Positions 1-64,000 of a stretch of DNA of 64,000 nucleotides are shown here, piece after piece (positions within the stretch are counted from its first letter, which is position 1; each line of letters opens with the position of its first letter). The translations under genes and the position numbers were made by a program. The notes below the pieces were generated by a model. It searched no databases and was not told the origin of the DNA. It was given only the letters and a program-made list of their open reading frames with translations. Source of the stretch: an uncultured Cytophagia bacterium (GTDB lineage Bacteria > Zhuqueibacterota > Zhuqueibacteria > Oceanimicrobiales > Oceanimicrobiaceae); assembly GCA_964539665.1 (NCBI GenBank), contig CAZIKB010000003.1, forward strand, positions 60,062 through 124,061, written 5' to 3'.

Positions 1-1
1 G

Positions 2-439
2 GCGACATCATTAGAAGCACGCGTGCCTTTTCTTGATCATAGATTCGTTGAATTTACGGCTACTTTACCGAGTAAACTGAAATTAAATGGTACGAACACA
101 AAATTTATTTTAAAAGATGCAATGAAGGAATTGTTACCTCCTGAGATTTTAAAAAGAGGTAAAGAGGGATTTAGCATTCCAATTAAAAATTGGTTAAAGA
201 AAGATCTGAAGAACTTAATGCTGGATGTGCTTGATCCACAGAAAATTAAACGGGAAGGTTTTTTTAATCCAGATTACGTGCAGAGACTGACGCAAGAGCA
301 TTTAACCGGTAAAGAGAATCACAGCCATCGATTATGGGCAATTATGGTATTTGGAATTTGGCAGGATATTTATTTAGGCAGGAAAGAAAAAACCCATGAA
401 ACAACCATTAAAACATCTAATGAATTTGTAGAGATTTAG
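2..439 (+). CDS. AsnB-type asparagine synthase/amidotransferase, C-terminal fragment (5' end lies outside the window)
   Basis: The frame is open from the window edge. LEARVPFLDHRFVEF...NHSHRLWAIMVFGIWQ parallels the C-terminal ~140 aa of the full paralog at 6013..7893 (RFPLHDYRLIEF...YSHRLYALLILELW). Confidence 0.8.
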   Translation, partial: ATSLEARVPFLDHRFVEFTATLPSKLKLNGTNTKFILKDAMKELLPPEILKRGKEGFSIPIKNWLKKDLKNLMLDVLDPQKIKREGFFNPDYVQRLTQEHLTGKENHSHRLWAIMVFGIWQDIYLGRKEKTHETTIKTSNEFVEI

Positions 440-504
440 ATTGCTCAATCCTGCTAACAACGGCGTAATAAAATATTGGACTTAAAATATAAAAGGATGC
501 ACCT

Positions 505-1311
505 GTGAATCAAATTTTAGAGGAAATTAAAAAACTTGGCATTGATAATCTTGAACCAAAACTTGAAGAAATTCGGGAATACTGGAATGCCCACATTCAT
601 GACCTGGAATTAGCCAAACATCCTGTAGGCACCATTGGTTTTTTTCAAGACCTGGACGAGTATCGATTTGATAAACTACGCTATTTACCAAAAGTAGTCA
701 ATTTCAACGGGTACAAAGACAGGAAGGTATTAGAGGTCGGTTGCGGAGTAGGTATTGATCTGGTAAGATTCGCCAGAGGAGGCGCCATTGTTACTGGCGT
801 GGATTTAGCCGAGAAATCAATTGAATTGGCAAAGCAAAATTTTCAATTGCACGGCCTTGAAGGTCAGCTTAGGCTGGGAAACGGGGAAAATTTAGATTTC
901 CCGGACAACAGCTTCGACGTGGTTTATGCTCACGGTGTGATTCAGTACACTGCAAATGCTCAAAAAATGGTAAACGAATTACAGCGGGTAGTGAAGCCCG
1001 GCGGTGAAATCATCGTTATGGTTTACAACCGCAAATCCTGGCTTAATTTAATGTCGGTAACTTTAGGCGTGGGATTAGAGCATGAAGATGCTCCTGTCTT
1101 GAAAAAGATCACCATTCGGGAGTTGAGGAATTTGCTGCAAGGATTTGCAAAAGTTACAATTATGCCTGAGAGATTCCCTGTAAAATCGAGATTGCATAAA
1201 GGCGCCAAGGCATTGTTCTTCAATGTTTTCTTTGTACCATTATTTAATTTGATTCCAAGATTTATCACGCGCAATACTGGTTGGCATCTAATGGCATTTG
1301 CTAATAAATAA
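505..1311 (+). CDS. class I SAM-dependent methyltransferase
   Basis: GTG start preceded by AAAAGGA. SAM motif I VLEVGCGVGIDLV, then FDVVYAHGVIQY and VKPGGEIIV. Confidence 0.8.
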   Translation: MNQILEEIKKLGIDNLEPKLEEIREYWNAHIHDLELAKHPVGTIGFFQDLDEYRFDKLRYLPKVVNFNGYKDRKVLEVGCGVGIDLVRFARGGAIVTGVDLAEKSIELAKQNFQLHGLEGQLRLGNGENLDFPDNSFDVVYAHGVIQYTANAQKMVNELQRVVKPGGEIIVMVYNRKSWLNLMSVTLGVGLEHEDAPVLKKITIRELRNLLQGFAKVTIMPERFPVKSRLHKGAKALFFNVFFVPLFNLIPRFITRNTGWHLMAFANK

Positions 1312-1377
1312 ACAGAGTCATAATTAATTATGATTTTATTTAAATATAAATAAGAGAAGCGGAAAATCGTTTAGTAA

Positions 1378-3054
1378 ATGGAAAGGAATCTATCTCAATT
1401 AGGGGGGAAACAGTATGATGTTCTGATAATTGGTGGCGGTATTTACGGTGTTTATGCTGCATGGGATGCAGCTTCAAGAGGTTTATCCGTTGCACTGATT
1501 GATAAAGCCGATTTCGGCGCAGCCACATCATCCAATAGTTTGAAAATCATTCATGGTGGTCTTCGCTATTTACAGCATGCTGATTTCAAACGTATGCGTG
1601 AATCTATCGCGGAACGACGCATACTGATGCGAATTGCTCCCCATCTTGTCCACCCGCTTCCTTGTATCATGCCTACTTACGGTCATGCCATGAAAGGTAA
1701 AGAGGTTATGGCTGTGGCGCTTTTCATGAATGACCTCGTTGGATTTGATCGGAATGGTCTTGCTGATCCTCAAAAACACCTACCACGCGGTCGGGTCATT
1801 TCAAAAAAAGAATGTTTAAAGATAATTCCAGGAATTGATGAAGAAGGCCTGACAGGTGGAGCCATCTGGTATGATTGCCAGGTGAATAATTCCGAACGTA
1901 TGCTGTTGTCTATTCTTCATTCAGCCGTGAAGGCCGATGCAGTAGTGGCTAATTACGTTGAAATGCTGAGTTTTATGAGGGATAAGGAGCGGGTATCAGG
2001 CGTTGTGGCAAAAGATCACATAACAGGTGAGCAAGTAGAAATCCGGGCGAAACTAGTGATCAATAACAGCGGACCCTGGGTTGAAAATATCCTTAGCCAT
2101 TTGAATGGACACTCGATACAACCTGAGATTAAGATGTCAGCAGCGATGAATTTGGTGTTAAAGAGACAAATTATATCTGAATACGCTGCAGGCATTTGGA
2201 GTAAGGCTACATTTAAAGATACGGATGCGTTAATTAGTAAGGGGTCCCGGCTTTTTTTTATTACTCCCTGGCAAAATTATTCAATAATTGGTACAACCCA
2301 TGTTCATTATGAAGGTGATCCGGGTCAATTCAAAATACGTGAACAGGATATTCAATCGTTTGTCAACGAGGTCAATGAGGCGTATCCAGCCGCCAATATA
2401 AAAAGGGAAGATGTCTCATTTTTTTATGGCGGCCTGCTGCCGGCCGATGCAAACCAGCCTGACACGGGAGATGTAAAACTGTTGAAGAGTTACAGGATTA
2501 TTGACCATGAAATTGAAAGTGGCATTAAAGGCTTGCTTTCGGTAGTCAGTGTGAAATATACCACAGCCAGAGATGTTGCGCAAAAAACCGTAGATTATAT
2601 TTTCAATAAATTAAATATTCAATCTCCTGCGTGTCAAACTTCGAGTGTGCCGCTATTTGGCGGTGAAATTGAGTTGTTTGACGATTTTCTAAAAAAAGAA
2701 AAAGCTAAAGCTATGAAGGGATTAAGCGAAGATATAATTGAGCATTTAATTAAGAATTACGGTTCAGAATATAAAAGAATTTTAAATTATACAGATGAAA
2801 ATTCTGATTGGGCTGAAACAGTAAATGATTCGTCAAATGTTTTAAAAGCGGAAATCATTCATACAGTCCGGGAAGAAATGGCGCTAAAGCTTCGTGATGT
2901 TGTCAGGATACGCACAGAACTTGGCAGTGCAGCTTATCCGGGTCTGGAGACTCTTGAAACCTGTGCAGCTTTAATGGCGCATGAATTAGGTTGGGATGCT
3001 AAAAAAATACAAAGTGAAATTGATGAAGCTAAGGCTATTTATGTGCCAGCATAA
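1378..3054 (+). CDS. FAD-dependent glycerol-3-phosphate dehydrogenase/oxidase-like oxidoreductase (GlpD/GlpO family)
   Basis: N-terminal dinucleotide fold YDVLIIGGGIYGVYAAWDAASRGLSVALIDKADFGAATSSNSLKIIHGGLRYL. The 558-aa length fits a DAO domain plus the GlpD C-terminal domain. Confidence 0.75.
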   Translation: MERNLSQLGGKQYDVLIIGGGIYGVYAAWDAASRGLSVALIDKADFGAATSSNSLKIIHGGLRYLQHADFKRMRESIAERRILMRIAPHLVHPLPCIMPTYGHAMKGKEVMAVALFMNDLVGFDRNGLADPQKHLPRGRVISKKECLKIIPGIDEEGLTGGAIWYDCQVNNSERMLLSILHSAVKADAVVANYVEMLSFMRDKERVSGVVAKDHITGEQVEIRAKLVINNSGPWVENILSHLNGHSIQPEIKMSAAMNLVLKRQIISEYAAGIWSKATFKDTDALISKGSRLFFITPWQNYSIIGTTHVHYEGDPGQFKIREQDIQSFVNEVNEAYPAANIKREDVSFFYGGLLPADANQPDTGDVKLLKSYRIIDHEIESGIKGLLSVVSVKYTTARDVAQKTVDYIFNKLNIQSPACQTSSVPLFGGEIELFDDFLKKEKAKAMKGLSEDIIEHLIKNYGSEYKRILNYTDENSDWAETVNDSSNVLKAEIIHTVREEMALKLRDVVRIRTELGSAAYPGLETLETCAALMAHELGWDAKKIQSEIDEAKAIYVPA

Positions 3055-3102
3055 TTAATTTGTGATTTAGTTTTTTAATTTTTGCAGGACCGATAATTAC
3101 TT

Positions 3103-4089
3103 ATGGGCAAAGAAGCGTTTGTAACAGGGGCGAACGGTTTTACGGGTAGTCACCTTTGTAAATTATTAATTGAAAAAGGTTACTCGGTAAATGCAATGGT
3201 AAGAAATTCGAGCAAATGTGTAATTTTAGAAGAAATGGGCGCCAAAATTGTTGTAGCCGATTTGTCCGATTCATTTTCGCTCGATGGGATTTTAAAAGAT
3301 ACAGATGTCGTCTATCACATTGCGGCGGCTTACCGACAGGAAGGTATCTCGAAAGAACTTTTTTGGAAGGTAAATGTTGATGGGACTCGCAAATTACTTG
3401 AACAATCTAAAGCAAGCGGTGTTAAACGTTTTGTGCATTGCAGTACAGTTGGTGTGCAGGGTGAAATAGCCAAACCGCCGGCAAAAGAAACTGATCCGTA
3501 TAAACCAGGCGACCATTATCAGGAATCGAAAATGGAGGGGGAGAAAATAGCTCGGGGCTATTTTGAAAAATATGGTATGGAAGGAGTTATTGTTCGTCCG
3601 GTAGGCATTTATGGTCCTGGAGATACACGATTTTTAAAATTGTTTAAGTATATTAATAATGGTAAATTTAGAATGATTGGCTCGGGAGAAGTCCTTTATC
3701 ATTTGACTTTTGTGGAAGATTTAGTTAATGGTATTTCGCTGGCCGGTGAAAAACCGGCAGCTGTCGGGCATATATACACAATCGGTGGCAATGAATATTT
3801 AACTCTTAAGGAGCTTGTTGTGTTAATTGCCGAGGTTCTTGGAAAACCGGCGTCGAGAAAATATTTGCCCTTAAAACCAGTCTACTGGGCTGCAACTGTG
3901 TGCGAAGCCGTCTGCAGGCCATTAGGAATAGAACCGCCATTATATCGCCGCAGGCTTGATTTTTTTACTAAAGACAGAGCATTTGATATTTCGAAAGCTA
4001 AAAATGAATTGGGCTATCTGCCCAAAATGCCCTTAAAGGACGGCCTGGCAATTACCGCGGAATGGTACAAAAAACATGGCCTGATTTGA
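3103..4089 (+). CDS. NAD-dependent epimerase/dehydratase (extended SDR)
   Basis: VTGANGFTGSHL Rossmann motif and catalytic YQESK (YxxxK). Confidence 0.85.
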   Translation: MGKEAFVTGANGFTGSHLCKLLIEKGYSVNAMVRNSSKCVILEEMGAKIVVADLSDSFSLDGILKDTDVVYHIAAAYRQEGISKELFWKVNVDGTRKLLEQSKASGVKRFVHCSTVGVQGEIAKPPAKETDPYKPGDHYQESKMEGEKIARGYFEKYGMEGVIVRPVGIYGPGDTRFLKLFKYINNGKFRMIGSGEVLYHLTFVEDLVNGISLAGEKPAAVGHIYTIGGNEYLTLKELVVLIAEVLGKPASRKYLPLKPVYWAATVCEAVCRPLGIEPPLYRRRLDFFTKDRAFDISKAKNELGYLPKMPLKDGLAITAEWYKKHGLI

Positions 4090-4113
4090 AATTAAATAAT
4101 TGAGGAAATTGAA

Positions 4114-5124
4114 GTGAAAACTGCTGCTGTAAAAAATGTAGAACCCAATATAGAGGAAGAAGAGCAATCGCAAAAGAGAGATTCTAAAAGCTGGCTTATG
4201 ATGGCGATTAAAATCGTAATCAGCGCTTCGCTCATAATCTTTCTGGTCAATAAAACCAATCTGACAGAAATTTGGCGATCAATGAAATCCGCCAACATGC
4301 TTCTCATCTGGTTGTCGTTTTTACTGCATGGGATTGGCTATTTCTCCAGTTCCTACCGCTGGCGACTGCTGTTACTCGCTCAGGGATATGATGTGTCTGT
4401 TGGTTATTTGGTTCGATCTTATGCAGTTGCCATGTTTTTCAATAATCTTTTACCTTCCACTATCGGAGGAGATGGCTACCGCGCTTATGATACATCCAAA
4501 TGTAATATACCGAAATTAAAAGCATTGGCTATTGTGATCGTCGAAAGATTTTTAGGATTATTTGCTTTAATGGTATTTGCTATGCTGGCGCTGGCTTTGG
4601 CGACTGAACTTACCACGCAAATTGAAAATCTCTGGATCTGGTCGTTTTTAACTTTTTCAGCTATGCTGGTTGCGGTGTGGTTAATATTCTTTCACAGTGG
4701 AAAAGTACCCTGGCTGCGAAAAATTTTGAATATGCCGGGAATGAGTATTGTAAACAAACTGCTCATGAAAATCACAGACTCATTTGCGCCGTTTCGCAGA
4801 AAAACCAAAGCATTGAGTTGGGGTCTGGTTTTATCTCTTGTTTTACAAATAAATGTCATCTTCCATTATTATCTGATTTCTGAAGCCCTGGGTCTGTCAA
4901 TTCCTTTTGTGAAATTTTTGGTCATCATTCCTTTGTCTATCTTCATTCAAATGGTGCCGGTTTCGATTAACGGAATTGGCCTTCGCGAGTCGTTCTATGT
5001 GTTCTTCTTATCAACAATTTATGGCGCGCCAATCGCGGCCGCTCTGGCTTTTTCCTGGATTGCTTACGGGATGATTCTACTTTTAGGCATCTTTGGTGGA
5101 GTGATTTATGCTTTCAGAAAATAA
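4114..5124 (+). CDS. polytopic membrane protein, lysylphosphatidylglycerol-synthase-TM-region / flippase-like (UPF0104) family
   Basis: GTG start after GAGGAAA. Multiple TM helices and the family-typical LLPSTIGGDGYRAYD loop. Family assignment is from memory of the motif. Confidence 0.55.
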   Translation: MKTAAVKNVEPNIEEEEQSQKRDSKSWLMMAIKIVISASLIIFLVNKTNLTEIWRSMKSANMLLIWLSFLLHGIGYFSSSYRWRLLLLAQGYDVSVGYLVRSYAVAMFFNNLLPSTIGGDGYRAYDTSKCNIPKLKALAIVIVERFLGLFALMVFAMLALALATELTTQIENLWIWSFLTFSAMLVAVWLIFFHSGKVPWLRKILNMPGMSIVNKLLMKITDSFAPFRRKTKALSWGLVLSLVLQINVIFHYYLISEALGLSIPFVKFLVIIPLSIFIQMVPVSINGIGLRESFYVFFLSTIYGAPIAAALAFSWIAYGMILLLGIFGGVIYAFRK

Positions 5125-5181
5125 AGTACTGCAAGCGTCATCGTTTGCGATTTATTACAAAATCTATTTTAGGAGTTATAA

Positions 5182-5979
5182 ATGAGTGAAAATAACAATC
5201 CGAAAATCATGGATACGCAAAAAGAGCTTTTTGATGAAAAAAAGTCAAAAGCCAAGAAATACCAGGAAATTTTTATAGGGGAGCCGGGATTCTTTAAGAT
5301 GGTCAAATATGAGCTAATCATTACTTTGTTTAGCTGGGTTCCTGGTGCAATGGGGATTTTTTTACGCTCTTTTTTTTATCGTTATATTTTAGGTTCAACG
5401 GGGCGAGGAGTTGCGCTCGGAGCAAATATTGCTATTCGGCACCCAGGTAAAATCCACCTCGGAAATAATGTTGTGATAGATGATAATTGTGTTATGGATG
5501 CGAAAGGCGAAAACAACCAGGGAATCAAAATTGAAAATGGCGTTTTTGTTGGACGCGGAACCATACTGACCTGCCATAATGGAGACATTATTCTTGAGGA
5601 TAATGTGAACATCGGCTTCAATTGTGTTATCTCTTCACTCAGCCGCATCGTTATAAAAAAGAACCACCTGATGGCTGCTTTTTGTTATTTGGTCGGAGGC
5701 GATCACGACAGCGATCGCACCGATATTCCGGTTCTGCACCAGGGTCGGTCATCCAAAGGAATCACCATCGATGAAAACGTCTGGCTGGGAGCTGGTGTGG
5801 CTGTGTTGGATGGCGTCACCATCGGGCGTGATAGCATAATTGGTGCGGGCGCAGTTGTAAACAAGGATGTCCAGGAATATGCTATCGCGGCAGGATTGCC
5901 TGCCAAATTTTTGTGGGACCGTCGGAAGGGCAAAGAACATAATGAAATTTTAAAAGGCGAGGCAGTCGAACAGAAATAA
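5182..5979 (+). CDS. hexapeptide-repeat (left-handed beta-helix) acyl/acetyltransferase with N-terminal membrane segment
   Basis: Repeated [LIV]G-x4 hexapeptide pattern (IGRDSIIGAGAVVNKDV, VWLGAGVAVLDGVTIG) and a hydrophobic N-terminal helix. Confidence 0.75.
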   Translation: MSENNNPKIMDTQKELFDEKKSKAKKYQEIFIGEPGFFKMVKYELIITLFSWVPGAMGIFLRSFFYRYILGSTGRGVALGANIAIRHPGKIHLGNNVVIDDNCVMDAKGENNQGIKIENGVFVGRGTILTCHNGDIILEDNVNIGFNCVISSLSRIVIKKNHLMAAFCYLVGGDHDSDRTDIPVLHQGRSSKGITIDENVWLGAGVAVLDGVTIGRDSIIGAGAVVNKDVQEYAIAAGLPAKFLWDRRKGKEHNEILKGEAVEQK

Positions 5980-6012
5980 ATTTTATATATTCGATTAAAT
6001 ACGGAGAAGTAC

Positions 6013-7893
6013 ATGATTTACGGTATTGTTAACCGCTCAAAAGAGCAGAATGTCAGTCAGGGAGGATTGATAAAACTACGGCCAGAACATTTATCAGGTA
6101 AAGCGGTCAATACTTTTATTAACCAGAATGTAGCCTTGGGAATCAGCGAAATAGGAGTTCCAACCATTGATGAACGGGTAGGAATAGCTTTTAGCTCAGA
6201 TAAGCAGATTGCAGTCGCTGCAACCGGGAATATTTTTAGAAGTAATGAAGACGTGTCTGAGAAGTCAAGCGGGACGAGGTCAACAAAGACAGATGTGGCT
6301 AAATTGATTTTAACCTGCTACCAAAAATCAGCGGATAGTGGTTTTAAAAAATTAAATGGTCAATTTGCTGCTGCTATCTGGGATGCCGCCAAAAACAGAT
6401 TTTTACTTGTGCGGGATCATCTGGGTTTTGAACCGCTGTTTTATTACTGGGATGAGAAAACCCTTGTATTTTGCTCGTCCTTGAAAGCCTTGCTGCAATT
6501 TGAGAAAATTAAAGATCAGCTTAATTACCGGGCTATACGAAACTATCTGCTTTTCAATTATAATCCGGGATTAGATACATTTATTCAGAATGTTAAAAAA
6601 GTGCAACCTGGATTTTGCTTGATTTTAGAAAATGAAAAATTAACTCCAAAAAAGTACTGGTTTTTGTCCTACCAAAATCAAAATGGTCGTCAGCTTGAAG
6701 AGTACACAGAAGAGCTTATTTTTTTAACCAAAGATTCTATTAAAATCCGGGCGAATGAAAGCAGCTCTGATCCTGGTGCGTTTCTTAGTGGTGGCATGGA
6801 TTCGAGTTCCGTGGTCGGTCTGCTAAGTGGATTGGTGGATAGACCCGTTCATACTTTTTCATTCAGGTGCCGTGAAAAATCTGTTGACGAGTCATACTAT
6901 GCCAGGGTTATGGCCGAACATTATAAAACTCAACATCATGAGGTTGAATTCACCGCAGATGAACTCATAAACCTTGAGAAAATGACGGACTGGATGGAAG
7001 AGCCGTTATGTGATATCGGTGTGGAACTGGGCTCGTACATTTTAGGAAAAGCCGCTCAAAAGGATGTGCAATATATTCTCACTGGCGATGGTGGAGATGA
7101 ACTCTATGCCGGGCATCCGGTTTATATGGCTGATAAAATTGCCAGACTGTTCGATATTGTTCCCGGCCCTTTGAGATTCGGTATCACAAAAGCTGCGCAG
7201 ATTCTGCCAGACTCCGATAAAAAGAAAAGTTTGCTGGTAAAAACTCGCCGTTTTGCTTACAGCTACAGTTTCCCAGCGGAACTCTTAAGTAACCGCTGGC
7301 GGATTTATTATAATGACCGTGAGCTTGCTAAACTCTGTACACCTGAACTGGTCTCTGGATTCGGCGATTTGAACTCGTATAAAGATATCACAGATCTTTA
7401 TTCTGATGCAGATGGAAATGATTTTCTCAGCAATTCGCTCTATGGCGATTATCAAACGCTTGTGCATTTTCATGTTGATAGATTGCGACTAACCCGCGCG
7501 TTTGGCATCGAAGCGCGATTCCCTCTGCATGATTACCGTCTTATTGAATTTTCGGCTACTATTCCCCCTGAATTGAAAATTAAGGGTTACTCACAGGTTA
7601 AATATATCCAGAAGAAAGCATTAGAAGGAATTCTACCGGATGAAATTGTGCACCGAAAGGACAAAATGGGGCACAATGTGCCCATGAAAAACTGGATGCG
7701 CGATACAACCCAATTTAGAGATTTGCTAAATGATGTTTTATCTGAATCTGCTGTTAAAAACCGCAACTTTTTTAATCCAAAAATAATTCAGGAAATGTTA
7801 GAAGCCCATTTAAAAAAGAGAAAGGACTACTCCCATCGCCTTTACGCCCTCTTGATATTAGAACTTTGGCTGCAGAAAAATCTTGATAATTAA
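6013..7893 (+). CDS. AsnB-type amidotransferase paralog with intact synthetase PP-loop but no N-terminal Cys nucleophile
   Basis: PP-loop AFLSGGMDSS. The GATase-II-like N-domain (LNGQFAAAIWD...LLVRDHLGFEPLFYY) begins MIYGIV instead of MCGI. In-frame stop at 5977..5979 with no alternative upstream start. Confidence 0.8.
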   Translation: MIYGIVNRSKEQNVSQGGLIKLRPEHLSGKAVNTFINQNVALGISEIGVPTIDERVGIAFSSDKQIAVAATGNIFRSNEDVSEKSSGTRSTKTDVAKLILTCYQKSADSGFKKLNGQFAAAIWDAAKNRFLLVRDHLGFEPLFYYWDEKTLVFCSSLKALLQFEKIKDQLNYRAIRNYLLFNYNPGLDTFIQNVKKVQPGFCLILENEKLTPKKYWFLSYQNQNGRQLEEYTEELIFLTKDSIKIRANESSSDPGAFLSGGMDSSSVVGLLSGLVDRPVHTFSFRCREKSVDESYYARVMAEHYKTQHHEVEFTADELINLEKMTDWMEEPLCDIGVELGSYILGKAAQKDVQYILTGDGGDELYAGHPVYMADKIARLFDIVPGPLRFGITKAAQILPDSDKKKSLLVKTRRFAYSYSFPAELLSNRWRIYYNDRELAKLCTPELVSGFGDLNSYKDITDLYSDADGNDFLSNSLYGDYQTLVHFHVDRLRLTRAFGIEARFPLHDYRLIEFSATIPPELKIKGYSQVKYIQKKALEGILPDEIVHRKDKMGHNVPMKNWMRDTTQFRDLLNDVLSESAVKNRNFFNPKIIQEMLEAHLKKRKDYSHRLYALLILELWLQKNLDN

Positions 7894-7908
7894 ATAATTG
7901 AATAAATT

Positions 7909-8514
7909 ATGCCTTTACCGTTTGGACATTCTTTGATGGGATATACCCTGTACGAAACTATGCCCCACAAAGCAAAGGGATTAAATTGGCGAATGTTAAT
8001 GCTATTCATTGTGATAGCAAATTTGCCGGATATTGATTTTCTCCCGGGATTTCTGGGGGGTAATCCAAACATATATCATCATCATTATTTGAGCCATAGT
8101 ATAGGATTTGCAGTGTTCATTGGTGGTATGTTTGCATGGTTTTTTTCTTTTAAGAAGGGTGGAAATTTTCTGTCGTATTTTCTGATATTTACAAGTGTTT
8201 GTTATTCACATATAATAATGGACCTGGTTACAGCCGACACTGGTGAACCTTTTGGTGTGCCGATGTTTTGGCCTTTAACAAAAACATATTATTATTCTCC
8301 TTTTTCTATATTTATGTCGTTACATAAGATTGGATTAAATAAAGAATTCATTCAAAGTTTGTTTGTATTGCACAACCTCTGGGTAGCGCTTTGGGAGATT
8401 GTAATTTTTATGCCAATTTTGACAATAATAACGGTAGTGAAAATGTGTAGAAAATCTCAAAAAAAAAGAGACCGTGTGGGAAATTTAAAGTCAGATATCG
8501 TCTCAACAACATAG
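7909..8514 (+). CDS. membrane-bound metal-dependent hydrolase (YdjM/DUF457-like)
   Basis: MPLPFGHSLMGY start, LPDIDFLPG and HHHYLSHS His clusters, several TM helices. Confidence 0.55.
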   Translation: MPLPFGHSLMGYTLYETMPHKAKGLNWRMLMLFIVIANLPDIDFLPGFLGGNPNIYHHHYLSHSIGFAVFIGGMFAWFFSFKKGGNFLSYFLIFTSVCYSHIIMDLVTADTGEPFGVPMFWPLTKTYYYSPFSIFMSLHKIGLNKEFIQSLFVLHNLWVALWEIVIFMPILTIITVVKMCRKSQKKRDRVGNLKSDIVSTT

Positions 8515-8581
8515 GCGAAAAAGTGCAAGGTTTTTTGAAACTTTTGAGTAAGAAAACATAATTCAAATATTAGAACAATAT

Positions 8582-9553
8582 ATGAATCAAATTGAATATT
8601 CGGTTGTAGTTCCTGTTATGGATGAAGAAGACAATGTGAAAATTCTTTATAACGGGATAAAAGAAGTACTGCAAAAAATGGGGAAGTCTTATGAAATAAT
8701 ATTCGTCGATGATGGCAGTACTGACCGGACATTTTCCATTATGAAATCGATTAATAATCAGGATCATGATTTTAAAGTAATTAAATTCAGACGTAATTTT
8801 GGTCAATCTGCTGCGATGGCTGCTGGATTCGATCAGGCAAAGGGTAAGATTGTCATTTCCATGGATGGTGATTTGCAGAATGATCCAAAGGATATTCCGG
8901 CCCTGGTTGAAAAGATTCATGAGGGCTATGACATTGTGGCTGGTTGGCGAAAAAACCGAAAAGATAAATTGTTAATTAGAAAAGTCCCTTCAAAGATTGC
9001 AAATAGAATTATACGATATTTAACCGGCGTCCAGTTGCATGACACTGGCTGCTCCCTGAAAGCATATCGGCTGGAGGTGATAAAGAAAATCAGACTTTAT
9101 GGAGAATTGCATCGATTTATTCCGGCGCTGGCTCGCATTGAAGGCGCCCGAATATCTGAAATGATTGTTTCGCATCACCACCGTAAATTTGGTAAATCGA
9201 AATACAACTTGACCCGCACCTTCAAGGTAGTGATGGATTTAACAACTCTGAATCTTTTCATCAAATATTTAAATAATCCAGTTCATTTTTTTGGCATGCT
9301 GGGTTTTGTGTTTAATTTTATCGGAACATTTGCATTATGTATTTGTGGCTATTTATTTTTAAGGGAAGTTTATGATTTGCCCGGATTAAATGTATTTATT
9401 TCTTTTGCGTTTTTATTGATTGCTTCAGGCTGTCAATTTTTCTTCTACGGCCTGATTGCAAACATGGTCGTAAAAACTGGTGAAGATAATAATAATAAAC
9501 TTATGGAGTACTATTCAAAAGCTAATCTTCGTGAAGGTAATAAACTGACATGA
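8582..9553 (+). CDS. GT2 polyprenyl-phosphate glycosyltransferase (GtrB/ArnC/DPM1-like), copy 1
   Basis: VVVPVMDEE...IIFVDDGSTDRT...ISMDGDLQNDP (DXD) plus two C-terminal TM helices. Confidence 0.85.
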   Translation: MNQIEYSVVVPVMDEEDNVKILYNGIKEVLQKMGKSYEIIFVDDGSTDRTFSIMKSINNQDHDFKVIKFRRNFGQSAAMAAGFDQAKGKIVISMDGDLQNDPKDIPALVEKIHEGYDIVAGWRKNRKDKLLIRKVPSKIANRIIRYLTGVQLHDTGCSLKAYRLEVIKKIRLYGELHRFIPALARIEGARISEMIVSHHHRKFGKSKYNLTRTFKVVMDLTTLNLFIKYLNNPVHFFGMLGFVFNFIGTFALCICGYLFLREVYDLPGLNVFISFAFLLIASGCQFFFYGLIANMVVKTGEDNNNKLMEYYSKANLREGNKLT

Positions 9554-9602
9554 TTTTTAAATGTTTAGTCACAAACTCTTAGCTCAATAGTATCAATTTA
9601 AT

Positions 9603-10616
9603 TTGGAAATAAATTCGATGGAAGAACAAATAATTACTCGTAGTACGCCACAAGATGGGGAAAGTGAGCAAGTCATGTTACCTCCAAAAGATAAAACCTC
9701 CATCATTATTACCGTAAAAAACTTTGAATCAGAGATCGGTGAAATAAATCAAACATTGCTCGCGAGTTTAGAAAAATCCAACGATGATTTTGAAGTGATC
9801 TATATCGATGATGGCAGCCTTGATAATACCTGGGAAGCGCTCAAGCAACAGGCTCTGAATGACAGGCGCATTAAATTGATTCGAATGCGCACTTCATTCG
9901 GGGAGTCTGCTGCATTCGAGGCAGGAATCAAACATGCTCAGGGCGACCGGATCGTGTTTTTTGCAACGAGGGTGCGGATCAATCCTGCTCAAATTTCAAA
10001 TTTAGTGGCAAAGTTAAAAGATGATTATGATTTAGTTATGGGTTGGCGGCATCCCCGTCGGGATTCGCTGTTAAATAGAGTTATCTCAAAAACATTTAAT
10101 ATGATGATTAAATGGATTTCTAAGATAACATTGCATGATATAAATAGCGGAGTTTTTGCCACCAGAAAAGAAGTTTTGCAGGATGTCCCAATTTATGGTA
10201 ATTTGAACATTTTCCTGCCAATTTTAGCAACCAGAAAGGGCTACCGGGTAGGGGACGAACAGATCGAACAACTTCCCGGAAAATTTCGGCAGTCGAAATA
10301 TTTCTCCGAATATATTCAAAGGCTTCTGGACATGGTCACTGTAATCTTCCTGACCAATTATTCCAAGAAACCTCTGCACTTCTTAGGCTTCTTTGGTATT
10401 ATTTTTACGATAATTGGTGCAGGAATGAATCTGTACCTGTTTATTTACAGGTTGCTGGAATTTGGCCCGATTGCTGGTCGGCCGCTCCTTCTACTTGGAG
10501 CATTGCTGTTAGTAATTGGCATCCAGATGATTTCAATCGGATTAATAGGCGAAATGATTATTTTTACCCATGCGAAAGAAATCAAAGAATATACAATTGA
10601 AGAAATTTTGGATTAA
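9603..10616 (+). CDS. GT2 GtrB/ArnC-like paralog, copy 2, lacking the DXD motif (start may be ATG 9618)
   Basis: VIYIDDGSLDNT is retained, but the position aligned to DGD reads FFATRVRINP. Same C-terminal two-TM architecture. TTG at 9603, ATG at 9618. Confidence 0.75.
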   Translation: MEINSMEEQIITRSTPQDGESEQVMLPPKDKTSIIITVKNFESEIGEINQTLLASLEKSNDDFEVIYIDDGSLDNTWEALKQQALNDRRIKLIRMRTSFGESAAFEAGIKHAQGDRIVFFATRVRINPAQISNLVAKLKDDYDLVMGWRHPRRDSLLNRVISKTFNMMIKWISKITLHDINSGVFATRKEVLQDVPIYGNLNIFLPILATRKGYRVGDEQIEQLPGKFRQSKYFSEYIQRLLDMVTVIFLTNYSKKPLHFLGFFGIIFTIIGAGMNLYLFIYRLLEFGPIAGRPLLLLGALLLVIGIQMISIGLIGEMIIFTHAKEIKEYTIEEILD

Positions 10617-10637
10617 AAAATATACATTGGATTTATT

Positions 10638-11624
10638 ATGAAGCTCATTATTCAAATTCCTTGTTTAAATGAAGAAAAGTCCTTACCTGAGACTTTGAAT
10701 GATTTACCAGATTCCATTGAAGGTGTGGATGAAATCGAAACCTTGATTATTGACGATGGCAGTGAAGACCGGACTATAGAAGTTGCACGCGAGTCAGGGG
10801 TGAATCATATTGTACAACACACAAATAATAAAGGGCTTGCAGAAGCATTTGTGACTGGTATTGACGCCTGCCTTAAACTCGGCGCGGACATTATTGTCAA
10901 TACTGACGGGGACAATCAATATAATGGCCGTAGCATCGTAGATTTGATTGATCCGATTCTAAAACGCAAAGCGGATATGGTTGTGGGAGATCGGCAGGTA
11001 AACGGTATTCCTCATTTTTCGTTTTTTAAAAAACGTTTGCAATCTCTGGGCAGTTGGGTTGTTCAGCATATCTCTGATACGAAGGTTCCCGATACCACCA
11101 GTGGCTTCCGAGCGTTCAGCCGCGAAGCAGCGCTTCGAATGAATGTTATTTCAAGGTTTACCTACACGCTCGAGACTATTATTCAGGCAGGGAAAAGCAA
11201 TGTCGCTATTACGCATGTTCCAGTAGAGACCAATGAGAAACTGCGGGATTCGCGTCTTTTCAAAAGCATACCTAATTATATTAAGCGCTCTGTGGCAACA
11301 ATATTTAGAATTTACACAATGTATGAACCGCTCAAGACATTTTCGATGATTGGAGGTTTTGTTTTTGGCGGCGGTATGCTCTTGTCTTTAAGATATCTAT
11401 ATTTTTATTTTACAACCGGCGGCGGAGGACATATTCAGTCTTTAATCCTTGCCGCTGTGCTCATGTTAATAGGATTTCAGGTGATTATGATTGGGCTCCT
11501 CGCTGATTTAATTCGCGGTAATCGTCGTTTAATTGAAGATACGCAATACCGGGTAAAAAAGATGGAGATAGGACATTTGTACAAAGATGTCAAATTGAAT
11601 GAAAAAAACAGAGAAGAAAGTTAA
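10638..11624 (+). CDS. GT2 polyprenyl-phosphate glycosyltransferase (GtrB/ArnC/DPM1-like), copy 3
   Basis: IQIPCLNEE...LIIDDGSEDRT...VNTDGDNQYNG (DXD) and C-terminal TM helices. Confidence 0.85.
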   Translation: MKLIIQIPCLNEEKSLPETLNDLPDSIEGVDEIETLIIDDGSEDRTIEVARESGVNHIVQHTNNKGLAEAFVTGIDACLKLGADIIVNTDGDNQYNGRSIVDLIDPILKRKADMVVGDRQVNGIPHFSFFKKRLQSLGSWVVQHISDTKVPDTTSGFRAFSREAALRMNVISRFTYTLETIIQAGKSNVAITHVPVETNEKLRDSRLFKSIPNYIKRSVATIFRIYTMYEPLKTFSMIGGFVFGGGMLLSLRYLYFYFTTGGGGHIQSLILAAVLMLIGFQVIMIGLLADLIRGNRRLIEDTQYRVKKMEIGHLYKDVKLNEKNREES

Positions 11625-12672
11625 AATTTGTTATATTGCAGGTCGTGAAGCCAGTTATTCGCGTACAAGAATGATGATTCACGGACTGCAGTCCGTGGGA
11701 TTTGATGTGGTAAAATGTTTGCCGCCGAATAAATCGTTTAAATATTATCCCAATATAATGTGGCAGTTTCTTCGCAAAAAACGTGGCTGCGATTTGGTAA
11801 TCGTTGGCTTTTATGGACAGCTTTTACTGCCCTTCGTCTGGTTGTTCACGACAAAACCTATTTTATTCGATGTGTACATTTCCACTTTCGGGACAATGAT
11901 TGATGATCGGGCTAAAGGACGACGGAATGGTTTCCGGGCCAGACTATACTGGCTGTCAGATTACATTTCTATGAAACTGGCAAATAGAATTATTACTGAG
12001 TCATGCCATCATATAAAACAGTATGCGAAAATGTTTCGGGTTCCGGAAAGTAAATTTAGGCATATTTTTTTAGCAACTGATCCCAATATCATTTATCCAA
12101 AATCGCTGCCGCAACCCAAGGGAAAATTCCTGGTTCATTTCCATGGAGAATATGCACCATTTCATGGCGTCAAATATATTTTCCAGGCGGCTGATATTTT
12201 AAGAAATGAGAATGTGGAATTCCAAATCGTTGGCCGCGGCATTACTCATGAACAGGACATGAAATTTGCAAAAGAGTTGAATCTGCAAAATTGTAAATTT
12301 ATTGAATGGGTGCCTTATGAAGAATTGGCCGACTACATGTCGCGTGCGCATTGCTGCCTGGGATTTTTCGGTGATAATCCCAGAACCATGCGTGTTTTTA
12401 CAAATAAAGTTGTAGAAGCCATTGCAGTCGCAAAGCCATTAATCTCCACAAAAAATGAGCCGGTTCAGGAATTGCTAAAAAATGACGAAAGCGCTTTGCT
12501 GGTTGAAAGAGCTAATCCAGCCCAGATAGCGAAAGCCATTCGTAAATTGCGGGATGACGCTGAATTGCGGCAACGAATCGGCAATGCGGGCCATGAACTG
12601 TTTTTAAAAAATTGTACTTTGGAGGTTTTTTCAAAATATATTAAAAATAATATTGAGGAGATGCTGAATTAA
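11599..12672 (+). CDS. GT-B fold glycosyltransferase (GT1/GT4-like)
   Basis: C-terminal half has the typical GT-B pattern (FLVHFHGEYAPFHGVKYI..., VVEAIAVAKPLIS). Overlaps the upstream gene by 26 nt. Confidence 0.65.
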   Translation: MKKTEKKVKICYIAGREASYSRTRMMIHGLQSVGFDVVKCLPPNKSFKYYPNIMWQFLRKKRGCDLVIVGFYGQLLLPFVWLFTTKPILFDVYISTFGTMIDDRAKGRRNGFRARLYWLSDYISMKLANRIITESCHHIKQYAKMFRVPESKFRHIFLATDPNIIYPKSLPQPKGKFLVHFHGEYAPFHGVKYIFQAADILRNENVEFQIVGRGITHEQDMKFAKELNLQNCKFIEWVPYEELADYMSRAHCCLGFFGDNPRTMRVFTNKVVEAIAVAKPLISTKNEPVQELLKNDESALLVERANPAQIAKAIRKLRDDAELRQRIGNAGHELFLKNCTLEVFSKYIKNNIEEMLN

Positions 12673-13691
12673 TGATTGCAGATTTTGATTATTCTTTATT
12701 GAAAGGGAAAAAAGTTCTGATCACCGGCGGTCTTGGATTTATCGGCAGCAGTATCGCTCATCGGTGCGTTGAGTTAGGTGCGAGCGTGATGATTTTAGAC
12801 GCCTGCTTGGAACCTTACGGCTGGAATTTTACTAATATTGAGGAGATTAAAAATAATATCGAATTTATTAAAGGCGATATTCGCGATAGAAATCTGCTGA
12901 TGAAATTAACGCCGAACCAGGATATCATTTTTCACATGGCGGCGCAGGTGGGTCGTGAAATTTCAATTGAGAGCCCGGAATTGGATGTAGAGATCAACTG
13001 TACTGGTACGATTAATCTTCTCGAAGCCTGCCGAAAAAATACGAAAGGTGTTAAAGTAGTCTTCGCTGGTTCTCGGGGGCAAATAGGCGAGCCAGTATAT
13101 TTTCCGGTTGATGAAAACCATCCACAAAATCCTACGGATATTTACGGTATCAATAAAATGGCCGCTGAACAGTATTTATTTCTTTACAGTAAAATAAGTG
13201 AATTCCCGGTTGTATCTCTGAGGCTTAATAATGTCTACGGCCCGAGATGTCAGATGCATGCCAGCTTTTATGGGATTCTTAACTGGTTTATGGCTAATGC
13301 CATGACCGGTAAAGCCATCACTGTTTACGGCGAAGGCAAACAGACCAGAGATTATGTTTATATTGACGATGTTGTGGATGCTTTTATCCGGGTGGCCATT
13401 TCTGAGCAAGCCAATGGTCAGGTCTATTTCGTTGGCTCGGCTGTGGAGACCGTCTTCCTCGAAATGGTGAATGAGATTGTGCGTGCAGTGGGCACAGGCG
13501 AAATAGTACACATCCCGTTTCCTGAGATACGTGATAAAATTGATATAAAAAGATTTGTGGTTACTTATTCGAAAATAAATGCAGCGGTAGGGTGGAAACC
13601 GAATTATGATTTACGAACCGGCGTCAGAAAAACTGTGAATTATTATCGCGGCAGATTGAACGACTATTTGCACCGAGGCGGAGAGAGCTGA
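12672..13691 (+). CDS. NAD-dependent epimerase/dehydratase (extended SDR)
   Basis: ITGGLGFIGSSIA and YGINK (YxxxK). TAATG start/stop overlap with the upstream gene. Confidence 0.85.
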   Translation: MIADFDYSLLKGKKVLITGGLGFIGSSIAHRCVELGASVMILDACLEPYGWNFTNIEEIKNNIEFIKGDIRDRNLLMKLTPNQDIIFHMAAQVGREISIESPELDVEINCTGTINLLEACRKNTKGVKVVFAGSRGQIGEPVYFPVDENHPQNPTDIYGINKMAAEQYLFLYSKISEFPVVSLRLNNVYGPRCQMHASFYGILNWFMANAMTGKAITVYGEGKQTRDYVYIDDVVDAFIRVAISEQANGQVYFVGSAVETVFLEMVNEIVRAVGTGEIVHIPFPEIRDKIDIKRFVVTYSKINAAVGWKPNYDLRTGVRKTVNYYRGRLNDYLHRGGES

Positions 13692-13692
13692 G

Positions 13693-14682
13693 ATGTCAGA
13701 TCCAGTATCAGTGAAAGATGTAAAAAACATTAATAATCTGAGTGAAAAGCAAAATATAGACCTATCCGTAATAATAGCATGCTTTAATTCCAGTAGAACA
13801 ATCCGGAATGCGCTTGAAGCTATTTCAAATCAGGTAACAAACTACAATTTTGAAATTCTTGTCGTCGATAGCTCCAAAGATGACACTCCTGAGATCGTGG
13901 CTAATGAATTTCCGCACGTCCATCTCTTCAGGTATGAACGTCAGACCTACCCTGGAACGGCACGCAACCTGGGAATAGAGAAAGCACGCGGTACTTATGT
14001 CGTTTTTACCGATTCGGATTGTGTGCCCGATTCTAACTGGGTCGAACAGATTATAAAAACAATCACCAGAGTACAAACAGACGCAGTGGGAGGATGTTTG
14101 ATTAATGGCTATCCAAAGAGTCTTACCGCCTGGGTTAGCCATTTAATTGAATTTAACGAGTGGACAGAAACAACTCCGGCAGGTATTGTGACCAATATCC
14201 CCAGCGCAAATCTGGCTTATAAAAAGGAAACGTTTACACGCTTAAAAGAATACTTCCCTGATTATCTGGGCTCAGAAGATACAATACTCAACTGGAAAAT
14301 GCAAAATAAAGGCGTCAGGATTTATTTCGATCCCAAAATCAGAATTGTCCATTTGAACCGAGTTTCTTTAATAAAACTGTTTCGCCATCAGTATAATTTA
14401 GGCAGGTGGTCAGCCGAAGCAAGACGCAATGTAGATTTGCCAGGGAGTTATTTGGTGAAGTATCGCATCTTGGTATTCGCACTCCCCATCATTCGTTGGG
14501 CCCGGGCGTTAGTCAGGCTGCTTCGTAAAGATATACCGAAATTTTTGCTATTTCTGTTCATCACACCCATTTATTTAGCAACGGCTGTTGCCTGGAGCAT
14601 TGGTTTTGTTTCTAAACAAAAGCTAACATTTTCTATTCAATCGCAGGAAAATTCCAATATTTCCTCAAACACGAGAAGTTAA
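13693..14682 (+). CDS. GT2 family glycosyltransferase
   Basis: LSVIIACFNSSRTI...ILVVDSSKDDT...FTDSDCVPD. Confidence 0.8.
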   Translation: MSDPVSVKDVKNINNLSEKQNIDLSVIIACFNSSRTIRNALEAISNQVTNYNFEILVVDSSKDDTPEIVANEFPHVHLFRYERQTYPGTARNLGIEKARGTYVVFTDSDCVPDSNWVEQIIKTITRVQTDAVGGCLINGYPKSLTAWVSHLIEFNEWTETTPAGIVTNIPSANLAYKKETFTRLKEYFPDYLGSEDTILNWKMQNKGVRIYFDPKIRIVHLNRVSLIKLFRHQYNLGRWSAEARRNVDLPGSYLVKYRILVFALPIIRWARALVRLLRKDIPKFLLFLFITPIYLATAVAWSIGFVSKQKLTFSIQSQENSNISSNTRS

Positions 14683-14683
14683 C

Positions 14684-16828
14684 ATGGATGTAAAAAGTCA
14701 AGCTAAAAAAAAGATTTTTGTAACCGGGGGTTCTGGATTTTTAGGTCGAGCAATAATAAGCCATCTTTTAACTGATGGTTTTCAGATCGTTGCACTGGCG
14801 CGGCGTTCGAATGTCCCCGAACATCTGAAGAATCCTGACATTAAATTAGTAGAGGGTGATGTTCGTGATTCCAAAAGTATACAAAAAGCTATGCGGGGCG
14901 TAGATTTCGTTGTCCATGCTGCTGCAACGATGCAAGGTTCCTGGGATGATTTCTATCAAATAAATGTCGAAGCTACCAAAACGCTGCTGGATGCTGCTGT
15001 GAAGCATAAAGTGGAACGATTTATTTATATTAGTTCTGTGAGCGTTTATGCGCACGCCACGATGGAGAACGCTGCAGTGTTTACCGAAGATATGCCGTAC
15101 GAGGGTGACGCGTTCACTAATTTCTACTCCAAATCAAAAATGGAAGCGGAGAAATTAGTCTGGCAGGCTATTAGCGAGAATAAATTATCCAGTGTGATAT
15201 TGCGACCTGGTGCGATTTATGGCCCCGGAGGTAACATATTCCCGGCAACGCTTGGTTTGGGGCTCGGGGTTGACAAAATTATTTTATTCGGCGATTCCAA
15301 AACCGAGCTTCCGTTGAGTTATGTCGAAAATGTAGTTGACGCCATTGTGAAGTCAATTGAACAAAAGGAAGCTGTCGGGGAATGTTTCAATTTAGTTGAA
15401 GACCGGACACTCAGCCGGATAGATTATGCAAATGCCCTGAAATCAGAGGCCAATCCAAATCTGAAAATACTGCGTTTACCGCTCTGGTTCATGAATTTTG
15501 TAAAATTTACTCTGAAAACAGGATTCCGTCTGATAGGTAAAAAAGCGCCGTTGAGCGCATTAAATCTAAAGTTATATTGCTCTTCAATAAAATACTCAAA
15601 TGAAAAATATAAAAGAATTTTTGGTGCGAAACCTTATGTCGACTTTGATGAGAGTATTCATCGAACCATGCAATGGCATAAGAAAAAAAGGACGCCAATT
15701 AGATCTCAGGGACTTCCAGGGGGGGAAGTCCTGCTTTCTACAAAACAAAAACTGAACGTTGGGATCATCGGCTGTGGAAATATTGCTCATGTACATTTAT
15801 TATTTTTGAAGAAGTTCAAGAATGTCGGCAAAATTTACATTGCCGATCCTCAACCAGCTGCTTTGAATGCGATCAGTAAAAAATATAAAGTAGCGAAAGG
15901 CTATAATGACTACCAGGAAATGCTTACTAAAGAACAGATTGATGTGGTTCACATTCTGGCGCCGCCGCAATTTCATGCAGAAATTACCGAGTTTGCTGCA
16001 AAACAGGACTGCCATGTTCTGGTTGAAAAGCCCATGGCTCTGGATTACAGGCAAGCCAAAAAGATGCTGACAGTCGCCCAAAAAAGTAAAATAAAACTAT
16101 GTGTTGTACACAATCATCTTTATGATAAAGTCATGGTCAAAGCCAGGGATATTCTTGCCCAGGGTGTTTTAGGACGCATCACCTATATTGAAAGTTGGTA
16201 TGGAACCCAATTTGGCTCTTTTGCTCCGCCATTCGATCCGCAAAAATATTGGGGTTATTCATTGCCTGGTTCTCTTTACCAAGACTACTTACCCCACGCA
16301 TTATATGTGCTGCTTGACATATTGGGCCGTGGCGAAATCAAAAATATTACGGCTAATTATATCGGCGGCGTGCCTTCCGTTGAAACCGATGAGCTAAAGA
16401 TCATGTTTGAACACGAAAAGAAGGTGGGACTACTTTCCCTGTCTTTGTCGGTGGCGCCGCGTTATCAGTTTATGAATATCTATGGTACGAACGGAACGGT
16501 GAAAATCGACTTCTTAAATAAAGTCGTATTTTTAGACAAGGAGATCGGCGGTGTTCCGAAAACCATAAATCGGGCATTATCAGCTATGAAATATTCGAAG
16601 TTGCTGGGCACGGCCGCTATTCGAAATATCTTTACCATGCACAGGGTACAGCAAAATTTATTTGAAGGCACGGGCAGAATTATTCGGTTGTTTTATCGCA
16701 GCATTTTATTAGATGAGCCCGAACCTGTACCTGCAACCGAAGGCTTACAGGTCATGAACCTTCTGGATCAAATTTGGTCTGAAATTAATACAAAGGAATC
16801 CGCACCTCAGAAAAAAATGCCTGCGTAA
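14684..16828 (+). CDS. bifunctional fusion: N-terminal SDR epimerase/dehydratase + C-terminal Gfo/Idh/MocA oxidoreductase
   Basis: aa 1-~335: VTGGSGFLGRAII and YSKSK. aa ~355-714: VGIIGCGNIAHVHL Rossmann motif and VLVEKPMALD, the Gfo/Idh/MocA signature. Confidence 0.8.
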   Translation: MDVKSQAKKKIFVTGGSGFLGRAIISHLLTDGFQIVALARRSNVPEHLKNPDIKLVEGDVRDSKSIQKAMRGVDFVVHAAATMQGSWDDFYQINVEATKTLLDAAVKHKVERFIYISSVSVYAHATMENAAVFTEDMPYEGDAFTNFYSKSKMEAEKLVWQAISENKLSSVILRPGAIYGPGGNIFPATLGLGLGVDKIILFGDSKTELPLSYVENVVDAIVKSIEQKEAVGECFNLVEDRTLSRIDYANALKSEANPNLKILRLPLWFMNFVKFTLKTGFRLIGKKAPLSALNLKLYCSSIKYSNEKYKRIFGAKPYVDFDESIHRTMQWHKKKRTPIRSQGLPGGEVLLSTKQKLNVGIIGCGNIAHVHLLFLKKFKNVGKIYIADPQPAALNAISKKYKVAKGYNDYQEMLTKEQIDVVHILAPPQFHAEITEFAAKQDCHVLVEKPMALDYRQAKKMLTVAQKSKIKLCVVHNHLYDKVMVKARDILAQGVLGRITYIESWYGTQFGSFAPPFDPQKYWGYSLPGSLYQDYLPHALYVLLDILGRGEIKNITANYIGGVPSVETDELKIMFEHEKKVGLLSLSLSVAPRYQFMNIYGTNGTVKIDFLNKVVFLDKEIGGVPKTINRALSAMKYSKLLGTAAIRNIFTMHRVQQNLFEGTGRIIRLFYRSILLDEPEPVPATEGLQVMNLLDQIWSEINTKESAPQKKMPA

Positions 16829-16895
16829 TTCCTTGCTTAATTAGTAACTGGACAGACGAGCATAAATAAATTTTGAACTTACTATCGTAGCTGAC

Positions 16896-16963
16896 TTCCC
16901 GAAATCTCTAAATCGGGAATCCATGTGAGTTGGGCCTGGATTCCCGCTTCAAACATGCGGGAA
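16896..16963 (+). promoter_or_regulatory. tandem TTCCCG...CGGGAA hairpins/palindromes with a mutually exclusive middle pairing
   Basis: TTCCCGA(16896-16902)/TCGGGAA(16913-16919); GGGAATCC(16915-16922)/GGATTCCC(16938-16945); TTCCCGC(16941-16947)/GCGGGAA(16957-16963). Confidence 0.4.
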
Positions 16964-16992
16964 AGACTTATTTATAGAAAGAAATGAAAAAT

Positions 16993-17005
16993 TGTCAGGC
17001 TGACA
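16993..17005. promoter_or_regulatory. perfect 13-bp palindrome TGTCAGgCTGACA (operator-like)
   Basis: Read directly. The 1-nt centre is too small for an RNA loop, so a DNA site is more likely. Lies ~180 nt upstream of the flippase start. Confidence 0.3.
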
Positions 17006-17171
17006 GGATGAAGAGCTCTAAAACTGGATCAGGTAAAATAAAAAACAATTTGATTTCATTCAGGATGAATCTTTCTCATGTCTATGTAAGCTTCTGTTTA
17101 TTAAAAAGATTCTTCCAGAATGACAGTGGCCGTTTTTGTTTTAATATTCCGTGTAAAATCCGTGTCCTTCC

Positions 17172-18608
17172 GTGGTTAAAGGCTGTATGATTTCCCGGGC
17201 GACAATTTTATTGATGACCAGCCAGGTCATCTTTTTATTTTCCGGCTTTCTGATAAATTCTGGATTAGCCCGCATTTTCAAACCAATAGATTATGGCACC
17301 TTTGGACTCGTCATGTCTATTTTGGTGATTGTTGAGTTGTTTGTAATTACAGGCATTCCTGAAGCCATTCAAAAATTTGGCGGGGAACGTCCCGAGGTAA
17401 TGTCGAAGCTAATTTCCAAAACACTTCCCTGGCAAATAGTTTATGCCATAATTGTTTTTCTGATTTTTTGGTTAATTGCCCCCTTGTTGTCCAATATTTT
17501 TGGGGACTCTGAGTTAACATTTTATTTAAGAATAGCTGGAATTGACATAATCATTTATGGTTTGTATAAATATTTTTTGGGAGTGCAAAATGGCCTGCAT
17601 CGATTTTTTCACTACACGATATTAGGCATTACCTATTCTCTGGCAAAGTTAGCTGCCATTCTTGGTTTAGTCTGGTTAGGATTCTCCATATCCGGAGCGC
17701 TGGTTGGCAATATTATCGGCTCAGTGCTTGCCCTGATTTTAGCTTTTATGTTTTCACGGGTTCCTGAATCTGAAGTGGAATTAGAATCGAGATCCTATAC
17801 TTCTTTTGTAATTCAGAATGTGTTTTATTTTGTTGGTTTAAATCTGTTTTTTTCAATTGATCTTTGGTTTGTAAAATATTATATACCAGGAGCCGGGGTA
17901 GGTTTATATGTTTCTGCTTCGGTTTTAGCAAAAGTGACCTATTTGATATCGGTGGCTCTTTCGGCTGTTTTGCTGCCTTCTTTGTCCAGAACCATCAAAT
18001 TGCAACAACAGCAAAGAACCAATGCGCTTATTAAAGACTCGCTACGTTATCTCATGATTTTTTTAGTTTTAATAAATACAGTCATAATTATTAATTCAAC
18101 CGGGATCATCAAGTTGTTTTTTGGTGATGATTACATAGCGGCTGCCTCTGTTTTAAGTATTTTAATAGTAGGCCTGTCTTTCTTTACTATGATGGCAATA
18201 ATCAACACAATCATGATTGCTAACAATCAAATGCGGGCCAGTTTAGTTCTTATATTAGGCCTGCTAATTTTGGATTGCATCTTAAATCGAATATTAGTGC
18301 CTCACTATCAATTGTACGGTGCAGCTATCGCAACAGCAACAGTTGGCTTGCTTGGAACGATTTTAGGCGGATTATATGTTTTTAAAGAATTCAAATCTCT
18401 CATAATATCTTTCTCCTTGGTACGCTTAACAGCCATCACTCTATTTGTCTTTTTTATCGCAAATTTAATGAATCAAATACATATAGATGTGATATTAAAA
18501 TCGGTGCTTTTGGGGAGTATTTTTTTATTTCTATTGTGGCTAACCAGGGAAATAACTTCCGTTGATTTACGTCGATTTAAAGAGTCTCTTGGATTTTCAA
18601 ATACTTAA
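17172..18608 (+). CDS. polysaccharide/oligosaccharide flippase (Wzx-like, MOP superfamily); start may be ATG 17187
   Basis: About 12-14 TM helices across 478 aa, the typical polysaccharide-biosynthesis-protein layout. GTG at 17172, ATG at 17187. Confidence 0.75.
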   Translation: MVKGCMISRATILLMTSQVIFLFSGFLINSGLARIFKPIDYGTFGLVMSILVIVELFVITGIPEAIQKFGGERPEVMSKLISKTLPWQIVYAIIVFLIFWLIAPLLSNIFGDSELTFYLRIAGIDIIIYGLYKYFLGVQNGLHRFFHYTILGITYSLAKLAAILGLVWLGFSISGALVGNIIGSVLALILAFMFSRVPESEVELESRSYTSFVIQNVFYFVGLNLFFSIDLWFVKYYIPGAGVGLYVSASVLAKVTYLISVALSAVLLPSLSRTIKLQQQQRTNALIKDSLRYLMIFLVLINTVIIINSTGIIKLFFGDDYIAAASVLSILIVGLSFFTMMAIINTIMIANNQMRASLVLILGLLILDCILNRILVPHYQLYGAAIATATVGLLGTILGGLYVFKEFKSLIISFSLVRLTAITLFVFFIANLMNQIHIDVILKSVLLGSIFLFLLWLTREITSVDLRRFKESLGFSNT

Positions 18609-18698
18609 CTTGAATTACTCCTGGCATGGCCAGGCAGAAAAAAAATATCAACTTCAAACTAAAATCATTTGAAATAATTGGGTAATTTCATTTAAAAA

Positions 18699-20384
18699 AT
18701 GATTAGTTCTAACTTTAATAATAAACTCGCGAAGAGATTAATTTATTTATGGCTGTTGGGCTGTCTGTGTATTGGTGGATTCCTACGTTTTTATCAATTG
18801 GGCGGTCCAAGTGTTTGGGTTGACGAGTTGAATCACCTTTATGCGGGACAATCATTAATAGAAAACGGCAGCCCGGAGCTCCCTTCCGGACAATTATACG
18901 ATCGCGCATTGATATACTCGAAATTAGTTTCATACTCATTCCAGGTGCTGGGTGTTAATGAATTTAGTTTGCGACTGCCCAGCGCAATAATTGGCCTGTT
19001 ATGTTTAGTTCTAATTTATTTCGTAGCAAAACGTTTTTTTGGAGTAACTCCAGCACTGTTATCTGTATTATTTTTAGCTATTTCGCCGTTTGAGATTGGT
19101 TGGTCACGAATTTCAAGAATGTACACGCTATTCCAGTTTTTATTCCTCCTGGGAATTTATACTTTTTATCTTGGTTTTGAAAGTGAAAACAAAGATACGT
19201 TTTCGAGAGTACAAACGAATATATTAAAGCGGTTCACAGCGGGGGGAATTATTAATTTCATAGAAAGTTGGAATCTCAATCTTATTTGGCTATCAATTTC
19301 AGTCATATTTCTAACGGTATCCTACTTTGTGCATCAGCTCACTGCCTTATTTTTTGTTGGAATTCTGTTTTATTTAGCGCTCATGTTTTTAGTACAATGG
19401 CGTAATGAAAGTTTTTTGCAGGCGCTAAAGGGGAAATATTTCATACTTTTGGTTTTATCGCTGGGCATGACGGGGATTATGATTTTAGTTGTTCCCGGAA
19501 TAATTGCATTTGTGCAATACGCTGTTTTATATTCGCCCAAATGGGCTGCCATGCCTAAATTCCAAAATCCCAAACTTTATCTTGATTTTATTTTTGACCA
19601 ATATAATTTTCCCATGGGAGTGTTGTTTGTATTAGGCATCTACCAGGTGATGAGCAGGTTACATCGATTTGGATATTATATTGTTTCTATTTTCATGGCT
19701 TGTCTGTTACTGTTTACATTTGTTTTTTCTTACCGGCATTTGCAGTATTTGTACAATATTTATCCAATATTAATTATAGTCAGCGCTTACGCATTTTCAA
19801 ATATTGTCAATAGTGAATCAGGAAGAATTAAAACAGCCTGGTTCAAAAAGAGTCGATTAAATGATGTGATTTTTAAGGCGCTCATTGTTTGTTGTTTTTT
19901 AGTCTGGATTCCACTGACTCCATCCTTACGGTTAGCAAGGCGTATTCCATTCTCTAAGGATGGCGGTTTCAATGGCGCTGTTTTTTTGACGGAACATCGA
20001 CAGGCTTGCAATTACATACGAGAAAATTGCAGAAATGATGATCTGATAATATCATCAGACGCATTGGGAACACTTTACTATCTGGAGCGAGTCGATTATG
20101 ATCTTAATTTTGCAGATTTTGATCTTTCAAAAGAAAAAGATTTAAAAAATAATCAGGGAGAATATTTTGATCTTTACTCTGGAAAACCGTTCTTACAAAG
20201 TGTGTCGCAGTTACAAACCTTAATGGAACAATACAACTCTATTTGGCTGGTCTCTGAAGACTATAAATTTTCCCGGGCGCCAGTTTATGTACCGACCCCT
20301 ATTCGGGAATTTGTTTTAGCTAATTTTGAAAAAGTATTCACAACAAAGAATGGTACTATTTTAGTGTTTCATTTTTCCAAATAA
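18699..20384 (+). CDS. GT-C fold glycosyltransferase (ArnT/PMT-like, GT39/GT83-type)
   Basis: Polytopic N-terminal region with the first-loop motif VWVDELNHLYAG (DE motif) and a soluble C-terminal domain. Confidence 0.75.
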   Translation: MISSNFNNKLAKRLIYLWLLGCLCIGGFLRFYQLGGPSVWVDELNHLYAGQSLIENGSPELPSGQLYDRALIYSKLVSYSFQVLGVNEFSLRLPSAIIGLLCLVLIYFVAKRFFGVTPALLSVLFLAISPFEIGWSRISRMYTLFQFLFLLGIYTFYLGFESENKDTFSRVQTNILKRFTAGGIINFIESWNLNLIWLSISVIFLTVSYFVHQLTALFFVGILFYLALMFLVQWRNESFLQALKGKYFILLVLSLGMTGIMILVVPGIIAFVQYAVLYSPKWAAMPKFQNPKLYLDFIFDQYNFPMGVLFVLGIYQVMSRLHRFGYYIVSIFMACLLLFTFVFSYRHLQYLYNIYPILIIVSAYAFSNIVNSESGRIKTAWFKKSRLNDVIFKALIVCCFLVWIPLTPSLRLARRIPFSKDGGFNGAVFLTEHRQACNYIRENCRNDDLIISSDALGTLYYLERVDYDLNFADFDLSKEKDLKNNQGEYFDLYSGKPFLQSVSQLQTLMEQYNSIWLVSEDYKFSRAPVYVPTPIREFVLANFEKVFTTKNGTILVFHFSK

Positions 20385-20435
20385 TTAACTATATTTTTGT
20401 ATTAATTTATTGAAAAATAATGGTCAGGTAAAAAA

Positions 20436-21548
20436 TTGAGCGAATCGAAATTGAAAATTGCAATTATGGGTATTCGGGGTATTCCTGCAAATTATGGCGG
20501 CTTTGAAACTTTCGCGGAACAACTTGCTCCCCTATTAGTTCAACGCGGGCATGATGTTACGGTTTATGGGCGCTCCAATTGTATTAAATATGAAAATCAG
20601 TATTATAAGGGAGTGCGATTGGTCATCCTGCCGACTATTTCCCATAAATATCTTGATACGGTTGCTCACACATTATTCTGTGCCATCCATGCCTTAAAAG
20701 AACGATTTGATGTGATTTTAATGTGTAACAGTGCAAATGCCTACTGTGCATTCATACCGCGCCTTGTTGGCACGCCGGTAGCGCTCAATGTCGACGGCCT
20801 GGAATGGAAACGCTCAAAATGGAATAAACTCGGACAATGGTTCTACCTCATTTCTGAAAGGCTGGCCACATTTACAGCGACAGAATTGGTTTCCGACGCC
20901 CGTGAAATCGAAAAATATTATCAGGATAAATTTAACAAATCTTCGACATTTATTCCTTATGGCGCTCCCACAGATAAAGTCGAGTCCCTGGAGGTTTTAA
21001 AGCAATTCGATTTACAGCCTCAACAGTATGTGCTTTATGTCAGCAGATTGGAACCGGAAAATAATGCACACCTGGTCGTAAAAGCTTTTGAAAATGTTAA
21101 AACGGATTTGAAATGTGTGATAGTAGGCGACGCGCCTTATAATGGGGAGTATATTCAAAATTTAAAAAAGACCAAGGATCCGCGGATCATTTTTACAGGC
21201 TATGTGTTTGGTAAAGGTTATCGGGAATTGCAGTCAAATGCCTATTTTTATGTACAGGGAACAGAAGTAGGCGGAACTCATCCGGCTCTGCTCGAGGGTA
21301 TGGGACACGGCAATTGTGTCTTAGCCAATGATGTTCCGGAACATCGGGAGGTTTTAGGAGATTCAGGAGTATATTTCAGCTCCAGGGAAAATGGCGGGCT
21401 TTCTGAAAAAATGCAGTACCTCCTTGATCATCCTGAATTAGTGAATGAATATGGTCAAAAAGCAGTTTCGAGAATTAAGAAATATTATTCATGGGATAAA
21501 GTCACAGAGGAGTATGAGAACTTATTTTATCAATTATCAAAGAAATAA
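20436..21548 (+). CDS. GT-B glycosyltransferase with DUF1972-type N-terminus (TTG start at 20436 or 20451)
   Basis: KIAIMGIRGIPANYGGFETFAEQLAP, the DUF1972 hallmark. C-terminal GT1 region EVGGTHPALLEGMGHGNCVLA. Confidence 0.8.
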   Translation: MSESKLKIAIMGIRGIPANYGGFETFAEQLAPLLVQRGHDVTVYGRSNCIKYENQYYKGVRLVILPTISHKYLDTVAHTLFCAIHALKERFDVILMCNSANAYCAFIPRLVGTPVALNVDGLEWKRSKWNKLGQWFYLISERLATFTATELVSDAREIEKYYQDKFNKSSTFIPYGAPTDKVESLEVLKQFDLQPQQYVLYVSRLEPENNAHLVVKAFENVKTDLKCVIVGDAPYNGEYIQNLKKTKDPRIIFTGYVFGKGYRELQSNAYFYVQGTEVGGTHPALLEGMGHGNCVLANDVPEHREVLGDSGVYFSSRENGGLSEKMQYLLDHPELVNEYGQKAVSRIKKYYSWDKVTEEYENLFYQLSKK

Positions 21549-21551
21549 ATT

Positions 21552-22610
21552 ATGATTTCTAAATTAGTTTTAGAAGATGGTTCGGTATATACTGGTGAGG
21601 CTTTTGGCGATCTCAAATCTGTGGCGGGCGAAGTCGTGTTCAACACTGGAATGGTGGGATACCCTGAGTGCATGACAGATCCTTCCTATGAAGGTCAAAT
21701 TCTTATTTTCACCTATCCGCTTATCGGCAACTATGGTGTTCCATCTGCTCAGGGTGGAAATGGTTTGTTGGAACAAAATTTTGAATCAGATAGAATCCAT
21801 ATTGCCGGTTTGGTTGTGTCTGAACATTCCAGAGATTTTAGCCACTGGAAAGGCCAATCAAATTTAGACACCTGGCTTAAGTCAAATCAAGTCCCGGGGA
21901 TAAGCGGCATAGACAGCCGTTTATTGACTCAAAAGTTGCGAGAAAAAGGCTCAATGCTGGGTAAGTTGGTTACTCACCATCATGATGTTGATTTTAAAGA
22001 TCCAAATCTGGAAAATTTAGTGGCGAGAGTTTCTCCAAATAAACCCATTGAATATGGCAATGGTAGTAAGAGAGTGCTGGTTGTCCATTGTGGATGTAAA
22101 TTAAATATCATCCGCTGCCTTTTAAAAAGAAATGTTTCTGTTTTAGCAGTGCCATGGGATTGGGAAATCGGCAAAGAACAGTTTGATGGAGTGGTAATTT
22201 CTAATGGACCTGGCGATCCAAAGATGTGTGATGTTACCATAAGAAACATCCGGAAATTATTTGATCGAGACCTGCCAGTTTTCGGTATCTGTTTAGGTAA
22301 TCAGATTCTTGCTTTAGCTGCAGGGGCGGATACATATAAGCTAAAATATGGACACAGAAGCCAGAATCAACCCTGTATACTTGTAGGAAGTAAACGTTGT
22401 TATATTACTTCGCAGAATCATGGCTATGCGGTTGATGAAAAGTCTTTGACAGCAGATTGGGAACCCTGGTTTTTTAACGCCAATGATGGCACTAATGAAG
22501 GCATCCGAAATCGCACCAAGCCGTTTTTTGGAGTACAATTTCATCCAGAGGCTTCACCCGGCCCTCTCGATACCAGTTATCTTTTTGATGAATATATAAA
22601 ATTGTTATAA
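21552..22610 (+). CDS. carA: carbamoyl-phosphate synthase small (glutaminase) subunit
   Basis: VFNTGMVGYPECMTDPSYEGQILIFTYPLIGNYGVP; catalytic FGICLGNQIL and FGVQFHPEASPGP. Confidence 0.95.
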   Translation: MISKLVLEDGSVYTGEAFGDLKSVAGEVVFNTGMVGYPECMTDPSYEGQILIFTYPLIGNYGVPSAQGGNGLLEQNFESDRIHIAGLVVSEHSRDFSHWKGQSNLDTWLKSNQVPGISGIDSRLLTQKLREKGSMLGKLVTHHHDVDFKDPNLENLVARVSPNKPIEYGNGSKRVLVVHCGCKLNIIRCLLKRNVSVLAVPWDWEIGKEQFDGVVISNGPGDPKMCDVTIRNIRKLFDRDLPVFGICLGNQILALAAGADTYKLKYGHRSQNQPCILVGSKRCYITSQNHGYAVDEKSLTADWEPWFFNANDGTNEGIRNRTKPFFGVQFHPEASPGPLDTSYLFDEYIKLL

Positions 22611-22611
22611 T

Positions 22612-25600
22612 ATGGAAAATCTCCCCAAAAAAGTTATCGTATTAGGAAGCTCTGCGCTCAAAATTGGTGAAGCTGGAGAATTCGATTATTCTGGCAGCCA
22701 GGCTATTAAAGCTTTAAAGGAAACCGGAATCCAAACCGTTTTGGTGAATCCAAATATTGCTACAATTCAAACCTCGGAACATTTAGCAGATCAGGTGTAC
22801 TTTTTACCTGTGAATGCATATTTTACTGAGAAGATTATTGAGAAAGAAAAACCAGATGGGATTTTGCTTGCTTTCGGTGGTCAAACAGCGCTCAACTGTG
22901 GGCTTGAATTGTCAAAGAATGGCGTATTTGAAAAGCATAATCTAAGAATATTAGGTAGTCCTCTGAAAGCCATTCAAGAAACAGAAGATCGTGGTCTATT
23001 TGTAAAACGCTTACGGGAAATTGAAGTTGATGTACCTCGAAGCGTGGCGGTTAATTCTACTGAGGAAGCTTTAGCAACGGCTCGAAAAATCGGCTACCCT
23101 GTGATGATTCGAATTGCTTTTGCTTTGGGCGGGCTTGGTTCAGGGATTTGTGTCTCTGAAAACGAGATCAGGGAATTGGCGGATAAGGCTTTTTCATTTA
23201 CCAACCAGATACTTATTGAGGAATACCTGCAGGGCTGGAAAGAAGTCGAATACGAAGTTGTTCGTGATGTTTATAATAATTGCATCACTGTTTGTAATAT
23301 GGAGAATTTTGATCCCTTGGGCATACATACTGGCGAAAGTATTGTAGTTGCACCGAGCCAAACCTTGAATAACCATGAATATCATCGACTCCGTGAAATC
23401 TCTATTCGGGTTGTTCGACACATTGGAATTGTCGGAGAATGTAATGTGCAGTTTGCATTAAATCCTCTGACCGGGGATTACCAGGTCATAGAAGTGAATG
23501 CACGTTTGTCACGAAGCTCTGCCCTGGCCTCAAAAGCAACGGGCTATCCATTGGCATTCATTGCAGCAAAACTGGCCTTAGGATTTGGTTTGACTGATTT
23601 AAAGAATTCGATTACCCAAACAACCATGGCCTGTTTTGAACCAGCTTTAGATTATGTTGTGGTGAAAATTCCTCGCTGGGATTTAAAGAAGTTTCACCGG
23701 GTTTCCACAAGGATTGGCTCTGGCATGAAATCTGTGGGCGAAGTCATGGCCATCGGGCGGTCGTTTGAAGAGGCATTGCAAAAAGCTTTAAGAATGCTGG
23801 ACATTGGGGTTTCAGGTCTGACCGGTAATGACCATCTGGAATTTGAAGATGTGAAAACCGAATTAACTCATCCCACGGACGAGCGCATTTTCGCGATTGT
23901 AAGTGCGTTCAAAGCGGGTATCTCAATTGAAGAAGTCCATAAATTAACCAACATTGACAACTGGTTTCTTTATAAGATCCAACATATACTTCAAGTTGAG
24001 AAGTTGCTTAATGGATATAAAAGTGGTATTTGTCCAAGAGGCACATTATTAGAGGCTAAACGCGCTGGCTTTTCTGATTGTCAGATTGCAAAAAATTTAG
24101 ATTGCCATGATGACGATGTTCGGCGTATGCGCAAGAATTATGGTATCAAGCCTTGCGTGAAACAAATCGACACCCTGGCTGCTGAATATCCGGCACAAAC
24201 AAATTATCTCTACCTAACCTACAATGGCGAGTCTGATGATATCGATTTTCAAATAACAAATTCTGTGATTGTACTGGGTTCCGGAGTGTACCGAATCGGC
24301 AGCTCTGTCGAGTTTGATTGGTGCTGCGTTAACGCAGTTATGACTTTAAGAGAACTGGGCTACAAAACCATTCTTATAAATTATAATCCGGAAACTGTAA
24401 GTACGGACTATGATGAATGTGACCGATTGTATTTTGATGAACTTAGCTTTGAAACCATTTTTGATATTTATGAAAAAGAAAAACCACATGGAGTGATCAT
24501 TTCCATGGGAGGGCAAATTCCAAACAATTTAGCCATGAAATTTCATCAGGCAGGCATGAATGTTTTGGGAACGACCTCTCAAAATATTGATAATGCAGAG
24601 GACCGACACAAATTTTCAACTTTATTAGATACGCTAAAAATTGATCAGCCTGAATGGAACGAACTGGTTTCGACAGAGGAGGCAAAAGCGTTTGCCAAAA
24701 AAGTTAATTACCCGGTATTGGTTCGTCCTTCTTATGTTTTAAGCGGCGCTGCTATGGGAGTGGCCTCGACTGATGTGGAGCTTACCAAGCTGTTAGAAAG
24801 AGCCGCGGAAATTTCCTCTGAATTTCCTGTCGTTATCAGTAAATTTTTGGAGAACGCCAAAGAAATTGAATTTGATGGAGTGGCTCAAAAAGGTGAGTTA
24901 ATTGTTTATGCAATTTCAGAACATGTGGAGAACGCCGGGGTGCATTCCGGCGATGCTACATTGGTTTTACCGCCTCAAAGAACTTACATCGAAACCATTC
25001 GACAGGTGCGCAGCATTTCCAGAAAAATAGCCCAGGCTCTGCAAATAACCGGCCCGTTTAATATGCAATTCATCGCTAAAAATAACGATGTGAAAGTAAT
25101 AGAATGCAATTTAAGAGCTTCACGAAGTTTTCCTTTCGTTTCAAAGGTTGTTAAGGTTAATTTTATTGATATCGCCACTCGTGTTCTTTTAGGTGAAATC
25201 GTGCCTAAAAGTGATAAATCATTTATGGAGCTCGAATATGTTGGAGTTAAAGCTCCGCATTTTTCCTTTACCCGTCTACAGGGTGCGGATCCTACCCTGG
25301 GCGTTGAAATGGCCTCAACAGGCGAAGTAGGCTGCCTGGGAGATGACTTTGAAGAAGCGTTTCTTAAAGCGTTAATTTCAGTTGGATTTAAATTACCTGT
25401 CCGTTCAATTTTAATTTCGACTGGTCCCCTTGAAAACAAAGCCGAATTTATTTCCAGCGCAAAAATACTCATGGATTTAGGTGTAAGAATATATTCCACT
25501 AAAGGAACTTCAGAATTTATGAAGCAATACGGAATAGACACCGATATTCTATATTGGCCTCTGGAGAAAAAGAGCCCGAATGTTTTAGAATATTTAAGTA

Positions 25601-25806
25601 ATAATAAAATTGATTTGGTAATTAATATTCCAAAAAATTATCAGGAAGAAGAACTGACTAACGATTATATCATTCGTCGCCATGCAGTAGATTATGGCAT
25701 TCCATTGATTACTAATTTGCAGCTTGCCAGACGATTCGTTGAGGCTATGTCAAGAAAAGCGCCATCTGAATTACAAATCAAAAGTTGGGGGGATTACGAG
25801 TTATGA
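22612..25806 (+). CDS. carB: carbamoyl-phosphate synthase large subunit
   Basis: 1064 aa with duplicated ATP-grasp halves (GSSALKIGEAGEFDYSGSQA; GSGVYRIGSSVEFDWC) and an MGS-like C-terminal domain. Confidence 0.95.
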   Translation: MENLPKKVIVLGSSALKIGEAGEFDYSGSQAIKALKETGIQTVLVNPNIATIQTSEHLADQVYFLPVNAYFTEKIIEKEKPDGILLAFGGQTALNCGLELSKNGVFEKHNLRILGSPLKAIQETEDRGLFVKRLREIEVDVPRSVAVNSTEEALATARKIGYPVMIRIAFALGGLGSGICVSENEIRELADKAFSFTNQILIEEYLQGWKEVEYEVVRDVYNNCITVCNMENFDPLGIHTGESIVVAPSQTLNNHEYHRLREISIRVVRHIGIVGECNVQFALNPLTGDYQVIEVNARLSRSSALASKATGYPLAFIAAKLALGFGLTDLKNSITQTTMACFEPALDYVVVKIPRWDLKKFHRVSTRIGSGMKSVGEVMAIGRSFEEALQKALRMLDIGVSGLTGNDHLEFEDVKTELTHPTDERIFAIVSAFKAGISIEEVHKLTNIDNWFLYKIQHILQVEKLLNGYKSGICPRGTLLEAKRAGFSDCQIAKNLDCHDDDVRRMRKNYGIKPCVKQIDTLAAEYPAQTNYLYLTYNGESDDIDFQITNSVIVLGSGVYRIGSSVEFDWCCVNAVMTLRELGYKTILINYNPETVSTDYDECDRLYFDELSFETIFDIYEKEKPHGVIISMGGQIPNNLAMKFHQAGMNVLGTTSQNIDNAEDRHKFSTLLDTLKIDQPEWNELVSTEEAKAFAKKVNYPVLVRPSYVLSGAAMGVASTDVELTKLLERAAEISSEFPVVISKFLENAKEIEFDGVAQKGELIVYAISEHVENAGVHSGDATLVLPPQRTYIETIRQVRSISRKIAQALQITGPFNMQFIAKNNDVKVIECNLRASRSFPFVSKVVKVNFIDIATRVLLGEIVPKSDKSFMELEYVGVKAPHFSFTRLQGADPTLGVEMASTGEVGCLGDDFEEAFLKALISVGFKLPVRSILISTGPLENKAEFISSAKILMDLGVRIYSTKGTSEFMKQYGIDTDILYWPLEKKSPNVLEYLSNNKIDLVINIPKNYQEEELTNDYIIRRHAVDYGIPLITNLQLARRFVEAMSRKAPSELQIKSWGDYEL

Positions 25807-27620
25807 ACATATTAGGTATATCTTGTTTTTATCATGACAGCGCCGCCTGTTTAGTGCAGGATGGTGAAATTGTTGCCGCAGCACAGGAAGAAAGGTTTAC
25901 CCGTAAAAAGCATGATCAGGAGTTTCCCCAAAATGCCATTAATTTTTGTCTGGATTATGCAAAAATCGATGTCAAGGATTTAGATTTTGTAGCTTTCTAT
26001 GATAAACCTTTCTTGAAATTCGAGCGAATATTAGAGACCTATCTTGCCTTTACTCCAAAAGGAATTACGTCATTTTTAATGGCCATCCAATTATGGATTA
26101 AGCGAAAGCTCTGGATCCCTGACTTAATTCGCAAAGAACTTGGGTATGATGGGAAAATAATTTATCCGGAACATCATGAATCACATGCTGCGTCGGCATT
26201 TTTCCCCTCTCCATATCAAGAGGCTGCGTTTATAACCATGGACGGCGTCGGCGAATGGACCACCACATCTTACGGTGTTGGCAAAGACAATAAAGTAAGT
26301 ATTCTTGCTGATTTACAATTCCCGCATTCATTAGGATTGTTGTATTCGGCATTCACATACTTTACTGGATTTAGGGTCAATTCAGGGGAATATAAAGTAA
26401 TGGGTTTGGCTCCCTATGGAGAACCAAAGTATGTCCAGGCTATTCGGGACAATTTAATCGATATTAAAGAAGACGGTTCCTATAAAATGAACATGGAATA
26501 TTTCGATTACTGTTCCGGATTAAAGATGACAAATGGCAAGTTTGATAAAATATTTGGCGGACCGCCAAGAAAGCGAGAGTCGAAACTGGCGCAGCGAGAG
26601 ATGGACCTGGCGCGTTCGGTGCAGGAAATTACTGAAGAAATTATGCTTAAAACTGCGCGTCATGTTCATGACGAAACCGGGCAGAAGTATTTGTGCCTGG
26701 CTGGCGGGGTGGCCCTCAATTGTGTTGGCAACGGAAGAATTCTACGAGAAGGTCCATTTGAGGATATCTGGATTCAGCCCGCCGCTGGAGACGCCGGGGG
26801 GGCTCTGGGAGCTGCACTGTTTACCTGGCACCAATATTTAGACAATAATCGACAAAGCAATGGCAGAGATGAGTTACAAAAAGGATCGTATTTAGGCCCT
26901 GAATATAGCGATAATGACATCCAAAGCTTTTTAGACGAACATAAAATACCCTATCAAAAAATAAACTCTGAAGAGTTACCCACAATAATCGCTGATGTAA
27001 TTATTAATGAAAAAGTTGTCGGCTGGTTTCAAGGCAGGATGGAGTTTGGTCCGAGAGCGCTCGGCAGCCGTTCAATTATTGGCGATGCACGTTCGTCTGA
27101 GATGCAAAAAGTTATGAATCTTAAAATCAAATTCAGAGAAAGTTTCAGGCCATTTGCTCCATCGGTTTTAGAAGAGCGGGTGTCCGATTATTTTGAGATT
27201 GACAGAGCAAGCCCATATATGCTTTTGGTTGCGCCTGTAAATAAAAATATACGGCGCAACATGACCGAAGAAGAACAAAATTTATTTGGCATTGATAAAC
27301 TTAATATAGCCCGTTCAGAAATACCGGCCATTACGCACGTTGATTATTCGGCGCGAATTCAGACTGTTGATTGTCGTACCAATCCACTTTATCATAAACT
27401 GATTTCAGCAGTGGAGTCTAAAACTGGATGTCCTGTTATCATCAATACCTCTTTTAATGTGCGTGGCGAACCCATCGTGTGTACACCTTTAGACGCCTAT
27501 AAATGTTTTATGCGCACAGAAATGGATTATCTTTGTATGGGTAATTTTCTTTTGGATAAAAAACAACAGCCAGAGTTTCATGATGATATTAACTGGCAAG
27601 AAAAATATGAGTTAGATTAA
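25803..27620 (+). CDS. carbamoyltransferase (NodU/CmcH family), copy 1
   Basis: [18 protein letters not shown]...[13 protein letters not shown]...[10 protein letters not shown]...[13 protein letters not shown]...[12 protein letters not shown]. Its ATG overlaps the carB TGA (ATGA). Confidence 0.9.
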   Translation: [605 protein letters not shown]

Positions 27621-27621
27621 T

Positions 27622-28059
27622 ATGAATTTAATCGATGACATAAAGTTTGAAATAACAAAGTTAAAAGAAGATAAGAGCACCTTAAGAAAATTTGCAATTA
27701 CCATAGCATCCGCACTTTGCATTATAGGTGCTTTAGTATTCTTTCTTGGAAGCAGGGCAGAGACCGCATTCTGGTTATGGGGATTTGGATCATCCATTTT
27801 AATATTAGGTATCACGGTTCCCAATGTCTTAAAGCCATTTCACCTATTGTGGATGACATTGGCCTTTGTTTTAGGTTGGTTTGTATCACGCTTAATTCTA
27901 AGCATAGTTTTTTATTTAGTGATGACACCCATCGGATTAGTAATGAAAATCATCGGAAAAGATCTGATAAATCAAAAGCTTGAAAAGAATAATTTATCTT
28001 ACTGGATAAAACGTGACCCGGTAAATAGGAATCCTGAAAGTTATGAAAAATTATTCTAA
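27622..28059 (+). CDS. SxtJ-family small membrane protein
   Basis: Two or three TM helices and the C-terminal pattern LVMTPIGLVMKIIGKDLINQK...SYWIKRD, as in SxtJ-like proteins that follow carbamoyltransferases. Confidence 0.65.
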   Translation: MNLIDDIKFEITKLKEDKSTLRKFAITIASALCIIGALVFFLGSRAETAFWLWGFGSSILILGITVPNVLKPFHLLWMTLAFVLGWFVSRLILSIVFYLVMTPIGLVMKIIGKDLINQKLEKNNLSYWIKRDPVNRNPESYEKLF

Positions 28060-28068
28060 GAGGTTGAC

Positions 28069-28227
28069 ATGAGCAAAATCTCAATAATAAAAGAATTTAG
28101 TCAATTTCTTATTTATAGAAAAAAATGGTGGTTAACTCCAATTGTAATTGTATTATTGCTGCTTGGTGCTTTAATCATTTTGACTGAAGGCAGTGCATTG
28201 GCACCGTTCATTTACACCTTATTTTAG
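28069..28227 (+). CDS. DUF5989-like 52-aa membrane peptide (absent from the ORF track because it is <60 aa)
   Basis: MSKISIIKEFSQFLIYRKKWWLTPIVIVLLLLGALIILTEGSALAPFIYTLF. ATG lies 9 nt after the SxtJ stop. The RKKWWL + single TM + APFIYTLF pattern is typical of the peptide found after carbamoyltransferase-SxtJ pairs. Confidence 0.6.
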   Translation: MSKISIIKEFSQFLIYRKKWWLTPIVIVLLLLGALIILTEGSALAPFIYTLF

Positions 28228-28380
28228 TTGAAGAGATTGATTCAACATTATGACAGTCAACAAGATTTATAAAGATGTGTAAGCTTTTTAAGGATACGAA
28301 AAGCAGGTGTATTTAAATCAATTAGTCACAAGCAAGAATAAACTCGCCTCTTCATCCACCCACCCGAAAGGAACGCGCCA

Positions 28381-29628
28381 ATGAAAGTTCTCATGATAGA
28401 TAAGTATTTTTTTATTAAAGGTGGCGCAGAACGTTATTTCTTTGAATTGAAGGATATATTAGAGGATAAAGGACATAAAGTGATCCCGTTTTCCATGAAG
28501 CATCCCGACAACTTTGAAACTCCTTATGAAAAATATTTTGTGAATAACATAGACTATGAATTCACTTCAGTCTTTAAAAAAGCGCTCGCTTTTCCACAGA
28601 TTACTGCGCGCATGCTTTATTCATTCCATGCGAAAAATCGACTAGAGAAATTGTTGTCAGACGAAAGGCCAGATATTGCCCACCTTCATATGATTGATCA
28701 TCAGTTGTCTCCATCGATATTACATACGCTTAAAAAGCATAAAATCCCTGTAATACAGACTATTCATCAGTATAAACTTGTATGTCCAAACTATCGTCTG
28801 TATAACCCCACGACAAATAAAATTTGTGAAAAATGCCTGGATGGAAATCTGTTTCATCCAATTATTGAAAAATGTCATAAGAATTCGCAATTGGCCAGCG
28901 CTTTAATTGCGATAGAAAGTTATTTTCATCGATTTATCCGTATTTATGAAAAGAACATTGACATATTTCATACGCCAAGTCGATTCATGGGGGATAAACT
29001 TAAATGCGCCAATATTGGCAATGGAAAAATTCGACATCTTTTTTATTCTTTGAATTTAGATAATTATCAACCCCATATCGAGTTCGATGATTATATCGTC
29101 TATTTTGGGAGATTAGCAATTGAAAAAGGTGTCCTGACGCTTCTCAAAGCTATGCAAAAGCTCAGTCATGTAAAATTGCGGGTTGTTGGTGACGGCCCGG
29201 AACGTAAAACATTGGAAGAGTATGCAAATCTTAATAATTTATCTAATGTTGTTTTTGTTGGTAATAAAGACGGTGACGAATTAAAGTCGATAATTCAAAA
29301 TAGTAAGTTCGTGATTATACCATCAGAATGGTATGATAACTCGCCTCTGGTCATTTATGAAGCATTTGCTTACGGTAAACCTGTTATTGGGGCCCGGATG
29401 GGTGGAATTCCAGAGTTAATTGATCATAAAATAAACGGATTCCATTATGAAGCTGGAAATGATGAAGAATTAGCTGAACACATCAAATATCTCTCTAGCC
29501 AACCATATCTTATTGCTGAATTTGGTAATCAAGCTCGAGCAAAAGCGGAAAGAGAATTTGAACCGGAACATCATTACAAGCAAATGTATGCCTGGTATGA
29601 AGAATTACTTGTTGGTAATGAAAAATAA
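28381..29628 (+). CDS. GT4 (GT-B) glycosyltransferase with a four-Cys insertion
   Basis: GRLAIEKGV...PSEWYDNSPLVIYEAFAYGKPVIGARMGGIPELI. Cys135/149/152/165 are spaced C-x13-C-x2-C-x12-C. Confidence 0.85.
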   Translation: MKVLMIDKYFFIKGGAERYFFELKDILEDKGHKVIPFSMKHPDNFETPYEKYFVNNIDYEFTSVFKKALAFPQITARMLYSFHAKNRLEKLLSDERPDIAHLHMIDHQLSPSILHTLKKHKIPVIQTIHQYKLVCPNYRLYNPTTNKICEKCLDGNLFHPIIEKCHKNSQLASALIAIESYFHRFIRIYEKNIDIFHTPSRFMGDKLKCANIGNGKIRHLFYSLNLDNYQPHIEFDDYIVYFGRLAIEKGVLTLLKAMQKLSHVKLRVVGDGPERKTLEEYANLNNLSNVVFVGNKDGDELKSIIQNSKFVIIPSEWYDNSPLVIYEAFAYGKPVIGARMGGIPELIDHKINGFHYEAGNDEELAEHIKYLSSQPYLIAEFGNQARAKAEREFEPEHHYKQMYAWYEELLVGNEK

Positions 29629-29980
29629 CCTGTGCAAATCAATCGATTTACATGTTAGGGGTCGCTCAAAAATATAGTTGCTTTCTCGGATTCAAATATC
29701 GCGATAGTAAAATTTCTAATTACAAAAATGCTAAGTGCATAGAGCCGAGGGCAAAGCCGCAAGTTTCACTCTGCGCCACGCGAAAGGTAATGTAATTGCG
29801 TTCAACATGATATTACAATTTATCTACATCACATACGGAATAATGCCGCTGGCTCTTCAACTGTACAGGATCATTTAGTTATATGATGCTAATCTTATAA
29901 ACTTTCCATTTGTTGTAATTACTAAGCTTACTGTTGAGGCTGTCAAAAAAGTTTTCGTTTTCAGCTAACTTCATGCTGAA

Positions 29981-30070
29981 TCCCGAAGGTTTTGAAGTAA
30001 ATTGGGCACTGTTTCAAGCCTTTTGTTGCATTTAAAAGTTGAATTTAGATATCGAATCAAACCTTCGGGA
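29981..30070. repeat. long-range inverted repeat TCCCGAAGGTTTTGA ... TCAAACCTTCGGGA (function unknown)
   Basis: Arms at 29981-29995 and 30057-30070: 14 of 15 positions complementary with one bulged T, 61-nt spacer. Lies inside the 1.16-kb ORF-free gap. Confidence 0.5.
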
Positions 30071-30256
30071 GGTTAGGTTGACGCCAATGCGAAGTGAATT
30101 CAGGAAAGCATATTGATAATTAGTGACTTAGGTGTCTTTCTGATCCGCTCATGATGAAGCCAAATTAATTTATCAACAATCTCGTTAGGCGTATATTGTT
30201 AGTTGACCAATATGTTTTATTCTAAATATTCAACTGCTGCGAACTTAAAGCTAATT

Positions 30257-30272
30257 TGGCGCAGCATTTGCA
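30257..30272 (+). promoter_or_regulatory. candidate sigma-54 (-24/-12) promoter
   Basis: TGGCGC-agcat-TTGCA versus consensus TGGCAC-N5-TTGCA/T, with correct GG/GC spacing. Next gene start (30786) is ~510 nt downstream. Confidence 0.4.
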
Positions 30273-30785
30273 ACAGTGCTGGTGATTTATTTTGCATTCG
30301 CTTGTAACCTTACTTCATTGTATGCTTTTTAAAAGTTACTTTATTTTTGACCGGTATTATGAAACACATCCTGAACCAGTCGATTCGGTTATTTAAGTTG
30401 TTAATAGTTGAATTTATAAAGTTTAGGATAATACTACAGAGTGTACCTGTGAATTAAAGATATACTATATTTATTGATAGTAAATAATTTTGAAATGCAA
30501 TAAATAATAAGTATTATACAGCATATTATGAGTAAATTGCTCAATATACAACACATGTACATTATTGAAACACTGATCAATTGTCGGGACGTGTTTCAAA
30601 GCTAATTTATTATTAACAAGAAATAATTTATAAGGTGATTTAACACAATATTATTTAGAAAGTAACACCATTGCCGATATATTTCATGAGAAGCGTTCTG
30701 GGTCACATATAAAACAGGTAAATCCTCTACCTTTGCAGAGTGCATTATTTCCAACTGGGCTGAAGATAAAAATACAAAATTTGAA

Positions 30786-32477
30786 ATGCTTCAATTAAAT
30801 AAATATCTAAATTTGAAAAAAAATAATAAAAATAAATCAGTGCAATTAGTGCTTTTTATTACAGTCGTGGGTATAATCTTTCGATTATTTCTAATGCGCT
30901 ATAGATTTGCTGTTGGATTTGATGAAGTTAATTATTTAAAACTTGGAGTGAGCGGTCACTTGAACGGATTATCCGATATTCTACATACTTACTGGTCACC
31001 GCTTCTACCGATGCTAATTTCATTCTCGAGTGGAATTTTTGATAATTATGAATTTGCTGGTCGTATTATATCAATTTTAGCCGGAACATTATTAGTAATT
31101 CCGGTTTATAGCCTGGGCAAATATGTTTATGATGAGAAAATCGGACTGATTGCGGCTGGATTTGTTGCTATTTATCCACCATTGGCTTTTCAAGCAACGA
31201 ATGTCAAGACAGAACCTGTTTATATGCTTTTCGCAATCATTGCAATTATTTTTGGCCTGCGAATGTTAAATCGAGAATCAAAGGGATTTGCCTTTCTTGC
31301 CGGATTATTTTCAGGTTTAGCTTATCTTACCCATCCCCAGGGTATGGGCTTTTGTATTGTGATTGCGTTTTGGATTTTATTTAGTACCTTGTTCAGGCTC
31401 TATGCATTTCGATTTCGACGAATGATTGTGCTGTTCGCTATTTTGAGTTTTGGTTTTATCATTATTGCTGCTCCTTATTTAATTTATTTGAAAAAGGCAA
31501 CCGGAGGCTGGACTTTAAGCGCCAAAGGCGCTGCAAATCAGCAAATGGAGGCTCACGTGAGTGAAGAAGGGCAAGATGCGTTTCGAGCGCTGGATGCAAG
31601 TAACAAAAACGTGCTCTTCGATCAAATTTTTCATAAAGGTGATTTCTTGGATGCAACCAATGATGGAACGGATCCTGTGACAGTAGTCAGGCTCGGCCCG
31701 CTCTTTTTCAAGTATATTGAGAACCTGGCAAACATGTTAAAAGGTACAATTCCGGAATTTTTTACTACCCTGCCGATGATTCTTTTGGGAATCGGTTTGT
31801 TTGGAGAAAGATGGCAATCCCAACAAGGCAAAATCATCCTGTATCTTGTAAGCTTCATTGTGTTTTTTTGGTTAATATTAATTCCATTGTTTCATCTCAA
31901 TTTAAGGTACCTTTCACCACTCTGGCCGCTCTGTGCAATATGGATTGCAAAAGGCGCCAGCCACATATATGGTTGGTTAGCATCTTATATGCCGTTGGTA
32001 AACTTTTCGAAGAGATTTGATAACAAATTAAATTCTAATACTGTTGCAGTGGTTATTATTCTTGCAGTTTTTTTTAGTTTGACTTTTCTGCCGGAATTGG
32101 GACGTGTTATATCAAGACGTTCAGATACGAGAGAATACTGGGGTGATGCTGTAGATCAAAAAAAAGCAGGCCTTTGGATAAAAGAAAAAATGCCTGGAGA
32201 TAAGTCAATTATGAGTTATAATCATGCGGTAAGTTTTTATGCCGGCAGCTATGATATTAGCCAATCTATTGAAATTCCTGATAATGGGATAGAACGCATT
32301 TTGAAATACGCAAAGTATAGAAAAGTAAATTTACTTGTTCTAAATGAAAGATATAAAATAGTTTTTCCCAGAATCAATTATTTATTAAGTTCTGAAAATG
32401 TCCCGGATGGACTTGAATTAGTTTATCAGGATATGGATCGTTCAGGACTAAAAACCGTGATATATAAAATATTGTAA
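30786..32477 (+). CDS. GT-C fold glycosyltransferase (ArnT/PMT-like), copy 2
   Basis: Polytopic protein with the first-loop motif VGFDEVNYLKLG. Size and architecture match 18699..20384. Confidence 0.7.
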   Translation: MLQLNKYLNLKKNNKNKSVQLVLFITVVGIIFRLFLMRYRFAVGFDEVNYLKLGVSGHLNGLSDILHTYWSPLLPMLISFSSGIFDNYEFAGRIISILAGTLLVIPVYSLGKYVYDEKIGLIAAGFVAIYPPLAFQATNVKTEPVYMLFAIIAIIFGLRMLNRESKGFAFLAGLFSGLAYLTHPQGMGFCIVIAFWILFSTLFRLYAFRFRRMIVLFAILSFGFIIIAAPYLIYLKKATGGWTLSAKGAANQQMEAHVSEEGQDAFRALDASNKNVLFDQIFHKGDFLDATNDGTDPVTVVRLGPLFFKYIENLANMLKGTIPEFFTTLPMILLGIGLFGERWQSQQGKIILYLVSFIVFFWLILIPLFHLNLRYLSPLWPLCAIWIAKGASHIYGWLASYMPLVNFSKRFDNKLNSNTVAVVIILAVFFSLTFLPELGRVISRRSDTREYWGDAVDQKKAGLWIKEKMPGDKSIMSYNHAVSFYAGSYDISQSIEIPDNGIERILKYAKYRKVNLLVLNERYKIVFPRINYLLSSENVPDGLELVYQDMDRSGLKTVIYKIL

Positions 32478-32484
32478 ATTAAAA

Positions 32485-33882
32485 ATGACAGGTTTAATAT
32501 TTAATTCAGAAATTGTTTATTTTGGGCTCGTAGTGGTCATTTTTACCCTGGGATTTATAATGTTCTCTAATCACGCTTATTTTCTTTTGGCGGCAGGCAC
32601 AATATCAGCGGCCTTTCAGGGTGGTCTGTGGATTCCGTCATTCAATACAGATTTCTATTTGAGCTTTATTATCTTCAGCATTCTTTTAGTCTATTCCTAT
32701 GTAAATCCTAAAAGCAATAATGGAATACGGTATAATAACAAAGTTATGATCTTTGCCTGGCTTGGTGTATTTCTTTTTTCGATATTTGCCATCACAAAGG
32801 CACTGGATGTAAGCAAGGCACGCCAGGCAATTATCTTGTTTTCTATCGATTTAGTGATATTTTTTGCAATATGGCGAACTGTTCGAACTCCCAAGGATGT
32901 TCAATTTTTTATTGCCTGCCTAATAGCAGCTTTAATTGTTCAGAGTATGATTGGTATGCTGCAATACAAAATCCCACTTTTTAAAATTGGCATTATTGAT
33001 CAGGTTCTGGCAGAGGGTAAAACAAAATGGTACCGCGCTAAAGGTACGTTTTATCATCCCAATGGATTTGGAATGTATATAATGATTATGCTGCCCATTG
33101 CGTACCGTGGCTTAATTAACGCATACATGCAAAAAAATATAAAGTGGCGTTTTTATTGTATCGTGGGATTGACATTTGGAATTGTTGCGCTGCTGGCCTC
33201 ATTTAATCGTGGTTCCTGGGCGGGTTTATTTGTTGGATTCTTTATAATGTGTATGGTAGATTTTTTTCGTCGAAAGAAAAAAATTACCAAAGTACTTTCA
33301 AATTTAATTGTTGCTGCCTTTATCTTTGGTACCATAATTTCGATTAAATTTGCCCCGGTTGTGTTAGAACGAATATATGGGGCCGATGCTGATGAACAAG
33401 TTGAAAACAGATCTTCTCAGATGGTTGAGGCAACTGAATTGATTAAGCAAAATCCATTTATAGGAGTAGGGTATGGCAATGATCTATTTTATGCCGCACA
33501 GATATTTGTGCATAACCTTTATTTATTGATCGCTGCTGAAGCTGGCATTCCTGGATTGATCTTTTTCTTATGGTTTTTGATTGAATTATTTAGGGAAACC
33601 TGGAGGACAAGCGGATCGCAAATTATCTATTGTGCTAATTACTCTCGTGGTTTTATCGCATCACTAATAGGTTTTTGTATTTCTTCCTGGGTAGGTCCCG
33701 ATTTTTGGATACATTATGGAGTTCAATCATATTTCTGGCTTTTAGTTAGTCTTGTGTTTGTTGTAGGGCGGTTAGATCGAAATTTAATATATAAACAAAA
33801 AATGATGCAAAAGCGACAAAGAGAGACGGTTGCACACAATAACATACCAGTTTTGATGAGTACAAGCGGATATCCTAAATAA
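32485..33882 (+). CDS. O-antigen ligase / Wzy-like polymerase family membrane protein
   Basis: About 10-12 TM helices, FNRGSWAGLFVGFF motif and a large loop with GVGYGN. Confidence 0.7.
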   Translation: MTGLIFNSEIVYFGLVVVIFTLGFIMFSNHAYFLLAAGTISAAFQGGLWIPSFNTDFYLSFIIFSILLVYSYVNPKSNNGIRYNNKVMIFAWLGVFLFSIFAITKALDVSKARQAIILFSIDLVIFFAIWRTVRTPKDVQFFIACLIAALIVQSMIGMLQYKIPLFKIGIIDQVLAEGKTKWYRAKGTFYHPNGFGMYIMIMLPIAYRGLINAYMQKNIKWRFYCIVGLTFGIVALLASFNRGSWAGLFVGFFIMCMVDFFRRKKKITKVLSNLIVAAFIFGTIISIKFAPVVLERIYGADADEQVENRSSQMVEATELIKQNPFIGVGYGNDLFYAAQIFVHNLYLLIAAEAGIPGLIFFLWFLIELFRETWRTSGSQIIYCANYSRGFIASLIGFCISSWVGPDFWIHYGVQSYFWLLVSLVFVVGRLDRNLIYKQKMMQKRQRETVAHNNIPVLMSTSGYPK

Positions 33883-33946
33883 GTGGATTTTGTGCAATGC
33901 GTTATTCTCAAATTTATTTTCACATTTTTAGACGGTTAATACACGA

Positions 33947-35746
33947 ATGAAGGAGTACAGTATGGCAATTCTCTCTTTTAGTAATGAGCATGAAGCTGGT
34001 GCGGCAATTATCAGGCATGGTAAAATTGTTGCCGCGATTAATGAGGAACGACTTACCCGGGTAAAAAATCAAGATGGATTCCCAAATCTATCAATTGCTT
34101 ACGTACTTCAGAAATCTAACTTGCGACCAAATGATATTAATCATGTTATTATACCTGAAATTAGTAAAATACGCGATATTTTTACGAATGTTCTTGTGCA
34201 ATATCCACTAAATGTATTCTATAAATCACCTGGAATGCAGTGCAGTTTTACAGATTATCTACGTCAATTACTATTATCAGGTTATATTTTAGTTAGAACC
34301 TATGCGCGAGTTCTACTTGACCATCGAAGAGATGAAAAACTGCTGCGAAAGATGTTCCCGAGGGCTGAATTTCACCGATTGAACCATCATCTATCTCATG
34401 CCGCTTCAACTTTTTTCACCAGTGGTTTTGAAAAAGCAATGATTATTACAGCCGATTATTGGGGAGACTTTACAACAACTATGGTTTCAATTGGCGAAGG
34501 TAAGAAAATTCGTCCTGTGGAACAAAGCTATTATCCGCATTCGTTAGGACATTACTACGCCAGTTTAACTAATTGGCTTGGCTTTCGTCCGAACCGGCAT
34601 GAAGGTAAAATCCTTGGTCTGGCAGCAATGGGCGATCCTGAATCTCCGGTTTATGATATGATCAAGGATTTATTGATTTGTGATGGACTTAAAATAAAAG
34701 CGCCCTTCATGATTGGTAAAATGTGGCATAAAAATGTTCGATGGTTCAAGAACTGTTTAATGCGCCAAATGGTTGATAATTATTCACGTGAAGATATATC
34801 TGCTGCATTCCAGCGCAGGTTTGAGGAAGTATTTGTTGAATTGGTTAAAAATGCGGTGAAGCAGTTTGGTCTGAAAAATATAGCATTAGCTGGTGGTGCG
34901 TTTGCAAATGTTAAGCTTAACCAAAATATTTTAGAAGTTGACGGAATAGAAAATATTTATATTTATCCGAACATGAGCGATGGCGGTATTTCTCAAGGCG
35001 CAGCATTATACTATGATATTCAATCAAATGGCAGTATGCCGTCGTTACTGACTAATGTTTATTTCGGTCCAAGTTATACCGACGATCAAATCGAGGCGGA
35101 GCTCAAGGAAAGGAATATAAAATATCACAGACATGAAAACATCGAAAAAGAAATAGCTAAATTAATTGCTGAAAGCAATGTGGTGGCACGATTCGCCGGG
35201 GCTATGGAACTCGGTCCACGAGCATTAGGCAATCGTTCCATTCTATACTCCGCGACGGATCCGAAAGTTAATAAATGGCTCAATGCCCGATTGAAGCGAA
35301 CTGAATTTATGCCATTTGCACCCGTGACCCTCGAAGAATATGCTGATAAATGCTACAAAAATTTCAATGGCGCTAAAATAGCATCCAAGTTTATGGTGAT
35401 TACCTTTGACTGCACCGATTTTATGAAAGAAAAATCTCCGGCAACAGTTCATGTGGATGGCACAGCAAGACCGCAAGTTATAAATGAAAAAGACAATCCT
35501 AGCTATTATAATATTCTAAAAGAGTATCATAAACTTACCGGCATTCCAACCCTGGTGAATACCAGTTTTAATATGCACGAAGAACCGATAGTATGTACTC
35601 CTCAGGATGCAATTCGCTCATTTTTACAGGGTACTCTGGATTACCTGGCAATTGGAAATTTCTTAGTGAAAAATAAGGATAAGGAATCACCTGAGAAAGG
35701 ACATGTTGATGAATTAAAGGAAGTCCCTTTCAAAGAATTAGTCTGA
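33947..35746 (+). CDS. carbamoyltransferase (NodU/CmcH family), copy 2 (start may be ATG 33962)
   Basis: MAILSFSNEHEAGAAII...AAINEERLTRVKNQDGFP...HHLSHAASTFF...MELGPRALGNRSI...NTSFNMHEEPIV. Confidence 0.9.
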   Translation: MKEYSMAILSFSNEHEAGAAIIRHGKIVAAINEERLTRVKNQDGFPNLSIAYVLQKSNLRPNDINHVIIPEISKIRDIFTNVLVQYPLNVFYKSPGMQCSFTDYLRQLLLSGYILVRTYARVLLDHRRDEKLLRKMFPRAEFHRLNHHLSHAASTFFTSGFEKAMIITADYWGDFTTTMVSIGEGKKIRPVEQSYYPHSLGHYYASLTNWLGFRPNRHEGKILGLAAMGDPESPVYDMIKDLLICDGLKIKAPFMIGKMWHKNVRWFKNCLMRQMVDNYSREDISAAFQRRFEEVFVELVKNAVKQFGLKNIALAGGAFANVKLNQNILEVDGIENIYIYPNMSDGGISQGAALYYDIQSNGSMPSLLTNVYFGPSYTDDQIEAELKERNIKYHRHENIEKEIAKLIAESNVVARFAGAMELGPRALGNRSILYSATDPKVNKWLNARLKRTEFMPFAPVTLEEYADKCYKNFNGAKIASKFMVITFDCTDFMKEKSPATVHVDGTARPQVINEKDNPSYYNILKEYHKLTGIPTLVNTSFNMHEEPIVCTPQDAIRSFLQGTLDYLAIGNFLVKNKDKESPEKGHVDELKEVPFKELV

Positions 35747-35776
35747 GAGATTTCGATTCGATTGTGTGACTTTATT

Positions 35777-37219
35777 ATGAGCCGAGAGAACAAGTTTTTT
35801 AAAAATACACTCGCAATTTCGTTAGCACATGGACTGCAACCTTTTCTTTCTTTAGTATTATCGCTGGCAATAGCTCGACTGCTGGGCAAGGAAAGTTTTG
35901 GAGTCTATGCAACTATATTTTATTTGATTGCGATTTTCGAGATGATAAGTTCTTTAGGGGTGAAAACGGTTTTAACTCGCGAAGTAGCAAAAGATAAATC
36001 ATCTGCTTCAAATTACATCACAAGCAGTGTCATAGTTACGTTCGCGTTATCCATACTGGCCATTATTTTACTACATATTACTGTTCGGTCTATCAAGTAT
36101 GATGATATAATTTTGCAACCAGTTTACATCCTGGCCTGGTCTCTGATTGCTTCTGGAATTGCAGATTCTTTAGAAGGAATACTGCAAGGTTTGGAGAAAA
36201 TTCAAGCCATCGCGAGCGCCTGGATGATTGAGCAGATACTACGTGTGGCCGTAAGTCTCTTTATTATCTACAATGGATATGGCATAATTGAATTGGCGCT
36301 GGTTTATGCTGTGATACGCTATGTTTACCCTGTGCTTCTTTATTGGATGTTAATGAGGACGACAAAAAAAATAAGGTGGCAGCCGGACTTAAATTTAGTA
36401 AAAAAATTATTTTCAGCAACAAGAGTTTTTGGCCCAATAATGATTTTTGTTTCTGTATACTGGCGAATAGATTCTATTATATTAGCTAAGGTTTTAGATC
36501 TTAAGGATGTAGGCATTTATAATGCCGGCAATAAACTTTTTTGGTTTTTTATTATTCTGGTACGAAGTTTCTTTGCATCTTTTTATCCACTTGTTTCTGA
36601 TATATTTGCTAATCGAGCTTCACGGTTTGAAATTGTATGCAAGAAATCTATATTCTATTTATTGGCCTTACTGGTACCGATTGCTGTATCTATTACACTG
36701 TTTTCCGAACAAATTATAACAACATTGTGGGGCCAACAATACATTGGAGCGGGCACTGTTTTACAAATATTAATTTGGTGTACATTGCCATACGCTGTGT
36801 CCAAAGTGTTCGCGTATGCCTTTATCTCGAGCAATTTGCAGCGTTTTGATCTTTGGGTAAACATTATAGGGGTGGCTTTTAAAGTTACAATATTTACAAT
36901 AATGATAAATTTATATGGAGTTGTAGGTGGAGCCTGGGCAAATTTGATTGGCATGTTTTTTGTAGTGGTGATACAGTTGCCATTTGTTATGAATTATTTA
37001 TTTAAGTTTGAACTCAGTTCTATGTTAATGCCTTGTGTAAAACTTTTAATTGCTGTTTTTTCGATGTTTGTAATAGGAAAATTGTTCCCACATGTTAATT
37101 TCATTTTGATGGGAGTCGTAATAAATGTTATTTATTTTGCAACTTTATTTCTAATAAAAGTATTCAATGATGAAGATAAGTTACTTTTTCGTAAGTTATT
37201 ACATCTTAGCAGGACATAG
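35777..37219 (+). CDS. polysaccharide flippase (Wzx-like, MOP superfamily), copy 2
   Basis: About 12-14 TM helices. ATG at 35777 is preferred over TTG at 35762 in the same frame. Confidence 0.75.
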   Translation: MSRENKFFKNTLAISLAHGLQPFLSLVLSLAIARLLGKESFGVYATIFYLIAIFEMISSLGVKTVLTREVAKDKSSASNYITSSVIVTFALSILAIILLHITVRSIKYDDIILQPVYILAWSLIASGIADSLEGILQGLEKIQAIASAWMIEQILRVAVSLFIIYNGYGIIELALVYAVIRYVYPVLLYWMLMRTTKKIRWQPDLNLVKKLFSATRVFGPIMIFVSVYWRIDSIILAKVLDLKDVGIYNAGNKLFWFFIILVRSFFASFYPLVSDIFANRASRFEIVCKKSIFYLLALLVPIAVSITLFSEQIITTLWGQQYIGAGTVLQILIWCTLPYAVSKVFAYAFISSNLQRFDLWVNIIGVAFKVTIFTIMINLYGVVGGAWANLIGMFFVVVIQLPFVMNYLFKFELSSMLMPCVKLLIAVFSMFVIGKLFPHVNFILMGVVINVIYFATLFLIKVFNDEDKLLFRKLLHLSRT

Positions 37220-37248
37220 TAAATAAATATTGCAGGCAGGGAACGTAA

Positions 37249-38628
37249 ATGTCTTTTAAAAAACCAAATATAATTTTAATTATGATAGATTGCGGGCGGG
37301 CTGATCATTTTTCTATTTATAATGATAGTAAAAATACGACTCCAAATTTAAAAAAAATAGCTGCGGAAAGCATGGTTTACAATAATGCTATCTCACCTGC
37401 CGGTTGGACCTTGCCAACCCATTCATCAATATTTACTGGTGTTTATCCCTCGCAACACGGCGCCCACAATGAAAATCATCAACTCTCAAATGAATACCCA
37501 ACGCTTGCAGAATTGCTTGTTGAACAAGGGTACAAGACTTTTGGAATCTGTACTATAGATTGGCTAAGTCAGGCTACCGGAGTAATTAGAGGATTCCAGG
37601 AATTTGATAACTTACATTTTAGTAAGTCAAAATTAATATTGAAAAGAATGTTACAATACCCCATAATTGGCGGGAAGGACTGCTGGGGATATGAAACCAA
37701 CAGAAAAGCGAAAAAATGGCTAAAACAAAATGATTCAGGCAATCCATTTTTTATGTATCTCCATTATAATGAATTGCATCTGCCTTACAACATACCTGAA
37801 AAAATATTGAAGAATTTTTTACCGGAAGATGTGACGGTTGCTAAGGCATTAAAAATTAATCAAGATGCCAAAAAATATTATGCCGGTATTGCAAAAATGA
37901 GTGCAGAGGATTTTAAAATACATAAAGCATTGTATGACGCCGGATTGAAATACACTGACGATTTAATAGGGCAATTGATTGATTTCTTAAGAAAGCAAGA
38001 TATTCTTGATAACACAATTCTTGTCATCACAAGTGACCACGGTGAAAGCTTAGGCGAACACGGACATTTTGACCATTATTACGTCCTTTATGAATCCCTG
38101 CTCCATGTGCCTTTAATGGTTAGATATTTCCCTGTTTTTGGCTCGGGAAAGTCAGATGCGCTTGTGCAAACTATTGATCTATATCCAACTTTATTACAAT
38201 TAGCCGGTGTACCAATTGAAAAATATGAACATCACGCTGCGTTAACCCTTCCCCCGGTTGGAAAAAATAAAGGGCGAGAATATGCGTATGCTGAACGCTT
38301 TCAGGATTTAAAAGGTTTAAAGGAAAGCTTCAAAAATCATGATTTATCACATTTGGAAAAATATGAGCAGGAACGTCTGACTGTTATTAGAGGCGAGCGA
38401 TATAAGCTTATTTATTCTATGCAAGGTCGTCATGAATTGTTCGATTTACACAATGATCCCCGCGAAGAAGAAAATATATTATTAAAAGAACCGGGAATAG
38501 CAGAAATCATGATGGATAAACTAAAAGAGTGGCAATCATCATTTCCATTAAAACAAACAGAAGGAGAAGAAGCATATTTTGATAAAGAGGCTGTTGAACG
38601 TCTAAAAGCATTGGGATATCTTGGTTAA
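37249..38628 (+). CDS. sulfatase-fold (PF00884-type) hydrolase/transferase, Thr nucleophile, no TM or signal peptide; LGY tail
   Basis: IILIMIDCGRADHF, TSDHGESLGEHG and ELFDLHNDPREEENI are family motifs. The FGly site reads T-L-P-T-H-SSIFTG instead of C/S-x-P-x-R. Ends ...AVERLKALGYLG. Confidence 0.8.
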   Translation: MSFKKPNIILIMIDCGRADHFSIYNDSKNTTPNLKKIAAESMVYNNAISPAGWTLPTHSSIFTGVYPSQHGAHNENHQLSNEYPTLAELLVEQGYKTFGICTIDWLSQATGVIRGFQEFDNLHFSKSKLILKRMLQYPIIGGKDCWGYETNRKAKKWLKQNDSGNPFFMYLHYNELHLPYNIPEKILKNFLPEDVTVAKALKINQDAKKYYAGIAKMSAEDFKIHKALYDAGLKYTDDLIGQLIDFLRKQDILDNTILVITSDHGESLGEHGHFDHYYVLYESLLHVPLMVRYFPVFGSGKSDALVQTIDLYPTLLQLAGVPIEKYEHHAALTLPPVGKNKGREYAYAERFQDLKGLKESFKNHDLSHLEKYEQERLTVIRGERYKLIYSMQGRHELFDLHNDPREEENILLKEPGIAEIMMDKLKEWQSSFPLKQTEGEEAYFDKEAVERLKALGYLG

Positions 38629-38684
38629 TTAATTATTACTTATCGACTAATCGATCCATGTATTAAAATTTAGCGAAGGTTAAA

Positions 38685-40538
38685 ATGTTTAATTACAATT
38701 CTGATAAAGTTAAATTACCTTATACATTTGCTAAAATGTGCAAAATTAAGGTACAATATTGTTTGGCGATAATGCCATTGTTTATTTTGTTTAATACGTC
38801 TTTTGCTCAAAGCCCGAAGCACAACTATCCTTTAATTGGATGGCAGACTTTTGGTGGAGCGGTCGATGATTTCTATGCTCGATTTGATCTTTTAGTAACA
38901 AAATCTTCAAGTAATGGTTTTGTAAAAAGATTAAAAGGCATAAATCCTGATATGTTAATCGTCTCGACTACAGACTGGAATACCGGGCGAGACATTGATA
39001 ACATGCCAGAGGAATGGTGGTTACGTGATTCAAATGGAAACGTGAAAATAATTTATGGCGGCTTTAAAATGGCGAACCTATCCGATCTTTGCCCAAAAGC
39101 TACACGGGGTGCATTTAGTGGGATGACCTATTCTGAGTATTTGCCTGTATTTTTGTCTAGTAGAATAGATTTAACCTATTTTGATGGAGTCGGTACTAAT
39201 GGCGTCTGGGGAAAGGATGGAATGGAATGGAATTGGAATCGTAATGAATGGTCTGATATTGACATTGATAATAACGGTGTCAATGATCATGATGAACACT
39301 CAAAAGATTGGTTCTTGACTCATTGGCAAGGTGGATTAGATGTCCTCATGTCAAAATTGCGTCAAATGATTGGACCGAATAAACTCCTACTGATAAATAG
39401 CGGGACCTCGCACTCCTGGGGCTGGGAGGAGTCCAATGGCATTATTGATGAAAAATTAACATCGTACTCTGACACTAAATTTAATTTAAATTATTATAAA
39501 GCCATTAAAAATGTGTCACAAAAACCTTTCATTACAGTTGCAGACGGTTTACCTTTTTATGGTAATCCAAATGTGCCGGATGAATCAAAAAATGATTATA
39601 TTGGTATGCGTTTTGGACTTGTAACCTGTATGTTTAATGATATATATTTCAGTTTTCAGAATATCCGGGCCAATGAACATTACTGGAGTTATTGGTATGA
39701 TGAATTTGATGTTAATCTCGGCAAACCAATTGGCCGCCCTTCTAAAATAAGAGAAGGACTTTGGGTGCGATTTTTTGATAACGGTGTTGCAATAGCGAGT
39801 ACAGATGGCTATTCTCAGGTTGTAACTGATTCTGATTTAAAAGGATTCTCTGAATATAGCGGACCTTATTATAGGTTCCTGGGAAGCCAAAATCCATCTT
39901 TCAACAACGGTCAAATATTCGATAGAGTAGAACTTGATGGACACATTCAGAGCTCAAGTAGAATTTTTGGTGATGGCATTTTATTGTTAAAAGAGCCAAC
40001 AGTTGTTGTTGCTGATATTATCATTGATAACAGTGATGCCGGTACTTCCCCATCAAGTTCTAAGGCTAAATTGAAAAATGGTTTTGTTCTTCAAACAGAC
40101 TGTAAATCTGGCTATGATTTTTACAAGTTACGCTGCTCAAGCTGGCAGGAAGTATACGGCTATGCCTATGCCCCGTCAGGAAACGGCGAAGCAATTTATC
40201 GCCCCAATATCGGCGTGGCGGGCGAGTATGAAGTATTCGAGTGGCATGGTAAAATGGATGGCGTTAATATGGCCACAAATGCAGTGTACAATATACTGCA
40301 TTCGAATGGACAGGATAGCAAACGAGTTAATCAATCTAATAACACCGGCCACTGGAATAGCCTGGGAGTTTATCAATTCAGAAAGGGCAGCGACCTTAAT
40401 GTGACAATAAAGGCACAAGGCGCGGATGGTTATGTAATGGCAGACGCTATTAAGTTTGTTAATCTTAGTTCAAAAGTAGAGCCTCCAGCGAATCTGTTGC
40501 CTCCGATTGGTGTTCGTGTGCAACAAAATAATAACTAA
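38685..40538 (+). CDS. secreted protein: putative glycoside-hydrolase-like TIM barrel (GHL15-like) + golvesin-like C-terminal domain (start may be 38736)
   Basis: Signal-like MCKIKVQYCLAIMPLFILFNTSFAQ. The N-domain resembles hypothetical GH-like families. The C-terminus (GEYEVFEWH...NTGHWNSLGVYQF...GYVMADAIKFV) resembles golvesin C-terminal-like domains. Both are recollection-based. Confidence 0.4.
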   Translation: MFNYNSDKVKLPYTFAKMCKIKVQYCLAIMPLFILFNTSFAQSPKHNYPLIGWQTFGGAVDDFYARFDLLVTKSSSNGFVKRLKGINPDMLIVSTTDWNTGRDIDNMPEEWWLRDSNGNVKIIYGGFKMANLSDLCPKATRGAFSGMTYSEYLPVFLSSRIDLTYFDGVGTNGVWGKDGMEWNWNRNEWSDIDIDNNGVNDHDEHSKDWFLTHWQGGLDVLMSKLRQMIGPNKLLLINSGTSHSWGWEESNGIIDEKLTSYSDTKFNLNYYKAIKNVSQKPFITVADGLPFYGNPNVPDESKNDYIGMRFGLVTCMFNDIYFSFQNIRANEHYWSYWYDEFDVNLGKPIGRPSKIREGLWVRFFDNGVAIASTDGYSQVVTDSDLKGFSEYSGPYYRFLGSQNPSFNNGQIFDRVELDGHIQSSSRIFGDGILLLKEPTVVVADIIIDNSDAGTSPSSSKAKLKNGFVLQTDCKSGYDFYKLRCSSWQEVYGYAYAPSGNGEAIYRPNIGVAGEYEVFEWHGKMDGVNMATNAVYNILHSNGQDSKRVNQSNNTGHWNSLGVYQFRKGSDLNVTIKAQGADGYVMADAIKFVNLSSKVEPPANLLPPIGVRVQQNNN

Positions 40539-41766
40539 TACCTCAAAAGGCAGAGCAATCAATTTGGTAATTAGCTACTTCAGTTATGCCTGGGATATAA
40601 ACGGTATTTCAGCCGGTGCGGCCATTAAAGCAAAAGAGTTTATCAACGCGATCGAAAAACACGGTCATACCGTCCATCTTGAATGGCGCATGCAACAACC
40701 AGGAAATGAACCGGATATTTCCACCAAAATTAAAGAAAGAATTAAACCATATTTGCAGAAGTATCTGCGTGAATCTCGTGTGCTGTTAAGTAATTTGGGA
40801 CACCTGAAAAATGAACACAAGATTCTTAAACAGCAAAAACCTGATATTTTTTTTCCACGTCTTGAATACGGAAATATCTCTTGTTTTTTACTATCTAAAT
40901 GGTTGAATATTCCAACAGTTGTAGAGGTTGATTGTCCGCCAACTCATGAATGGGAAACATTTTATGCTCAGGATGCACTAAAATTTGGTGATTTGTCGTT
41001 AAAATTGGAAATAGTAACTTTGAAGCAGGCTGATGCTGTTATAGTTCAATCTAATCAGTTGATGAGTTACTATGAGTCGCTGGGCGTGTCAAAAGAGAAA
41101 ATATATGTGATTCCGAATGCGGCTGATATAAAAAAATTTCAACCGCGTGAGAAGTATGAGTCTGTTGTTTCTGAATATAAGTTGCAGGATAAAATAGTAA
41201 TTGGTTGGATAGGCGCCGGCTATGCCTGGACCGGCATTGATGTTGTCATAGATATGGCTAAAAAATTAATGCGAAATTACCCTTCAGTGCGATTTTTAAT
41301 GGTAGGCAGTAAACACAATATGGACGTTTTTCAGACACATTTTAATTCCAAAGATTTTGAGGACAGAGTAATTTTACCTGGCTTTGTACCGCATGAAAAA
41401 ATGCCTGATTATCTTTCATGTATGGATATTGTGTTGGCGCCGTATCCAAAACTTGACTTTTTCTACGCATCATCCATGAAACTTTTTGAATATATGGCAG
41501 CCGGAAAAGCAATTGTAGCTACCCGCATCGGTCAGATGGCAGAGGTAATTCAGGATGGAATAAATGGATTCTTATTTGAGCCTGATTTGTCCAGTGAGTT
41601 GTATGAAAAGGTGGAATTATTAGTCACATCCGAAGCGCTGCGTAAGAAGATATCTCAAAATGCACGGTACGATGCTGAACGAAAGTGGAATTGGGACCAA
41701 GTCGGAAATAAAATGATTCAGGTATTTGAAGAGGTTTTAACTAAGCGAAATGCACATCGCTGTTGA
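40507..41766 (+). CDS. GT4 (GT-B) glycosyltransferase (start uncertain; TTG at 40507 overlaps the upstream gene)
   Basis: IGWIGAGYAWTGIDVVI...ASSMKLFEYMAAGKAIVATRIGQMAEVIQDGINGFL. Confidence 0.8.
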   Translation: MVFVCNKIITNTSKGRAINLVISYFSYAWDINGISAGAAIKAKEFINAIEKHGHTVHLEWRMQQPGNEPDISTKIKERIKPYLQKYLRESRVLLSNLGHLKNEHKILKQQKPDIFFPRLEYGNISCFLLSKWLNIPTVVEVDCPPTHEWETFYAQDALKFGDLSLKLEIVTLKQADAVIVQSNQLMSYYESLGVSKEKIYVIPNAADIKKFQPREKYESVVSEYKLQDKIVIGWIGAGYAWTGIDVVIDMAKKLMRNYPSVRFLMVGSKHNMDVFQTHFNSKDFEDRVILPGFVPHEKMPDYLSCMDIVLAPYPKLDFFYASSMKLFEYMAAGKAIVATRIGQMAEVIQDGINGFLFEPDLSSELYEKVELLVTSEALRKKISQNARYDAERKWNWDQVGNKMIQVFEEVLTKRNAHRC

Positions 41767-41922
41767 AGAAGTAACCTTCCGATGGTTTATTAATATATAA
41801 ATTCCTGTATGTTGAGTTTAATTGATTTACACACTACATACAGTAAGTCAATAATCCTTCTGAAGGTTTTCAGCACTTAATCAACAAAGTCATGCACGTT
41901 TGAAAATTACCAGTAAAATTCT

Positions 41923-43731
41923 ATGATTAAAAAAATATTAATCTTTGTAGCAGTTACAAGTATCCTTTTAGCCGTGGTTTTATGGTTTGGTCAAAGACCT
42001 ATTTTAGAGTGGGTCAAAAAGAATCCGGATCTTTATAGGGTACTTCAAAAGGGAAATGCGAAATTTAAATCAATCACGAATCAAACTAATAGCTTGGGCG
42101 ATTTAAATAAAAATGAAAGCATGACTGAAGCACATTTGGTGATAGACTACAATAAGTCACTCGGCCAATTTAACAAATTTTGGCGTGGATTTGGAATAGA
42201 TTCTTTTAATAATGGAATTTTGTTACCGTTCAATTATGAATTTTTAAAAACAGCCGGCCAATCAAAGGATGACAGTCAACTTTTCACTCACGTTAATGTC
42301 AAAGGAATATTTGCTGACCCTCCAAATAACAAAGTCAATGATATTGGAGGTCATGTCTACAAAGAAAATGCCGATGGAAAAGTAGAATATAATTGGAAAA
42401 TTGTTGACAAAGTTTTTGATAGTATATTAGAAAACAATTTAAAACCAGTGATTTCTTTAAGCTACATGCCCGAGGACCTGGCTTCAAATGTGAATAAAAA
42501 AAATCCATGGAATCATGCTGTAGTTTCACCGCCAACAGACTACAATAAGTGGCGGGACCTGGTTTATGCCACGATTGAACATTTACAGGATAGGTACGGT
42601 ACGGATGAGATAAAGGATTGGTATTTTGAAGTTTGGAACGAACCAGACATGCCTCAATTTTTTTGGAAAAAACATCCTGATCGCAAACGATATCCCAAAA
42701 GAGGGGATAATTTAGAATATTTTAAACTGTATGATTATACTATCGATGGTGCCATTGACGCCGAACCTGATTTACAAATTGGCGGGCCTGCAATAGCCGG
42801 TGATATTTTTTTATTTATTAATGAATGGTTTTCGCATTGCCTGAATGCAAAAAATTACAAAACCGGCAAAACAGGTACAAGGATTGATTTTTTATCACGC
42901 CATTGTTACGGTAATATTGAAAATAGAATTTTACCCGGTATTATGCAATTTGTGGGTAAGTCTAAAGAAAACGGTCTGGAGATTTTTAATAGATCAAAAT
43001 TTCTGATTTCTGAAGCAGGGCCGAGTACCGTGCCTAAAAAATGGCTAAATACTCGCTATGTCGCTGCCTGGATTGTAAAATTGATTGACGGTATTTGTTA
43101 TCTGGGCGACCAGAAAGGGGAAGACTATATTCCTGATTTGCTGTTATTCTGGACAAAACCGATCCCAGCGAATTTTGATACCCATTTTGGTTTGATGACT
43201 GCTCTGGGTAATAAATGGCACCCATCATCAAACGCGTTGATTAAAAGACCCGCATTCAACGCTTTTGATTCTTTAAATAAAATGGGACCGGTTAGATTGG
43301 TAGTAGAAGGTACACAATTTGGCGACCCAATTCATGCTTTGGCAGCAAAAAGTCAAAACGAGTCAGTTCAGATATTATTATATCATTTAAGGGAAGATGA
43401 TTATTTTAATGAAAACTCACGCAACTACCCGGCTTATTTAAAAATAAATAATTTACCCGAAGGGAAATACAGATCTGATATGTATGTAATTGATGAATCC
43501 CGCAGCAACGGCTTTACACTTTGGAAGAGCCTTGGCAGACCAGCTAAGCCAGGCAAAGCACAATTGCGACAACTACAACAAAACGATGATTTAGAGCTGG
43601 TCGAAACCAAATTTGAATCCATCAATAATGAAAGAAAATATGAAAAATTGATTAATTTGCAAAATAATAGTGTAGCTTTATTAATTTTATCAAAGGTCAA
43701 TTCTGTTGGTAACCTTAATGCAGCAAATTAA
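41923..43731 (+). CDS. membrane-anchored glycoside hydrolase, GH39/PslG-like
   Basis: N-terminal TM helix ILIFVAVTSILLAVVLWF. The WYFEVWNEPD acid/base motif is typical of clan GH-A (GH39-like) enzymes. Confidence 0.6.
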   Translation: MIKKILIFVAVTSILLAVVLWFGQRPILEWVKKNPDLYRVLQKGNAKFKSITNQTNSLGDLNKNESMTEAHLVIDYNKSLGQFNKFWRGFGIDSFNNGILLPFNYEFLKTAGQSKDDSQLFTHVNVKGIFADPPNNKVNDIGGHVYKENADGKVEYNWKIVDKVFDSILENNLKPVISLSYMPEDLASNVNKKNPWNHAVVSPPTDYNKWRDLVYATIEHLQDRYGTDEIKDWYFEVWNEPDMPQFFWKKHPDRKRYPKRGDNLEYFKLYDYTIDGAIDAEPDLQIGGPAIAGDIFLFINEWFSHCLNAKNYKTGKTGTRIDFLSRHCYGNIENRILPGIMQFVGKSKENGLEIFNRSKFLISEAGPSTVPKKWLNTRYVAAWIVKLIDGICYLGDQKGEDYIPDLLLFWTKPIPANFDTHFGLMTALGNKWHPSSNALIKRPAFNAFDSLNKMGPVRLVVEGTQFGDPIHALAAKSQNESVQILLYHLREDDYFNENSRNYPAYLKINNLPEGKYRSDMYVIDESRSNGFTLWKSLGRPAKPGKAQLRQLQQNDDLELVETKFESINNERKYEKLINLQNNSVALLILSKVNSVGNLNAAN

Positions 43732-43767
43732 GTTCAATAATTTGAATATTTAAAAGGAGATAACATA

Positions 43768-45645
43768 TTGAATTCAAATTATTCCAAACAAAATAGCGTA
43801 ATTCATCAAATTAAGATTAGCTTTTTGGGGGGACTTTTGACCGGTATAATTATCGGTGGCTCTCTGGCAATTTATAACACCTGGTTTTTAAATTACTATA
43901 TTCAGAAAGGGCTAACTCATTTTGTCATTGAAATATTCAGTGAATATATCATTCAAGCCACTTTGGCTGCAACTTTGATCTTTTTATTTTTATTACCTTT
44001 TGTGGCTTTTTTTAGTCAAACCATTTCAGAAATTAGGGCCATTCGTCTGGCAAGATTCACATTAATGCTGGTCGGAATAATCTGGGTAATTGGCGGCTAT
44101 CAAATAAACAAATCTATCTGGTTCCCACCGATAGCTTCTGCGAAAGGCATTTTAGGAAACATGTTTTACAGTTTCATCTGTCTGGGATTGGCTTTTCTTT
44201 TATACAAAATAATGATGGCATTTCGTTTAAAACTGCCTTTGCCATTTGCTGGATTATTGCATAAATTATACAATGGCAAATTATTGAGTGCAATTGCGTC
44301 AATTTTTATTGTTGCGAATGGATGTACCATTTATCATCTCGCAAACCATAAACCTAATAGTCCCAATGTTGTAATTCTTTCGATTGATACGTTACGTGCT
44401 GATCATCTTGGTTGTTATGGTTATGAAAGGAATACGAGCCCAACTATTGATAAATTAGCCAGCGAGGGCGTTCAATTCTCTAATTGTTATGCTCAACGTG
44501 GTCTAACCTGGCCGTCACTAACATCAATAATGACTGCCATGTATCCGAAAACTCATGGAGTCAGACGCAATCAGGTTCCGCTTGACGGCAAAAATATTAC
44601 CATCGCCGAAATTCTTAAAAATGAAGGGTACAAGACCGGTGCATTTCTTGCAAATTATTATTTTTCACCAAATCGTGGTTTCGACACCAAAATGGGTGGT
44701 GAAATTGGCGATCTGGATTATGCCATCACGGGGCAAGCTTTAGGTTGGCTGAATGGGATTAATCCTCAGGAAGACAATTTTTTCTTGTGGATTCACTATA
44801 AAAATCCTCATTTACCTTATGAACCGCCTGAACCGTTTACAAATATGTTTGACTCAACTTATACCGGCCAGTACGATGGTTCAAGGAAGTCAGTCAATTC
44901 GATTTATGTGAATAAAACAGAACTCGAAGAAAGAGATCTTGACCACATTGTTGCACTTTATGATGCTGAGATAAGATCTACAGACAGCTATATTGAACTT
45001 ATCCTGCAAAAGCTCAAAGCCATGAATGTGTATGATAATACAATTATTGTCTTCATCTCTGACCATGGTGAAGAGCTTTATGAGCGTAATTATTATTTTG
45101 ATCATGCTTGCTCAATCTACGATGGTGTTTTGCGAATTCCTTTGGTCATAAAATATTCGGATGTTATTCCGGCTGGGAAAATAATGGAAAATCAGATTGA
45201 AAGTATTGATATCACCCCAACCATCCTCAATATTTTAAAAGTTCCTTTACGTGATGAATTTGAAGGTCGCAGTATATTTGGAATGATATTAGATGATTCT
45301 TCTGATGTATGGTTTCCTTCTTTTGCTGACCGCTCAATTGTCATAAATTCCATTCGAACACCGCAGTGGAAATATATTTATAATCCGGAAGATTACCATG
45401 CAGTGTGTGTAACTGGCGCCGTAGAGGATGATGGAGAAGGTTATGATGTTGAAATTGAAGAACTTTATAATATACAAACCGATCCGTCTGAGCAAGTAAA
45501 TCTGGCTGAGCAATTTCCGAATATTGCTAAAGAATTACGCGCAGAGATCATAAACTGGCTCAATACCAACAAGAAAGTACATAAAGAATATACACTGTCC
45601 AAAGAAGCAGAAAAAAGACTGCGTGCCCTGGGATACGTCAAATGA
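43768..45645 (+). CDS. sulfatase-fold (PF00884-type) protein with 5-TM N-terminal domain (LtaS/EptA-like architecture), Thr nucleophile; LGY tail
   Basis: TTG start after AAAAGGAGA. Five hydrophobic helices in aa 17-189. VVILSIDTLRADHLG, ISDHGEELYE, ELYNIQTDPSEQVNL. The FGly site reads T-W-P-S-L-TSIMTA. Ends ...AEKRLRALGYVK. Confidence 0.8.
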   Translation: MNSNYSKQNSVIHQIKISFLGGLLTGIIIGGSLAIYNTWFLNYYIQKGLTHFVIEIFSEYIIQATLAATLIFLFLLPFVAFFSQTISEIRAIRLARFTLMLVGIIWVIGGYQINKSIWFPPIASAKGILGNMFYSFICLGLAFLLYKIMMAFRLKLPLPFAGLLHKLYNGKLLSAIASIFIVANGCTIYHLANHKPNSPNVVILSIDTLRADHLGCYGYERNTSPTIDKLASEGVQFSNCYAQRGLTWPSLTSIMTAMYPKTHGVRRNQVPLDGKNITIAEILKNEGYKTGAFLANYYFSPNRGFDTKMGGEIGDLDYAITGQALGWLNGINPQEDNFFLWIHYKNPHLPYEPPEPFTNMFDSTYTGQYDGSRKSVNSIYVNKTELEERDLDHIVALYDAEIRSTDSYIELILQKLKAMNVYDNTIIVFISDHGEELYERNYYFDHACSIYDGVLRIPLVIKYSDVIPAGKIMENQIESIDITPTILNILKVPLRDEFEGRSIFGMILDDSSDVWFPSFADRSIVINSIRTPQWKYIYNPEDYHAVCVTGAVEDDGEGYDVEIEELYNIQTDPSEQVNLAEQFPNIAKELRAEIINWLNTNKKVHKEYTLSKEAEKRLRALGYVK

Positions 45646-45854
45646 AATCCTTATCCGAATTATCTCAGCATCGAGCATAAAATTGTCATACCGAATCCGT
45701 TTTAGCGAGTGAGTAATCTGAGTTCTTACAAGATTTAGCTTTGTAGTAGTGTTTGAACCGGAAATAAATGGATAACCTGCAATAATGGACTAAAGATAGT
45801 ATTATAATTTGTTGACCTTACTATATCCAAAATTTAAGTGAAGGATGATTTGAG

Positions 45855-47513
45855 ATGAACAAAACAAATCATAGAGGAATTTTATTCTTTTTGAAGATAG
45901 GTATAATATCCGGTTTAATGTATGGCTTAATTTTAGGCTTGGTGAGATTATTAAGTCATGACGCTGTAAGAGCCTACTATTCAGCAAATTTTACAGATGT
46001 CCTGTTTTCATATACACAGGATTTTCTTAATCAAACCGTCATAATAACTTTGCTCGTATTTATTGTAATTGAAATGACTTTCTATTTTTTAAACAAATTA
46101 TTTGCAACCGCAGATAATAAGATAGTAAAATATTCAAGAATGATCGCGATTAATGGATTTTTCTTTTTATTAATTTTCTATTATTTAAATATTCAACACT
46201 GGTTTCCATCGATGTTGTCTAATAGCGCTTTATTGTACTACATAATTATTCTCGCGGGCAATGCTTTATTACTGTTATTATTCAATCGAATCAGAAACAA
46301 AATAGTTGTTCATGATTCTTTTAAATCCATTAAATTGCCAGTAATTACTGTTATCGTTTTATTATTGTTTAGCAATGTATTTAGTTATTTTCAAAAGAGT
46401 AAATTAAAAGCTGAAACACCGATAAATGTCATAATGATTGTGATTGATGCCCTGCGCGCCGGGCAGTTAGGTTGTTACGGATATGATCTGCCTACAACTC
46501 CGAACATCGATGCATTTGCTCAAGAAAGCCTTAGATTCACGAGCAGCTTTTCACCGAGCAACCATACTAAACCTTCCACAGCATCGCTTTTTACTTCGCT
46601 CTATCCTTCGCAACATAACGTTATTCTAGGAAATAGGTCAAATAATTCCGGGGAGTATTTCTCAGATGTTTTAGATGAATCATTCAAAACGATTGCAGAA
46701 TATTTGTATGAAGCAGATTATAACACGGCCGGGTTTCTAAACCAGGGTCAATTGCGTAAATATTTGGGATTTGCACAGGGATTTATCTATTATAATTCCC
46801 GGTTAGGAAGGGCGCCGCAAATTAATCGTGAATTTTTGCGTTGGCTGCCCATGAATAAACATAGAAAATTTTTTGCATACATACATTATTTGGATGTACA
46901 CGGCCCTTATGATCCGCCTGAGAAATATCGAAAAATATTTAATGTGAATGAGCTGACCAGCGAAATTCCGGAGCGTGCTAAAAATTGGCGAAAATTTAAA
47001 AAAGACTTTGAGAGCGGTGCTTTAGAATTTACGCCTGAGGACCTGGAAAATTTGAAAGCGCTTTACAATGCTGAACTTAAATCCGTTGATGATCAGCTTG
47101 GAATACTTTTTCAGGAATTGAAAAGGCAAGGAGTATATGAAAACAGTCTAATCATAATCACGGCTGACCACGGTGAGTCGTTTGTTGAACATGGCGAAAT
47201 AGATCATGGCTCCACTTTGTTCGATGAAGTTTTACGCGTACCTTTAATAATCCATTATCCTAACCAGGAAAAAACCGGCGTAGTAGATGCAAATGTGCAA
47301 ACTCTTGATTTACTGCCGACCATTTTAGATTATTTAAATATTACGCCTTCAAAAGACTTGATGGGACAAAGTATTTTAAAGTATTCAAATGGCAGCATTG
47401 AGCACGATGAATATCCTATTTTCTGTGAAAGAAATAATCTGGTCTCATTGATCTTTGGTAAAGATAAATATATTTTTGATAAAATAGCCAGACGGGGGAA
47501 CTCTATAACTTAG
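45855..47513 (+). CDS. sulfatase-fold paralog with multi-TM N-terminus, Thr nucleophile; reading frame broken near 47481 (see next feature)
   Basis: VIMIVIDALRAGQLG, TADHGESFVEHG, FGly site T-K-P-S-T-ASLFTS. The ORF ends ...KYIFDKIARRGNSIT*, while the homologous C-terminus continues in another frame. Confidence 0.75.
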   Translation: MNKTNHRGILFFLKIGIISGLMYGLILGLVRLLSHDAVRAYYSANFTDVLFSYTQDFLNQTVIITLLVFIVIEMTFYFLNKLFATADNKIVKYSRMIAINGFFFLLIFYYLNIQHWFPSMLSNSALLYYIIILAGNALLLLLFNRIRNKIVVHDSFKSIKLPVITVIVLLLFSNVFSYFQKSKLKAETPINVIMIVIDALRAGQLGCYGYDLPTTPNIDAFAQESLRFTSSFSPSNHTKPSTASLFTSLYPSQHNVILGNRSNNSGEYFSDVLDESFKTIAEYLYEADYNTAGFLNQGQLRKYLGFAQGFIYYNSRLGRAPQINREFLRWLPMNKHRKFFAYIHYLDVHGPYDPPEKYRKIFNVNELTSEIPERAKNWRKFKKDFESGALEFTPEDLENLKALYNAELKSVDDQLGILFQELKRQGVYENSLIIITADHGESFVEHGEIDHGSTLFDEVLRVPLIIHYPNQEKTGVVDANVQTLDLLPTILDYLNITPSKDLMGQSILKYSNGSIEHDEYPIFCERNNLVSLIFGKDKYIFDKIARRGNSIT

Positions 47514-47692
47514 AAATAGATCCGGGAGAGCGGAATAAAATTAATTCCCGGAATAGTGAATTAGAGCAGAAAATGAAAGCTATGGTTTTAGAATGGAGTG
47601 AGGCCATGAAACTCGTTAGTAAAAAGTCAGAAGGTACTAAATTAGATAAAGAAACCATCGAAAAACTTAAAAGTCTGGGATATATCAAATAA
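47483..47692 (+). other. displaced 3' segment of the 45855 sulfatase-fold gene (frame -1 relative to the upstream part)
   Basis: Translates NSQTGELYNLEIDPGERNKI...KETIEKLKSLGYIK*, matching the ELY(N/D)LxxDPxE box and LGY tail of the two paralogs. Junction is GATAAAATAGCC, an A4 run where A5 would restore the frame. Confidence 0.75.
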
Positions 47693-47833
47693 GACTGTTG
47701 AATTAAGGTCAAGTGCCATCTAATATTCTCAGTCGGGCGAATTCCATGGTTGGAAAAACGCATTCACTTCATTATTAGCCACGTGGCAGAGTGATTCCAA
47801 ATCAACGTACACTTCAGAATAAACCTAAATGAA

Positions 47834-47961
47834 TTGTCAAATTATGATTATAAGCTGTCATTTGGTTGTCATTAAGTCATCTGTTGTCATTGATTTAATG
47901 ACCTAATGACCATGAATGACATTGTGACTGAAACAGTAGTTCAGGTATACTGTTTGTCATT
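47834..47961. repeat. array of (T)TGTCA(T/A)T direct repeats and AATGAC inverted copies (putative regulator binding sites)
   Basis: TTGTCAA 47834; TGTCATT 47856, 47867, 47885, 47955; AGTCATC 47875; AATGAC 47897, 47905, 47915. Central palindrome GTCATT-gattt-AATGAC at 47886-47902. Spacings mostly 8-11 bp. Confidence 0.55.
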
Positions 47962-48211
47962 GAATATTGCAATGATAATCAGTAATCATTCCACTATAAT
48001 TGTTGCTCCCTTAATATTTTCCTCAGAAGTTAATATATCAGGCATTAAGCAAAAAATTATGAGAAGCTTTTGTTATACATTGTTTCATACTGTAACACAA
48101 AAAAATGTTGATCCGTTTTAAGACAATTATTTTTATGCCGATATTAATTTTGTAGTCGGTCTTTTTAAGTAAGTTCGTATTAATAAAGCACTAAATGTTT
48201 ATAATTTACAT

Positions 48212-48227
48212 TGGTATAAATTTTGCT
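48212..48227 (+). promoter_or_regulatory. candidate sigma-54 (-24/-12) promoter of the sulfation operon
   Basis: TGGTAT-aaatt-TTGCT with correct GG/GC spacing, ~64 nt upstream of ATG 48291. Confidence 0.4.
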
Positions 48228-48290
48228 AAAGTATTGCGACTGACTTCAAAAATGTTCATTATACGTGATATTAAGACGTGAGGAAAATAT

Positions 48291-48590
48291 ATGTCGGAAC
48301 AGAACCGAAAAAGAGTAATTGGTAAGGCAATTACTTATAGAGGACTTGGCACATTAGTTACTATATCAGTAATATATATTTTCACTGGAAAATTGGCGCT
48401 TTCATTTGGTGTCGGACTTGTTGAGGTCGTTGCTAAAATGCTTTTTTATTACCTGCATGAACGACTTTGGGAGAAAATATCATGGGGTAAAGATAAACAT
48501 CCTCTTGCTGGAATCCCTGTTAAAAAGGAGCTTGAACCTGAAGACAAAGTATTGCTTGAAGAGAGATTAAAAGAGCTTGGATATTTATAA
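48291..48590 (+). CDS. DUF2061-family small membrane protein with C-terminal LGY tail
   Basis: KAITYRGLGTLVTISVIYIFTG...KMLFYYLHERLWEKISWG is the DUF2061 pattern, a family I recall as linked or fused to APS kinases. Ends ...LEERLKELGYL. RBS GAGGAAA. Confidence 0.7.
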   Translation: MSEQNRKRVIGKAITYRGLGTLVTISVIYIFTGKLALSFGVGLVEVVAKMLFYYLHERLWEKISWGKDKHPLAGIPVKKELEPEDKVLLEERLKELGYL

Positions 48591-48611
48591 AAATCGAATT
48601 ATTGGGAGCAA

Positions 48612-50795
48612 ATGATGAATCGAAAATACTCGTTAATTACTTTACTCATTTTATTGGTATTCTTAATTATCGATGCACAGCCTGCTTTTGCATATATCGG
48701 CCCCGGCGCCGGTTTTGCATTTTTAACTTCATTTGCAATGCTATTTGCCAGTTTCTTTATGGCTTTTTTTACATTGCTAACCTGGCCTTTCCGGGTTTTT
48801 TTACGGTTTTTCAAAAGAAGAAAAGCTTTAGCCAGAGCTAAAACAGATCGGGTTGTGATTCTGGGCCTTGACGGTCTTGACCCAACTATCACAGAACGCA
48901 TGCTACAGGAAGGTAAATTACCAAATTTGAAAAAACTTAAAGAGCAAGGTTCTTACAAACATTTACAGACCACTTATCCAGCTCTCTCGCCAGTTGCCTG
49001 GTCAGCCTTTGCAACTGGAGTTAATCCTGGTCGACATAACATTTTTGATTTTCTTTCACGCAATCGATTCAACTATTTACCCGAATTATCCTCTTCAAAA
49101 GTTGGGTCTCCAAATCGAAAAATATCCCTGGGAAAATTCGAAATCCCGCTTGGCAAACCGATTGTTCGATTATTACGTCGCAGCAAAAGCTTCTGGACAA
49201 TATTGGGAGAGAACGGTATTTTCAGTCATGTACTTCGTGTACCAATCACTTTCCCACCTGAAAAATTTAACGGAGCGTTACTTTCAGCGATGTGTACTCC
49301 GGACCTCTGGGGAACGCAAGGCACTTTTTCCTACTTCACGACTGATACAACTAATAAAAAATTTAAAGAGGGAGGAGAGACTGCAGTTGTGAAATGGGTA
49401 GGCGATAGAATTGAGGGATTTATTAAAGGCCCTGAGAACTCCATTACTAAAAAGCATGAGTCGATGAAGCTCCCTTTTGAAGTAAAGATTTTGAGTGATG
49501 ACGAAATAGAACTGATAATAGAAAAAAAGAAATACAACCTAAAAAAGAAAAAATACACCGATTGGATTGAATTGAAATTTAAAGCCGGAATGGGGATCAA
49601 AGTACATGGTATTGCACGATTTTACCTGCTTGAAACCAATCCAGTTTTTAGATTGTATATGACGCCCATCAATATCGATCCGGAAAAGCCAGCGCTGCCA
49701 ATTTCTTACCCTTATTTCTATTCCGTTTATCTTTCTAAGTTATTCGGGAAATTCGCGACATTGGGTTTAGCGGAAGATACCTGGGCTTTGAACGAGGGCG
49801 TTCTTGATGAGGAAGCTTTTTTAGAGCAGGCATATCTAATTCATGAAGAACGTGAAAAACAATTTTTTCATACTTTAAGCAAAACCAGAAAAGGTTTGTG
49901 TTCAGTGGTATTTGATGCCAGTGATCGAATTCAGCACATGTTTTTCCGAACGCTTGAAGATGACCATCCTGCCAACCGAGGCAAAGAAACTGAAAAATAT
50001 AAAAATGTTATTGCCGATATGTATGAGCAAATGGATGACCTCGTTGGTAGAACCATGGCTAAAATAAATAAAGATGAGGTTTTTATTGTGCTCTCTGATC
50101 ATGGTTTTAAATCATTCAGACGCGGTATAAACCTGAATTCCTGGTTAAAAGCTAATGGTTATCTAAAGCTGAAAGACGGTAGGGAAGAGAGTGGGGAATT
50201 TTTTCAGGGTGTTGATTGGGAAAATACAAAAGCCTATGCATTCGGACTGACGGGTATTTACATCAATGTTAAAGGCCGGGAAAAGAACGGCATTGTCGCA
50301 CCAGGTGAAGAATTAAAAACACTCAAAGATGAGTTGATTGCTAAACTTTCCGGGATGTTAGATCCTGAAACCGGGGAAGTTGCCATTATCGAGATGTTTG
50401 ATAATAGTGAAATTTACAAGGGACCTTATACTAACAATGGACCCGACTTGATTAGTGGCTACAATAGCGGCTATCGAATTTCATGGAATGGCGCAACCGG
50501 GAATGTCAATGAGCAAATTTTTGAAGACAACGTTAAAGCCTGGAGCGGCGATCATTGTGTTGACCCGAGGCTTGTCCCCGGGGTGATTTTTAGCAACCAA
50601 AAAATTATGGCCGCTAAACCAGGTTTGATGGATATAGCGCCAACAGTTCTTGAATTATTTGGAATAACTAAACCAGGCTATATGGAAGGCCAGGATATCT
50701 TAAGTAGTGAACCAGAAGAGACAGCAAAAGATGAAGATATTCCCACCATAGTGCCAACAGTAAAAAAAACGGAGGTGGCTTCGGTCAATGAATAA
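48612..50795 (+). CDS. alkaline-phosphatase-superfamily protein (type I phosphodiesterase/NPP-like, COG3379-like), long form with N-terminal membrane hairpin
   Basis: VVILGLDGLDP, SPVAWSAFATG (Ser at the nucleophile position), LSDHGF, WSGDHC. N-terminus has two hydrophobic segments followed by RFFKRRKALARAK. Confidence 0.75.
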   Translation: MMNRKYSLITLLILLVFLIIDAQPAFAYIGPGAGFAFLTSFAMLFASFFMAFFTLLTWPFRVFLRFFKRRKALARAKTDRVVILGLDGLDPTITERMLQEGKLPNLKKLKEQGSYKHLQTTYPALSPVAWSAFATGVNPGRHNIFDFLSRNRFNYLPELSSSKVGSPNRKISLGKFEIPLGKPIVRLLRRSKSFWTILGENGIFSHVLRVPITFPPEKFNGALLSAMCTPDLWGTQGTFSYFTTDTTNKKFKEGGETAVVKWVGDRIEGFIKGPENSITKKHESMKLPFEVKILSDDEIELIIEKKKYNLKKKKYTDWIELKFKAGMGIKVHGIARFYLLETNPVFRLYMTPINIDPEKPALPISYPYFYSVYLSKLFGKFATLGLAEDTWALNEGVLDEEAFLEQAYLIHEEREKQFFHTLSKTRKGLCSVVFDASDRIQHMFFRTLEDDHPANRGKETEKYKNVIADMYEQMDDLVGRTMAKINKDEVFIVLSDHGFKSFRRGINLNSWLKANGYLKLKDGREESGEFFQGVDWENTKAYAFGLTGIYINVKGREKNGIVAPGEELKTLKDELIAKLSGMLDPETGEVAIIEMFDNSEIYKGPYTNNGPDLISGYNSGYRISWNGATGNVNEQIFEDNVKAWSGDHCVDPRLVPGVIFSNQKIMAAKPGLMDIAPTVLELFGITKPGYMEGQDILSSEPEETAKDEDIPTIVPTVKKTEVASVNE

Positions 50796-52782
50796 GATTA
50801 AAGTTGTATTTGGTATAATAGCTATCCTATTTTTAGTGTCATTGATTAGCTTATCTGTTTTCTGGGGATGCAAAAAAAGCAATGCAAGCGCAATTGAAAA
50901 AAAAGTGATTGTTATTGGCTTTGATGGTATGGATCCAAGACTTTTGTCAAAATATATGAGTGAGGATCGACTTCCAAATTTTACTAAATTAGCTGAAACG
51001 GGCGATTATAAACCGCTTGGTACAAGTATTCCTCCACAGAGTCCGGTTGCCTGGTCAAATTTCATAACAGGTATGAATCCTGGCGGACATGGCATATTTG
51101 ATTTCCTTCATCGTGATCCAAATACAATGCTGCCACTCTCATCTACATCAAAAACGGAAGAGTCTGGCAAATCAATAAAGATCGGCAAATGGGTAATTCC
51201 ATTATCGGGAGGGAAAGTAGTGAATCTACGTAAAGGGCAGGCCTTCTGGGAGAAACTTGAAGATTCAGGCGTCCCAACGACAATTTTCAAAATACCATCA
51301 AATTTTCCACCGGTAAAAACAGACGGCAAAGCTTTGAGTGGTATGGGTACTCCTGATTTACAGGGTACATTTGGTACGTTTTCTTATTATACGGACGACC
51401 CTCCGCCAAATCGCGACGATATTTCCGGCGGTGTGGTTTATCCCGTCAAAATACTAAACAATGAAGTAGAAGCTCAATTAACAGGTCCAGCAAATACATT
51501 TTTAGAAGATGCCCCGAATGCTACTATTCCGTTTAAAGTGTGGAGTGATCCCGAAAATCCTGTAGTAAAAATATCAGTGCAGGATCACCAGATTTTGTTG
51601 AAAGAGAAAGAGTGGAGTGACTGGATTCAGGTGAAATTTGATATTATTCCTGTTCTGGAATCTGTAACTGGCATCTGTAGATTCTATCTGAAAGAAGTAC
51701 GACCGCATTTCAAATTATATGTTACTCCGATAAACATTGATCCTTCAAATCCAGCATTACCCATTTCAACACCTGATGATTATGCAAAAGAACTGTACGA
51801 CCACTGCGGATACTTTTATACGCAAGGCATGCCTGAGGATACAAAAGCGTTGTCCTGGAATGTATTTGATCATGATGATTTCCTGAAACAAGGCTTGAAT
51901 GTACTTGATGAACGATTACGTCTTTTCAATTATGTGTTTGACACGTTTGAGCAAGGTCTGCTGTTTTTTTATTTTTCAACTACCGATTTAAATGGACACA
52001 TGTATTATAATATGATTGATCCTGAACATCCGGGGTATGATGCAAAACAAGCGCAAAAATATGGTGACGTTATGAGTAAGTTATACGAAAGCGCTGATAA
52101 AGCAGTTGGCCACGTACTCGAGCGAATAGATGAAAACACTACACTTATAGTCATGTCAGATCATGGATTTGCACCGTTCAGACGCGCTGTGCATTTAAAT
52201 ACCTGGCTAAAAAATGAAGGATACATTACTTTAATTGATGAATCAAAGCAAGCCGAAAATGAATACTTTCAGAATGTCAATTGGAGCCGAACGCAAGCTT
52301 ATGGATTAGGTTTCAATGGGCTTTATGTAAATTTAAGAGGTCGGGAATCTTATGGTTTTGTTGCTCGACGGGAAAAGAAAGCCCTTTTGAATGAAATTTC
52401 CGAGAAGCTTTTAGCTCTACGCGATCCCAAAGATAATACAAGAATTATCGAACGGGTTTATCTGGCTGAAGAAATTTATTCTGAGCAATATTTAGAAAAT
52501 GCACCTGATCTCATTGTCGGTTACAACCGTGGATACAGAGCTTCATGGGAAACGACAATTGGTAACTTTCCACTGGAATGGATTTCGGACAATATGGATC
52601 CCTGGAGCGGTGATCATTGTATGGCAGCAGAGCTTGTACCTGGTGTAATTTTATCAAATAAAAAAATAGACGCTCAAAATCCTAAACTTTATGATATGGC
52701 CCCTACAATTCTTAACGAATTTAACGTTGAAAAGAGTGACGACATGGTGGGGCAAGTGATATTCAACAACATAGTAAATTAA
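50788..52782 (+). CDS. alkaline-phosphatase-superfamily protein (COG3379-like), long form with single N-terminal TM or lipoprotein-like signal
   Basis: VIVIGFDGMDP, SPVAWSNFITG, MSDHGF, WSGDHC. N-terminus ILFLVSLISLSVFWGC. 8-nt overlap with the upstream paralog. Confidence 0.75.
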   Translation: MNKIKVVFGIIAILFLVSLISLSVFWGCKKSNASAIEKKVIVIGFDGMDPRLLSKYMSEDRLPNFTKLAETGDYKPLGTSIPPQSPVAWSNFITGMNPGGHGIFDFLHRDPNTMLPLSSTSKTEESGKSIKIGKWVIPLSGGKVVNLRKGQAFWEKLEDSGVPTTIFKIPSNFPPVKTDGKALSGMGTPDLQGTFGTFSYYTDDPPPNRDDISGGVVYPVKILNNEVEAQLTGPANTFLEDAPNATIPFKVWSDPENPVVKISVQDHQILLKEKEWSDWIQVKFDIIPVLESVTGICRFYLKEVRPHFKLYVTPINIDPSNPALPISTPDDYAKELYDHCGYFYTQGMPEDTKALSWNVFDHDDFLKQGLNVLDERLRLFNYVFDTFEQGLLFFYFSTTDLNGHMYYNMIDPEHPGYDAKQAQKYGDVMSKLYESADKAVGHVLERIDENTTLIVMSDHGFAPFRRAVHLNTWLKNEGYITLIDESKQAENEYFQNVNWSRTQAYGLGFNGLYVNLRGRESYGFVARREKKALLNEISEKLLALRDPKDNTRIIERVYLAEEIYSEQYLENAPDLIVGYNRGYRASWETTIGNFPLEWISDNMDPWSGDHCMAAELVPGVILSNKKIDAQNPKLYDMAPTILNEFNVEKSDDMVGQVIFNNIVN

Positions 52783-52795
52783 AAAGGAGTTTTAT

Positions 52796-52987
52796 ATGTT
52801 AGGTCCCAAAATTAAATTAGAAAAAGAATTATATGATCGAATTAAAAAATTTTCTGAAATCGCTGGTTATTCTTCTGTTGAAGAATTTGTAACTCATGTG
52901 CTGGAAAAAGAACTGTCGACAATAGATGACTCTGAATCAGAAGAAGAAGTGAAAAAACGATTACAGGGATTGGGATATTTGTCTTAA
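52796..52987 (+). CDS. 63-aa ribbon-helix-helix-like protein with acidic linker and LGY tail
   Basis: KIKLEKELYDRIKKFSEIAGYSSVEEFVTHVLEKEL has the strand-helix-helix pattern of CopG/NikR-type RHH domains. It is followed by DDSESEEEVKKRLQGLGYLS. Confidence 0.5.
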   Translation: MLGPKIKLEKELYDRIKKFSEIAGYSSVEEFVTHVLEKELSTIDDSESEEEVKKRLQGLGYLS

Positions 52988-53038
52988 AATATTTCATAAT
53001 TCCAATAATACCATAAATCCACGGAGTTAGTATAAAAT

Positions 53039-53869
53039 ATGTTGAATATATTGAACTATTTTTTTAATATAATTTTTAATGTTATATTTTTTCCATTTAA
53101 AAATATGGATCCGATCTGGGGCATGTTAGTGGTTTCGTTTGTTACAGGGATTGTGATGTTATTTGTTTTTAAGGCAACTTCCGATCAGATTGGTATTAAA
53201 AAAGCAAAAAATTTGGTAAAGGGCCATTTCCTGGCCATTCGACTCTATCGGGACGATATCACACTTATGTTTGTTACCATGAAAAATATTATCATGAGTA
53301 ACCTGCTTTACATGAAAAAATCTTTTCGCCCCATGCTTTTTCTAATAATTCCTGTGGGTGTCATTTTAATTCACCTTGGCACCAGGTATGAATTCCGGCC
53401 ATTCAAAGTTGGGGAGACAATTATTGTTTCCATACGTCTGGATGACAAAATTCAGGATCTGAATCTCAACAATGTTGTTTTTGAACTTCCAGATGGTTTA
53501 ACCTCCGACATGCCGCCCGTTCGAATTCAGCAATTACGGGAAATTAACTGGCGTATCAAAGCTGAAAAGCCAGGCATCTATGATCTGATTTTTAAATACA
53601 ACAACAGTAATGTAACAAAGCGACTTGAAGTCAGAGATTCATTGATACCGCTTTCGAAAGAAATTGCCCAGAACAGTTTATCTGTGACTCTAATGAATCC
53701 CGGGGAATCGAGTTTGCCCGGATCTTCATTCGCTTCTCACATTGCAATCGGTTACCCCAAAAGAGATTTCAAATTCTTAGGATTCAGTTTCCATTGGTTA
53801 ATTGCTTTCTTTGTTTTTAGTCTAATTGCGGCATTTTCATTTAAAGGCGTGCTTGGCGTTGAAGTTTAG
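53039..53869 (+). CDS. hypothetical membrane protein (3-4 TM helices + central soluble beta-rich region), family not recognised
   Basis: Long ORF with coding-like composition. TM segments at WGMLVVSFVTGIVMLFVF, MLFLIIPVGVILI and HWLIAFFVFSLIAAFSF. Confidence 0.5.
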   Translation: MLNILNYFFNIIFNVIFFPFKNMDPIWGMLVVSFVTGIVMLFVFKATSDQIGIKKAKNLVKGHFLAIRLYRDDITLMFVTMKNIIMSNLLYMKKSFRPMLFLIIPVGVILIHLGTRYEFRPFKVGETIIVSIRLDDKIQDLNLNNVVFELPDGLTSDMPPVRIQQLREINWRIKAEKPGIYDLIFKYNNSNVTKRLEVRDSLIPLSKEIAQNSLSVTLMNPGESSLPGSSFASHIAIGYPKRDFKFLGFSFHWLIAFFVFSLIAAFSFKGVLGVEV

Positions 53870-53938
53870 GAGATAATTATTTTAAAAAAACAATTTGCAT
53901 GTGATAGAAATCTTTTTTAATATGCCGGTTAAAAAGCG

Positions 53939-54775
53939 ATGAGTTATAAATTTTTATCTACTAAAACAAGTCAGGAACATGATTTAGACCAGTGGCAAAA
54001 TCGTAGCCTCGAAGGTGAAATAAAAAGTTTTGAAGGCCGTACATTAGTTCGTATTTTTAATAAATATTTAAACGGAAAAGAAGCGAAAATCCTTGAAGGA
54101 GGTTGCGGATTTGGTGCTTGGTGTGAGTGGTTCCAAAAACAGGGTTATCAAATATTAGGTATTGAATACGATAATAATATAGTAAAAAGAGCCAAAAAAT
54201 ATAAGCCAGATGTAGCCGTTGAATTAGGCGATATCACCGAAATAAAGTACCCGTCCGATAGCTTTGACGCTTATGTATCATTGGGAGTGATTGAACATTT
54301 TGAACATGGTCCAGAGTCTGCCCTGAGAGAAGCCCATCGAATTCTTAAACCAGATGGCATAGCCTTTGTAACTACGCCTTATTTAACAGTAATCCGAAGG
54401 TTTGTTGCTCATCCGGTTCGCAGCTTGTATTTTTTAATTCGAGAGTTTCGTGGAAAATCAAATTATTTTTGGGAATATCGGTTTACAAAAAATGAATTAC
54501 GTTCTTTTCTTGAGAATACTGGCTTTGAAATTATACATGCGGATATCGACGATTATGAGCATAGGATTAAGAATCGCCACATAGGTCTGTGGGCGGATTG
54601 GTTTTTTTTAAGAAGAAAAAATGGTGCAATCTGGGAGTTAAATGGTTTAGGAAAATTTGTGCTCAGAGTTGTCAATCTTTTTCCTGATTCCTGGTACTGC
54701 TCGGGTTTGCATCTGGTTGCAAGGGCAAAAAAGAACGATATCACTGAAAATAGTGAAATTACTAAATCCAAATAA
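53939..54775 (+). CDS. class I SAM-dependent methyltransferase
   Basis: [15 protein letters not shown] (motif I), [22 protein letters not shown]. Confidence 0.8.
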
Positions 54776-54798
54776 TTATAAAATATGAAAGGAATTAC

Positions 54799-57435
54799 AT
54801 GGAATTAATCGCACCTCACGGTGGCAAACTTGTTGATCAGGTTTTACGTGGCGAAGAACGTGAAGCAGCTTTGAACAAAGCTAAGCATCTAAAAAAAATT
54901 GCAATCAACGCAACAGCAATTTCTGATGTAGAACTCATTGCAGTTGGTGCATTCAGCCCATTAACGGGATTTATGAAACAGGCTGATTATGAAAATGTAG
55001 TTACGAATATACGTTTAGCAAATGGCGTGGTCTGGTCGATACCAATAACTTTGTCAGTTACCAGTGAAATTGCTGATGAAGTTAAAATTGACGAAGAAAT
55101 TGTATTAACCAATGATGCCGGATTGCAATTAGCATTATTAAAAGTTGAGGAAAAGTTTACTTACGATAAAACCCGGGAAGCGGAATTTGTATATAAAACA
55201 ACCGAAGAAGCCCATCCTGGCGTTGCCCGGCTTTACAAGCAGGATGATGTGTTATTAGGTGGTGAGATTAGGCTAATCAATCGGGTGCCGGATCAACCAT
55301 TTCCGGATTTTCGACACGATCCTGTTCAGAGTCGGCGTATGTTTGCCAGTCGCGGTTGGAAAAAAATTGTAGGATTTCAAACTCGCAATCCAATACATCG
55401 TGCGCATGAATACATACAGAAATGTGCATTGGAAATTGTCGATGGTTTATTTTTACATCCATTAGTTGGGGAGACTAAAAAGGATGATATTCCCGCGGAT
55501 ATTCGCATGCAAAGTTATGAGAGCCTGCTGCGAGATTATTATCCGCCAAACCGTACACTTTTAGGGGTATATCCGGCCGCCATGCGCTATGCCGGTCCAA
55601 GAGAGGCTATTTTTCATGCGATTGCGCGAAAGAATTATGGCTGCAGCCATTTTATAGTCGGTCGAGACCATGCCGGGGTTGGTAATTATTATGGAACGTA
55701 TGATGCTCAAAAAATATTCGATGATTTCAAAAAGGAAGAAATAGATATCACACCTTTATTTTTTGATCATACATTTTATTGCAAAAAATGCGGTGCTATT
55801 GTTTCTGACAAAACCTGTCCGCATGATCAATCTGAGCGTTTGATATTAAGTGGCACTCAGGTTCGTGAAATGCTCACTCGCGGGGAAGCGCCACCACCAG
55901 AATTAACCCGCCCGGAAGTGGCGAGTATACTGATCGAAGGTTATCGCAAAGAAGGCAAATCAGTTCAACCAGAAAAAAAACCGGAAGCCAAAAGAGCACC
56001 AGCTAAATCCGAACCAAAGGCAGCGGTTGCAAGGGCGTCTAAAAATGGCAAGCGGAAAGTATTTGTCATCGGCCTTGATTGTGCCACACCCGAATTGATT
56101 TTTGACCAGTACAAATCGGAGCTTCCAAACTTTCGGAAATTAATGGAAAGCGGTCTTTACGGAGAATTAGAAAGCAGCATTCCGCCAATTACCGTTCCAG
56201 CCTGGTCGTCCATGATGAGCAGTAAAGATCCGGGGCAGTTGGGCTTTTACGACTTTCGTAATCGTGCAGATTACTCCTATGAAAGCATGTATATTGCCTC
56301 ATCCAGGTCAGTAAAAACGGATCGGGTCTGGGATATTCTCTCTCGTTCAGGAAAACAGGTATCGGTTGTGGGAGTGCCTCAAACCTATCCTATCCAGCCC
56401 GTTAAAGGAAACATGATTTCTTGCTTTCTGACTCCTTCTACTGAAAGCCAGTACACCTATCCTGAAGAACTTAAATCTGAAATCCAGGAGTTGGTGGGAG
56501 ACTACATGATTGATGTGCCTAATTTTAGAACCGAGAACAAGGATTTGCTTTTGCGGCAAATTTATGAAATGACCGAAAAGCGTTTTCGGCTTGTTCGCTA
56601 TCTAATGCGGAAAAAACCGTGGGACTTTTTTATGTTTGTCGAAATGGGTACAGATCGCATTCATCACGGATTCTGGAAGTATATGGATACCGGCCATAAA
56701 AAATATGAACCCGGTAATCCTTATGAAAACTCAATAAAGGAATATTATAAATATCTGGATCGGGAAATCGGCGAGGTACTTGATAACCTTGACGACGATA
56801 CATCCGTTTTGGTGGTTTCAGACCATGGCGCCAAAAAAATGGATGGCGGTATATGCATTAATGAATGGCTCATTGAAAATGGCTATCTTATTTTAAAAGA
56901 GAAACCGGCTTCACTTATGCCACTGGAGAAAGCAGAAATAGACTGGCCCAAAACGAAAGCATGGGGCGCTGGCGGATATTTTGGCCGAATTTTTCTTAAT
57001 GTCCGCGGCCGCGAACCTGAAGGCGCGGTTGCACCTGAAGAGTATGAAACCATTCGGAATGAATTGATTCATAAGCTGGAAAATATAAAGGACGAAAAAG
57101 GCCAGCCATTAACTACCAGAGTTATAAAGCCAAATGAGGTTTATAAGGAAGTAAACAATATTCCTCCGGATTTAATGGTCTATTTTGGTGATTTGAATTG
57201 GCGGTCGGTTGGCAGTGTCGGATTAAATCGAATACACACTTTTGATAAAGAGCTGGGACCTGATGATGCTAACCATTCTCAGCACGGTATTTTTGTCATG
57301 CATGATCCACAAAATCCTGCAAATGGCAAGAGAATTCACGGCATGCAATTGGTTGATGTTGCGCCAACTATTTTAGATTTATTTGGTGACGAAATTCCAA
57401 ATGATATGATCGGTAAAGTTATCAGGAACAAATAA
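54799..57435 (+). CDS. sat: fusion protein: ATP sulfurylase (Sat) + Lys/Pro/Ala-rich linker + COG3379-like alkaline-phosphatase-superfamily domain
   Basis: aa 1-~385: [15 protein letters not shown] (HxxH), [30 protein letters not shown]. Linker [37 protein letters not shown]. aa ~421-878: [28 protein letters not shown]. Confidence 0.85.
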
Positions 57436-57461
57436 GGCGTTAGAGGAAACACGCTGAGGAT

Positions 57462-57494
57462 ATTTGCCACACACTTCCAGGGTGTGTGGCAAAT
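57462..57494 (+). terminator. perfect 13-bp stem hairpin between sat-fusion and cysC (attenuator or mRNA-stabilising element; weak U tract)
   Basis: ATTTGCCACACAC-ttccagg-GTGTGTGGCAAAT followed by CCAATTTTAAATT. Confidence 0.45.
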
Positions 57495-57559
57495 CCAATT
57501 TTAAATTAAAATCAATTAATTAGTTGTAATGATATAAATTTTATGGAGGTTTCAATTTT

Positions 57560-58183
57560 ATGAAGACATCTAAAAAAGCATGTACAATTTGGTTCACGGG
57601 TTTACCTTCCTCTGGAAAATCTACTTTGGCGGAGATGCTGGAAAAGGAGTTAAAAAACCGCGGAGAAAGGGTCGAAATTTTAGATGGCGATGTAGTCCGT
57701 ACGAATTTAAGCAAAGGCTTGACCTTTAGTAAGGAAGATCGGGACATCAATATCCGGAGAATAGGATTTGTTTGTCATTTGTTGACAAGAAATGGTGTGT
57801 TCGCAATTTCTGCAGCAATATCTCCTTATAGAAATATACGAGATGAAAACCGTGCACTCATAGGCAACTTTGTCGAGGTTTTTGTTGATTGTCCACTGGA
57901 TGAATGTATTAAAAGAGATGTAAAAGGTCTTTATAAAAAAGCATTGGCCGGCGAAATAAAGGAATTTACCGGCGTTTCTGATCCTTATGAAGAACCTCTC
58001 AAACCTGAAATTGTGATTGACGCCCACGGAGAAGAACCCAAAGATAGCCTTCAAAAAATACTGGCGAGATTAGTAGAATTAGGTTACTTATCCAATAACG
58101 GTCTTGATACATCTGACAAAGCATATTCTGATGAAGAAGAAGAGGTAGTGAGAAAGCGGCTGAGTGATCTGGGCTATATTTAA
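57560..58183 (+). CDS. cysC: adenylyl-sulfate (APS) kinase with a 30-aa C-terminal extension ending in an LGY tail
   Basis: P-loop [42 protein letters not shown]. The core ends ...[12 protein letters not shown], then [37 protein letters not shown]. Confidence 0.9.
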
Positions 58184-59529
58184 TGTTAAATATTTTTAAG
58201 AAAAATAAGGGATCAAAAGTATTTGTTCTGTCTATCGACGGTGTTCCCTTTTCATTTATGCAGGAAAACATAGAAAAGGGTCATTTTCCTAACTTCAAAC
58301 GTTTTTTGAATATGGGTGATTTTAAAAGGATGAATTCAGTGCAACCGGTGATATCATCGGTTGCCTGGTCCTCTTTTATGACAGGCAAGAATCCGGCTAA
58401 GCATAATATTTATGGATTTGTGGATCAAATGCCGGGTTCAAATAATGTATATATTCCTACTTCGCTCAACATGACCAGTAAAACCATTTGGGATATCATG
58501 AGTGAGGCTGGGAAAAAAGTGTTTGTGATGAATGTTCCTGTAACCTATCCACCACGCGCGGTAAATGGAATTATGATTGGCTGTTTCCTTTGCACTCAAA
58601 TTGAGAAAATAGCTTCCCCGCCTGCTATTTCTGCTGAATTAAAAAATATGGGCTATAAGATTGATGCAGACGCCTGGATCGCCCGTGAAAATTTAGACAA
58701 ATTCCTGGAGGAAGTAAATACTACCCTGGAAAAGCGAACCGAGGCTATGTTTCATTTTTTGGCAAAGGAAGATTGGGATTATTTTCACACCCACATCATG
58801 GAAACAGACCGGATAAATCACTTTTTATGGGAGCACATGGAACTCGATGAGCCGAAATATGCTAAAGCTTTTTTCCAATTTTATAAAAGGTTGGATGATA
58901 TTTTAGGTGAAGTTGAACAAAAAATCGGCGAAGACGCGGAATTTATAGTTCTGTCTGATCACGGTTTTTGTACTATTAAGAAAGAAATCTATCTCAATAA
59001 TTATTTGGAAGAAGCCGGTATATTGAAATTTAATAACTCTCAGCCGGAAAGTATCGCGGACATGCATGAAGATTCCACGGCCTACAGCTTGATTCCAGGC
59101 AGGGTATTTGTGAATCTAAATGGGCGCGAGCCGAACGGTTCGATATCGCCGGGGAATTATGAAAAGACCCGGGAAAAACTCACTGAGACGCTTCTTAATT
59201 TAAAGGAAAAAGACACCGGCGAATTTATTATCAAGGAAGTTATCAGGCGCGAAAATATCTACGAAGGTCAAAATATTGGCTCCGCAGCGGACTTAATTGC
59301 TGTTCCACATGATGGTTATGACTTGAAAGGGAACGTGAATAAAGAAGTGTTTGGTGAAAAGGGGGCGCTGGTCGGAATGCATACATTCGAAGATTCACTT
59401 TTATTTGTTCGAAATAAATCTTTGTTAAAACAGAATAATCAATTTTGGATCGGAGATTTGGCTCCAACTATTTTAAATATGATGAATATACCCATCCCAA
59501 ACGATATGGATGGAGTGGCATTAGTTTGA
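58183..59529 (+). CDS. alkaline-phosphatase-superfamily protein (COG3379-like), short cytoplasmic form
   Basis: VFVLSIDGVPF, SSVAWSSFMTG, LSDHGF. TAATG overlap with cysC. No TM segment. Confidence 0.75.
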   Translation: MLNIFKKNKGSKVFVLSIDGVPFSFMQENIEKGHFPNFKRFLNMGDFKRMNSVQPVISSVAWSSFMTGKNPAKHNIYGFVDQMPGSNNVYIPTSLNMTSKTIWDIMSEAGKKVFVMNVPVTYPPRAVNGIMIGCFLCTQIEKIASPPAISAELKNMGYKIDADAWIARENLDKFLEEVNTTLEKRTEAMFHFLAKEDWDYFHTHIMETDRINHFLWEHMELDEPKYAKAFFQFYKRLDDILGEVEQKIGEDAEFIVLSDHGFCTIKKEIYLNNYLEEAGILKFNNSQPESIADMHEDSTAYSLIPGRVFVNLNGREPNGSISPGNYEKTREKLTETLLNLKEKDTGEFIIKEVIRRENIYEGQNIGSAADLIAVPHDGYDLKGNVNKEVFGEKGALVGMHTFEDSLLFVRNKSLLKQNNQFWIGDLAPTILNMMNIPIPNDMDGVALV

Positions 59530-59548
59530 GTAATCTTTGCAGGAAAAA

Positions 59549-60682
59549 ATGACCCAGAAATCACAAATCAATGTTCTTCAGGTTGTAGAGGGACTCAATT
59601 TAGGCGGGGCTGAAATTAAGCTTTTGGAGCTCATCGCCAACATGGATCGCAGCAGATTTAGAACGGTTGTGTGTAGTCTTGGAATGGGTGAAAGAATTAA
59701 AGAAAAAGTAACAGAATTAGATGTTAAATTTGTTAGTCTCGCGAGGAAAAGACGATTTGATCCAATGTTGATATGGAAAGTGGCCAAATTGATTCGTCAG
59801 GAAAATATTGATGTCGTGATGACTACGCTTTTTTATGCTGATGTTGTTGGCGCTTTTGCCCGGCTCTTCAGCCCGACTAAAGCTGTATTCTCCTGGGAAA
59901 CCATATCTGCTCCGGAATGGCTGCTAAAACACAGGCTTTTTGCTTATCGCTTTGCCATGCGATATTGCGATAATATCATTTCAGTTTCACAAGCAACGGC
60001 AAATTGGCTGGTCGAAAAACGCGGTGTCTCAAATGATAAAATAATAGTCATACCGTACGGCGTTAACCTTGATTTGTATCGACAGGGAAAAAATCATGAG
60101 TTGAAACAGAGTTTAGGAATTCATCCTGATACATTTGTAGCTGGGGTAGTGGCGCGACTCCATCCTCAGAAAGGGCACAAATATTTAATTGAGGCGGCTA
60201 AAACAATTGTCCAAAAACATGCAAATATTAAATTTGTATTTGCTGGCGATGGAGAATTAAGAAGTGAATTAGAAAGCCTGGTGCAATCCGCGAATCTTCA
60301 GGATTATTTTCTGTTCTTAGGCTTCAGAAATGATGTGAAAGAACTATTAGGGACGTTTGATGCTTTTGTGCTTCCCTCTTTGTACGAGGGGCTGCCAAAT
60401 GTTATTTTGGAAGCAATGGCAACCGGCCTTCCTGTTGTTGCGACTGCAGTTGATGGCACAGTCGAATTAATTGAAGATGGTGAAACCGGGTTTCTTGTAC
60501 CGCCGAAAGATCCACAGGCTTTAGTGGAAAAAATCTATCAACTAATTCAAGACAAAGACCGAATCTGTAGATTTGGCAAACAAGGGCGTAAACGAGTTGA
60601 GTTAAAATATTCTCTACAGATGCAGGTGAGCAATTTCCAGAATCTATATGAAAAATATGTTTTTAATGGAATTAAAAAATAA
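59549..60682 (+). CDS. GT4 (GT-B) glycosyltransferase
   Basis: VLQVVEGLNLGGAE...PSLYEGLPNVILEAMATGLPVVATAVDGTVELIEDGETGFLV. ATG at 59549 preferred over TTG at 59537. Confidence 0.85.
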   Translation: MTQKSQINVLQVVEGLNLGGAEIKLLELIANMDRSRFRTVVCSLGMGERIKEKVTELDVKFVSLARKRRFDPMLIWKVAKLIRQENIDVVMTTLFYADVVGAFARLFSPTKAVFSWETISAPEWLLKHRLFAYRFAMRYCDNIISVSQATANWLVEKRGVSNDKIIVIPYGVNLDLYRQGKNHELKQSLGIHPDTFVAGVVARLHPQKGHKYLIEAAKTIVQKHANIKFVFAGDGELRSELESLVQSANLQDYFLFLGFRNDVKELLGTFDAFVLPSLYEGLPNVILEAMATGLPVVATAVDGTVELIEDGETGFLVPPKDPQALVEKIYQLIQDKDRICRFGKQGRKRVELKYSLQMQVSNFQNLYEKYVFNGIKK

Positions 60683-60721
60683 ACTGTTACGAATATAAAT
60701 AAAAAATTGATGTATTAAATG

Positions 60722-60747
60722 GGCGCGATATTTATGGCGCCTTTTTT
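60722..60747 (+). terminator. rho-independent terminator-like hairpin after the GT4 gene
   Basis: GGCGC-gatatttatg-GCGCC followed by TTTTTTATTT. The stem is short (5 bp), but the U tract is good and the position is right. Confidence 0.5.
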
Positions 60748-60794
60748 ATTTCATAGAAATTTATCAAATTAATGCTAACCTGAAAGATATCACA

Positions 60795-60919
60795 AGCCAC
60801 GCGATTGTTTTATTTGGAAGAAAGGCTATCGCAATCGAGACGATTGTGTGGCTACAACCGAGCGCTTCCTGAATGCCTGCATGAAACTGACCTTTTTACA
60901 AAAGGTTAGTTTCTTTTTT
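60795..60919 (+). ncRNA. candidate structured RNA (13-bp stem with three G-U pairs + terminator-like hairpin); identity unknown
   Basis: AGCCACGCGAUUG (60795-60807) pairs with CGAUUGUGUGGCU (60841-60853), with wobble pairs only if the + strand is transcribed. ACCTTTT-tac-AAAAGGT (60890-60906) is followed by TAGTTTCTTTTTT. Confidence 0.25.
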
Positions 60920-61112
60920 AACTAAACACACACAAACCTTTTTCAAGAAGGTCTGCGTTTCCTTATAGTAATATGTTTAACAATGAAACAATTGTACAAA
61001 ATAAATACATGGAAAATCAGAAAAATTAATTCATTTGATAAAATCATATTTTAAAATTTAGATAATACTTTATAAATTAAGGAGTTGAAAATAGCACAAA
61101 ATAATGCCACTC

Positions 61113-61127
61113 TGGCATAAATATTGC
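61113..61127 (+). promoter_or_regulatory. candidate sigma-54 (-24/-12) promoter
   Basis: TGGCAT-aaata-TTGC(C) with correct GG/GC spacing, ~150 nt upstream of ATG 61276. Confidence 0.4.
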
Positions 61128-61275
61128 CATTTTTCTTTGGAATAAAAATAAATTCAATATAAGGTAGTTAGTTCCTGTTTTTTAAAAATTGAATTAAGTT
61201 AGTGCTTTAATTTCCGATACTTAACATATCACAAGCATTTAAAAAGTGTTGCTATTTTGGGTTGGATAAGATACT

Positions 61276-62013
61276 ATGAAAAACGGATTTAAGGTAGCGA
61301 TTTTAGTTCCGGCATTGAACGAAGCGGATACTATCGAAAATGTTATAAAAGGGATAAAAAAAAACAATCCTGACTTTGACGTTGTTGTAATTGATGATGG
61401 CTCAACCGATAAAACAGCCGAACTGGCTGAACGTGCAGGAGCTGCCGTTCTTTCGCTTACTGTAAATTTAGGTTATGGTGCAGCCCTTCAAACGGGGTAT
61501 AAATATGCATTATTGAATGGATATGATTACACTGTGCAAATTGATGGGGACGGCCAGCACGACCCTAAATATATTAATAATTTAATCGAAACGGTGCAAA
61601 ATGGCACTGATGTAGCCATTGGCTCGAGATTTCTTGATAACCTTGGTAATTACAATCATCCAACCCTTCGCCAGATTGGAATGATGTTTTTCCGATTTTT
61701 AATTTATCTGTTTATCAATCAAAAAATATCAGATCCAACTTCAGGCTTTCAAGCCTTGAATAAAAATGTTATTTCCTATTTCGCGAAGAGCAAACAGTAT
61801 CCTTCGGATTTTCCGGATGCAGATATCATTATCCTGCTGCATTATGCCGGATTTCGAATTTCTGAGGTTCCGGTTGTCATGTTTAGAAACGAAACTGGCA
61901 AATCTATGCATAGTGGATTCAAGCCAATCTATTATATTATTAAAATGCTATTATCCATTTATGCAGTTCTTTTTGGCAACCAAAAACTTACATATACTAA
62001 AAATGCCACTTAA
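61276..62013 (+). CDS. GT2 family glycosyltransferase (short, soluble, polyprenyl-phosphate-sugar-synthase-like)
   Basis: VAILVPALNEADTI...VVVIDDGSTDKT...TVQIDGDGQHDP. Confidence 0.85.
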   Translation: MKNGFKVAILVPALNEADTIENVIKGIKKNNPDFDVVVIDDGSTDKTAELAERAGAAVLSLTVNLGYGAALQTGYKYALLNGYDYTVQIDGDGQHDPKYINNLIETVQNGTDVAIGSRFLDNLGNYNHPTLRQIGMMFFRFLIYLFINQKISDPTSGFQALNKNVISYFAKSKQYPSDFPDADIIILLHYAGFRISEVPVVMFRNETGKSMHSGFKPIYYIIKMLLSIYAVLFGNQKLTYTKNAT

Positions 62014-62389
62014 AGCACAAATTATAATAATCGTTTTAAGTTTATCTCTTTTTCTTTTTGTTTTAAATTTAATTCGAAAACGACAACTAAATATTGAGCA
62101 TTCTATCCTGTGGTTAGTGGTAAGTGTGACGATTTTAATTGCTTCAATCTGGCATAATTTAGCGGACCAGGTTGCATTATTTTTAGGCATTGAATATCCT
62201 CCAGCTTTATTTTTATCCGTTGCTATTTTCTTTTCTCTCGCAATACTTATGCACTTTTCAATTGAACTTTCAAAATTAAAAGATCAAAACAAAACTTTAA
62301 TACAGGAACTGGCAATTTACAAGAACTTAATTAAAAAACTTGAAAAAAAGATAACGGAAGTTGATGAGAGTCTTAACAGTAACCCATGA
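62003..62389 (+). CDS. DUF2304-family small membrane protein
   Basis: MPLKAQIIIIVLSLSLFLFVLNLIRKRQLNIEHSILWL... then a coiled C-terminus. The GT2 + DUF2304 pairing is common. The track ORF from 61766 is an in-frame read-through of the GT2 3' end. Confidence 0.65.
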   Translation: MPLKAQIIIIVLSLSLFLFVLNLIRKRQLNIEHSILWLVVSVTILIASIWHNLADQVALFLGIEYPPALFLSVAIFFSLAILMHFSIELSKLKDQNKTLIQELAIYKNLIKKLEKKITEVDESLNSNP

Positions 62390-63401
62390 TAAAGAGCAAA
62401 TTTGGGATAATTTTGCATTAAATCATCCTGATGCAACCATGTATCATTTGTTTGGGTGGAAAAATGTCTTTGAATCTGTATTTGGATATAAGCCATTTTA
62501 CCTGATGGCTGTGAACTCAATGGATGAGCCTGAGGGTATCCTCCCCATGTTTAGCATGATGGACATGTTTCGTCGCAAATATTTAATTTCTAATCCTTTT
62601 TCCAATTTTGCAGGCATCTGCGCTAATTGCCGGGAAGCGGAGGAAAGTCTGTTAAATAAAGCAATCGAAATAGCTGCAAATTCAGGGGCACGTTACGTGG
62701 AGCTGAGGCAGTTGAATAAAAAGATATCGTCTGACCTGCCGACTAAAGAATCCTTTGTAACATTAATGCTAAACCTCCCTTCAAACTCAGAATTTGTTTG
62801 GGATTCCATTTCTTCAAGAAATAGAAATAAAATTAGAAAAGCTGAAAAAAATGGTTTGGAAGTGGATTTTGGAATGCAATTTCTGAATCAATTTTATGCC
62901 ATTTACGCAAGAAATATGAAGTTCTTAGGCACGCCTGTTTTTCCCTTGCAAATGTTTGAAGCGGTTGCGAAAATTTTCGCTGATCGGGTAGAACTGCTTG
63001 TTTTAAAAAAGAATAGCGAGCCAGTTTCCGGAATGTTTCTATTTAAGTTCAAAAAAGTTATATCCGAACCCTGGGTGGCTTCTTTAAGAATATTAAATAA
63101 AATTTATGTTAATAATTATTTGTATTGGCAGGCAATTAAATATGCGTGTAACCAGGAGTTTATTGTATTTGATTTTGGGCGTTCAACGGTTGATACTGGG
63201 ACTTATGATTTTAAAAAACAATGGGGCGCTGAACCTGTTCCGCTGCAATATCAATATTATTTAAACAAGGCCAGGGAAATTCCTGTAGTAGATGCCATTA
63301 ATAATAAGTATCAAAAGATAATTGATATTTGGAAGAAATTACCGCTTGGACTTACAAATTTTGTGGGACCCAAAGTGGTACAATATTTGCCTGAACTTTG
63401 A
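62364..63401 (+). CDS. FemAB-family (GNAT-fold) protein, PEP-CTERM/exosortase-EPS-locus-associated type
   Basis: 346 aa. WDNFALNHPDATMYHLFGWKNVFESVFGYKPFYL and the C-terminal FDFGRSTVDTGTYDFKKQWGA pattern match FemAB-like proteins of EPS loci (recollection-based). Confidence 0.6.
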   Translation: MRVLTVTHDKEQIWDNFALNHPDATMYHLFGWKNVFESVFGYKPFYLMAVNSMDEPEGILPMFSMMDMFRRKYLISNPFSNFAGICANCREAEESLLNKAIEIAANSGARYVELRQLNKKISSDLPTKESFVTLMLNLPSNSEFVWDSISSRNRNKIRKAEKNGLEVDFGMQFLNQFYAIYARNMKFLGTPVFPLQMFEAVAKIFADRVELLVLKKNSEPVSGMFLFKFKKVISEPWVASLRILNKIYVNNYLYWQAIKYACNQEFIVFDFGRSTVDTGTYDFKKQWGAEPVPLQYQYYLNKAREIPVVDAINNKYQKIIDIWKKLPLGLTNFVGPKVVQYLPEL

Positions 63402-63418
63402 CAGGGAAAGAATATCAA

Positions 63419-64000
63419 ATGATGAATTTATTAACATTTGACATTGAAGATTGGTACCATCCGAATCTTGTATCTCATGATTCTATGGACATCTCAAAAT
63501 ATGAAGATAGGGTTGTAGAACCTACATTAAGAATAATCAATATGTTAGCTGAAACTAATAATAAGGCTACTTTTTTTGTTTTGGGTGAAGTTGCAATGAA
63601 ATTTCCAGAACTCATTCAGGAAATTGTTAAAAAAGGTCATGAAGTGGGTTCACACGGGTACCGCCATAATTTGATCTATAATTATACAAAATACCAATTT
63701 GAAACAGATATTAATAAGTCAGTTAAACTACTTGAGAATACCATTAATCAAAAAATCCTGGGGTATCGCGCTCCTTCATGGTCATTAAATGAAAAAACAC
63801 CCTGGGTGTGGGAAGTTCTCAACGCATTTGGTTTCGAATATGATTCAAGTATGTATCCCTACAAAACTTTCTTGTTTGGCAACAACAATTCACCAAGGTT
63901 TGAATATGATATCGAACTACAAAATGGCAGTAAGATTAAAGAAATTCCTCCCTCAGCAGCAGAGATAATGAAAAAACGAGTGCCATTTGCCGGCGGATTT
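63419..64000 (+). CDS. polysaccharide deacetylase (NodB homology; PEP-CTERM-locus type), 3' end outside the window
   Basis: MMNLLTFDIEDWYHP...ATFFVLGEVAMKFPELIQEIVKKGHEVGSHGYRH...GYRAPSW. The frame is open to the window end, so the ORF is absent from the track. Confidence 0.8.
   Translation, partial: MMNLLTFDIEDWYHPNLVSHDSMDISKYEDRVVEPTLRIINMLAETNNKATFFVLGEVAMKFPELIQEIVKKGHEVGSHGYRHNLIYNYTKYQFETDINKSVKLLENTINQKILGYRAPSWSLNEKTPWVWEVLNAFGFEYDSSMYPYKTFLFGNNNSPRFEYDIELQNGSKIKEIPPSAAEIMKKRVPFAGGF

Follow-up and report, generated by a model that had tools for sequence, protein, structure and literature searches.

What do a soluble protein of 63 residues and a membrane protein of 276 residues do among genes for ATP sulfurylase and APS kinase, and do they belong together? 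The question is raised by a 64,000-nt stretch of DNA from an uncultured Cytophagia bacterium (hereafter, the window), a polysaccharide locus in which genes of the Wzx, Wzy, and PMT_2 types are found. The answer that we favor, at a probability of roughly 0.4, is that the two proteins, named S63 and MEM276, constitute the noncatalytic half of a four-gene envelope module, in which MEM276 would act as an insertase or platform and S63 would dock by means of its C-terminal tail.

The operon and the four-gene module

Both ORFs picked out by the sequence-only reading are real, conserved protein-coding genes with many homologues each, one encoding S63 (52796..52987; ATG with an upstream aaaggag) and the other MEM276 (53039..53869). 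They lie, like the other operon genes listed below, on the forward strand. The operon's first gene in the window (48291..48590) encodes a 99-residue DUF2061 protein (PF09834, E = 1.8e-18) with two transmembrane (TM) helices and a C-terminal LGY tail, EERLKELGYL. It is followed by genes for two COG3379-like paralogues, the 727-residue enzyme PD727 (48612..50795; Pfam PF01663) and the 664-residue PD664 (50788..52782; assigned by Pfam), the latter directly upstream of the S63 gene. Downstream of MEM276 come a SAM-dependent methyltransferase (53939..54775; Pfam), placed between the membrane protein gene and that for ATP sulfurylase (Sat); Sat itself, fused to a soluble COG3379-like domain (54799..57435; PF01747, PF14306, and PF01663); the APS kinase CysC (57560..58183; NCBIfam and Pfam), whose C-terminal extension carries two LGY motifs, one of them KRLSDLGYI; and a soluble COG3379-like enzyme of 448 residues (58183..59529; Pfam), the start codon of which abuts the CysC stop codon. 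No canonical sulfotransferase was present among the Pfam-scanned ORFs from 14684 to 63401, and a tblastn search of the window with a small sulfotransferase from other loci gave no match. Likewise, an Rfam scan of 47000–54500 returned no significant match, and single-sequence PDB searches with the 727- and 448-residue enzymes returned none.

When 60 non-redundant loci are compared, MEM276 is found in all 60, S63 in 59, a PD664-like protein in 55, and a PD727-like protein in 51. The gene order is fixed, with PD727 always upstream and median gaps of 27–29 nt (27 nt between PD664 and S63), and the identical order was recovered in six of six contexts seeded from S63. The MEM276 family is represented in KSB1, Calditrichota, Aminicenantes, Nitrospirota, Planctomycetota, Deltaproteobacteria, and further groups; judging by a MAG (locus L039), the module is also present in the cultivable Nitrospira japonica. 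The expectation that the pair would be conserved together with its neighbors holds for the COG3379-like genes. Sat and CysC are not near in about three quarters of the loci; many genomes link the COG3379 system either with the synthesis of PAPS or with a small sulfotransferase of roughly 205 residues. The methyltransferase gene, present in 12 of the 60 loci, is specific to the KSB1/Calditrichota-type clade, and the Sat and COG3379-like parts that are fused in the window are separate adjacent genes (386 and about 460 residues) in loci L005, L065, and L067–69. Our search of the literature on COG3379, DUF2061, COG1422, KSB1 sulfation, and Sat/CysC/pyrophosphatase clusters found no description of the module.

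The two paralogous enzymes differ at their N-termini. According to an alignment across phyla and to hydropathy, PD727 begins with a signal-like segment and the motif A|YIGPGAGFA, which does not vary, followed by a TM helix and a stretch rich in K/R; this layout predicts a catalytic domain in the cytoplasm. PD664 carries a lipoprotein-like signal in the window and RREFLK-type twin-arginine (Tat) signals in other phyla, and because of its lipobox or Tat signals is predicted to be periplasmic. The prediction from sequence is thus that the membrane separates the two.

S63 and the search for its operator

S63 comprises a ribbon-helix-helix (RHH) core (residues 1–40; 52796–52915), an acidic linker (residues 41–48; 52916–52939), and a tail helix with GLGYLS (residues 49–63; 52940–52984). 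The strand-helix-helix core proposed earlier is borne out, in that the strand at the N-terminus and the two helices after it (about 45 residues in all) match the fold of solved RHH proteins. A G-x-S/T turn and a strand of alternating hydrophobic and polar residues are the signature of RHH domains. Across the S63 family, which counts at least 995 homologues of 61–82 residues, the strand pattern K5-[IV]6-K7-[LIM]8 is kept, and A23-G24-Y25-S26-S27 at the start of helix B is invariant or nearly invariant. Among the curated Pfam and NCBIfam models, the window protein has no RHH_1 (PF01402) match, its only hits being DUF7557 (E = 0.0042; 16.9 bits, cut-off 25) and NikR (E = 0.062); one S63 homologue has a faint precomputed PF01402 match. 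A PDB profile search with the 63-residue family yielded only chance-level matches, such as the C-terminus of yeast uL13, QLAALGYMS (E = 0.004).

S63 has the beta-alpha-alpha core and G-x-S/T turn in common with RHH regulators and antitoxins (NikR, CopG, Arc, ParD, TacA, and MazE) and, like the antitoxins, places a flexible, partner-binding type of C-terminal helix after the RHH domain. It departs from them in having no toxin gene, no operator that could be found, and a tail common to metabolic enzymes, as well as in its unusually high conservation across phyla: none of the other three module proteins is conserved as well, the median identity between the window and distant loci being 57% for S63 versus 52%, 48%, and 33% for the others. 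A role as an RHH antitoxin of a type II toxin-antitoxin system was rejected, given that the neighbors are always a COG3379 enzyme and a DUF106-like protein; no toxin families were seen in the S63/MEM276 locus tables. Rejected as well was a role as a Tat proofreading chaperone for the 664-residue enzyme, because KSB1-type homologues without the twin-arginine motif keep the S63 gene and because the possession of the same tail by CysC would go unexplained.

Nearly all characterized RHH proteins bind DNA, which counts against an S63 that does nothing but dock. S63 could instead be a repressor or autoregulator whose tail tethers it to the enzymes, such that occupancy of the machinery sets the amount of free repressor. 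Such a device would resemble an antitoxin or the DNA/membrane switch of PutA, although PutA joins RHH domain and enzyme in one polypeptide with a documented redox switch, whereas here the proteins are separate and the link between them is putative. Besides the fold, what speaks for this possible, if doubtful, explanation is the retention of features of the DNA-binding face, namely K5 and K7 on the strand and the invariant G24-Y-S-S that opens and N-caps helix B. Furthermore, the gene for the paralogue RHH-LGY-2 opens Sat–CysC operons, and its promoter (TTGACG-N17-TACACT) is overlapped in five of five loci by a conserved, operator-like palindrome that the −10 element helps to form (ACACTC-N4-6-GAGTGT). 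DNA binding by RHH-LGY proteins is accordingly plausible, and S63 may bind DNA in addition to docking. It should be noted that the helix-B surface residues E30, H34, and E37 are invariant in S63 and absent from RHH-LGY-2, that the net charge of the S63 core is about −1, and that the S63 gene lies mid-operon behind a gap of the short kind typical of the module; the latter two do not favor a repressor, and the first is in keeping with the docking model.

Nor did the DNA upstream of the module supply a partner. The TGTCATT array at 47856–47961, put forward earlier as the operator, is clustered locally, but its count over the window equals chance (14 vs. 14.2 expected), and it is unique to the window, being absent from 61 of 61 related loci, including close relatives whose S63 is 80–92% identical. 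A k-mer and palindrome search of 35 regions upstream of the four-gene module (module A) brought out clade-specific signals only, with no k-mer, palindrome, or conserved operator common across phyla, although operon starts in many loci were set by a crude rule, so that an operator may have been missed; the RHH-LGY-2 palindrome, which came to light on comparable inspection, provides a positive control. What is conserved in KSB1/Calditrichota-type relatives is a probable operon control region (48081..48226, forward strand) consisting of a palindrome, TGTTTCATACTGTAACA (48081–48097), an element, CGTTTTAAGACA (48114–48125), and a sigma-54-type −24/−12 element, TGGTATAAATTTTGC (48212–48226), and a second pair of palindrome and sigma-54-type promoter lies at 60974–61127. 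These elements resemble a sigma-54 promoter with an activator site, which counts against the repressor model. Eight of the 35 upstream regions contain the sigma-54 pattern, whose chance expectation is 0.006 per region. The TGTTTCA-type palindromes were also considered as an S63 operator and rejected, since they stand 125–130 nt upstream of the sigma-54-type promoters at both places in the window, a spacing that fits the site of an enhancer-binding activator. Similar palindromes of 33 nt in the L005-type genome are dispersed, REP-like repeats.

MEM276 as a bacterial relative of DUF106 proteins

The earlier description of MEM276 as a membrane protein with an amphipathic segment and a beta-rich middle domain proved sound. 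It has an N-terminal helix (residues 1–22), TM1 (25–47; 53111–53179), a cytosolic hairpin that includes KKAKNLVKGHFLAIRLYRDD (48–95; 53180–53323), TM2 (96–118; 53324–53392), an Ig-like beta domain (119–250; 53393–53788), and TM3 (251–276; 53789–53866). In an AlphaFold2 model (pLDDT 89.7), the TM helices span residues 25–47, about 96–117, and 253–268, in agreement with hydropathy, the hairpin consists of helices 50–69 and 74–95, the latter running on into TM2, and the beta domain covers residues ~120–250. An N-out/C-in topology is suggested by the K/R-rich hairpin, which would then fit the positive-inside rule. The hairpin superposes on TMCO1.

The verdict that the protein matches no known family did not survive, and its fold is not novel. 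Judged from sequence profiles, MEM276 is a previously undescribed bacterial member of the DUF106 branch of the Oxa1/YidC superfamily. The archaeal DUF106 protein MJ0480 (Ylp1; PDB 5c8j; PF01956, EMC3_TMCO1) is matched with E = 9.9e-9 by a close alignment and with 6.1e-10 by a broad one, and for the broad profile it is the sole PDB sequence with E ≤ 10, YidC structures being unmatched even at that threshold. The alignment spans the N-terminal helix, TM1, the hairpin, and TM2, whereas the match over TM3 is weak, the invariant W253 lying opposite the interface Trp of MJ0480. PF01956 was matched by 11 of 37 MEM276 relatives (best E = 5.7e-6), with the window protein alone falling below detection, and an hhalign comparison with human TMCO1 gave no match, a result of little weight, as the TMCO1 sequence used was unverified. 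The family comprises 74 word-indexed homologues and 3,135 cluster representatives at E ≤ 1e-3, 1,051 of them at E ≤ 1e-30.

MEM276 and MJ0480 have a three-TM core and a positive TM1–TM2 hairpin in common, but MEM276 is bacterial, bears a domain of roughly 130 residues between TM2 and TM3, and is encoded inside a specialized enzyme operon rather than being housekeeping. Bacterial YidC belongs to the same superfamily by transitivity. In Gram-negative bacteria, YidC also has a periplasmic beta-sandwich domain. That protein, however, has five or six TM helices with its P1 domain between TM1 and TM2, whereas the domain of MEM276 lies between TM2 and TM3. The module further differs from Get1/WRB–Get3 and TMCO1 in having no Get3/ArsA-type ATPase. 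Because bacteria already have YidC, a dedicated insertase is not obviously needed, which weighs against this part of the favored model.

MEM276 might instead be a scramblase or flippase, passing a sulfated or otherwise modified lipid-linked intermediate through an Oxa1-type hydrophilic groove; the cytoplasmic enzyme would produce this intermediate and its periplasmic paralogue would use it up. The superfamily fold is in keeping with this, as insertases of the Oxa1 superfamily scramble lipids in vitro (PMC11047089). The predicted placement of the paralogues and the Wzx-, Wzy-, and PMT_2-type genes of the window point the same way. We know of no lipid substrate, however, and the module is also present without glycan genes nearby (L005 and L064), dedicated flippases are already encoded in the window, and conserved polar TM positions are few (S33, S48, and Q50, S33 in TM1 being nearly invariant). 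We therefore consider this unlikely.

The LGY tail and a model of the module

An LGY followed by zero to two residues closes 5 of the 46 window proteins, against 0.045 expected from shuffles, and a sixth such tail lies inside a frameshifted sulfatase gene. Besides S63, its carriers in the window are CysC, three PF00884 sulfatase-family proteins, and the 99-residue DUF2061 protein. The shared tail reported earlier is thus nonrandom and common to several proteins, but the COG3379-like enzymes and Sat do not bear it. In S63, an acidic run precedes the helix, hydrophobic residues follow at i, i+4, and i+7 (I/V52, L56, and L59) and then at Y61 and I/L62, and K/R residues form the flanks; neither G60 nor Y61 varies. 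Some sulfatase-like domains for which a periplasmic location is predicted bear tails too, so that both sides of the membrane have tailed proteins by prediction, and tails are found in module B as well as in module A (module B being RHH-LGY-2, Sat, PD, CysC, PD, and DUF2061; in L065 and L069, the DUF2061 protein is the last gene of this Sat–CysC module). Given that module B has no MEM276, the proposal that MEM276 is a general receptor for the tails fails, as it does for those on predicted periplasmic domains. COG3379 domains, the sole family common to the two modules, are candidates for the tail's receptor, as judged from this co-occurrence.

The model that we favor can now be set out. The module would combine a membrane-anchored, cytoplasm-facing COG3379 enzyme of the alkaline phosphatase type and its periplasmic paralogue with S63 and MEM276. 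With its three-TM core, cytosolic hairpin, and Ig-like domain inserted on the periplasmic side, MEM276 would be a dedicated insertase and assembly platform that inserts the 727-residue enzyme's procoat-like anchor at the N-terminus or keeps it in place, and its periplasmic domain would position the 664-residue enzyme, such that the paralogues face each other across the membrane. S63 would be a cytoplasmic RHH dimer, with its C-terminal LGY helix as a docking peptide for COG3379 domains, the same peptide being used by CysC, the DUF2061 protein, and the sulfatase-like transferases. The two tails of a dimer would tie the cytoplasmic enzyme or enzymes to the platform, and competing tails would tie in the supply of PAPS. 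The data show the folds and homology, the order of the genes, the topology as predicted, and where tails occur; all physical contacts in this scheme, the insertase activity of MEM276, and the chemistry of the enzymes are what we infer.

Alternatively, the tail could be a plain amphipathic helix that targets membranes, as in MinD or FtsA, with S63 and MEM276 making no specific contact with each other. The spacing of its hydrophobic residues, the K/R flanks, and its occurrence on proteins of both membrane sides would suit such a function, but generic targeting helices do not require an invariant G60 and Y61, an acidic run stands ahead of the helix, and integral proteins in no need of targeting, such as the DUF2061 and five-TM sulfatase-like proteins, carry the tail too. 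This makes it improbable.

Slimmer still is the chance that Y61 is a covalent carrier, sulfated or otherwise esterified at the cytoplasmic face from the APS or PAPS of neighboring Sat and CysC and presented via the hydrophilic groove of MEM276, with the periplasmic COG3379 paralogue, as an enzyme of the alkaline phosphatase type that handles aryl esters, passing the group to an envelope polymer. The comparison is with DltX/PatA, which, like S63, is a microprotein-sized component of envelope modification with an invariant Tyr near the C-terminus (PMC12148441); DltX, however, is a membrane-spanning microprotein whose motif is FxYxxF and which works as an acyl carrier through its MBOAT partner, whereas S63 is soluble with the motif LGY[ILV]. 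If true, the system would do for sulfuryl groups what the tyrosine shuttle of DltX/PatA does for acyl groups, and polymers would be modified outside the cytoplasm without export of PAPS. Least credible is the earlier suggestion that MEM276 is part of a sulfate or PAPS transporter, for which only the operon position with Sat and CysC speaks, while there is no similarity to transporter families (SulP, CysZ, CysTWA, and the like) in Pfam, NCBIfam, or the PDB, the modeled three TM helices leave an open groove rather than a closed channel, and Sat and CysC are missing from most neighborhoods of the module.

The docking and platform model aside, DUF106 has been treated as archaeal and eukaryotic (PMC5868721 and PMC8675477), and the branch that includes Ylp1, EMC3, TMCO1, and Get1, presented in this way in the searchable literature, extends into bacteria as a large family (about 3,100 clusters at 50% identity) with an added periplasmic domain and fixed neighbors. 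The module offers a defined set of possible clients for an Oxa1-type protein and an entry point to a widespread, wholly uncharacterized COG3379 enzyme system, with paralogues predicted on both sides of the membrane. In addition, how the parts of the module connect can be approached by experiment through the LGY tail, which is short and comes down to one peptide and a single tyrosine.

Conserved four-gene core

The 63-aa ribbon-helix-helix (RHH)-like protein is encoded at 52796..52987 (+), its ATG lying 8 nt past aaaggag, and the 276-aa membrane protein at 53039..53869 (+), both where the sequence-only reading had placed them. They belong to one co-directional gene run, which opens with a 99-aa DUF2061 two-TM protein carrying an LGY tail (48291-48590; below the size limit of the 120-aa ORF list), followed by PF01663/COG3379-like proteins of 727 and then 664 aa, the two genes in question, a SAM methyltransferase, an ATP-sulfurylase::COG3379 fusion (878 aa), the APS kinase CysC (207 aa), a soluble COG3379-like protein (448 aa) and finally a GT4 glycosyltransferase. 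Elsewhere the window encodes the flippases, Wzy, PMT_2, carbamoyltransferases and glycosyltransferases of a polysaccharide locus. Candidate division KSB1 and Calditrichota supply the MAGs that are its best named relatives.

Conservation was assessed in 60 non-redundant loci, comprising 54 species-level genome loci retrieved with the membrane-protein profile and six contexts of 63-aa homologues. The 276-aa homologue is present in all 60, the 63-aa homologue in 59, the 664-aa-like gene in 55 and the 727-aa-like gene in 51, most absences of the two enzyme genes apparently falling at contig ends. The recurrence in related loci on which the sequence-only reading had staked both small genes is thus borne out. 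Their order is invariably 727-like, 664-like, 63 aa, 276 aa, with median gaps of 27 and 29 nt around the 63-aa gene, in phyla including KSB1, Calditrichota, Aminicenantes/Acidobacteriota, Nitrospirota, Planctomycetota, Deltaproteobacteria, Schekmanbacteria and Lernaella. Accompanying genes are less constant: sulfatase-like (23/60), soluble COG3379-like (17), the ATP sulfurylase Sat (14), methyltransferase (12), CysC (11) and a conserved sulfotransferase of ~205 aa (10). The conserved unit is therefore the four-gene core, and adjacency to Sat/CysC is the minority case. Compared with the window proteins, those of distant loci have median identities of 57% (63-aa), 52% (727-aa), 48% (664-aa) and 33% (276-aa). 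Only one locus departs from the pattern: in a Phycisphaerae MAG (L060), the membrane-protein homologue (10001-10810, 25% identity) has no 63-aa or COG3379 gene detectable within 10 kb upstream. No Pfam or NCBIfam model scores above threshold for either the 63-aa or the 276-aa family, which source annotations call "hypothetical protein", "CopG/Arc/MetJ regulator" or "DUF106 family", and no description of the four-gene module was found in the literature searched.

Two further neighbors are candidate PAP (3'-phosphoadenosine 5'-phosphate) phosphatases: a PHP-family phosphoesterase directly 3' of the membrane gene in Lernaella-type loci (L003 11133-11993, L063 11132-11986), and a His_Phos_1 protein of 154-156 aa adjoining the Sat-CysC unit (L005 17714-18184; L067-L069, about 5375-5885 (-), where it is divergent from that unit).

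Enzyme topology and the membrane protein

Both paralogous enzymes keep the motifs G[LF]DG.D, [ST]P.AW[ST] and SDHG, as read from translations, which we take to be the metal-ligand and nucleophile motifs of the alkaline-phosphatase superfamily. N-terminally, the 727-aa family has a classical signal-like segment that ends in AxA; after it come Y[IV]GPGAG[FI]A, a single TM helix and a stretch rich in K/R. This anchor resembles a procoat-type hairpin, and the catalytic domain should accordingly be cytoplasmic. The 664-aa family carries twin-arginine signals (RREFLK-type) in Aminicenantes, Planctomycetota, Lernaella and others, and lipobox-like signals in the KSB1 group, and should be periplasmic; the paralogues are thus predicted to lie on opposite membrane faces. 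The segment A|Y[IV]GPGAG[FI]A (window 48612-48790) is invariant at the TM-helix start in all loci with the 727-aa family, and the mature protein would begin with Tyr if the signal is cleaved.

The 276-aa family is large: a word-indexed search returned 74 homologues, some labeled "DUF106 family" by JGI, and an exhaustive profile search returned 3,135 cluster representatives at E<=1e-3, of which 1,051 reach E<=1e-30, nearly all of 270-285 aa. The AF2 model (pLDDT 89.7, pTM 0.78) consists of a helix (2-20), TM1 (25-47), a helical hairpin (50-69 and 74-95) continuous with TM2, which ends at residue 117, a beta domain (~120-250) and TM3 (253-268). Against the PDB, the family profile matched one sequence significantly, MJ0480 (5c8j), with E 9.9e-9 from the close alignment and 6.1e-10 from a 37-sequence multi-phylum alignment. 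This match spans the N-helix, TM1, hairpin and TM2, and a weak second stretch pairs the invariant W253 with a tryptophan of MJ0480. The Oxa1/YidC superfamily includes MJ0480/Ylp1 as its archaeal DUF106 member (PMC5868721). PF01956 (EMC3_TMCO1) gave sub-threshold matches in 4/31 close and 11/37 diverse relatives (best E 5.7e-6); no bacterial YidC structure in the PDB was matched by sequence. The inserted domain retrieved generic Ig-like/E-set sandwiches in Foldseek, and the positive-inside rule together with homology suggests a cytoplasmic hairpin and a periplasmic Ig-like domain. We class the protein as a novel bacterial form within the DUF106/Oxa1 kind, DUF106 being described as archaeal and eukaryotic in the literature searched.

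LGY tails, the 63-aa protein and a second unit

LGY followed by 0-2 residues ends 5 of the 46 window proteins (shuffles expect 0.045, maximum 2), namely two PF00884 sulfatase-family proteins (37249-38628 and 43768-45645), the DUF2061 protein, the 63-aa protein and CysC, which holds two copies of the motif; the core is E-x-[IVL]-x-[KE]-[KR]-L-x-x-L-G-Y-[ILV]. The motif was not found in the window's COG3379-like proteins or Sat, and the proposal that the small protein bears the same tail as the enzymes holds for CysC and the sulfatase-family proteins, not for those two. The 459-aa 'sulfatase' at 37249-38628 has no signal peptide, and where the C/S-x-P-x-R formylglycine motif would lie it reads T-L-P-T-H; a Thr-nucleophile transferase or hydrolase is a likelier identity for it than a genuine sulfatase. 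A sixth tail (LDKETIEKLKSLGYIK) falls within the last ~70 residues of the sulfatase gene 45855-47513, which lie in another frame (47483-47689). Homologues in L017-L022 are in a single frame; sequencing error, pseudogene formation or recoding might each account for the frameshift in 45855-47689.

Homologues of the 63-aa protein, 61-82 aa long, number at least 995. Invariant across phyla are L12, G24-Y-S-S27, E30, H34 and E37, and in the tail E49, L56 and G58-L-G-Y61; the form [KR]L[QKR]GLGY[ILM]x occurs in 59/60 homologues from other loci, the exception (L020) reading GLDY. No curated Pfam or NCBIfam model exceeded threshold for this protein, and a PDB search with its family profile gave chance-level matches only. 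A BLAST match in L005 led to a paralogous family of 74-83 aa, RHH-LGY-2 (367 homologues), whose helix-B surface shows E/Y/R in contrast to E30/H34/E37, which points to a partner peculiar to the four-gene unit. We class the 63-aa protein as a novel RHH variant whose tail, a proposed docking element, recurs in other proteins.

RHH-LGY-2 heads a second conserved unit (L005 15898-16143 (-); L065, Armatimonadota, 9001-9225; L067/L068 6001-6228; L069 6001-6225), followed by Sat, a ~460-aa COG3379 protein, LGY-tailed CysC, a ~436-aa COG3379 protein and LGY-tailed DUF2061. DUF2061 with its tail, last in this Sat-CysC unit of other phyla, is first in the window operon; the window is both units merged, with one RHH-LGY gene. 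In L005 (10904-11390 (-)), L006 and L007, three independent assemblies, the DUF2061 domain and LGY tail lie in different frames, the DUF2061 frame continuing into the convergent membrane-protein gene; the split perhaps marks a real site of frameshifting or recoding in this lineage. Since the second unit lacks the 276-aa protein and the tails of 5-TM sulfatase-like proteins are predicted to be periplasmic, the 276-aa protein is not the general tail receptor once envisaged for it. The COG3379 domain is the one family that accompanies the tails everywhere, on either side of the membrane; this is co-occurrence evidence rather than proof.

Proposed joint mechanism and alternatives

We favor, at a probability of about 0.4, a joint mechanism whose contacts, insertase function and chemistry we infer, while folds, homology, gene order, signal and anchor types and tail distribution are shown by the analysis. 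The 276-aa protein would be an Oxa1-type insertase-like platform dedicated to the module, installing or holding the N-terminal anchor of the cytoplasm-facing 727-aa enzyme, while its Ig-like domain would position the periplasmic 664-aa paralogue. The 63-aa protein would form a cytoplasmic RHH dimer, its LGY helices docking on COG3379 domains at a site common to CysC, DUF2061 and the sulfatase-like transferases.

Possible, if less so, is that the 63-aa protein is an RHH repressor sequestered through its own tail. The paralogue lends this some color: TTGACG-N17-TACACT precedes RHH-LGY-2 in 5/5 loci, its -10 box forming the left arm of ACACTC-N4-6-GAGTGT, a plausible candidate autoregulatory operator. 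With this palindrome as positive control, the k-mer/palindrome search upstream of the four-gene unit found nothing common across phyla, so that DNA binding is likely for RHH-LGY-2 and no more than possible for the 63-aa protein. The TGTCATT/AATGAC cluster at 47856-47961 (5 exact heptamers, 7 GTCATT), ~220 nt upstream of a palindrome at 48081-48097, is absent from 61/61 related loci examined and so specific to the window genome; window-wide, TGTCATT occurs at chance level. That 17-bp palindrome, TGTTTCA-N3-TGYAACA (TGTTTCATACTGTAACA), lies about 125-130 nt upstream of a sigma-54-type -24/-12 element (TGGTATAAATTTTGC, 48212-48226); this element and CGTTTTAAGACA (48114-48125) are conserved ahead of the operon in the KSB1/Calditrichota clade, as is the palindrome-promoter pair (48081-48226) in relatives of that type, and the sigma-54-type pattern occurs in 8/35 upstream regions versus 0.006 expected per region. 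A second pair at 60974-61127, ahead of the next operon, joins the 17-bp palindrome TGTTTAACAATGAAACA to the sigma-54-type element TGGCATAAATATTGC at 61113 over the same ~125-130 nt. The repeated pair fits an enhancer-binding activator rather than an RHH protein, and it looks as if one such activator may govern two polysaccharide-locus operons. A dispersed intergenic palindrome of 33-34 nt, TGTTTCA[CT][AG]ACC...TGAAACA (L005 3620, 5135, 16278; L068 119), looks REP-like and is not module-specific, though it has the TGTTTCA half-site in common with the KSB1 palindrome.

The Oxa1-like groove of the 276-aa protein might instead serve as a scramblase or flippase (compare PMC11047089), which we consider unlikely. 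That the LGY tail is a generic membrane-targeting helix is very unlikely, and a tyrosine-borne sulfuryl shuttle, conceivable by analogy with DltX/PatA (PMC12148441), is more improbable still. A sulfate or PAPS transporter, another early suggestion for the 276-aa protein, is scarcely credible.

The ~205-aa sulfotransferase (motifs GLPRSGTSMAMKML and LYRNR), absent from the window, lies beside the four-gene unit in L001 (7045-7677 (-)), L062 (11229-11843), L064 (4648-5256 (-)) and seven other loci, and links the unit to PAPS chemistry even without adjacent Sat and CysC. Under the joint mechanism, shared docking would help to gather the enzymes and their PAPS supply at the membrane.

Follow-up and report, generated by a model that had tools for sequence, protein, structure and literature searches.

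In the textbook view, sulfate activation requires Sat (or CysDN) and CysC, supported by a general pyrophosphatase and by a phosphatase for pAp (3′-phosphoadenosine 5′-phosphate), and nothing more. In bifunctional Sat/APS kinases of the PAPS synthase type, such as the Aquifex enzyme (2gks), consecutive sulfate-activation enzymes are fused, and stramenopiles and haptophytes carry fusions of ATP sulfurylase to inorganic pyrophosphatase (PMC2275785). The window, by which we mean the whole stretch of 64,000 nucleotides that was analyzed, contains a gene that resembles both systems, encoding a Sat-type ATP sulfurylase joined through a linker to an alkaline phosphatase-superfamily domain, AlkP-A. Like the eukaryotic fusions, it places Sat and a putative product-removing enzyme in one polypeptide, where destruction of pyrophosphate (PPi) is proposed to provide the pull. 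Unlike them, it has a bacterial host and lies in a glycan locus, and while the eukaryotic partner is a canonical soluble pyrophosphatase, the partner here is an unrelated domain of the NPP clade whose pyrophosphatase activity is predicted. As in the bifunctional Sat/APS kinases, consecutive enzymes are fused, but the partner of Sat is of the hydrolase type rather than a kinase, and CysC is encoded separately and carries a tail extension. Both window proteins match 2gks (Sat, E 1e-82; CysC, E 6e-52), and bifunctional Sat/APS kinases also occur in the related loci L045, L058, L073, L075, and L078. We propose, with a probability of about 0.45, that AlkP-A is the PPi-hydrolyzing member of a PAPS-making module, so that the gene would correspond, without homology of the partner domain, to the ATPS-pyrophosphatase fusions of eukaryotes.

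The fusion gene starts with ATG, 3′ of an RBS-like GAAAGGA, and is flanked by genes for AlkP-superfamily and other proteins (Table 1). Its N-terminal half matches PUA_2 (PF14306, aa 4-162, E 1e-56) and the ATP-sulfurylase domain (PF01747, aa 170-380, E 1e-97), and the fusion protein exceeds the curated cut-offs for the NCBIfam sulfate adenylyltransferase NF003166 (584 bits; cut-off 387) and for TIGR00339 (457 bits; cut-off 323). The best solved relative of this half is the M. thermolithotrophicus ATPS (8a8d, E 2e-113). Homology thus identifies an ordinary ATP sulfurylase in the N-terminal half, predicted to convert ATP and sulfate to APS and PPi. The gene 3′ of the fusion would, again by homology, encode an APS kinase that converts APS and ATP to PAPS and ADP. 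Since cysC is directly downstream, the product of the module is probably PAPS and not APS alone. The sequence-only reading had described a complete Sat with HRAH and GRDHAG motifs, a linker of ~37 aa, and an AlkP domain with a Thr nucleophile in TVPAWSS, all in a single ORF. The ORF, Pfam, and NCBIfam analyses bear out this architecture, both Sat motifs can be read directly, and T465 occupies the superfamily nucleophile position.

Table 1. Features of the Sat-AlkP-A locus, in window positions
Feature	Position	Strand	Basis or remark
Soluble sulfatase-like protein	37249..38628	+	C-terminal tail motif present; Thr (WTLPTH) replaces the C-x-P-x-R formylglycine motif
Membrane-anchored sulfatase-like protein	43768-45645	+	Thr at nucleophile position; tail motif at end
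Membrane-anchored sulfatase-like protein	45855-47513, on in another frame to 47692	+	Thr nucleophile; terminal tail motif
Small DUF2061 membrane protein, 99 aa	48291..48590	+	Tail motif at end
L1, large membrane-anchored AlkP paralog, 727 aa	48612-50795	+	PF01663 match
L2, large membrane-anchored AlkP paralog, 664 aa	50788-52782	+	PF01663 match
Small protein, 63 aa, own RBS	52796..52987	+	Tail motif at end
SAM-dependent methyltransferase	53939..54775	+	23 nt 5′ of fusion gene
Sat-AlkP-A fusion gene, 878 aa	54799..57435	+	Unbroken ORF; domain matches and same-architecture homologues
Sat-type ATP sulfurylase, PUA_2 and catalytic domain	54808..55938	+	Pfam/NCBIfam matches, motifs
Sat motif HRAH, aa 200-203	55396-55407		Read off sequence
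Sat motif GRDHAG, aa 288-293	55660-55677		Read off sequence
Lys/Pro/Ala-rich interdomain linker, 37 aa, low-complexity	55948..56058	+	aa 384-420, read off sequence
AlkP-A domain, NPP-clade alkaline phosphatase-superfamily fold	56059..57432	+	aa 421-878
TVPAWSS, aa 465-471	56191-56211		Carries nucleophile T465
FRNR loop	56254-56265		Family-specific, flexible
Metal-ligand motif DRIHH	56653-56667
Metal-ligand motif SDHG	56818-56829
Metal-ligand motif DDANH	57262-57276
Perfect 12-bp inverted repeat TTTGCCACACAC...GTGTGTGGCAAA	57463..57493	+	Fusion-cysC spacer (124 nt), read off sequence
cysC, APS kinase, 207 aa	57560..58183	+	PF01583, E 1e-61
Tail motif of CysC	58121-58180		At end of 29-aa C-terminal extension
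AlkP-B, stand-alone paralog, 448 aa	58183..59529	+	PF01663, E 1.5e-43; start overlaps cysC stop

Searching for Sat-AlkP fusions and their spread, we found the three-domain architecture in all of the best 120 database clusters (60-78% identity, ~99% coverage), which derive from NCBI, JGI, ENA, and Logan assemblies. At least 586 stretches encoding a relative were detected in a scan of species-representative genomes. Of the best 80, which come from about a dozen phyla, 13 have a Sat-AlkP fusion uninterrupted by stop codons. The genome hits are metagenome-assembled and belong mostly to Ktedonobacteraceae, Chthoniobacterales, and Caldilineaceae. L098, which at 76% identity is the closest relative, is also fused and preserves synteny. 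Across homologues, the linker differs in sequence and in length (~12-40 aa), as expected for a flexible interdomain linker. An artefact of assembly or sequencing that joined two separate genes could be suspected because three independent assemblies that are 100% identical to window positions 56560-58357 stop short of the linker and because some database entries annotate the AlkP part alone, such as P0128 (479 aa). The source given for this entry is Chloroflexi bacterium B3_Chlor, in whose locus, L008, a single stop-free ORF covers both Sat and AlkP. We reject an artefact, the chance of which we judge vanishingly small, since the architecture is unbroken in more than 120 clusters from four data sources, stop-free fused ORFs occur in other genomes including the syntenic L098, and the window linker is in frame and of the typical flexible kind.

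We next consider the AlkP-A domain. Neither single-sequence nor profile searches of PDB with AlkP-A gave a significant match, and the domain was placed among solved folds by fold comparison only. It matches Phosphodiest (PF01663, aa 421-810 of the fusion protein, E 3e-48) above the gathering threshold, and its fold is NPP-like with an intact metal site and nucleophile. The NPP-type two-metal ligands are D427, D619/H623, D675/H676, and H826. Ligands and nucleophile (D13, T51, D205, H209, D261, H262, and H412 in domain numbering) are invariant in 33 orthologues, which also share numerous invariant residues (Arg, Lys, His, Trp) beyond the metal site. The JGI name for the orthologues, ‘predicted AlkP superfamily phosphohydrolase/phosphomutase’, agrees with the ‘COG3379-like’ label given from sequence, and the wider family comprises ~3,800 clusters (50% identity) at E ≤ 1e-30. 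In an alignment with an arylsulfatase, T465 falls on the formylglycine Cys, and PF00884, the formylglycine sulfatase family, is matched marginally (26.7 bits; cut-off 25). A true sulfatase or pseudo-sulfatase was rejected, as the position reads T-V-P-A-W in place of the formylglycine motif (C/S-x-P-x-R). Pfam and NCBIfam searches detected no match of AlkP-A to canonical inorganic pyrophosphatases (family I, family II/DHH, membrane H+-PPase) or to pAp phosphatase families (CysQ/FIG, DHH, PHP). PAPS-dependent sulfotransferase families (Sulfotransfer_1/2/3 and similar) also gave no match for this domain, which has an AlkP-type fold.

AlkP-A differs from its closest described relatives. It is only 14-16% identical to members of the NPP family (Xanthomonas NPP 7mw8; ENPP4, ENPP6, and ENPP7) and to PhnA, has ~120 extra residues in a helical and a beta-rich insert, and carries the FRNR loop specific to its own family. 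The nucleophile is followed by Val, at a position where NPP presumably has a base-stacking Phe. In place of the extracytoplasmic location of the NPP family, AlkP-A is without a signal peptide and joined to cytoplasmic Sat, and its relatives are joined to CysC and pyruvate kinase (PK). AlkP monoesterases that hydrolyze PPi (PafA 5too and the E. coli and tissue-nonspecific alkaline phosphatases) are, unlike AlkP-A, extracytoplasmic phosphate scavengers of broad specificity. The covalent-Thr transferases LtaS, EptA/MCR-1, and BcsG are likewise unlike AlkP-A, being extracytoplasmic enzymes of the sulfatase-like branch that use membrane phospholipid donors. They are closer analogues of the three Thr-type sulfatase-like proteins in the window.

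Unfused orthologues of AlkP-A are common, being 57-75% identical and spread over at least a dozen phyla (Chloroflexota, Verrucomicrobiota, Acidobacteriota, KSB1, Calditrichota, Nitrospinota, Methylomirabilota, Thermodesulfobacteriota, and others). In 61 of the 80 best loci, sat and/or cysC is on the same strand within 5 kb, and cysC is linked in 50. Gene orders include Sat-A-CysC, A-CysC-Sat, and [Sat/CysC]-A. In the same loci, the conservation of AlkP-A is similar to that of Sat (56-72%) and CysC (50-67%), and a small universal substrate fits this better than a lineage-specific acceptor would.

Additional fusions join AlkP-A relatives to other enzymes. P0255 is a CysC-AlkP-A fusion that keeps the FRNR loop. 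P0327, P0307, and P0394 are AlkP-PK or AlkP-PK-Sat fusions, and P0397 is a 1680-aa AlkP-PK-Sat-CysC-PHP protein. P0299 and P0401 combine a relative with a nucleotidyltransferase of the sugar-phosphate type, and P0279 combines one (45% identical) with a GT2 glycosyltransferase. In P0407, an L-type AlkP paralog is joined to a domain resembling CysD (best solved match 1zun_A, E 2e-24), the ATP sulfurylase subunit that is non-homologous to Sat. The PK, nucleotidyltransferase, and five-domain fusions contain a subfamily ~38-42% identical to AlkP-A that is without the FRNR loop. As these fusions involve that subfamily and the CysD-like fusion an L-type paralog, carrying function over from them to AlkP-A is indirect. 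A metagenome scan seeded with P0307 recovered mostly unfused relatives from low-GC organisms. The sequence-only reading held that the fused domain should act on a product of Sat, and this logic gains strong support from the conserved sat/AlkP-A/cysC neighborhoods in many phyla and several gene orders and from the fusions to APS kinase, PK, CysD-like, and nucleotidyltransferase domains.

A model that fits these observations is that the fusion is the two-enzyme protein of a conserved module making PAPS, the activated sulfate donor. AlkP-A would be a cytoplasmic, two-metal phosphohydrolase that hydrolyzes the PPi released by Sat via a phospho-Thr465 intermediate and, together with APS kinase, would drive the very unfavorable sulfurylase equilibrium forward. 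Fusion may be one of several means of holding AlkP-A beside Sat. In other lineages, this may instead be achieved by a separate adjacent gene, sometimes with a tail for docking at the C terminus, or by larger fusions that bring in PK for ATP regeneration together with APS kinase and a pAp phosphatase of the PHP type. Sites of the NPP type, with two metals and Thr, are good at phosphoryl transfer, and the E. coli and tissue-nonspecific alkaline phosphatases hydrolyze PPi. Release of PPi is common to Sat, CysD-type enzymes, and nucleotidyltransferases, and we count this property of the fusion partners in favor of a pyrophosphatase. Since every other activity of the PAPS cycle has its own domain in P0397, PPi removal is the remaining housekeeping step. 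In a coupled ATPS/APSK assay, removal of PPi was rate-limiting (PMC10322725), and a PAPS-generating mix used in vitro contained both pyrophosphatase and pyruvate kinase (PMC9885120). Several points argue against a pyrophosphatase. The closest folds (NPP, ENPP4/6/7, and PhnA) are diesterases or phosphonatases rather than pyrophosphatases, the activity absent from P0397 could equally be a PAPS consumer, that is, a sulfotransferase, and the GT2 fusion P0279 better suits a glycan-modifying enzyme. Moreover, most bacteria already have a housekeeping pyrophosphatase.

The linkage to cysC could also mean that AlkP-A is the pAp phosphatase of the module, a non-homologous substitute for CysQ that clears the toxic by-product of PAPS-using enzymes. 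Unrelated enzymes (CysQ, DHH, PHP) notoriously replace one another in this role, and an NPP-like fold suits nucleotides. There is also a precedent, in that an unannotated phosphoesterase beside ATPS and APSK in M. thermolithotrophicus proved to be a pAp phosphatase (MtPAPP, DHH family; PMC10322725). AlkP-A resembles MtPAPP, the PHP/COG0613 enzymes (2yb1), and CysQ in being a phosphoesterase of an unexpected family found with sat and cysC. Motif scans of the loci, which give weak negatives, detected no credible CysQ-type or DHH-type phosphatase and no PAPS reductase (ECGLH). However, PHP-domain proteins follow Sat-A in six loci, and the one in L054 has as its best PDB match 2yb1 (E 2e-38), which we take to be the pAp phosphatase Cv1693. 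Since such homologues occur in the same operons as AlkP-A and, in P0397, in the same polypeptide, AlkP-A probably has a different activity. In addition, an Inositol_P (CysQ-family) gene is present at the edge of L001, and a pAp phosphatase would leave the fusions to Sat, CysD-like, and nucleotidyltransferase domains unexplained. We consider this role highly unlikely.

A further alternative is that AlkP-A is a new sulfotransferase, in which Thr465 would take the sulfuryl group from APS or PAPS and the resulting sulfo-enzyme would pass it to an acceptor, for example a glycan, lipid-linked intermediate, or carrier. Despite its own sat and cysC, the 64-kb glycan locus has no ORF of at least 150 aa matching a canonical sulfotransferase family, and L001, L002, L098, and L099 give the same picture. 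Sulfotransferase families fell outside the top 25 families in a Pfam census of 250 neighboring ORFs from ~50 loci, and an iterated HMM search with two sulfotransferase seeds, which is insensitive, placed such enzymes in only three loci. As the window and its closest relatives have sat and cysC without a canonical sulfotransferase, some AlkP-type protein may carry out this step. Seven proteins of the AlkP superfamily, in which Thr or Ser is the nucleophile, are encoded in the window locus, among them three AlkP-A paralogs and three Thr-type sulfatase-like proteins. Fusions to GT2 and to makers of NMP-X donors (Sat, nucleotidyltransferase) fit group transfer, and the pAp phosphatase domain within P0397 implies that pAp is made nearby.

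Other observations count against a sulfotransferase. An acceptor-specific transferase would not usually show identity across phyla as high as that of Sat and CysC. AlkP-A is present in the Anaerolineae loci L008-L016, where the recurrent neighbors identified (response-regulator cyclase, flavin reductase, and PLP enzymes) include neither glycosyltransferases nor AlkP paralogs, and in L006 it shares an operon with two canonical sulfotransferases, Sulfotransfer_1 and Sulfotransfer_3. At two-metal AlkP/NPP sites, sulfuryl transfer is many orders of magnitude poorer than phosphoryl transfer. The paralogs AlkP-B, L1, and L2 and the sulfatase-like proteins are more variable and thus better candidates for acceptor-specific enzymes. 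We regard a sulfotransferase role for AlkP-A as unlikely. Of the two roles offered by the sequence-only reading, a dedicated pyrophosphatase fits best, and an APS-using sulfuryl transferase fits less well because of the Sat/CysC-like conservation, the loci whose recurrent neighbors are not glycan genes, and the L006 operon.

Proteins encoded near the fusion share a C-terminal tail motif. Solved APS kinases end at residue ~178 of the window CysC, which carries the motif at the end of its extension, and the motif recurs in the sulfatase-like proteins, the DUF2061 protein, and the 63-aa protein, which is ribbon-helix-helix (RHH)-like by eye (sole family match weak: DUF7557, E 0.004). A tail common to CysC and several AlkP/sulfatase-like neighbors suggests a tethered multi-enzyme complex. 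Parts of this neighborhood recur elsewhere. AlkP-B, which has Ser at the nucleophile position and is 32% identical to AlkP-A, has orthologues 3′ of cysC in 11 of the 80 best loci. Orthologous L1/L2 pairs lie near AlkP-A in L079, L082, and L098, the methyltransferase is in the equivalent position in L001 and L098, a 61-aa gene takes the position of the 63-aa gene in L098, and a DUF2061 homologue lies between sat and AlkP-A in L040. Since the module is within a polysaccharide locus, it presumably supplies PAPS for glycan sulfation.

These neighbors raise two other possibilities. The COG3379-type and Thr-type sulfatase-like AlkP proteins clustered with sat and cysC might form an unrecognized class of APS/PAPS-dependent sulfotransferases that act through a covalent sulfo-Thr/Ser and dock by their C-terminal tails on a Sat/AlkP-A/CysC core, as a membrane-associated polysaccharide-sulfation complex. 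We view such a class as doubtful; within it, AlkP-B, L1, L2, and the three tail-bearing sulfatase-like proteins are more likely members than AlkP-A. Alternatively, AlkP-A might act as a nucleotide pyrophosphatase of the NPP type, trimming surplus APS or PAPS as a safety valve, might transfer adenylyl or phosphoryl groups to form some other product, or might serve mainly as a structural hub for tail-bearing client enzymes. The closest folds are indeed nucleotide pyrophosphatases/phosphodiesterases, the many invariant residues outside the metal site would be consistent with such roles, and the tail on CysC, sulfatase-like, AlkP-like, DUF2061, and RHH-like proteins implies a common binding partner. 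However, destroying APS or PAPS beside its makers would be wasteful, and invariant catalytic residues make a purely structural role unlikely. In an AF2 model of a tail-bearing AlkP-A orthologue, the tail is a helix of only moderate confidence (pLDDT ~75), with no sign of docking onto AlkP-A. Together, these other roles appear distinctly unlikely, and hydrolysis of PPi remains our preferred reading of AlkP-A.

The architecture had been described from sequence as uncharacterized, in agreement with our literature search, in which no biochemical study of AlkP-A was found in the searchable literature. Searches for COG3379, for the AlkP superfamily with sulfotransferase/PAPS or APS kinase, and for DUF2061 returned nothing relevant. 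Papers on sulfated Vibrio capsules and on the Antarctic ‘dark matter’ phyla deal with sulfotransferases of canonical type or with sulfatases.

Gene order and repeated independent fusions tie a fifth, uncharacterized protein family to sulfate activation, and either reading, pyrophosphatase or sulfotransferase, is directly testable with purified protein. If AlkP-A is a dedicated pyrophosphatase, bacteria would have their own, non-homologous equivalent of the ATPS-PPase fusions of eukaryotes, which would suggest that the mostly uncultured host lineages cannot depend on bulk hydrolysis of PPi. The AlkP-PK-Sat-CysC-PHP fusion, made by nature, would then be a ready-made, single-chain PAPS generator potentially useful for enzymatic sulfation. 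If AlkP-A or its paralogs are instead sulfotransferases, they would constitute a new enzyme class and would account for the sulfated exopolymers that many environmental bacteria produce without recognizable sulfotransferases.

The gene at 54799-57435 (forward strand) is one unbroken ORF of 878 codons, as read from the window sequence. The sequence-only reading had described a complete Sat-type ATP sulfurylase (Sat) joined through a Lys/Pro/Ala-rich linker to an AlkP-superfamily domain with a Thr nucleophile, and each of these elements was recovered (Table). The Sat part matched PUA_2 (E 1e-56) and ATP-sulfurylase (E 1e-97) in Pfam and scored 584 bits in NCBIfam against a cut-off of 387; it contains both HRAH and GRDHAG, and its top solved relative is Methanothermococcus ATPS 8a8d (E 2e-113). 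The C-terminal domain (AlkP-A) gave only a marginal Pfam match to the sulfatase family. Profile alignment places the Thr of its ITVPAW motif opposite the formylglycine Cys of an arylsulfatase, and its NPP-type metal ligands are invariant across aligned orthologues. Directly after the nucleophile helix lies a family-specific loop, F-R-N-R-A-D-Y (AlkP-A residues 73-85, window 56257-56295), invariant in sequence and modelled with low confidence (pLDDT 45-69), which may be a mobile active-site lid.

That the fusion is an assembly or sequencing artefact is effectively excluded. All of the best 120 database clusters, drawn from four independent data sources, share the architecture, aligning across ~99% of their length with 60-78% identity, and scanning one genome per species revealed a single stop-free ORF for both Sat and the AlkP domain at 13 of the best 80 loci. 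Window 56560-58357 is identical in three independent assemblies, all of which end before reaching the linker. Among homologues the linker varies in sequence and in length (~12-40 residues). Since fused and unfused forms of AlkP-A are intermixed at ≥70% identity, the fusion has been repeatedly gained or lost, and both forms should share one job. Public data name the protein solely "sulfate adenylyltransferase" or "alkaline phosphatase family protein", and literature searches found no study of the fusion or the AlkP-A family, in line with the earlier impression that the architecture is uncharacterised.

Table. Features of the window and related proteins and loci
Feature	Position or handle	Strand	Basis or remark
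Sat-type ATP sulfurylase, complete	residues 4-380	+	Pfam, NCBIfam, motifs
Lys/Pro/Ala-rich linker	residues 384-420	+	sequence
AlkP-A domain	residues 421-878	+	Pfam Phosphodiest PF01663, E 3e-48
SxtJ-like small membrane protein	27622-28059		inside glycan locus
Three PF00884 sulfatase-like proteins	37249-38628, 43768-45645, 45855-47513		Pfam
Tail motif, APS kinase (CysC)	58121-58180		sequence
Tail motif, all three sulfatase-like proteins	C-termini of 37249-38628, 43768-45645, 47483-47692		
Tail motif, DUF2061 membrane protein	C-terminus of 48291-48590		
Tail motif, 63-aa protein	C-terminus of 52796-52987		ribbon-helix-helix-like by eye
APS kinase-AlkP-A	P0255		family-specific FRNR loop kept
AlkP-pyruvate kinase (PK)	P0327, P0396, P0399		
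AlkP-PK-Sat	P0307, P0394		
PK-Sat	P0395; L097 9974-12205		
AlkP-PK-Sat-CysC-PHP, 1680 aa	P0397 (locus L099 10001-15043)		
Nucleotidyltransferase-AlkP	P0299, P0401		
AlkP-HD	P0402		
AlkP-GT2	P0279		
L-type paralog with CysD-like domain	P0407		top PDB match 1zun_A, E 2e-24
GHMP kinase + SIS isomerase loci	L027, L029, L030, L032, L034, L044, L050, L068		Ktedonobacteraceae
GHMP kinase + SIS isomerase loci	L071-L084		Verrucomicrobiota

Stand-alone AlkP-A orthologues (~460 aa, 57-75% identical) are spread over many phyla, among them KSB1, Calditrichota, many Chloroflexota classes, Verrucomicrobiota, Acidobacteriota, Nitrospinota, Nitrospirota, Methylomirabilota, Thermodesulfobacteriota and Brocadiaceae. 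At 61 of the best 80 loci, sat and/or cysC lies within 5 kb on the same strand (sat at 55 loci, cysC at 50), in varying orders: Sat-A-CysC, A-CysC-Sat (Ktedonobacteraceae) or [bifunctional Sat/CysC]-A (Verrucomicrobiota). At the same loci the conservation of AlkP-A is similar to that of Sat (56-72%) and CysC (50-67%). The wider contexts differ. Many loci carry glycan genes; two distant phyla have a heptose-pathway-like GHMP kinase and SIS isomerase beside the module; and recurrent neighbours in one Anaerolineae group are a response-regulator cyclase, flavin reductase and PLP enzymes. This linkage, Sat-like conservation and variety of wider contexts thus mark AlkP-A as a putative third component of the sulfate-activation module, independent of the acceptor. 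Ktedonobacteraceae loci also have a myo-inositol-1-phosphate-synthase-like gene upstream, and in the fusion-bearing Anaerolineae loci L007-L016 the response-regulator-adenylate/guanylate cyclase gene lies directly 3' of cysC.

Searching 1.8 billion representatives for AlkP-A relatives returned 15,274 related clusters (3,803 with E ≤ 1e-30) and further fusions (Table). The PDB match of the CysD-like domain in P0407 is labelled "sulfate adenylyltransferase subunit 2", and pyruvate kinase appears to be undescribed as an ATP sulfurylase fusion partner. The PAPS cycle needs Sat, APS kinase, PPi removal, pAp removal and, helpfully, ATP regeneration from ADP. In the five-domain protein P0397, recognisable domains account for four of these five activities, which leaves the AlkP domain as the fifth. 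The fusion partners include three unrelated kinds of enzyme, namely Sat, CysD-type enzymes and nucleotidyltransferases, that have only PPi release in common. A two-metal Thr site is suited to phosphoryl transfer, and alkaline phosphatases cleave PPi. In eukaryotes, fusions of ATPS to pyrophosphatase are on record and are explained by PPi removal pulling Sat forward (PMC2275785), a coupled ATPS/APSK assay was limited by PPi removal (PMC10322725), and an in vitro PAPS-making mix contained both pyrophosphatase and pyruvate kinase (PMC9885120). We therefore favour AlkP-A as a Sat-coupled pyrophosphatase, which would remove the PPi that Sat releases, at a probability of about 45%. We infer PPi as the substrate, a need of these organisms for a dedicated pyrophosphatase, and a function carried over to AlkP-A from the 38-42% identical subfamily with the PK and five-domain fusions. 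Other roles for AlkP-A, such as cleaving APS/PAPS as their pyrophosphatase or serving as a structural hub, are unlikely.

Separate PHP-domain genes lie downstream of Sat-A at six loci. The PHP protein of one, L054, matched PDB 2yb1 (E 2e-38), which we take to be the Cv1693 3',5'-bisphosphonucleotide (pAp) phosphatase, and also 7ug9, labelled 5'-3' exoribonuclease. This co-occurrence with PHP-type enzymes makes it quite improbable that AlkP-A is itself a pAp phosphatase, although non-orthologous replacement has good precedent (PMC10322725).

A family scan of its ORFs showed the entire 64-kb window to be one same-strand polysaccharide locus, with many GT2 and GT4 glycosyltransferases, two flippases, a Wzy-like polymerase, carbamoyl-phosphate synthase, two carbamoyltransferases, methyltransferases, epimerases and a GH39. 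Both carbamoyl-phosphate synthase subunits and the two O-carbamoyltransferase-type genes fall within 21552-28059 and 33947-35746, as does the SxtJ-like small membrane protein, a set which suggests a carbamoylated polysaccharide. The operon runs methyltransferase, Sat-AlkP-A, cysC, AlkP-B (a 448-aa paralog whose start overlaps the cysC stop) and GT4. Conservation of AlkP-B is lower (39-66%), and it lies after cysC at 11 of the best 80 loci. The spacer between the fusion and cysC holds a perfect 12-bp inverted repeat with a 7-nt loop (57463-57493), which could be an attenuator or an mRNA-processing/stability element.

Upstream of the fusion are two large membrane-anchored AlkP paralogs, L1 and L2, and three sulfatase-like proteins. 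These three are not true sulfatases; Thr replaces the C/S-x-P-x-R formylglycine motif (T-L-P-T-H, T-W-P-S-L and T-K-P-S-T), making them Thr-type enzymes, probably transferases or hydrolases with another specificity. No window ORF scanned against Pfam matched radical-SAM or sulfatase-maturase families. The second membrane-anchored sulfatase-like gene (45855-47692) has an apparent frameshift in a run of five G (47495-47499), real or due to a sequencing error, beyond which the reading frame goes on through a Sulfatase_C-like segment to the tail motif described below.

Despite the dedicated sat and cysC, no window ORF of at least 150 aa matched canonical sulfotransferase families, and none was found in the closest relative, the syntenic L098 (fusion 76% identical), or in the glycan loci L001, L002 and L099, by family scans; in a census of 250 neighbouring ORFs from about 50 loci, the 25 most frequent families included no sulfotransferases. 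The PAPS user may lie outside the window, elsewhere on the 130-kb source contig. This striking absence, the abundance of Thr/Ser-type AlkP paralogs in these loci, the AlkP-GT2 fusion and the remaining activity of P0397, which could be a PAPS consumer, speak for AlkP-A being a sulfotransferase. We consider this rather unlikely: conservation of AlkP-A is high, it is also present in L008-L016, where the identified recurrent neighbours are non-glycan genes, its own operon in L006 contains Sulfotransfer_1 and Sulfotransfer_3 genes, and two-metal AlkP sites are poor sulfuryl-transfer catalysts. We think the more variable paralogs are better candidates for this activity.

Window CysC runs on for 29 residues beyond the point where all solved APS kinases stop (ending ...[20 protein letters not shown]). 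This tail looks like a duplicate of the enzyme's own last helix; its consensus, Y-S/T-E-E-E-E-x-V/I-h-E-x-R-L-x-A-L-G-Y-L, matches no Pfam family. It terminates five further window proteins, one sulfatase-like protein only after frameshift correction: 6 of 977 ORFs of at least 30 aa, against ~0.1 expected by rough estimate. Present across many loci (for example L001, L006-L016 and L071-L084), it ends 34 of 53 CysC proteins, ~10% of stand-alone AlkP-A proteins, 575-aa Verrucomicrobiota AlkP paralogs, sulfatase-like proteins, and CysC-AlkP and AlkP-PK fusions. It was found on none of the Sat-AlkP-A fusions in the best 120 clusters (0/120) and on no bifunctional Sat/CysC protein; at locus L023 the fused protein carries it and CysC does not. 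For a tail-bearing orthologue, an AF2 model places a 13-residue helix (pLDDT ~75) beyond a disordered linker. In the simplest reading, the tail may be a docking helix tethering client enzymes to a Sat-centred core in a multi-enzyme complex, with gene fusion as its permanent version. In the low-GC metagenome contigs L091 (1283-2875) and L096, the tail segment lies in frame with the preceding sulfatase-like gene, past a stop codon, which could reflect a reassigned stop codon.

In the boldest reading, which we consider rather unlikely, the fusion would mark a new sulfotransferase class and a tail-organised sulfation complex. If the pyrophosphatase reading is true, the fusion would, like the eukaryotic ATPS-pyrophosphatases, follow a known design in which Sat is joined to a product-removing enzyme; unlike them, it would be new through its non-homologous partner.
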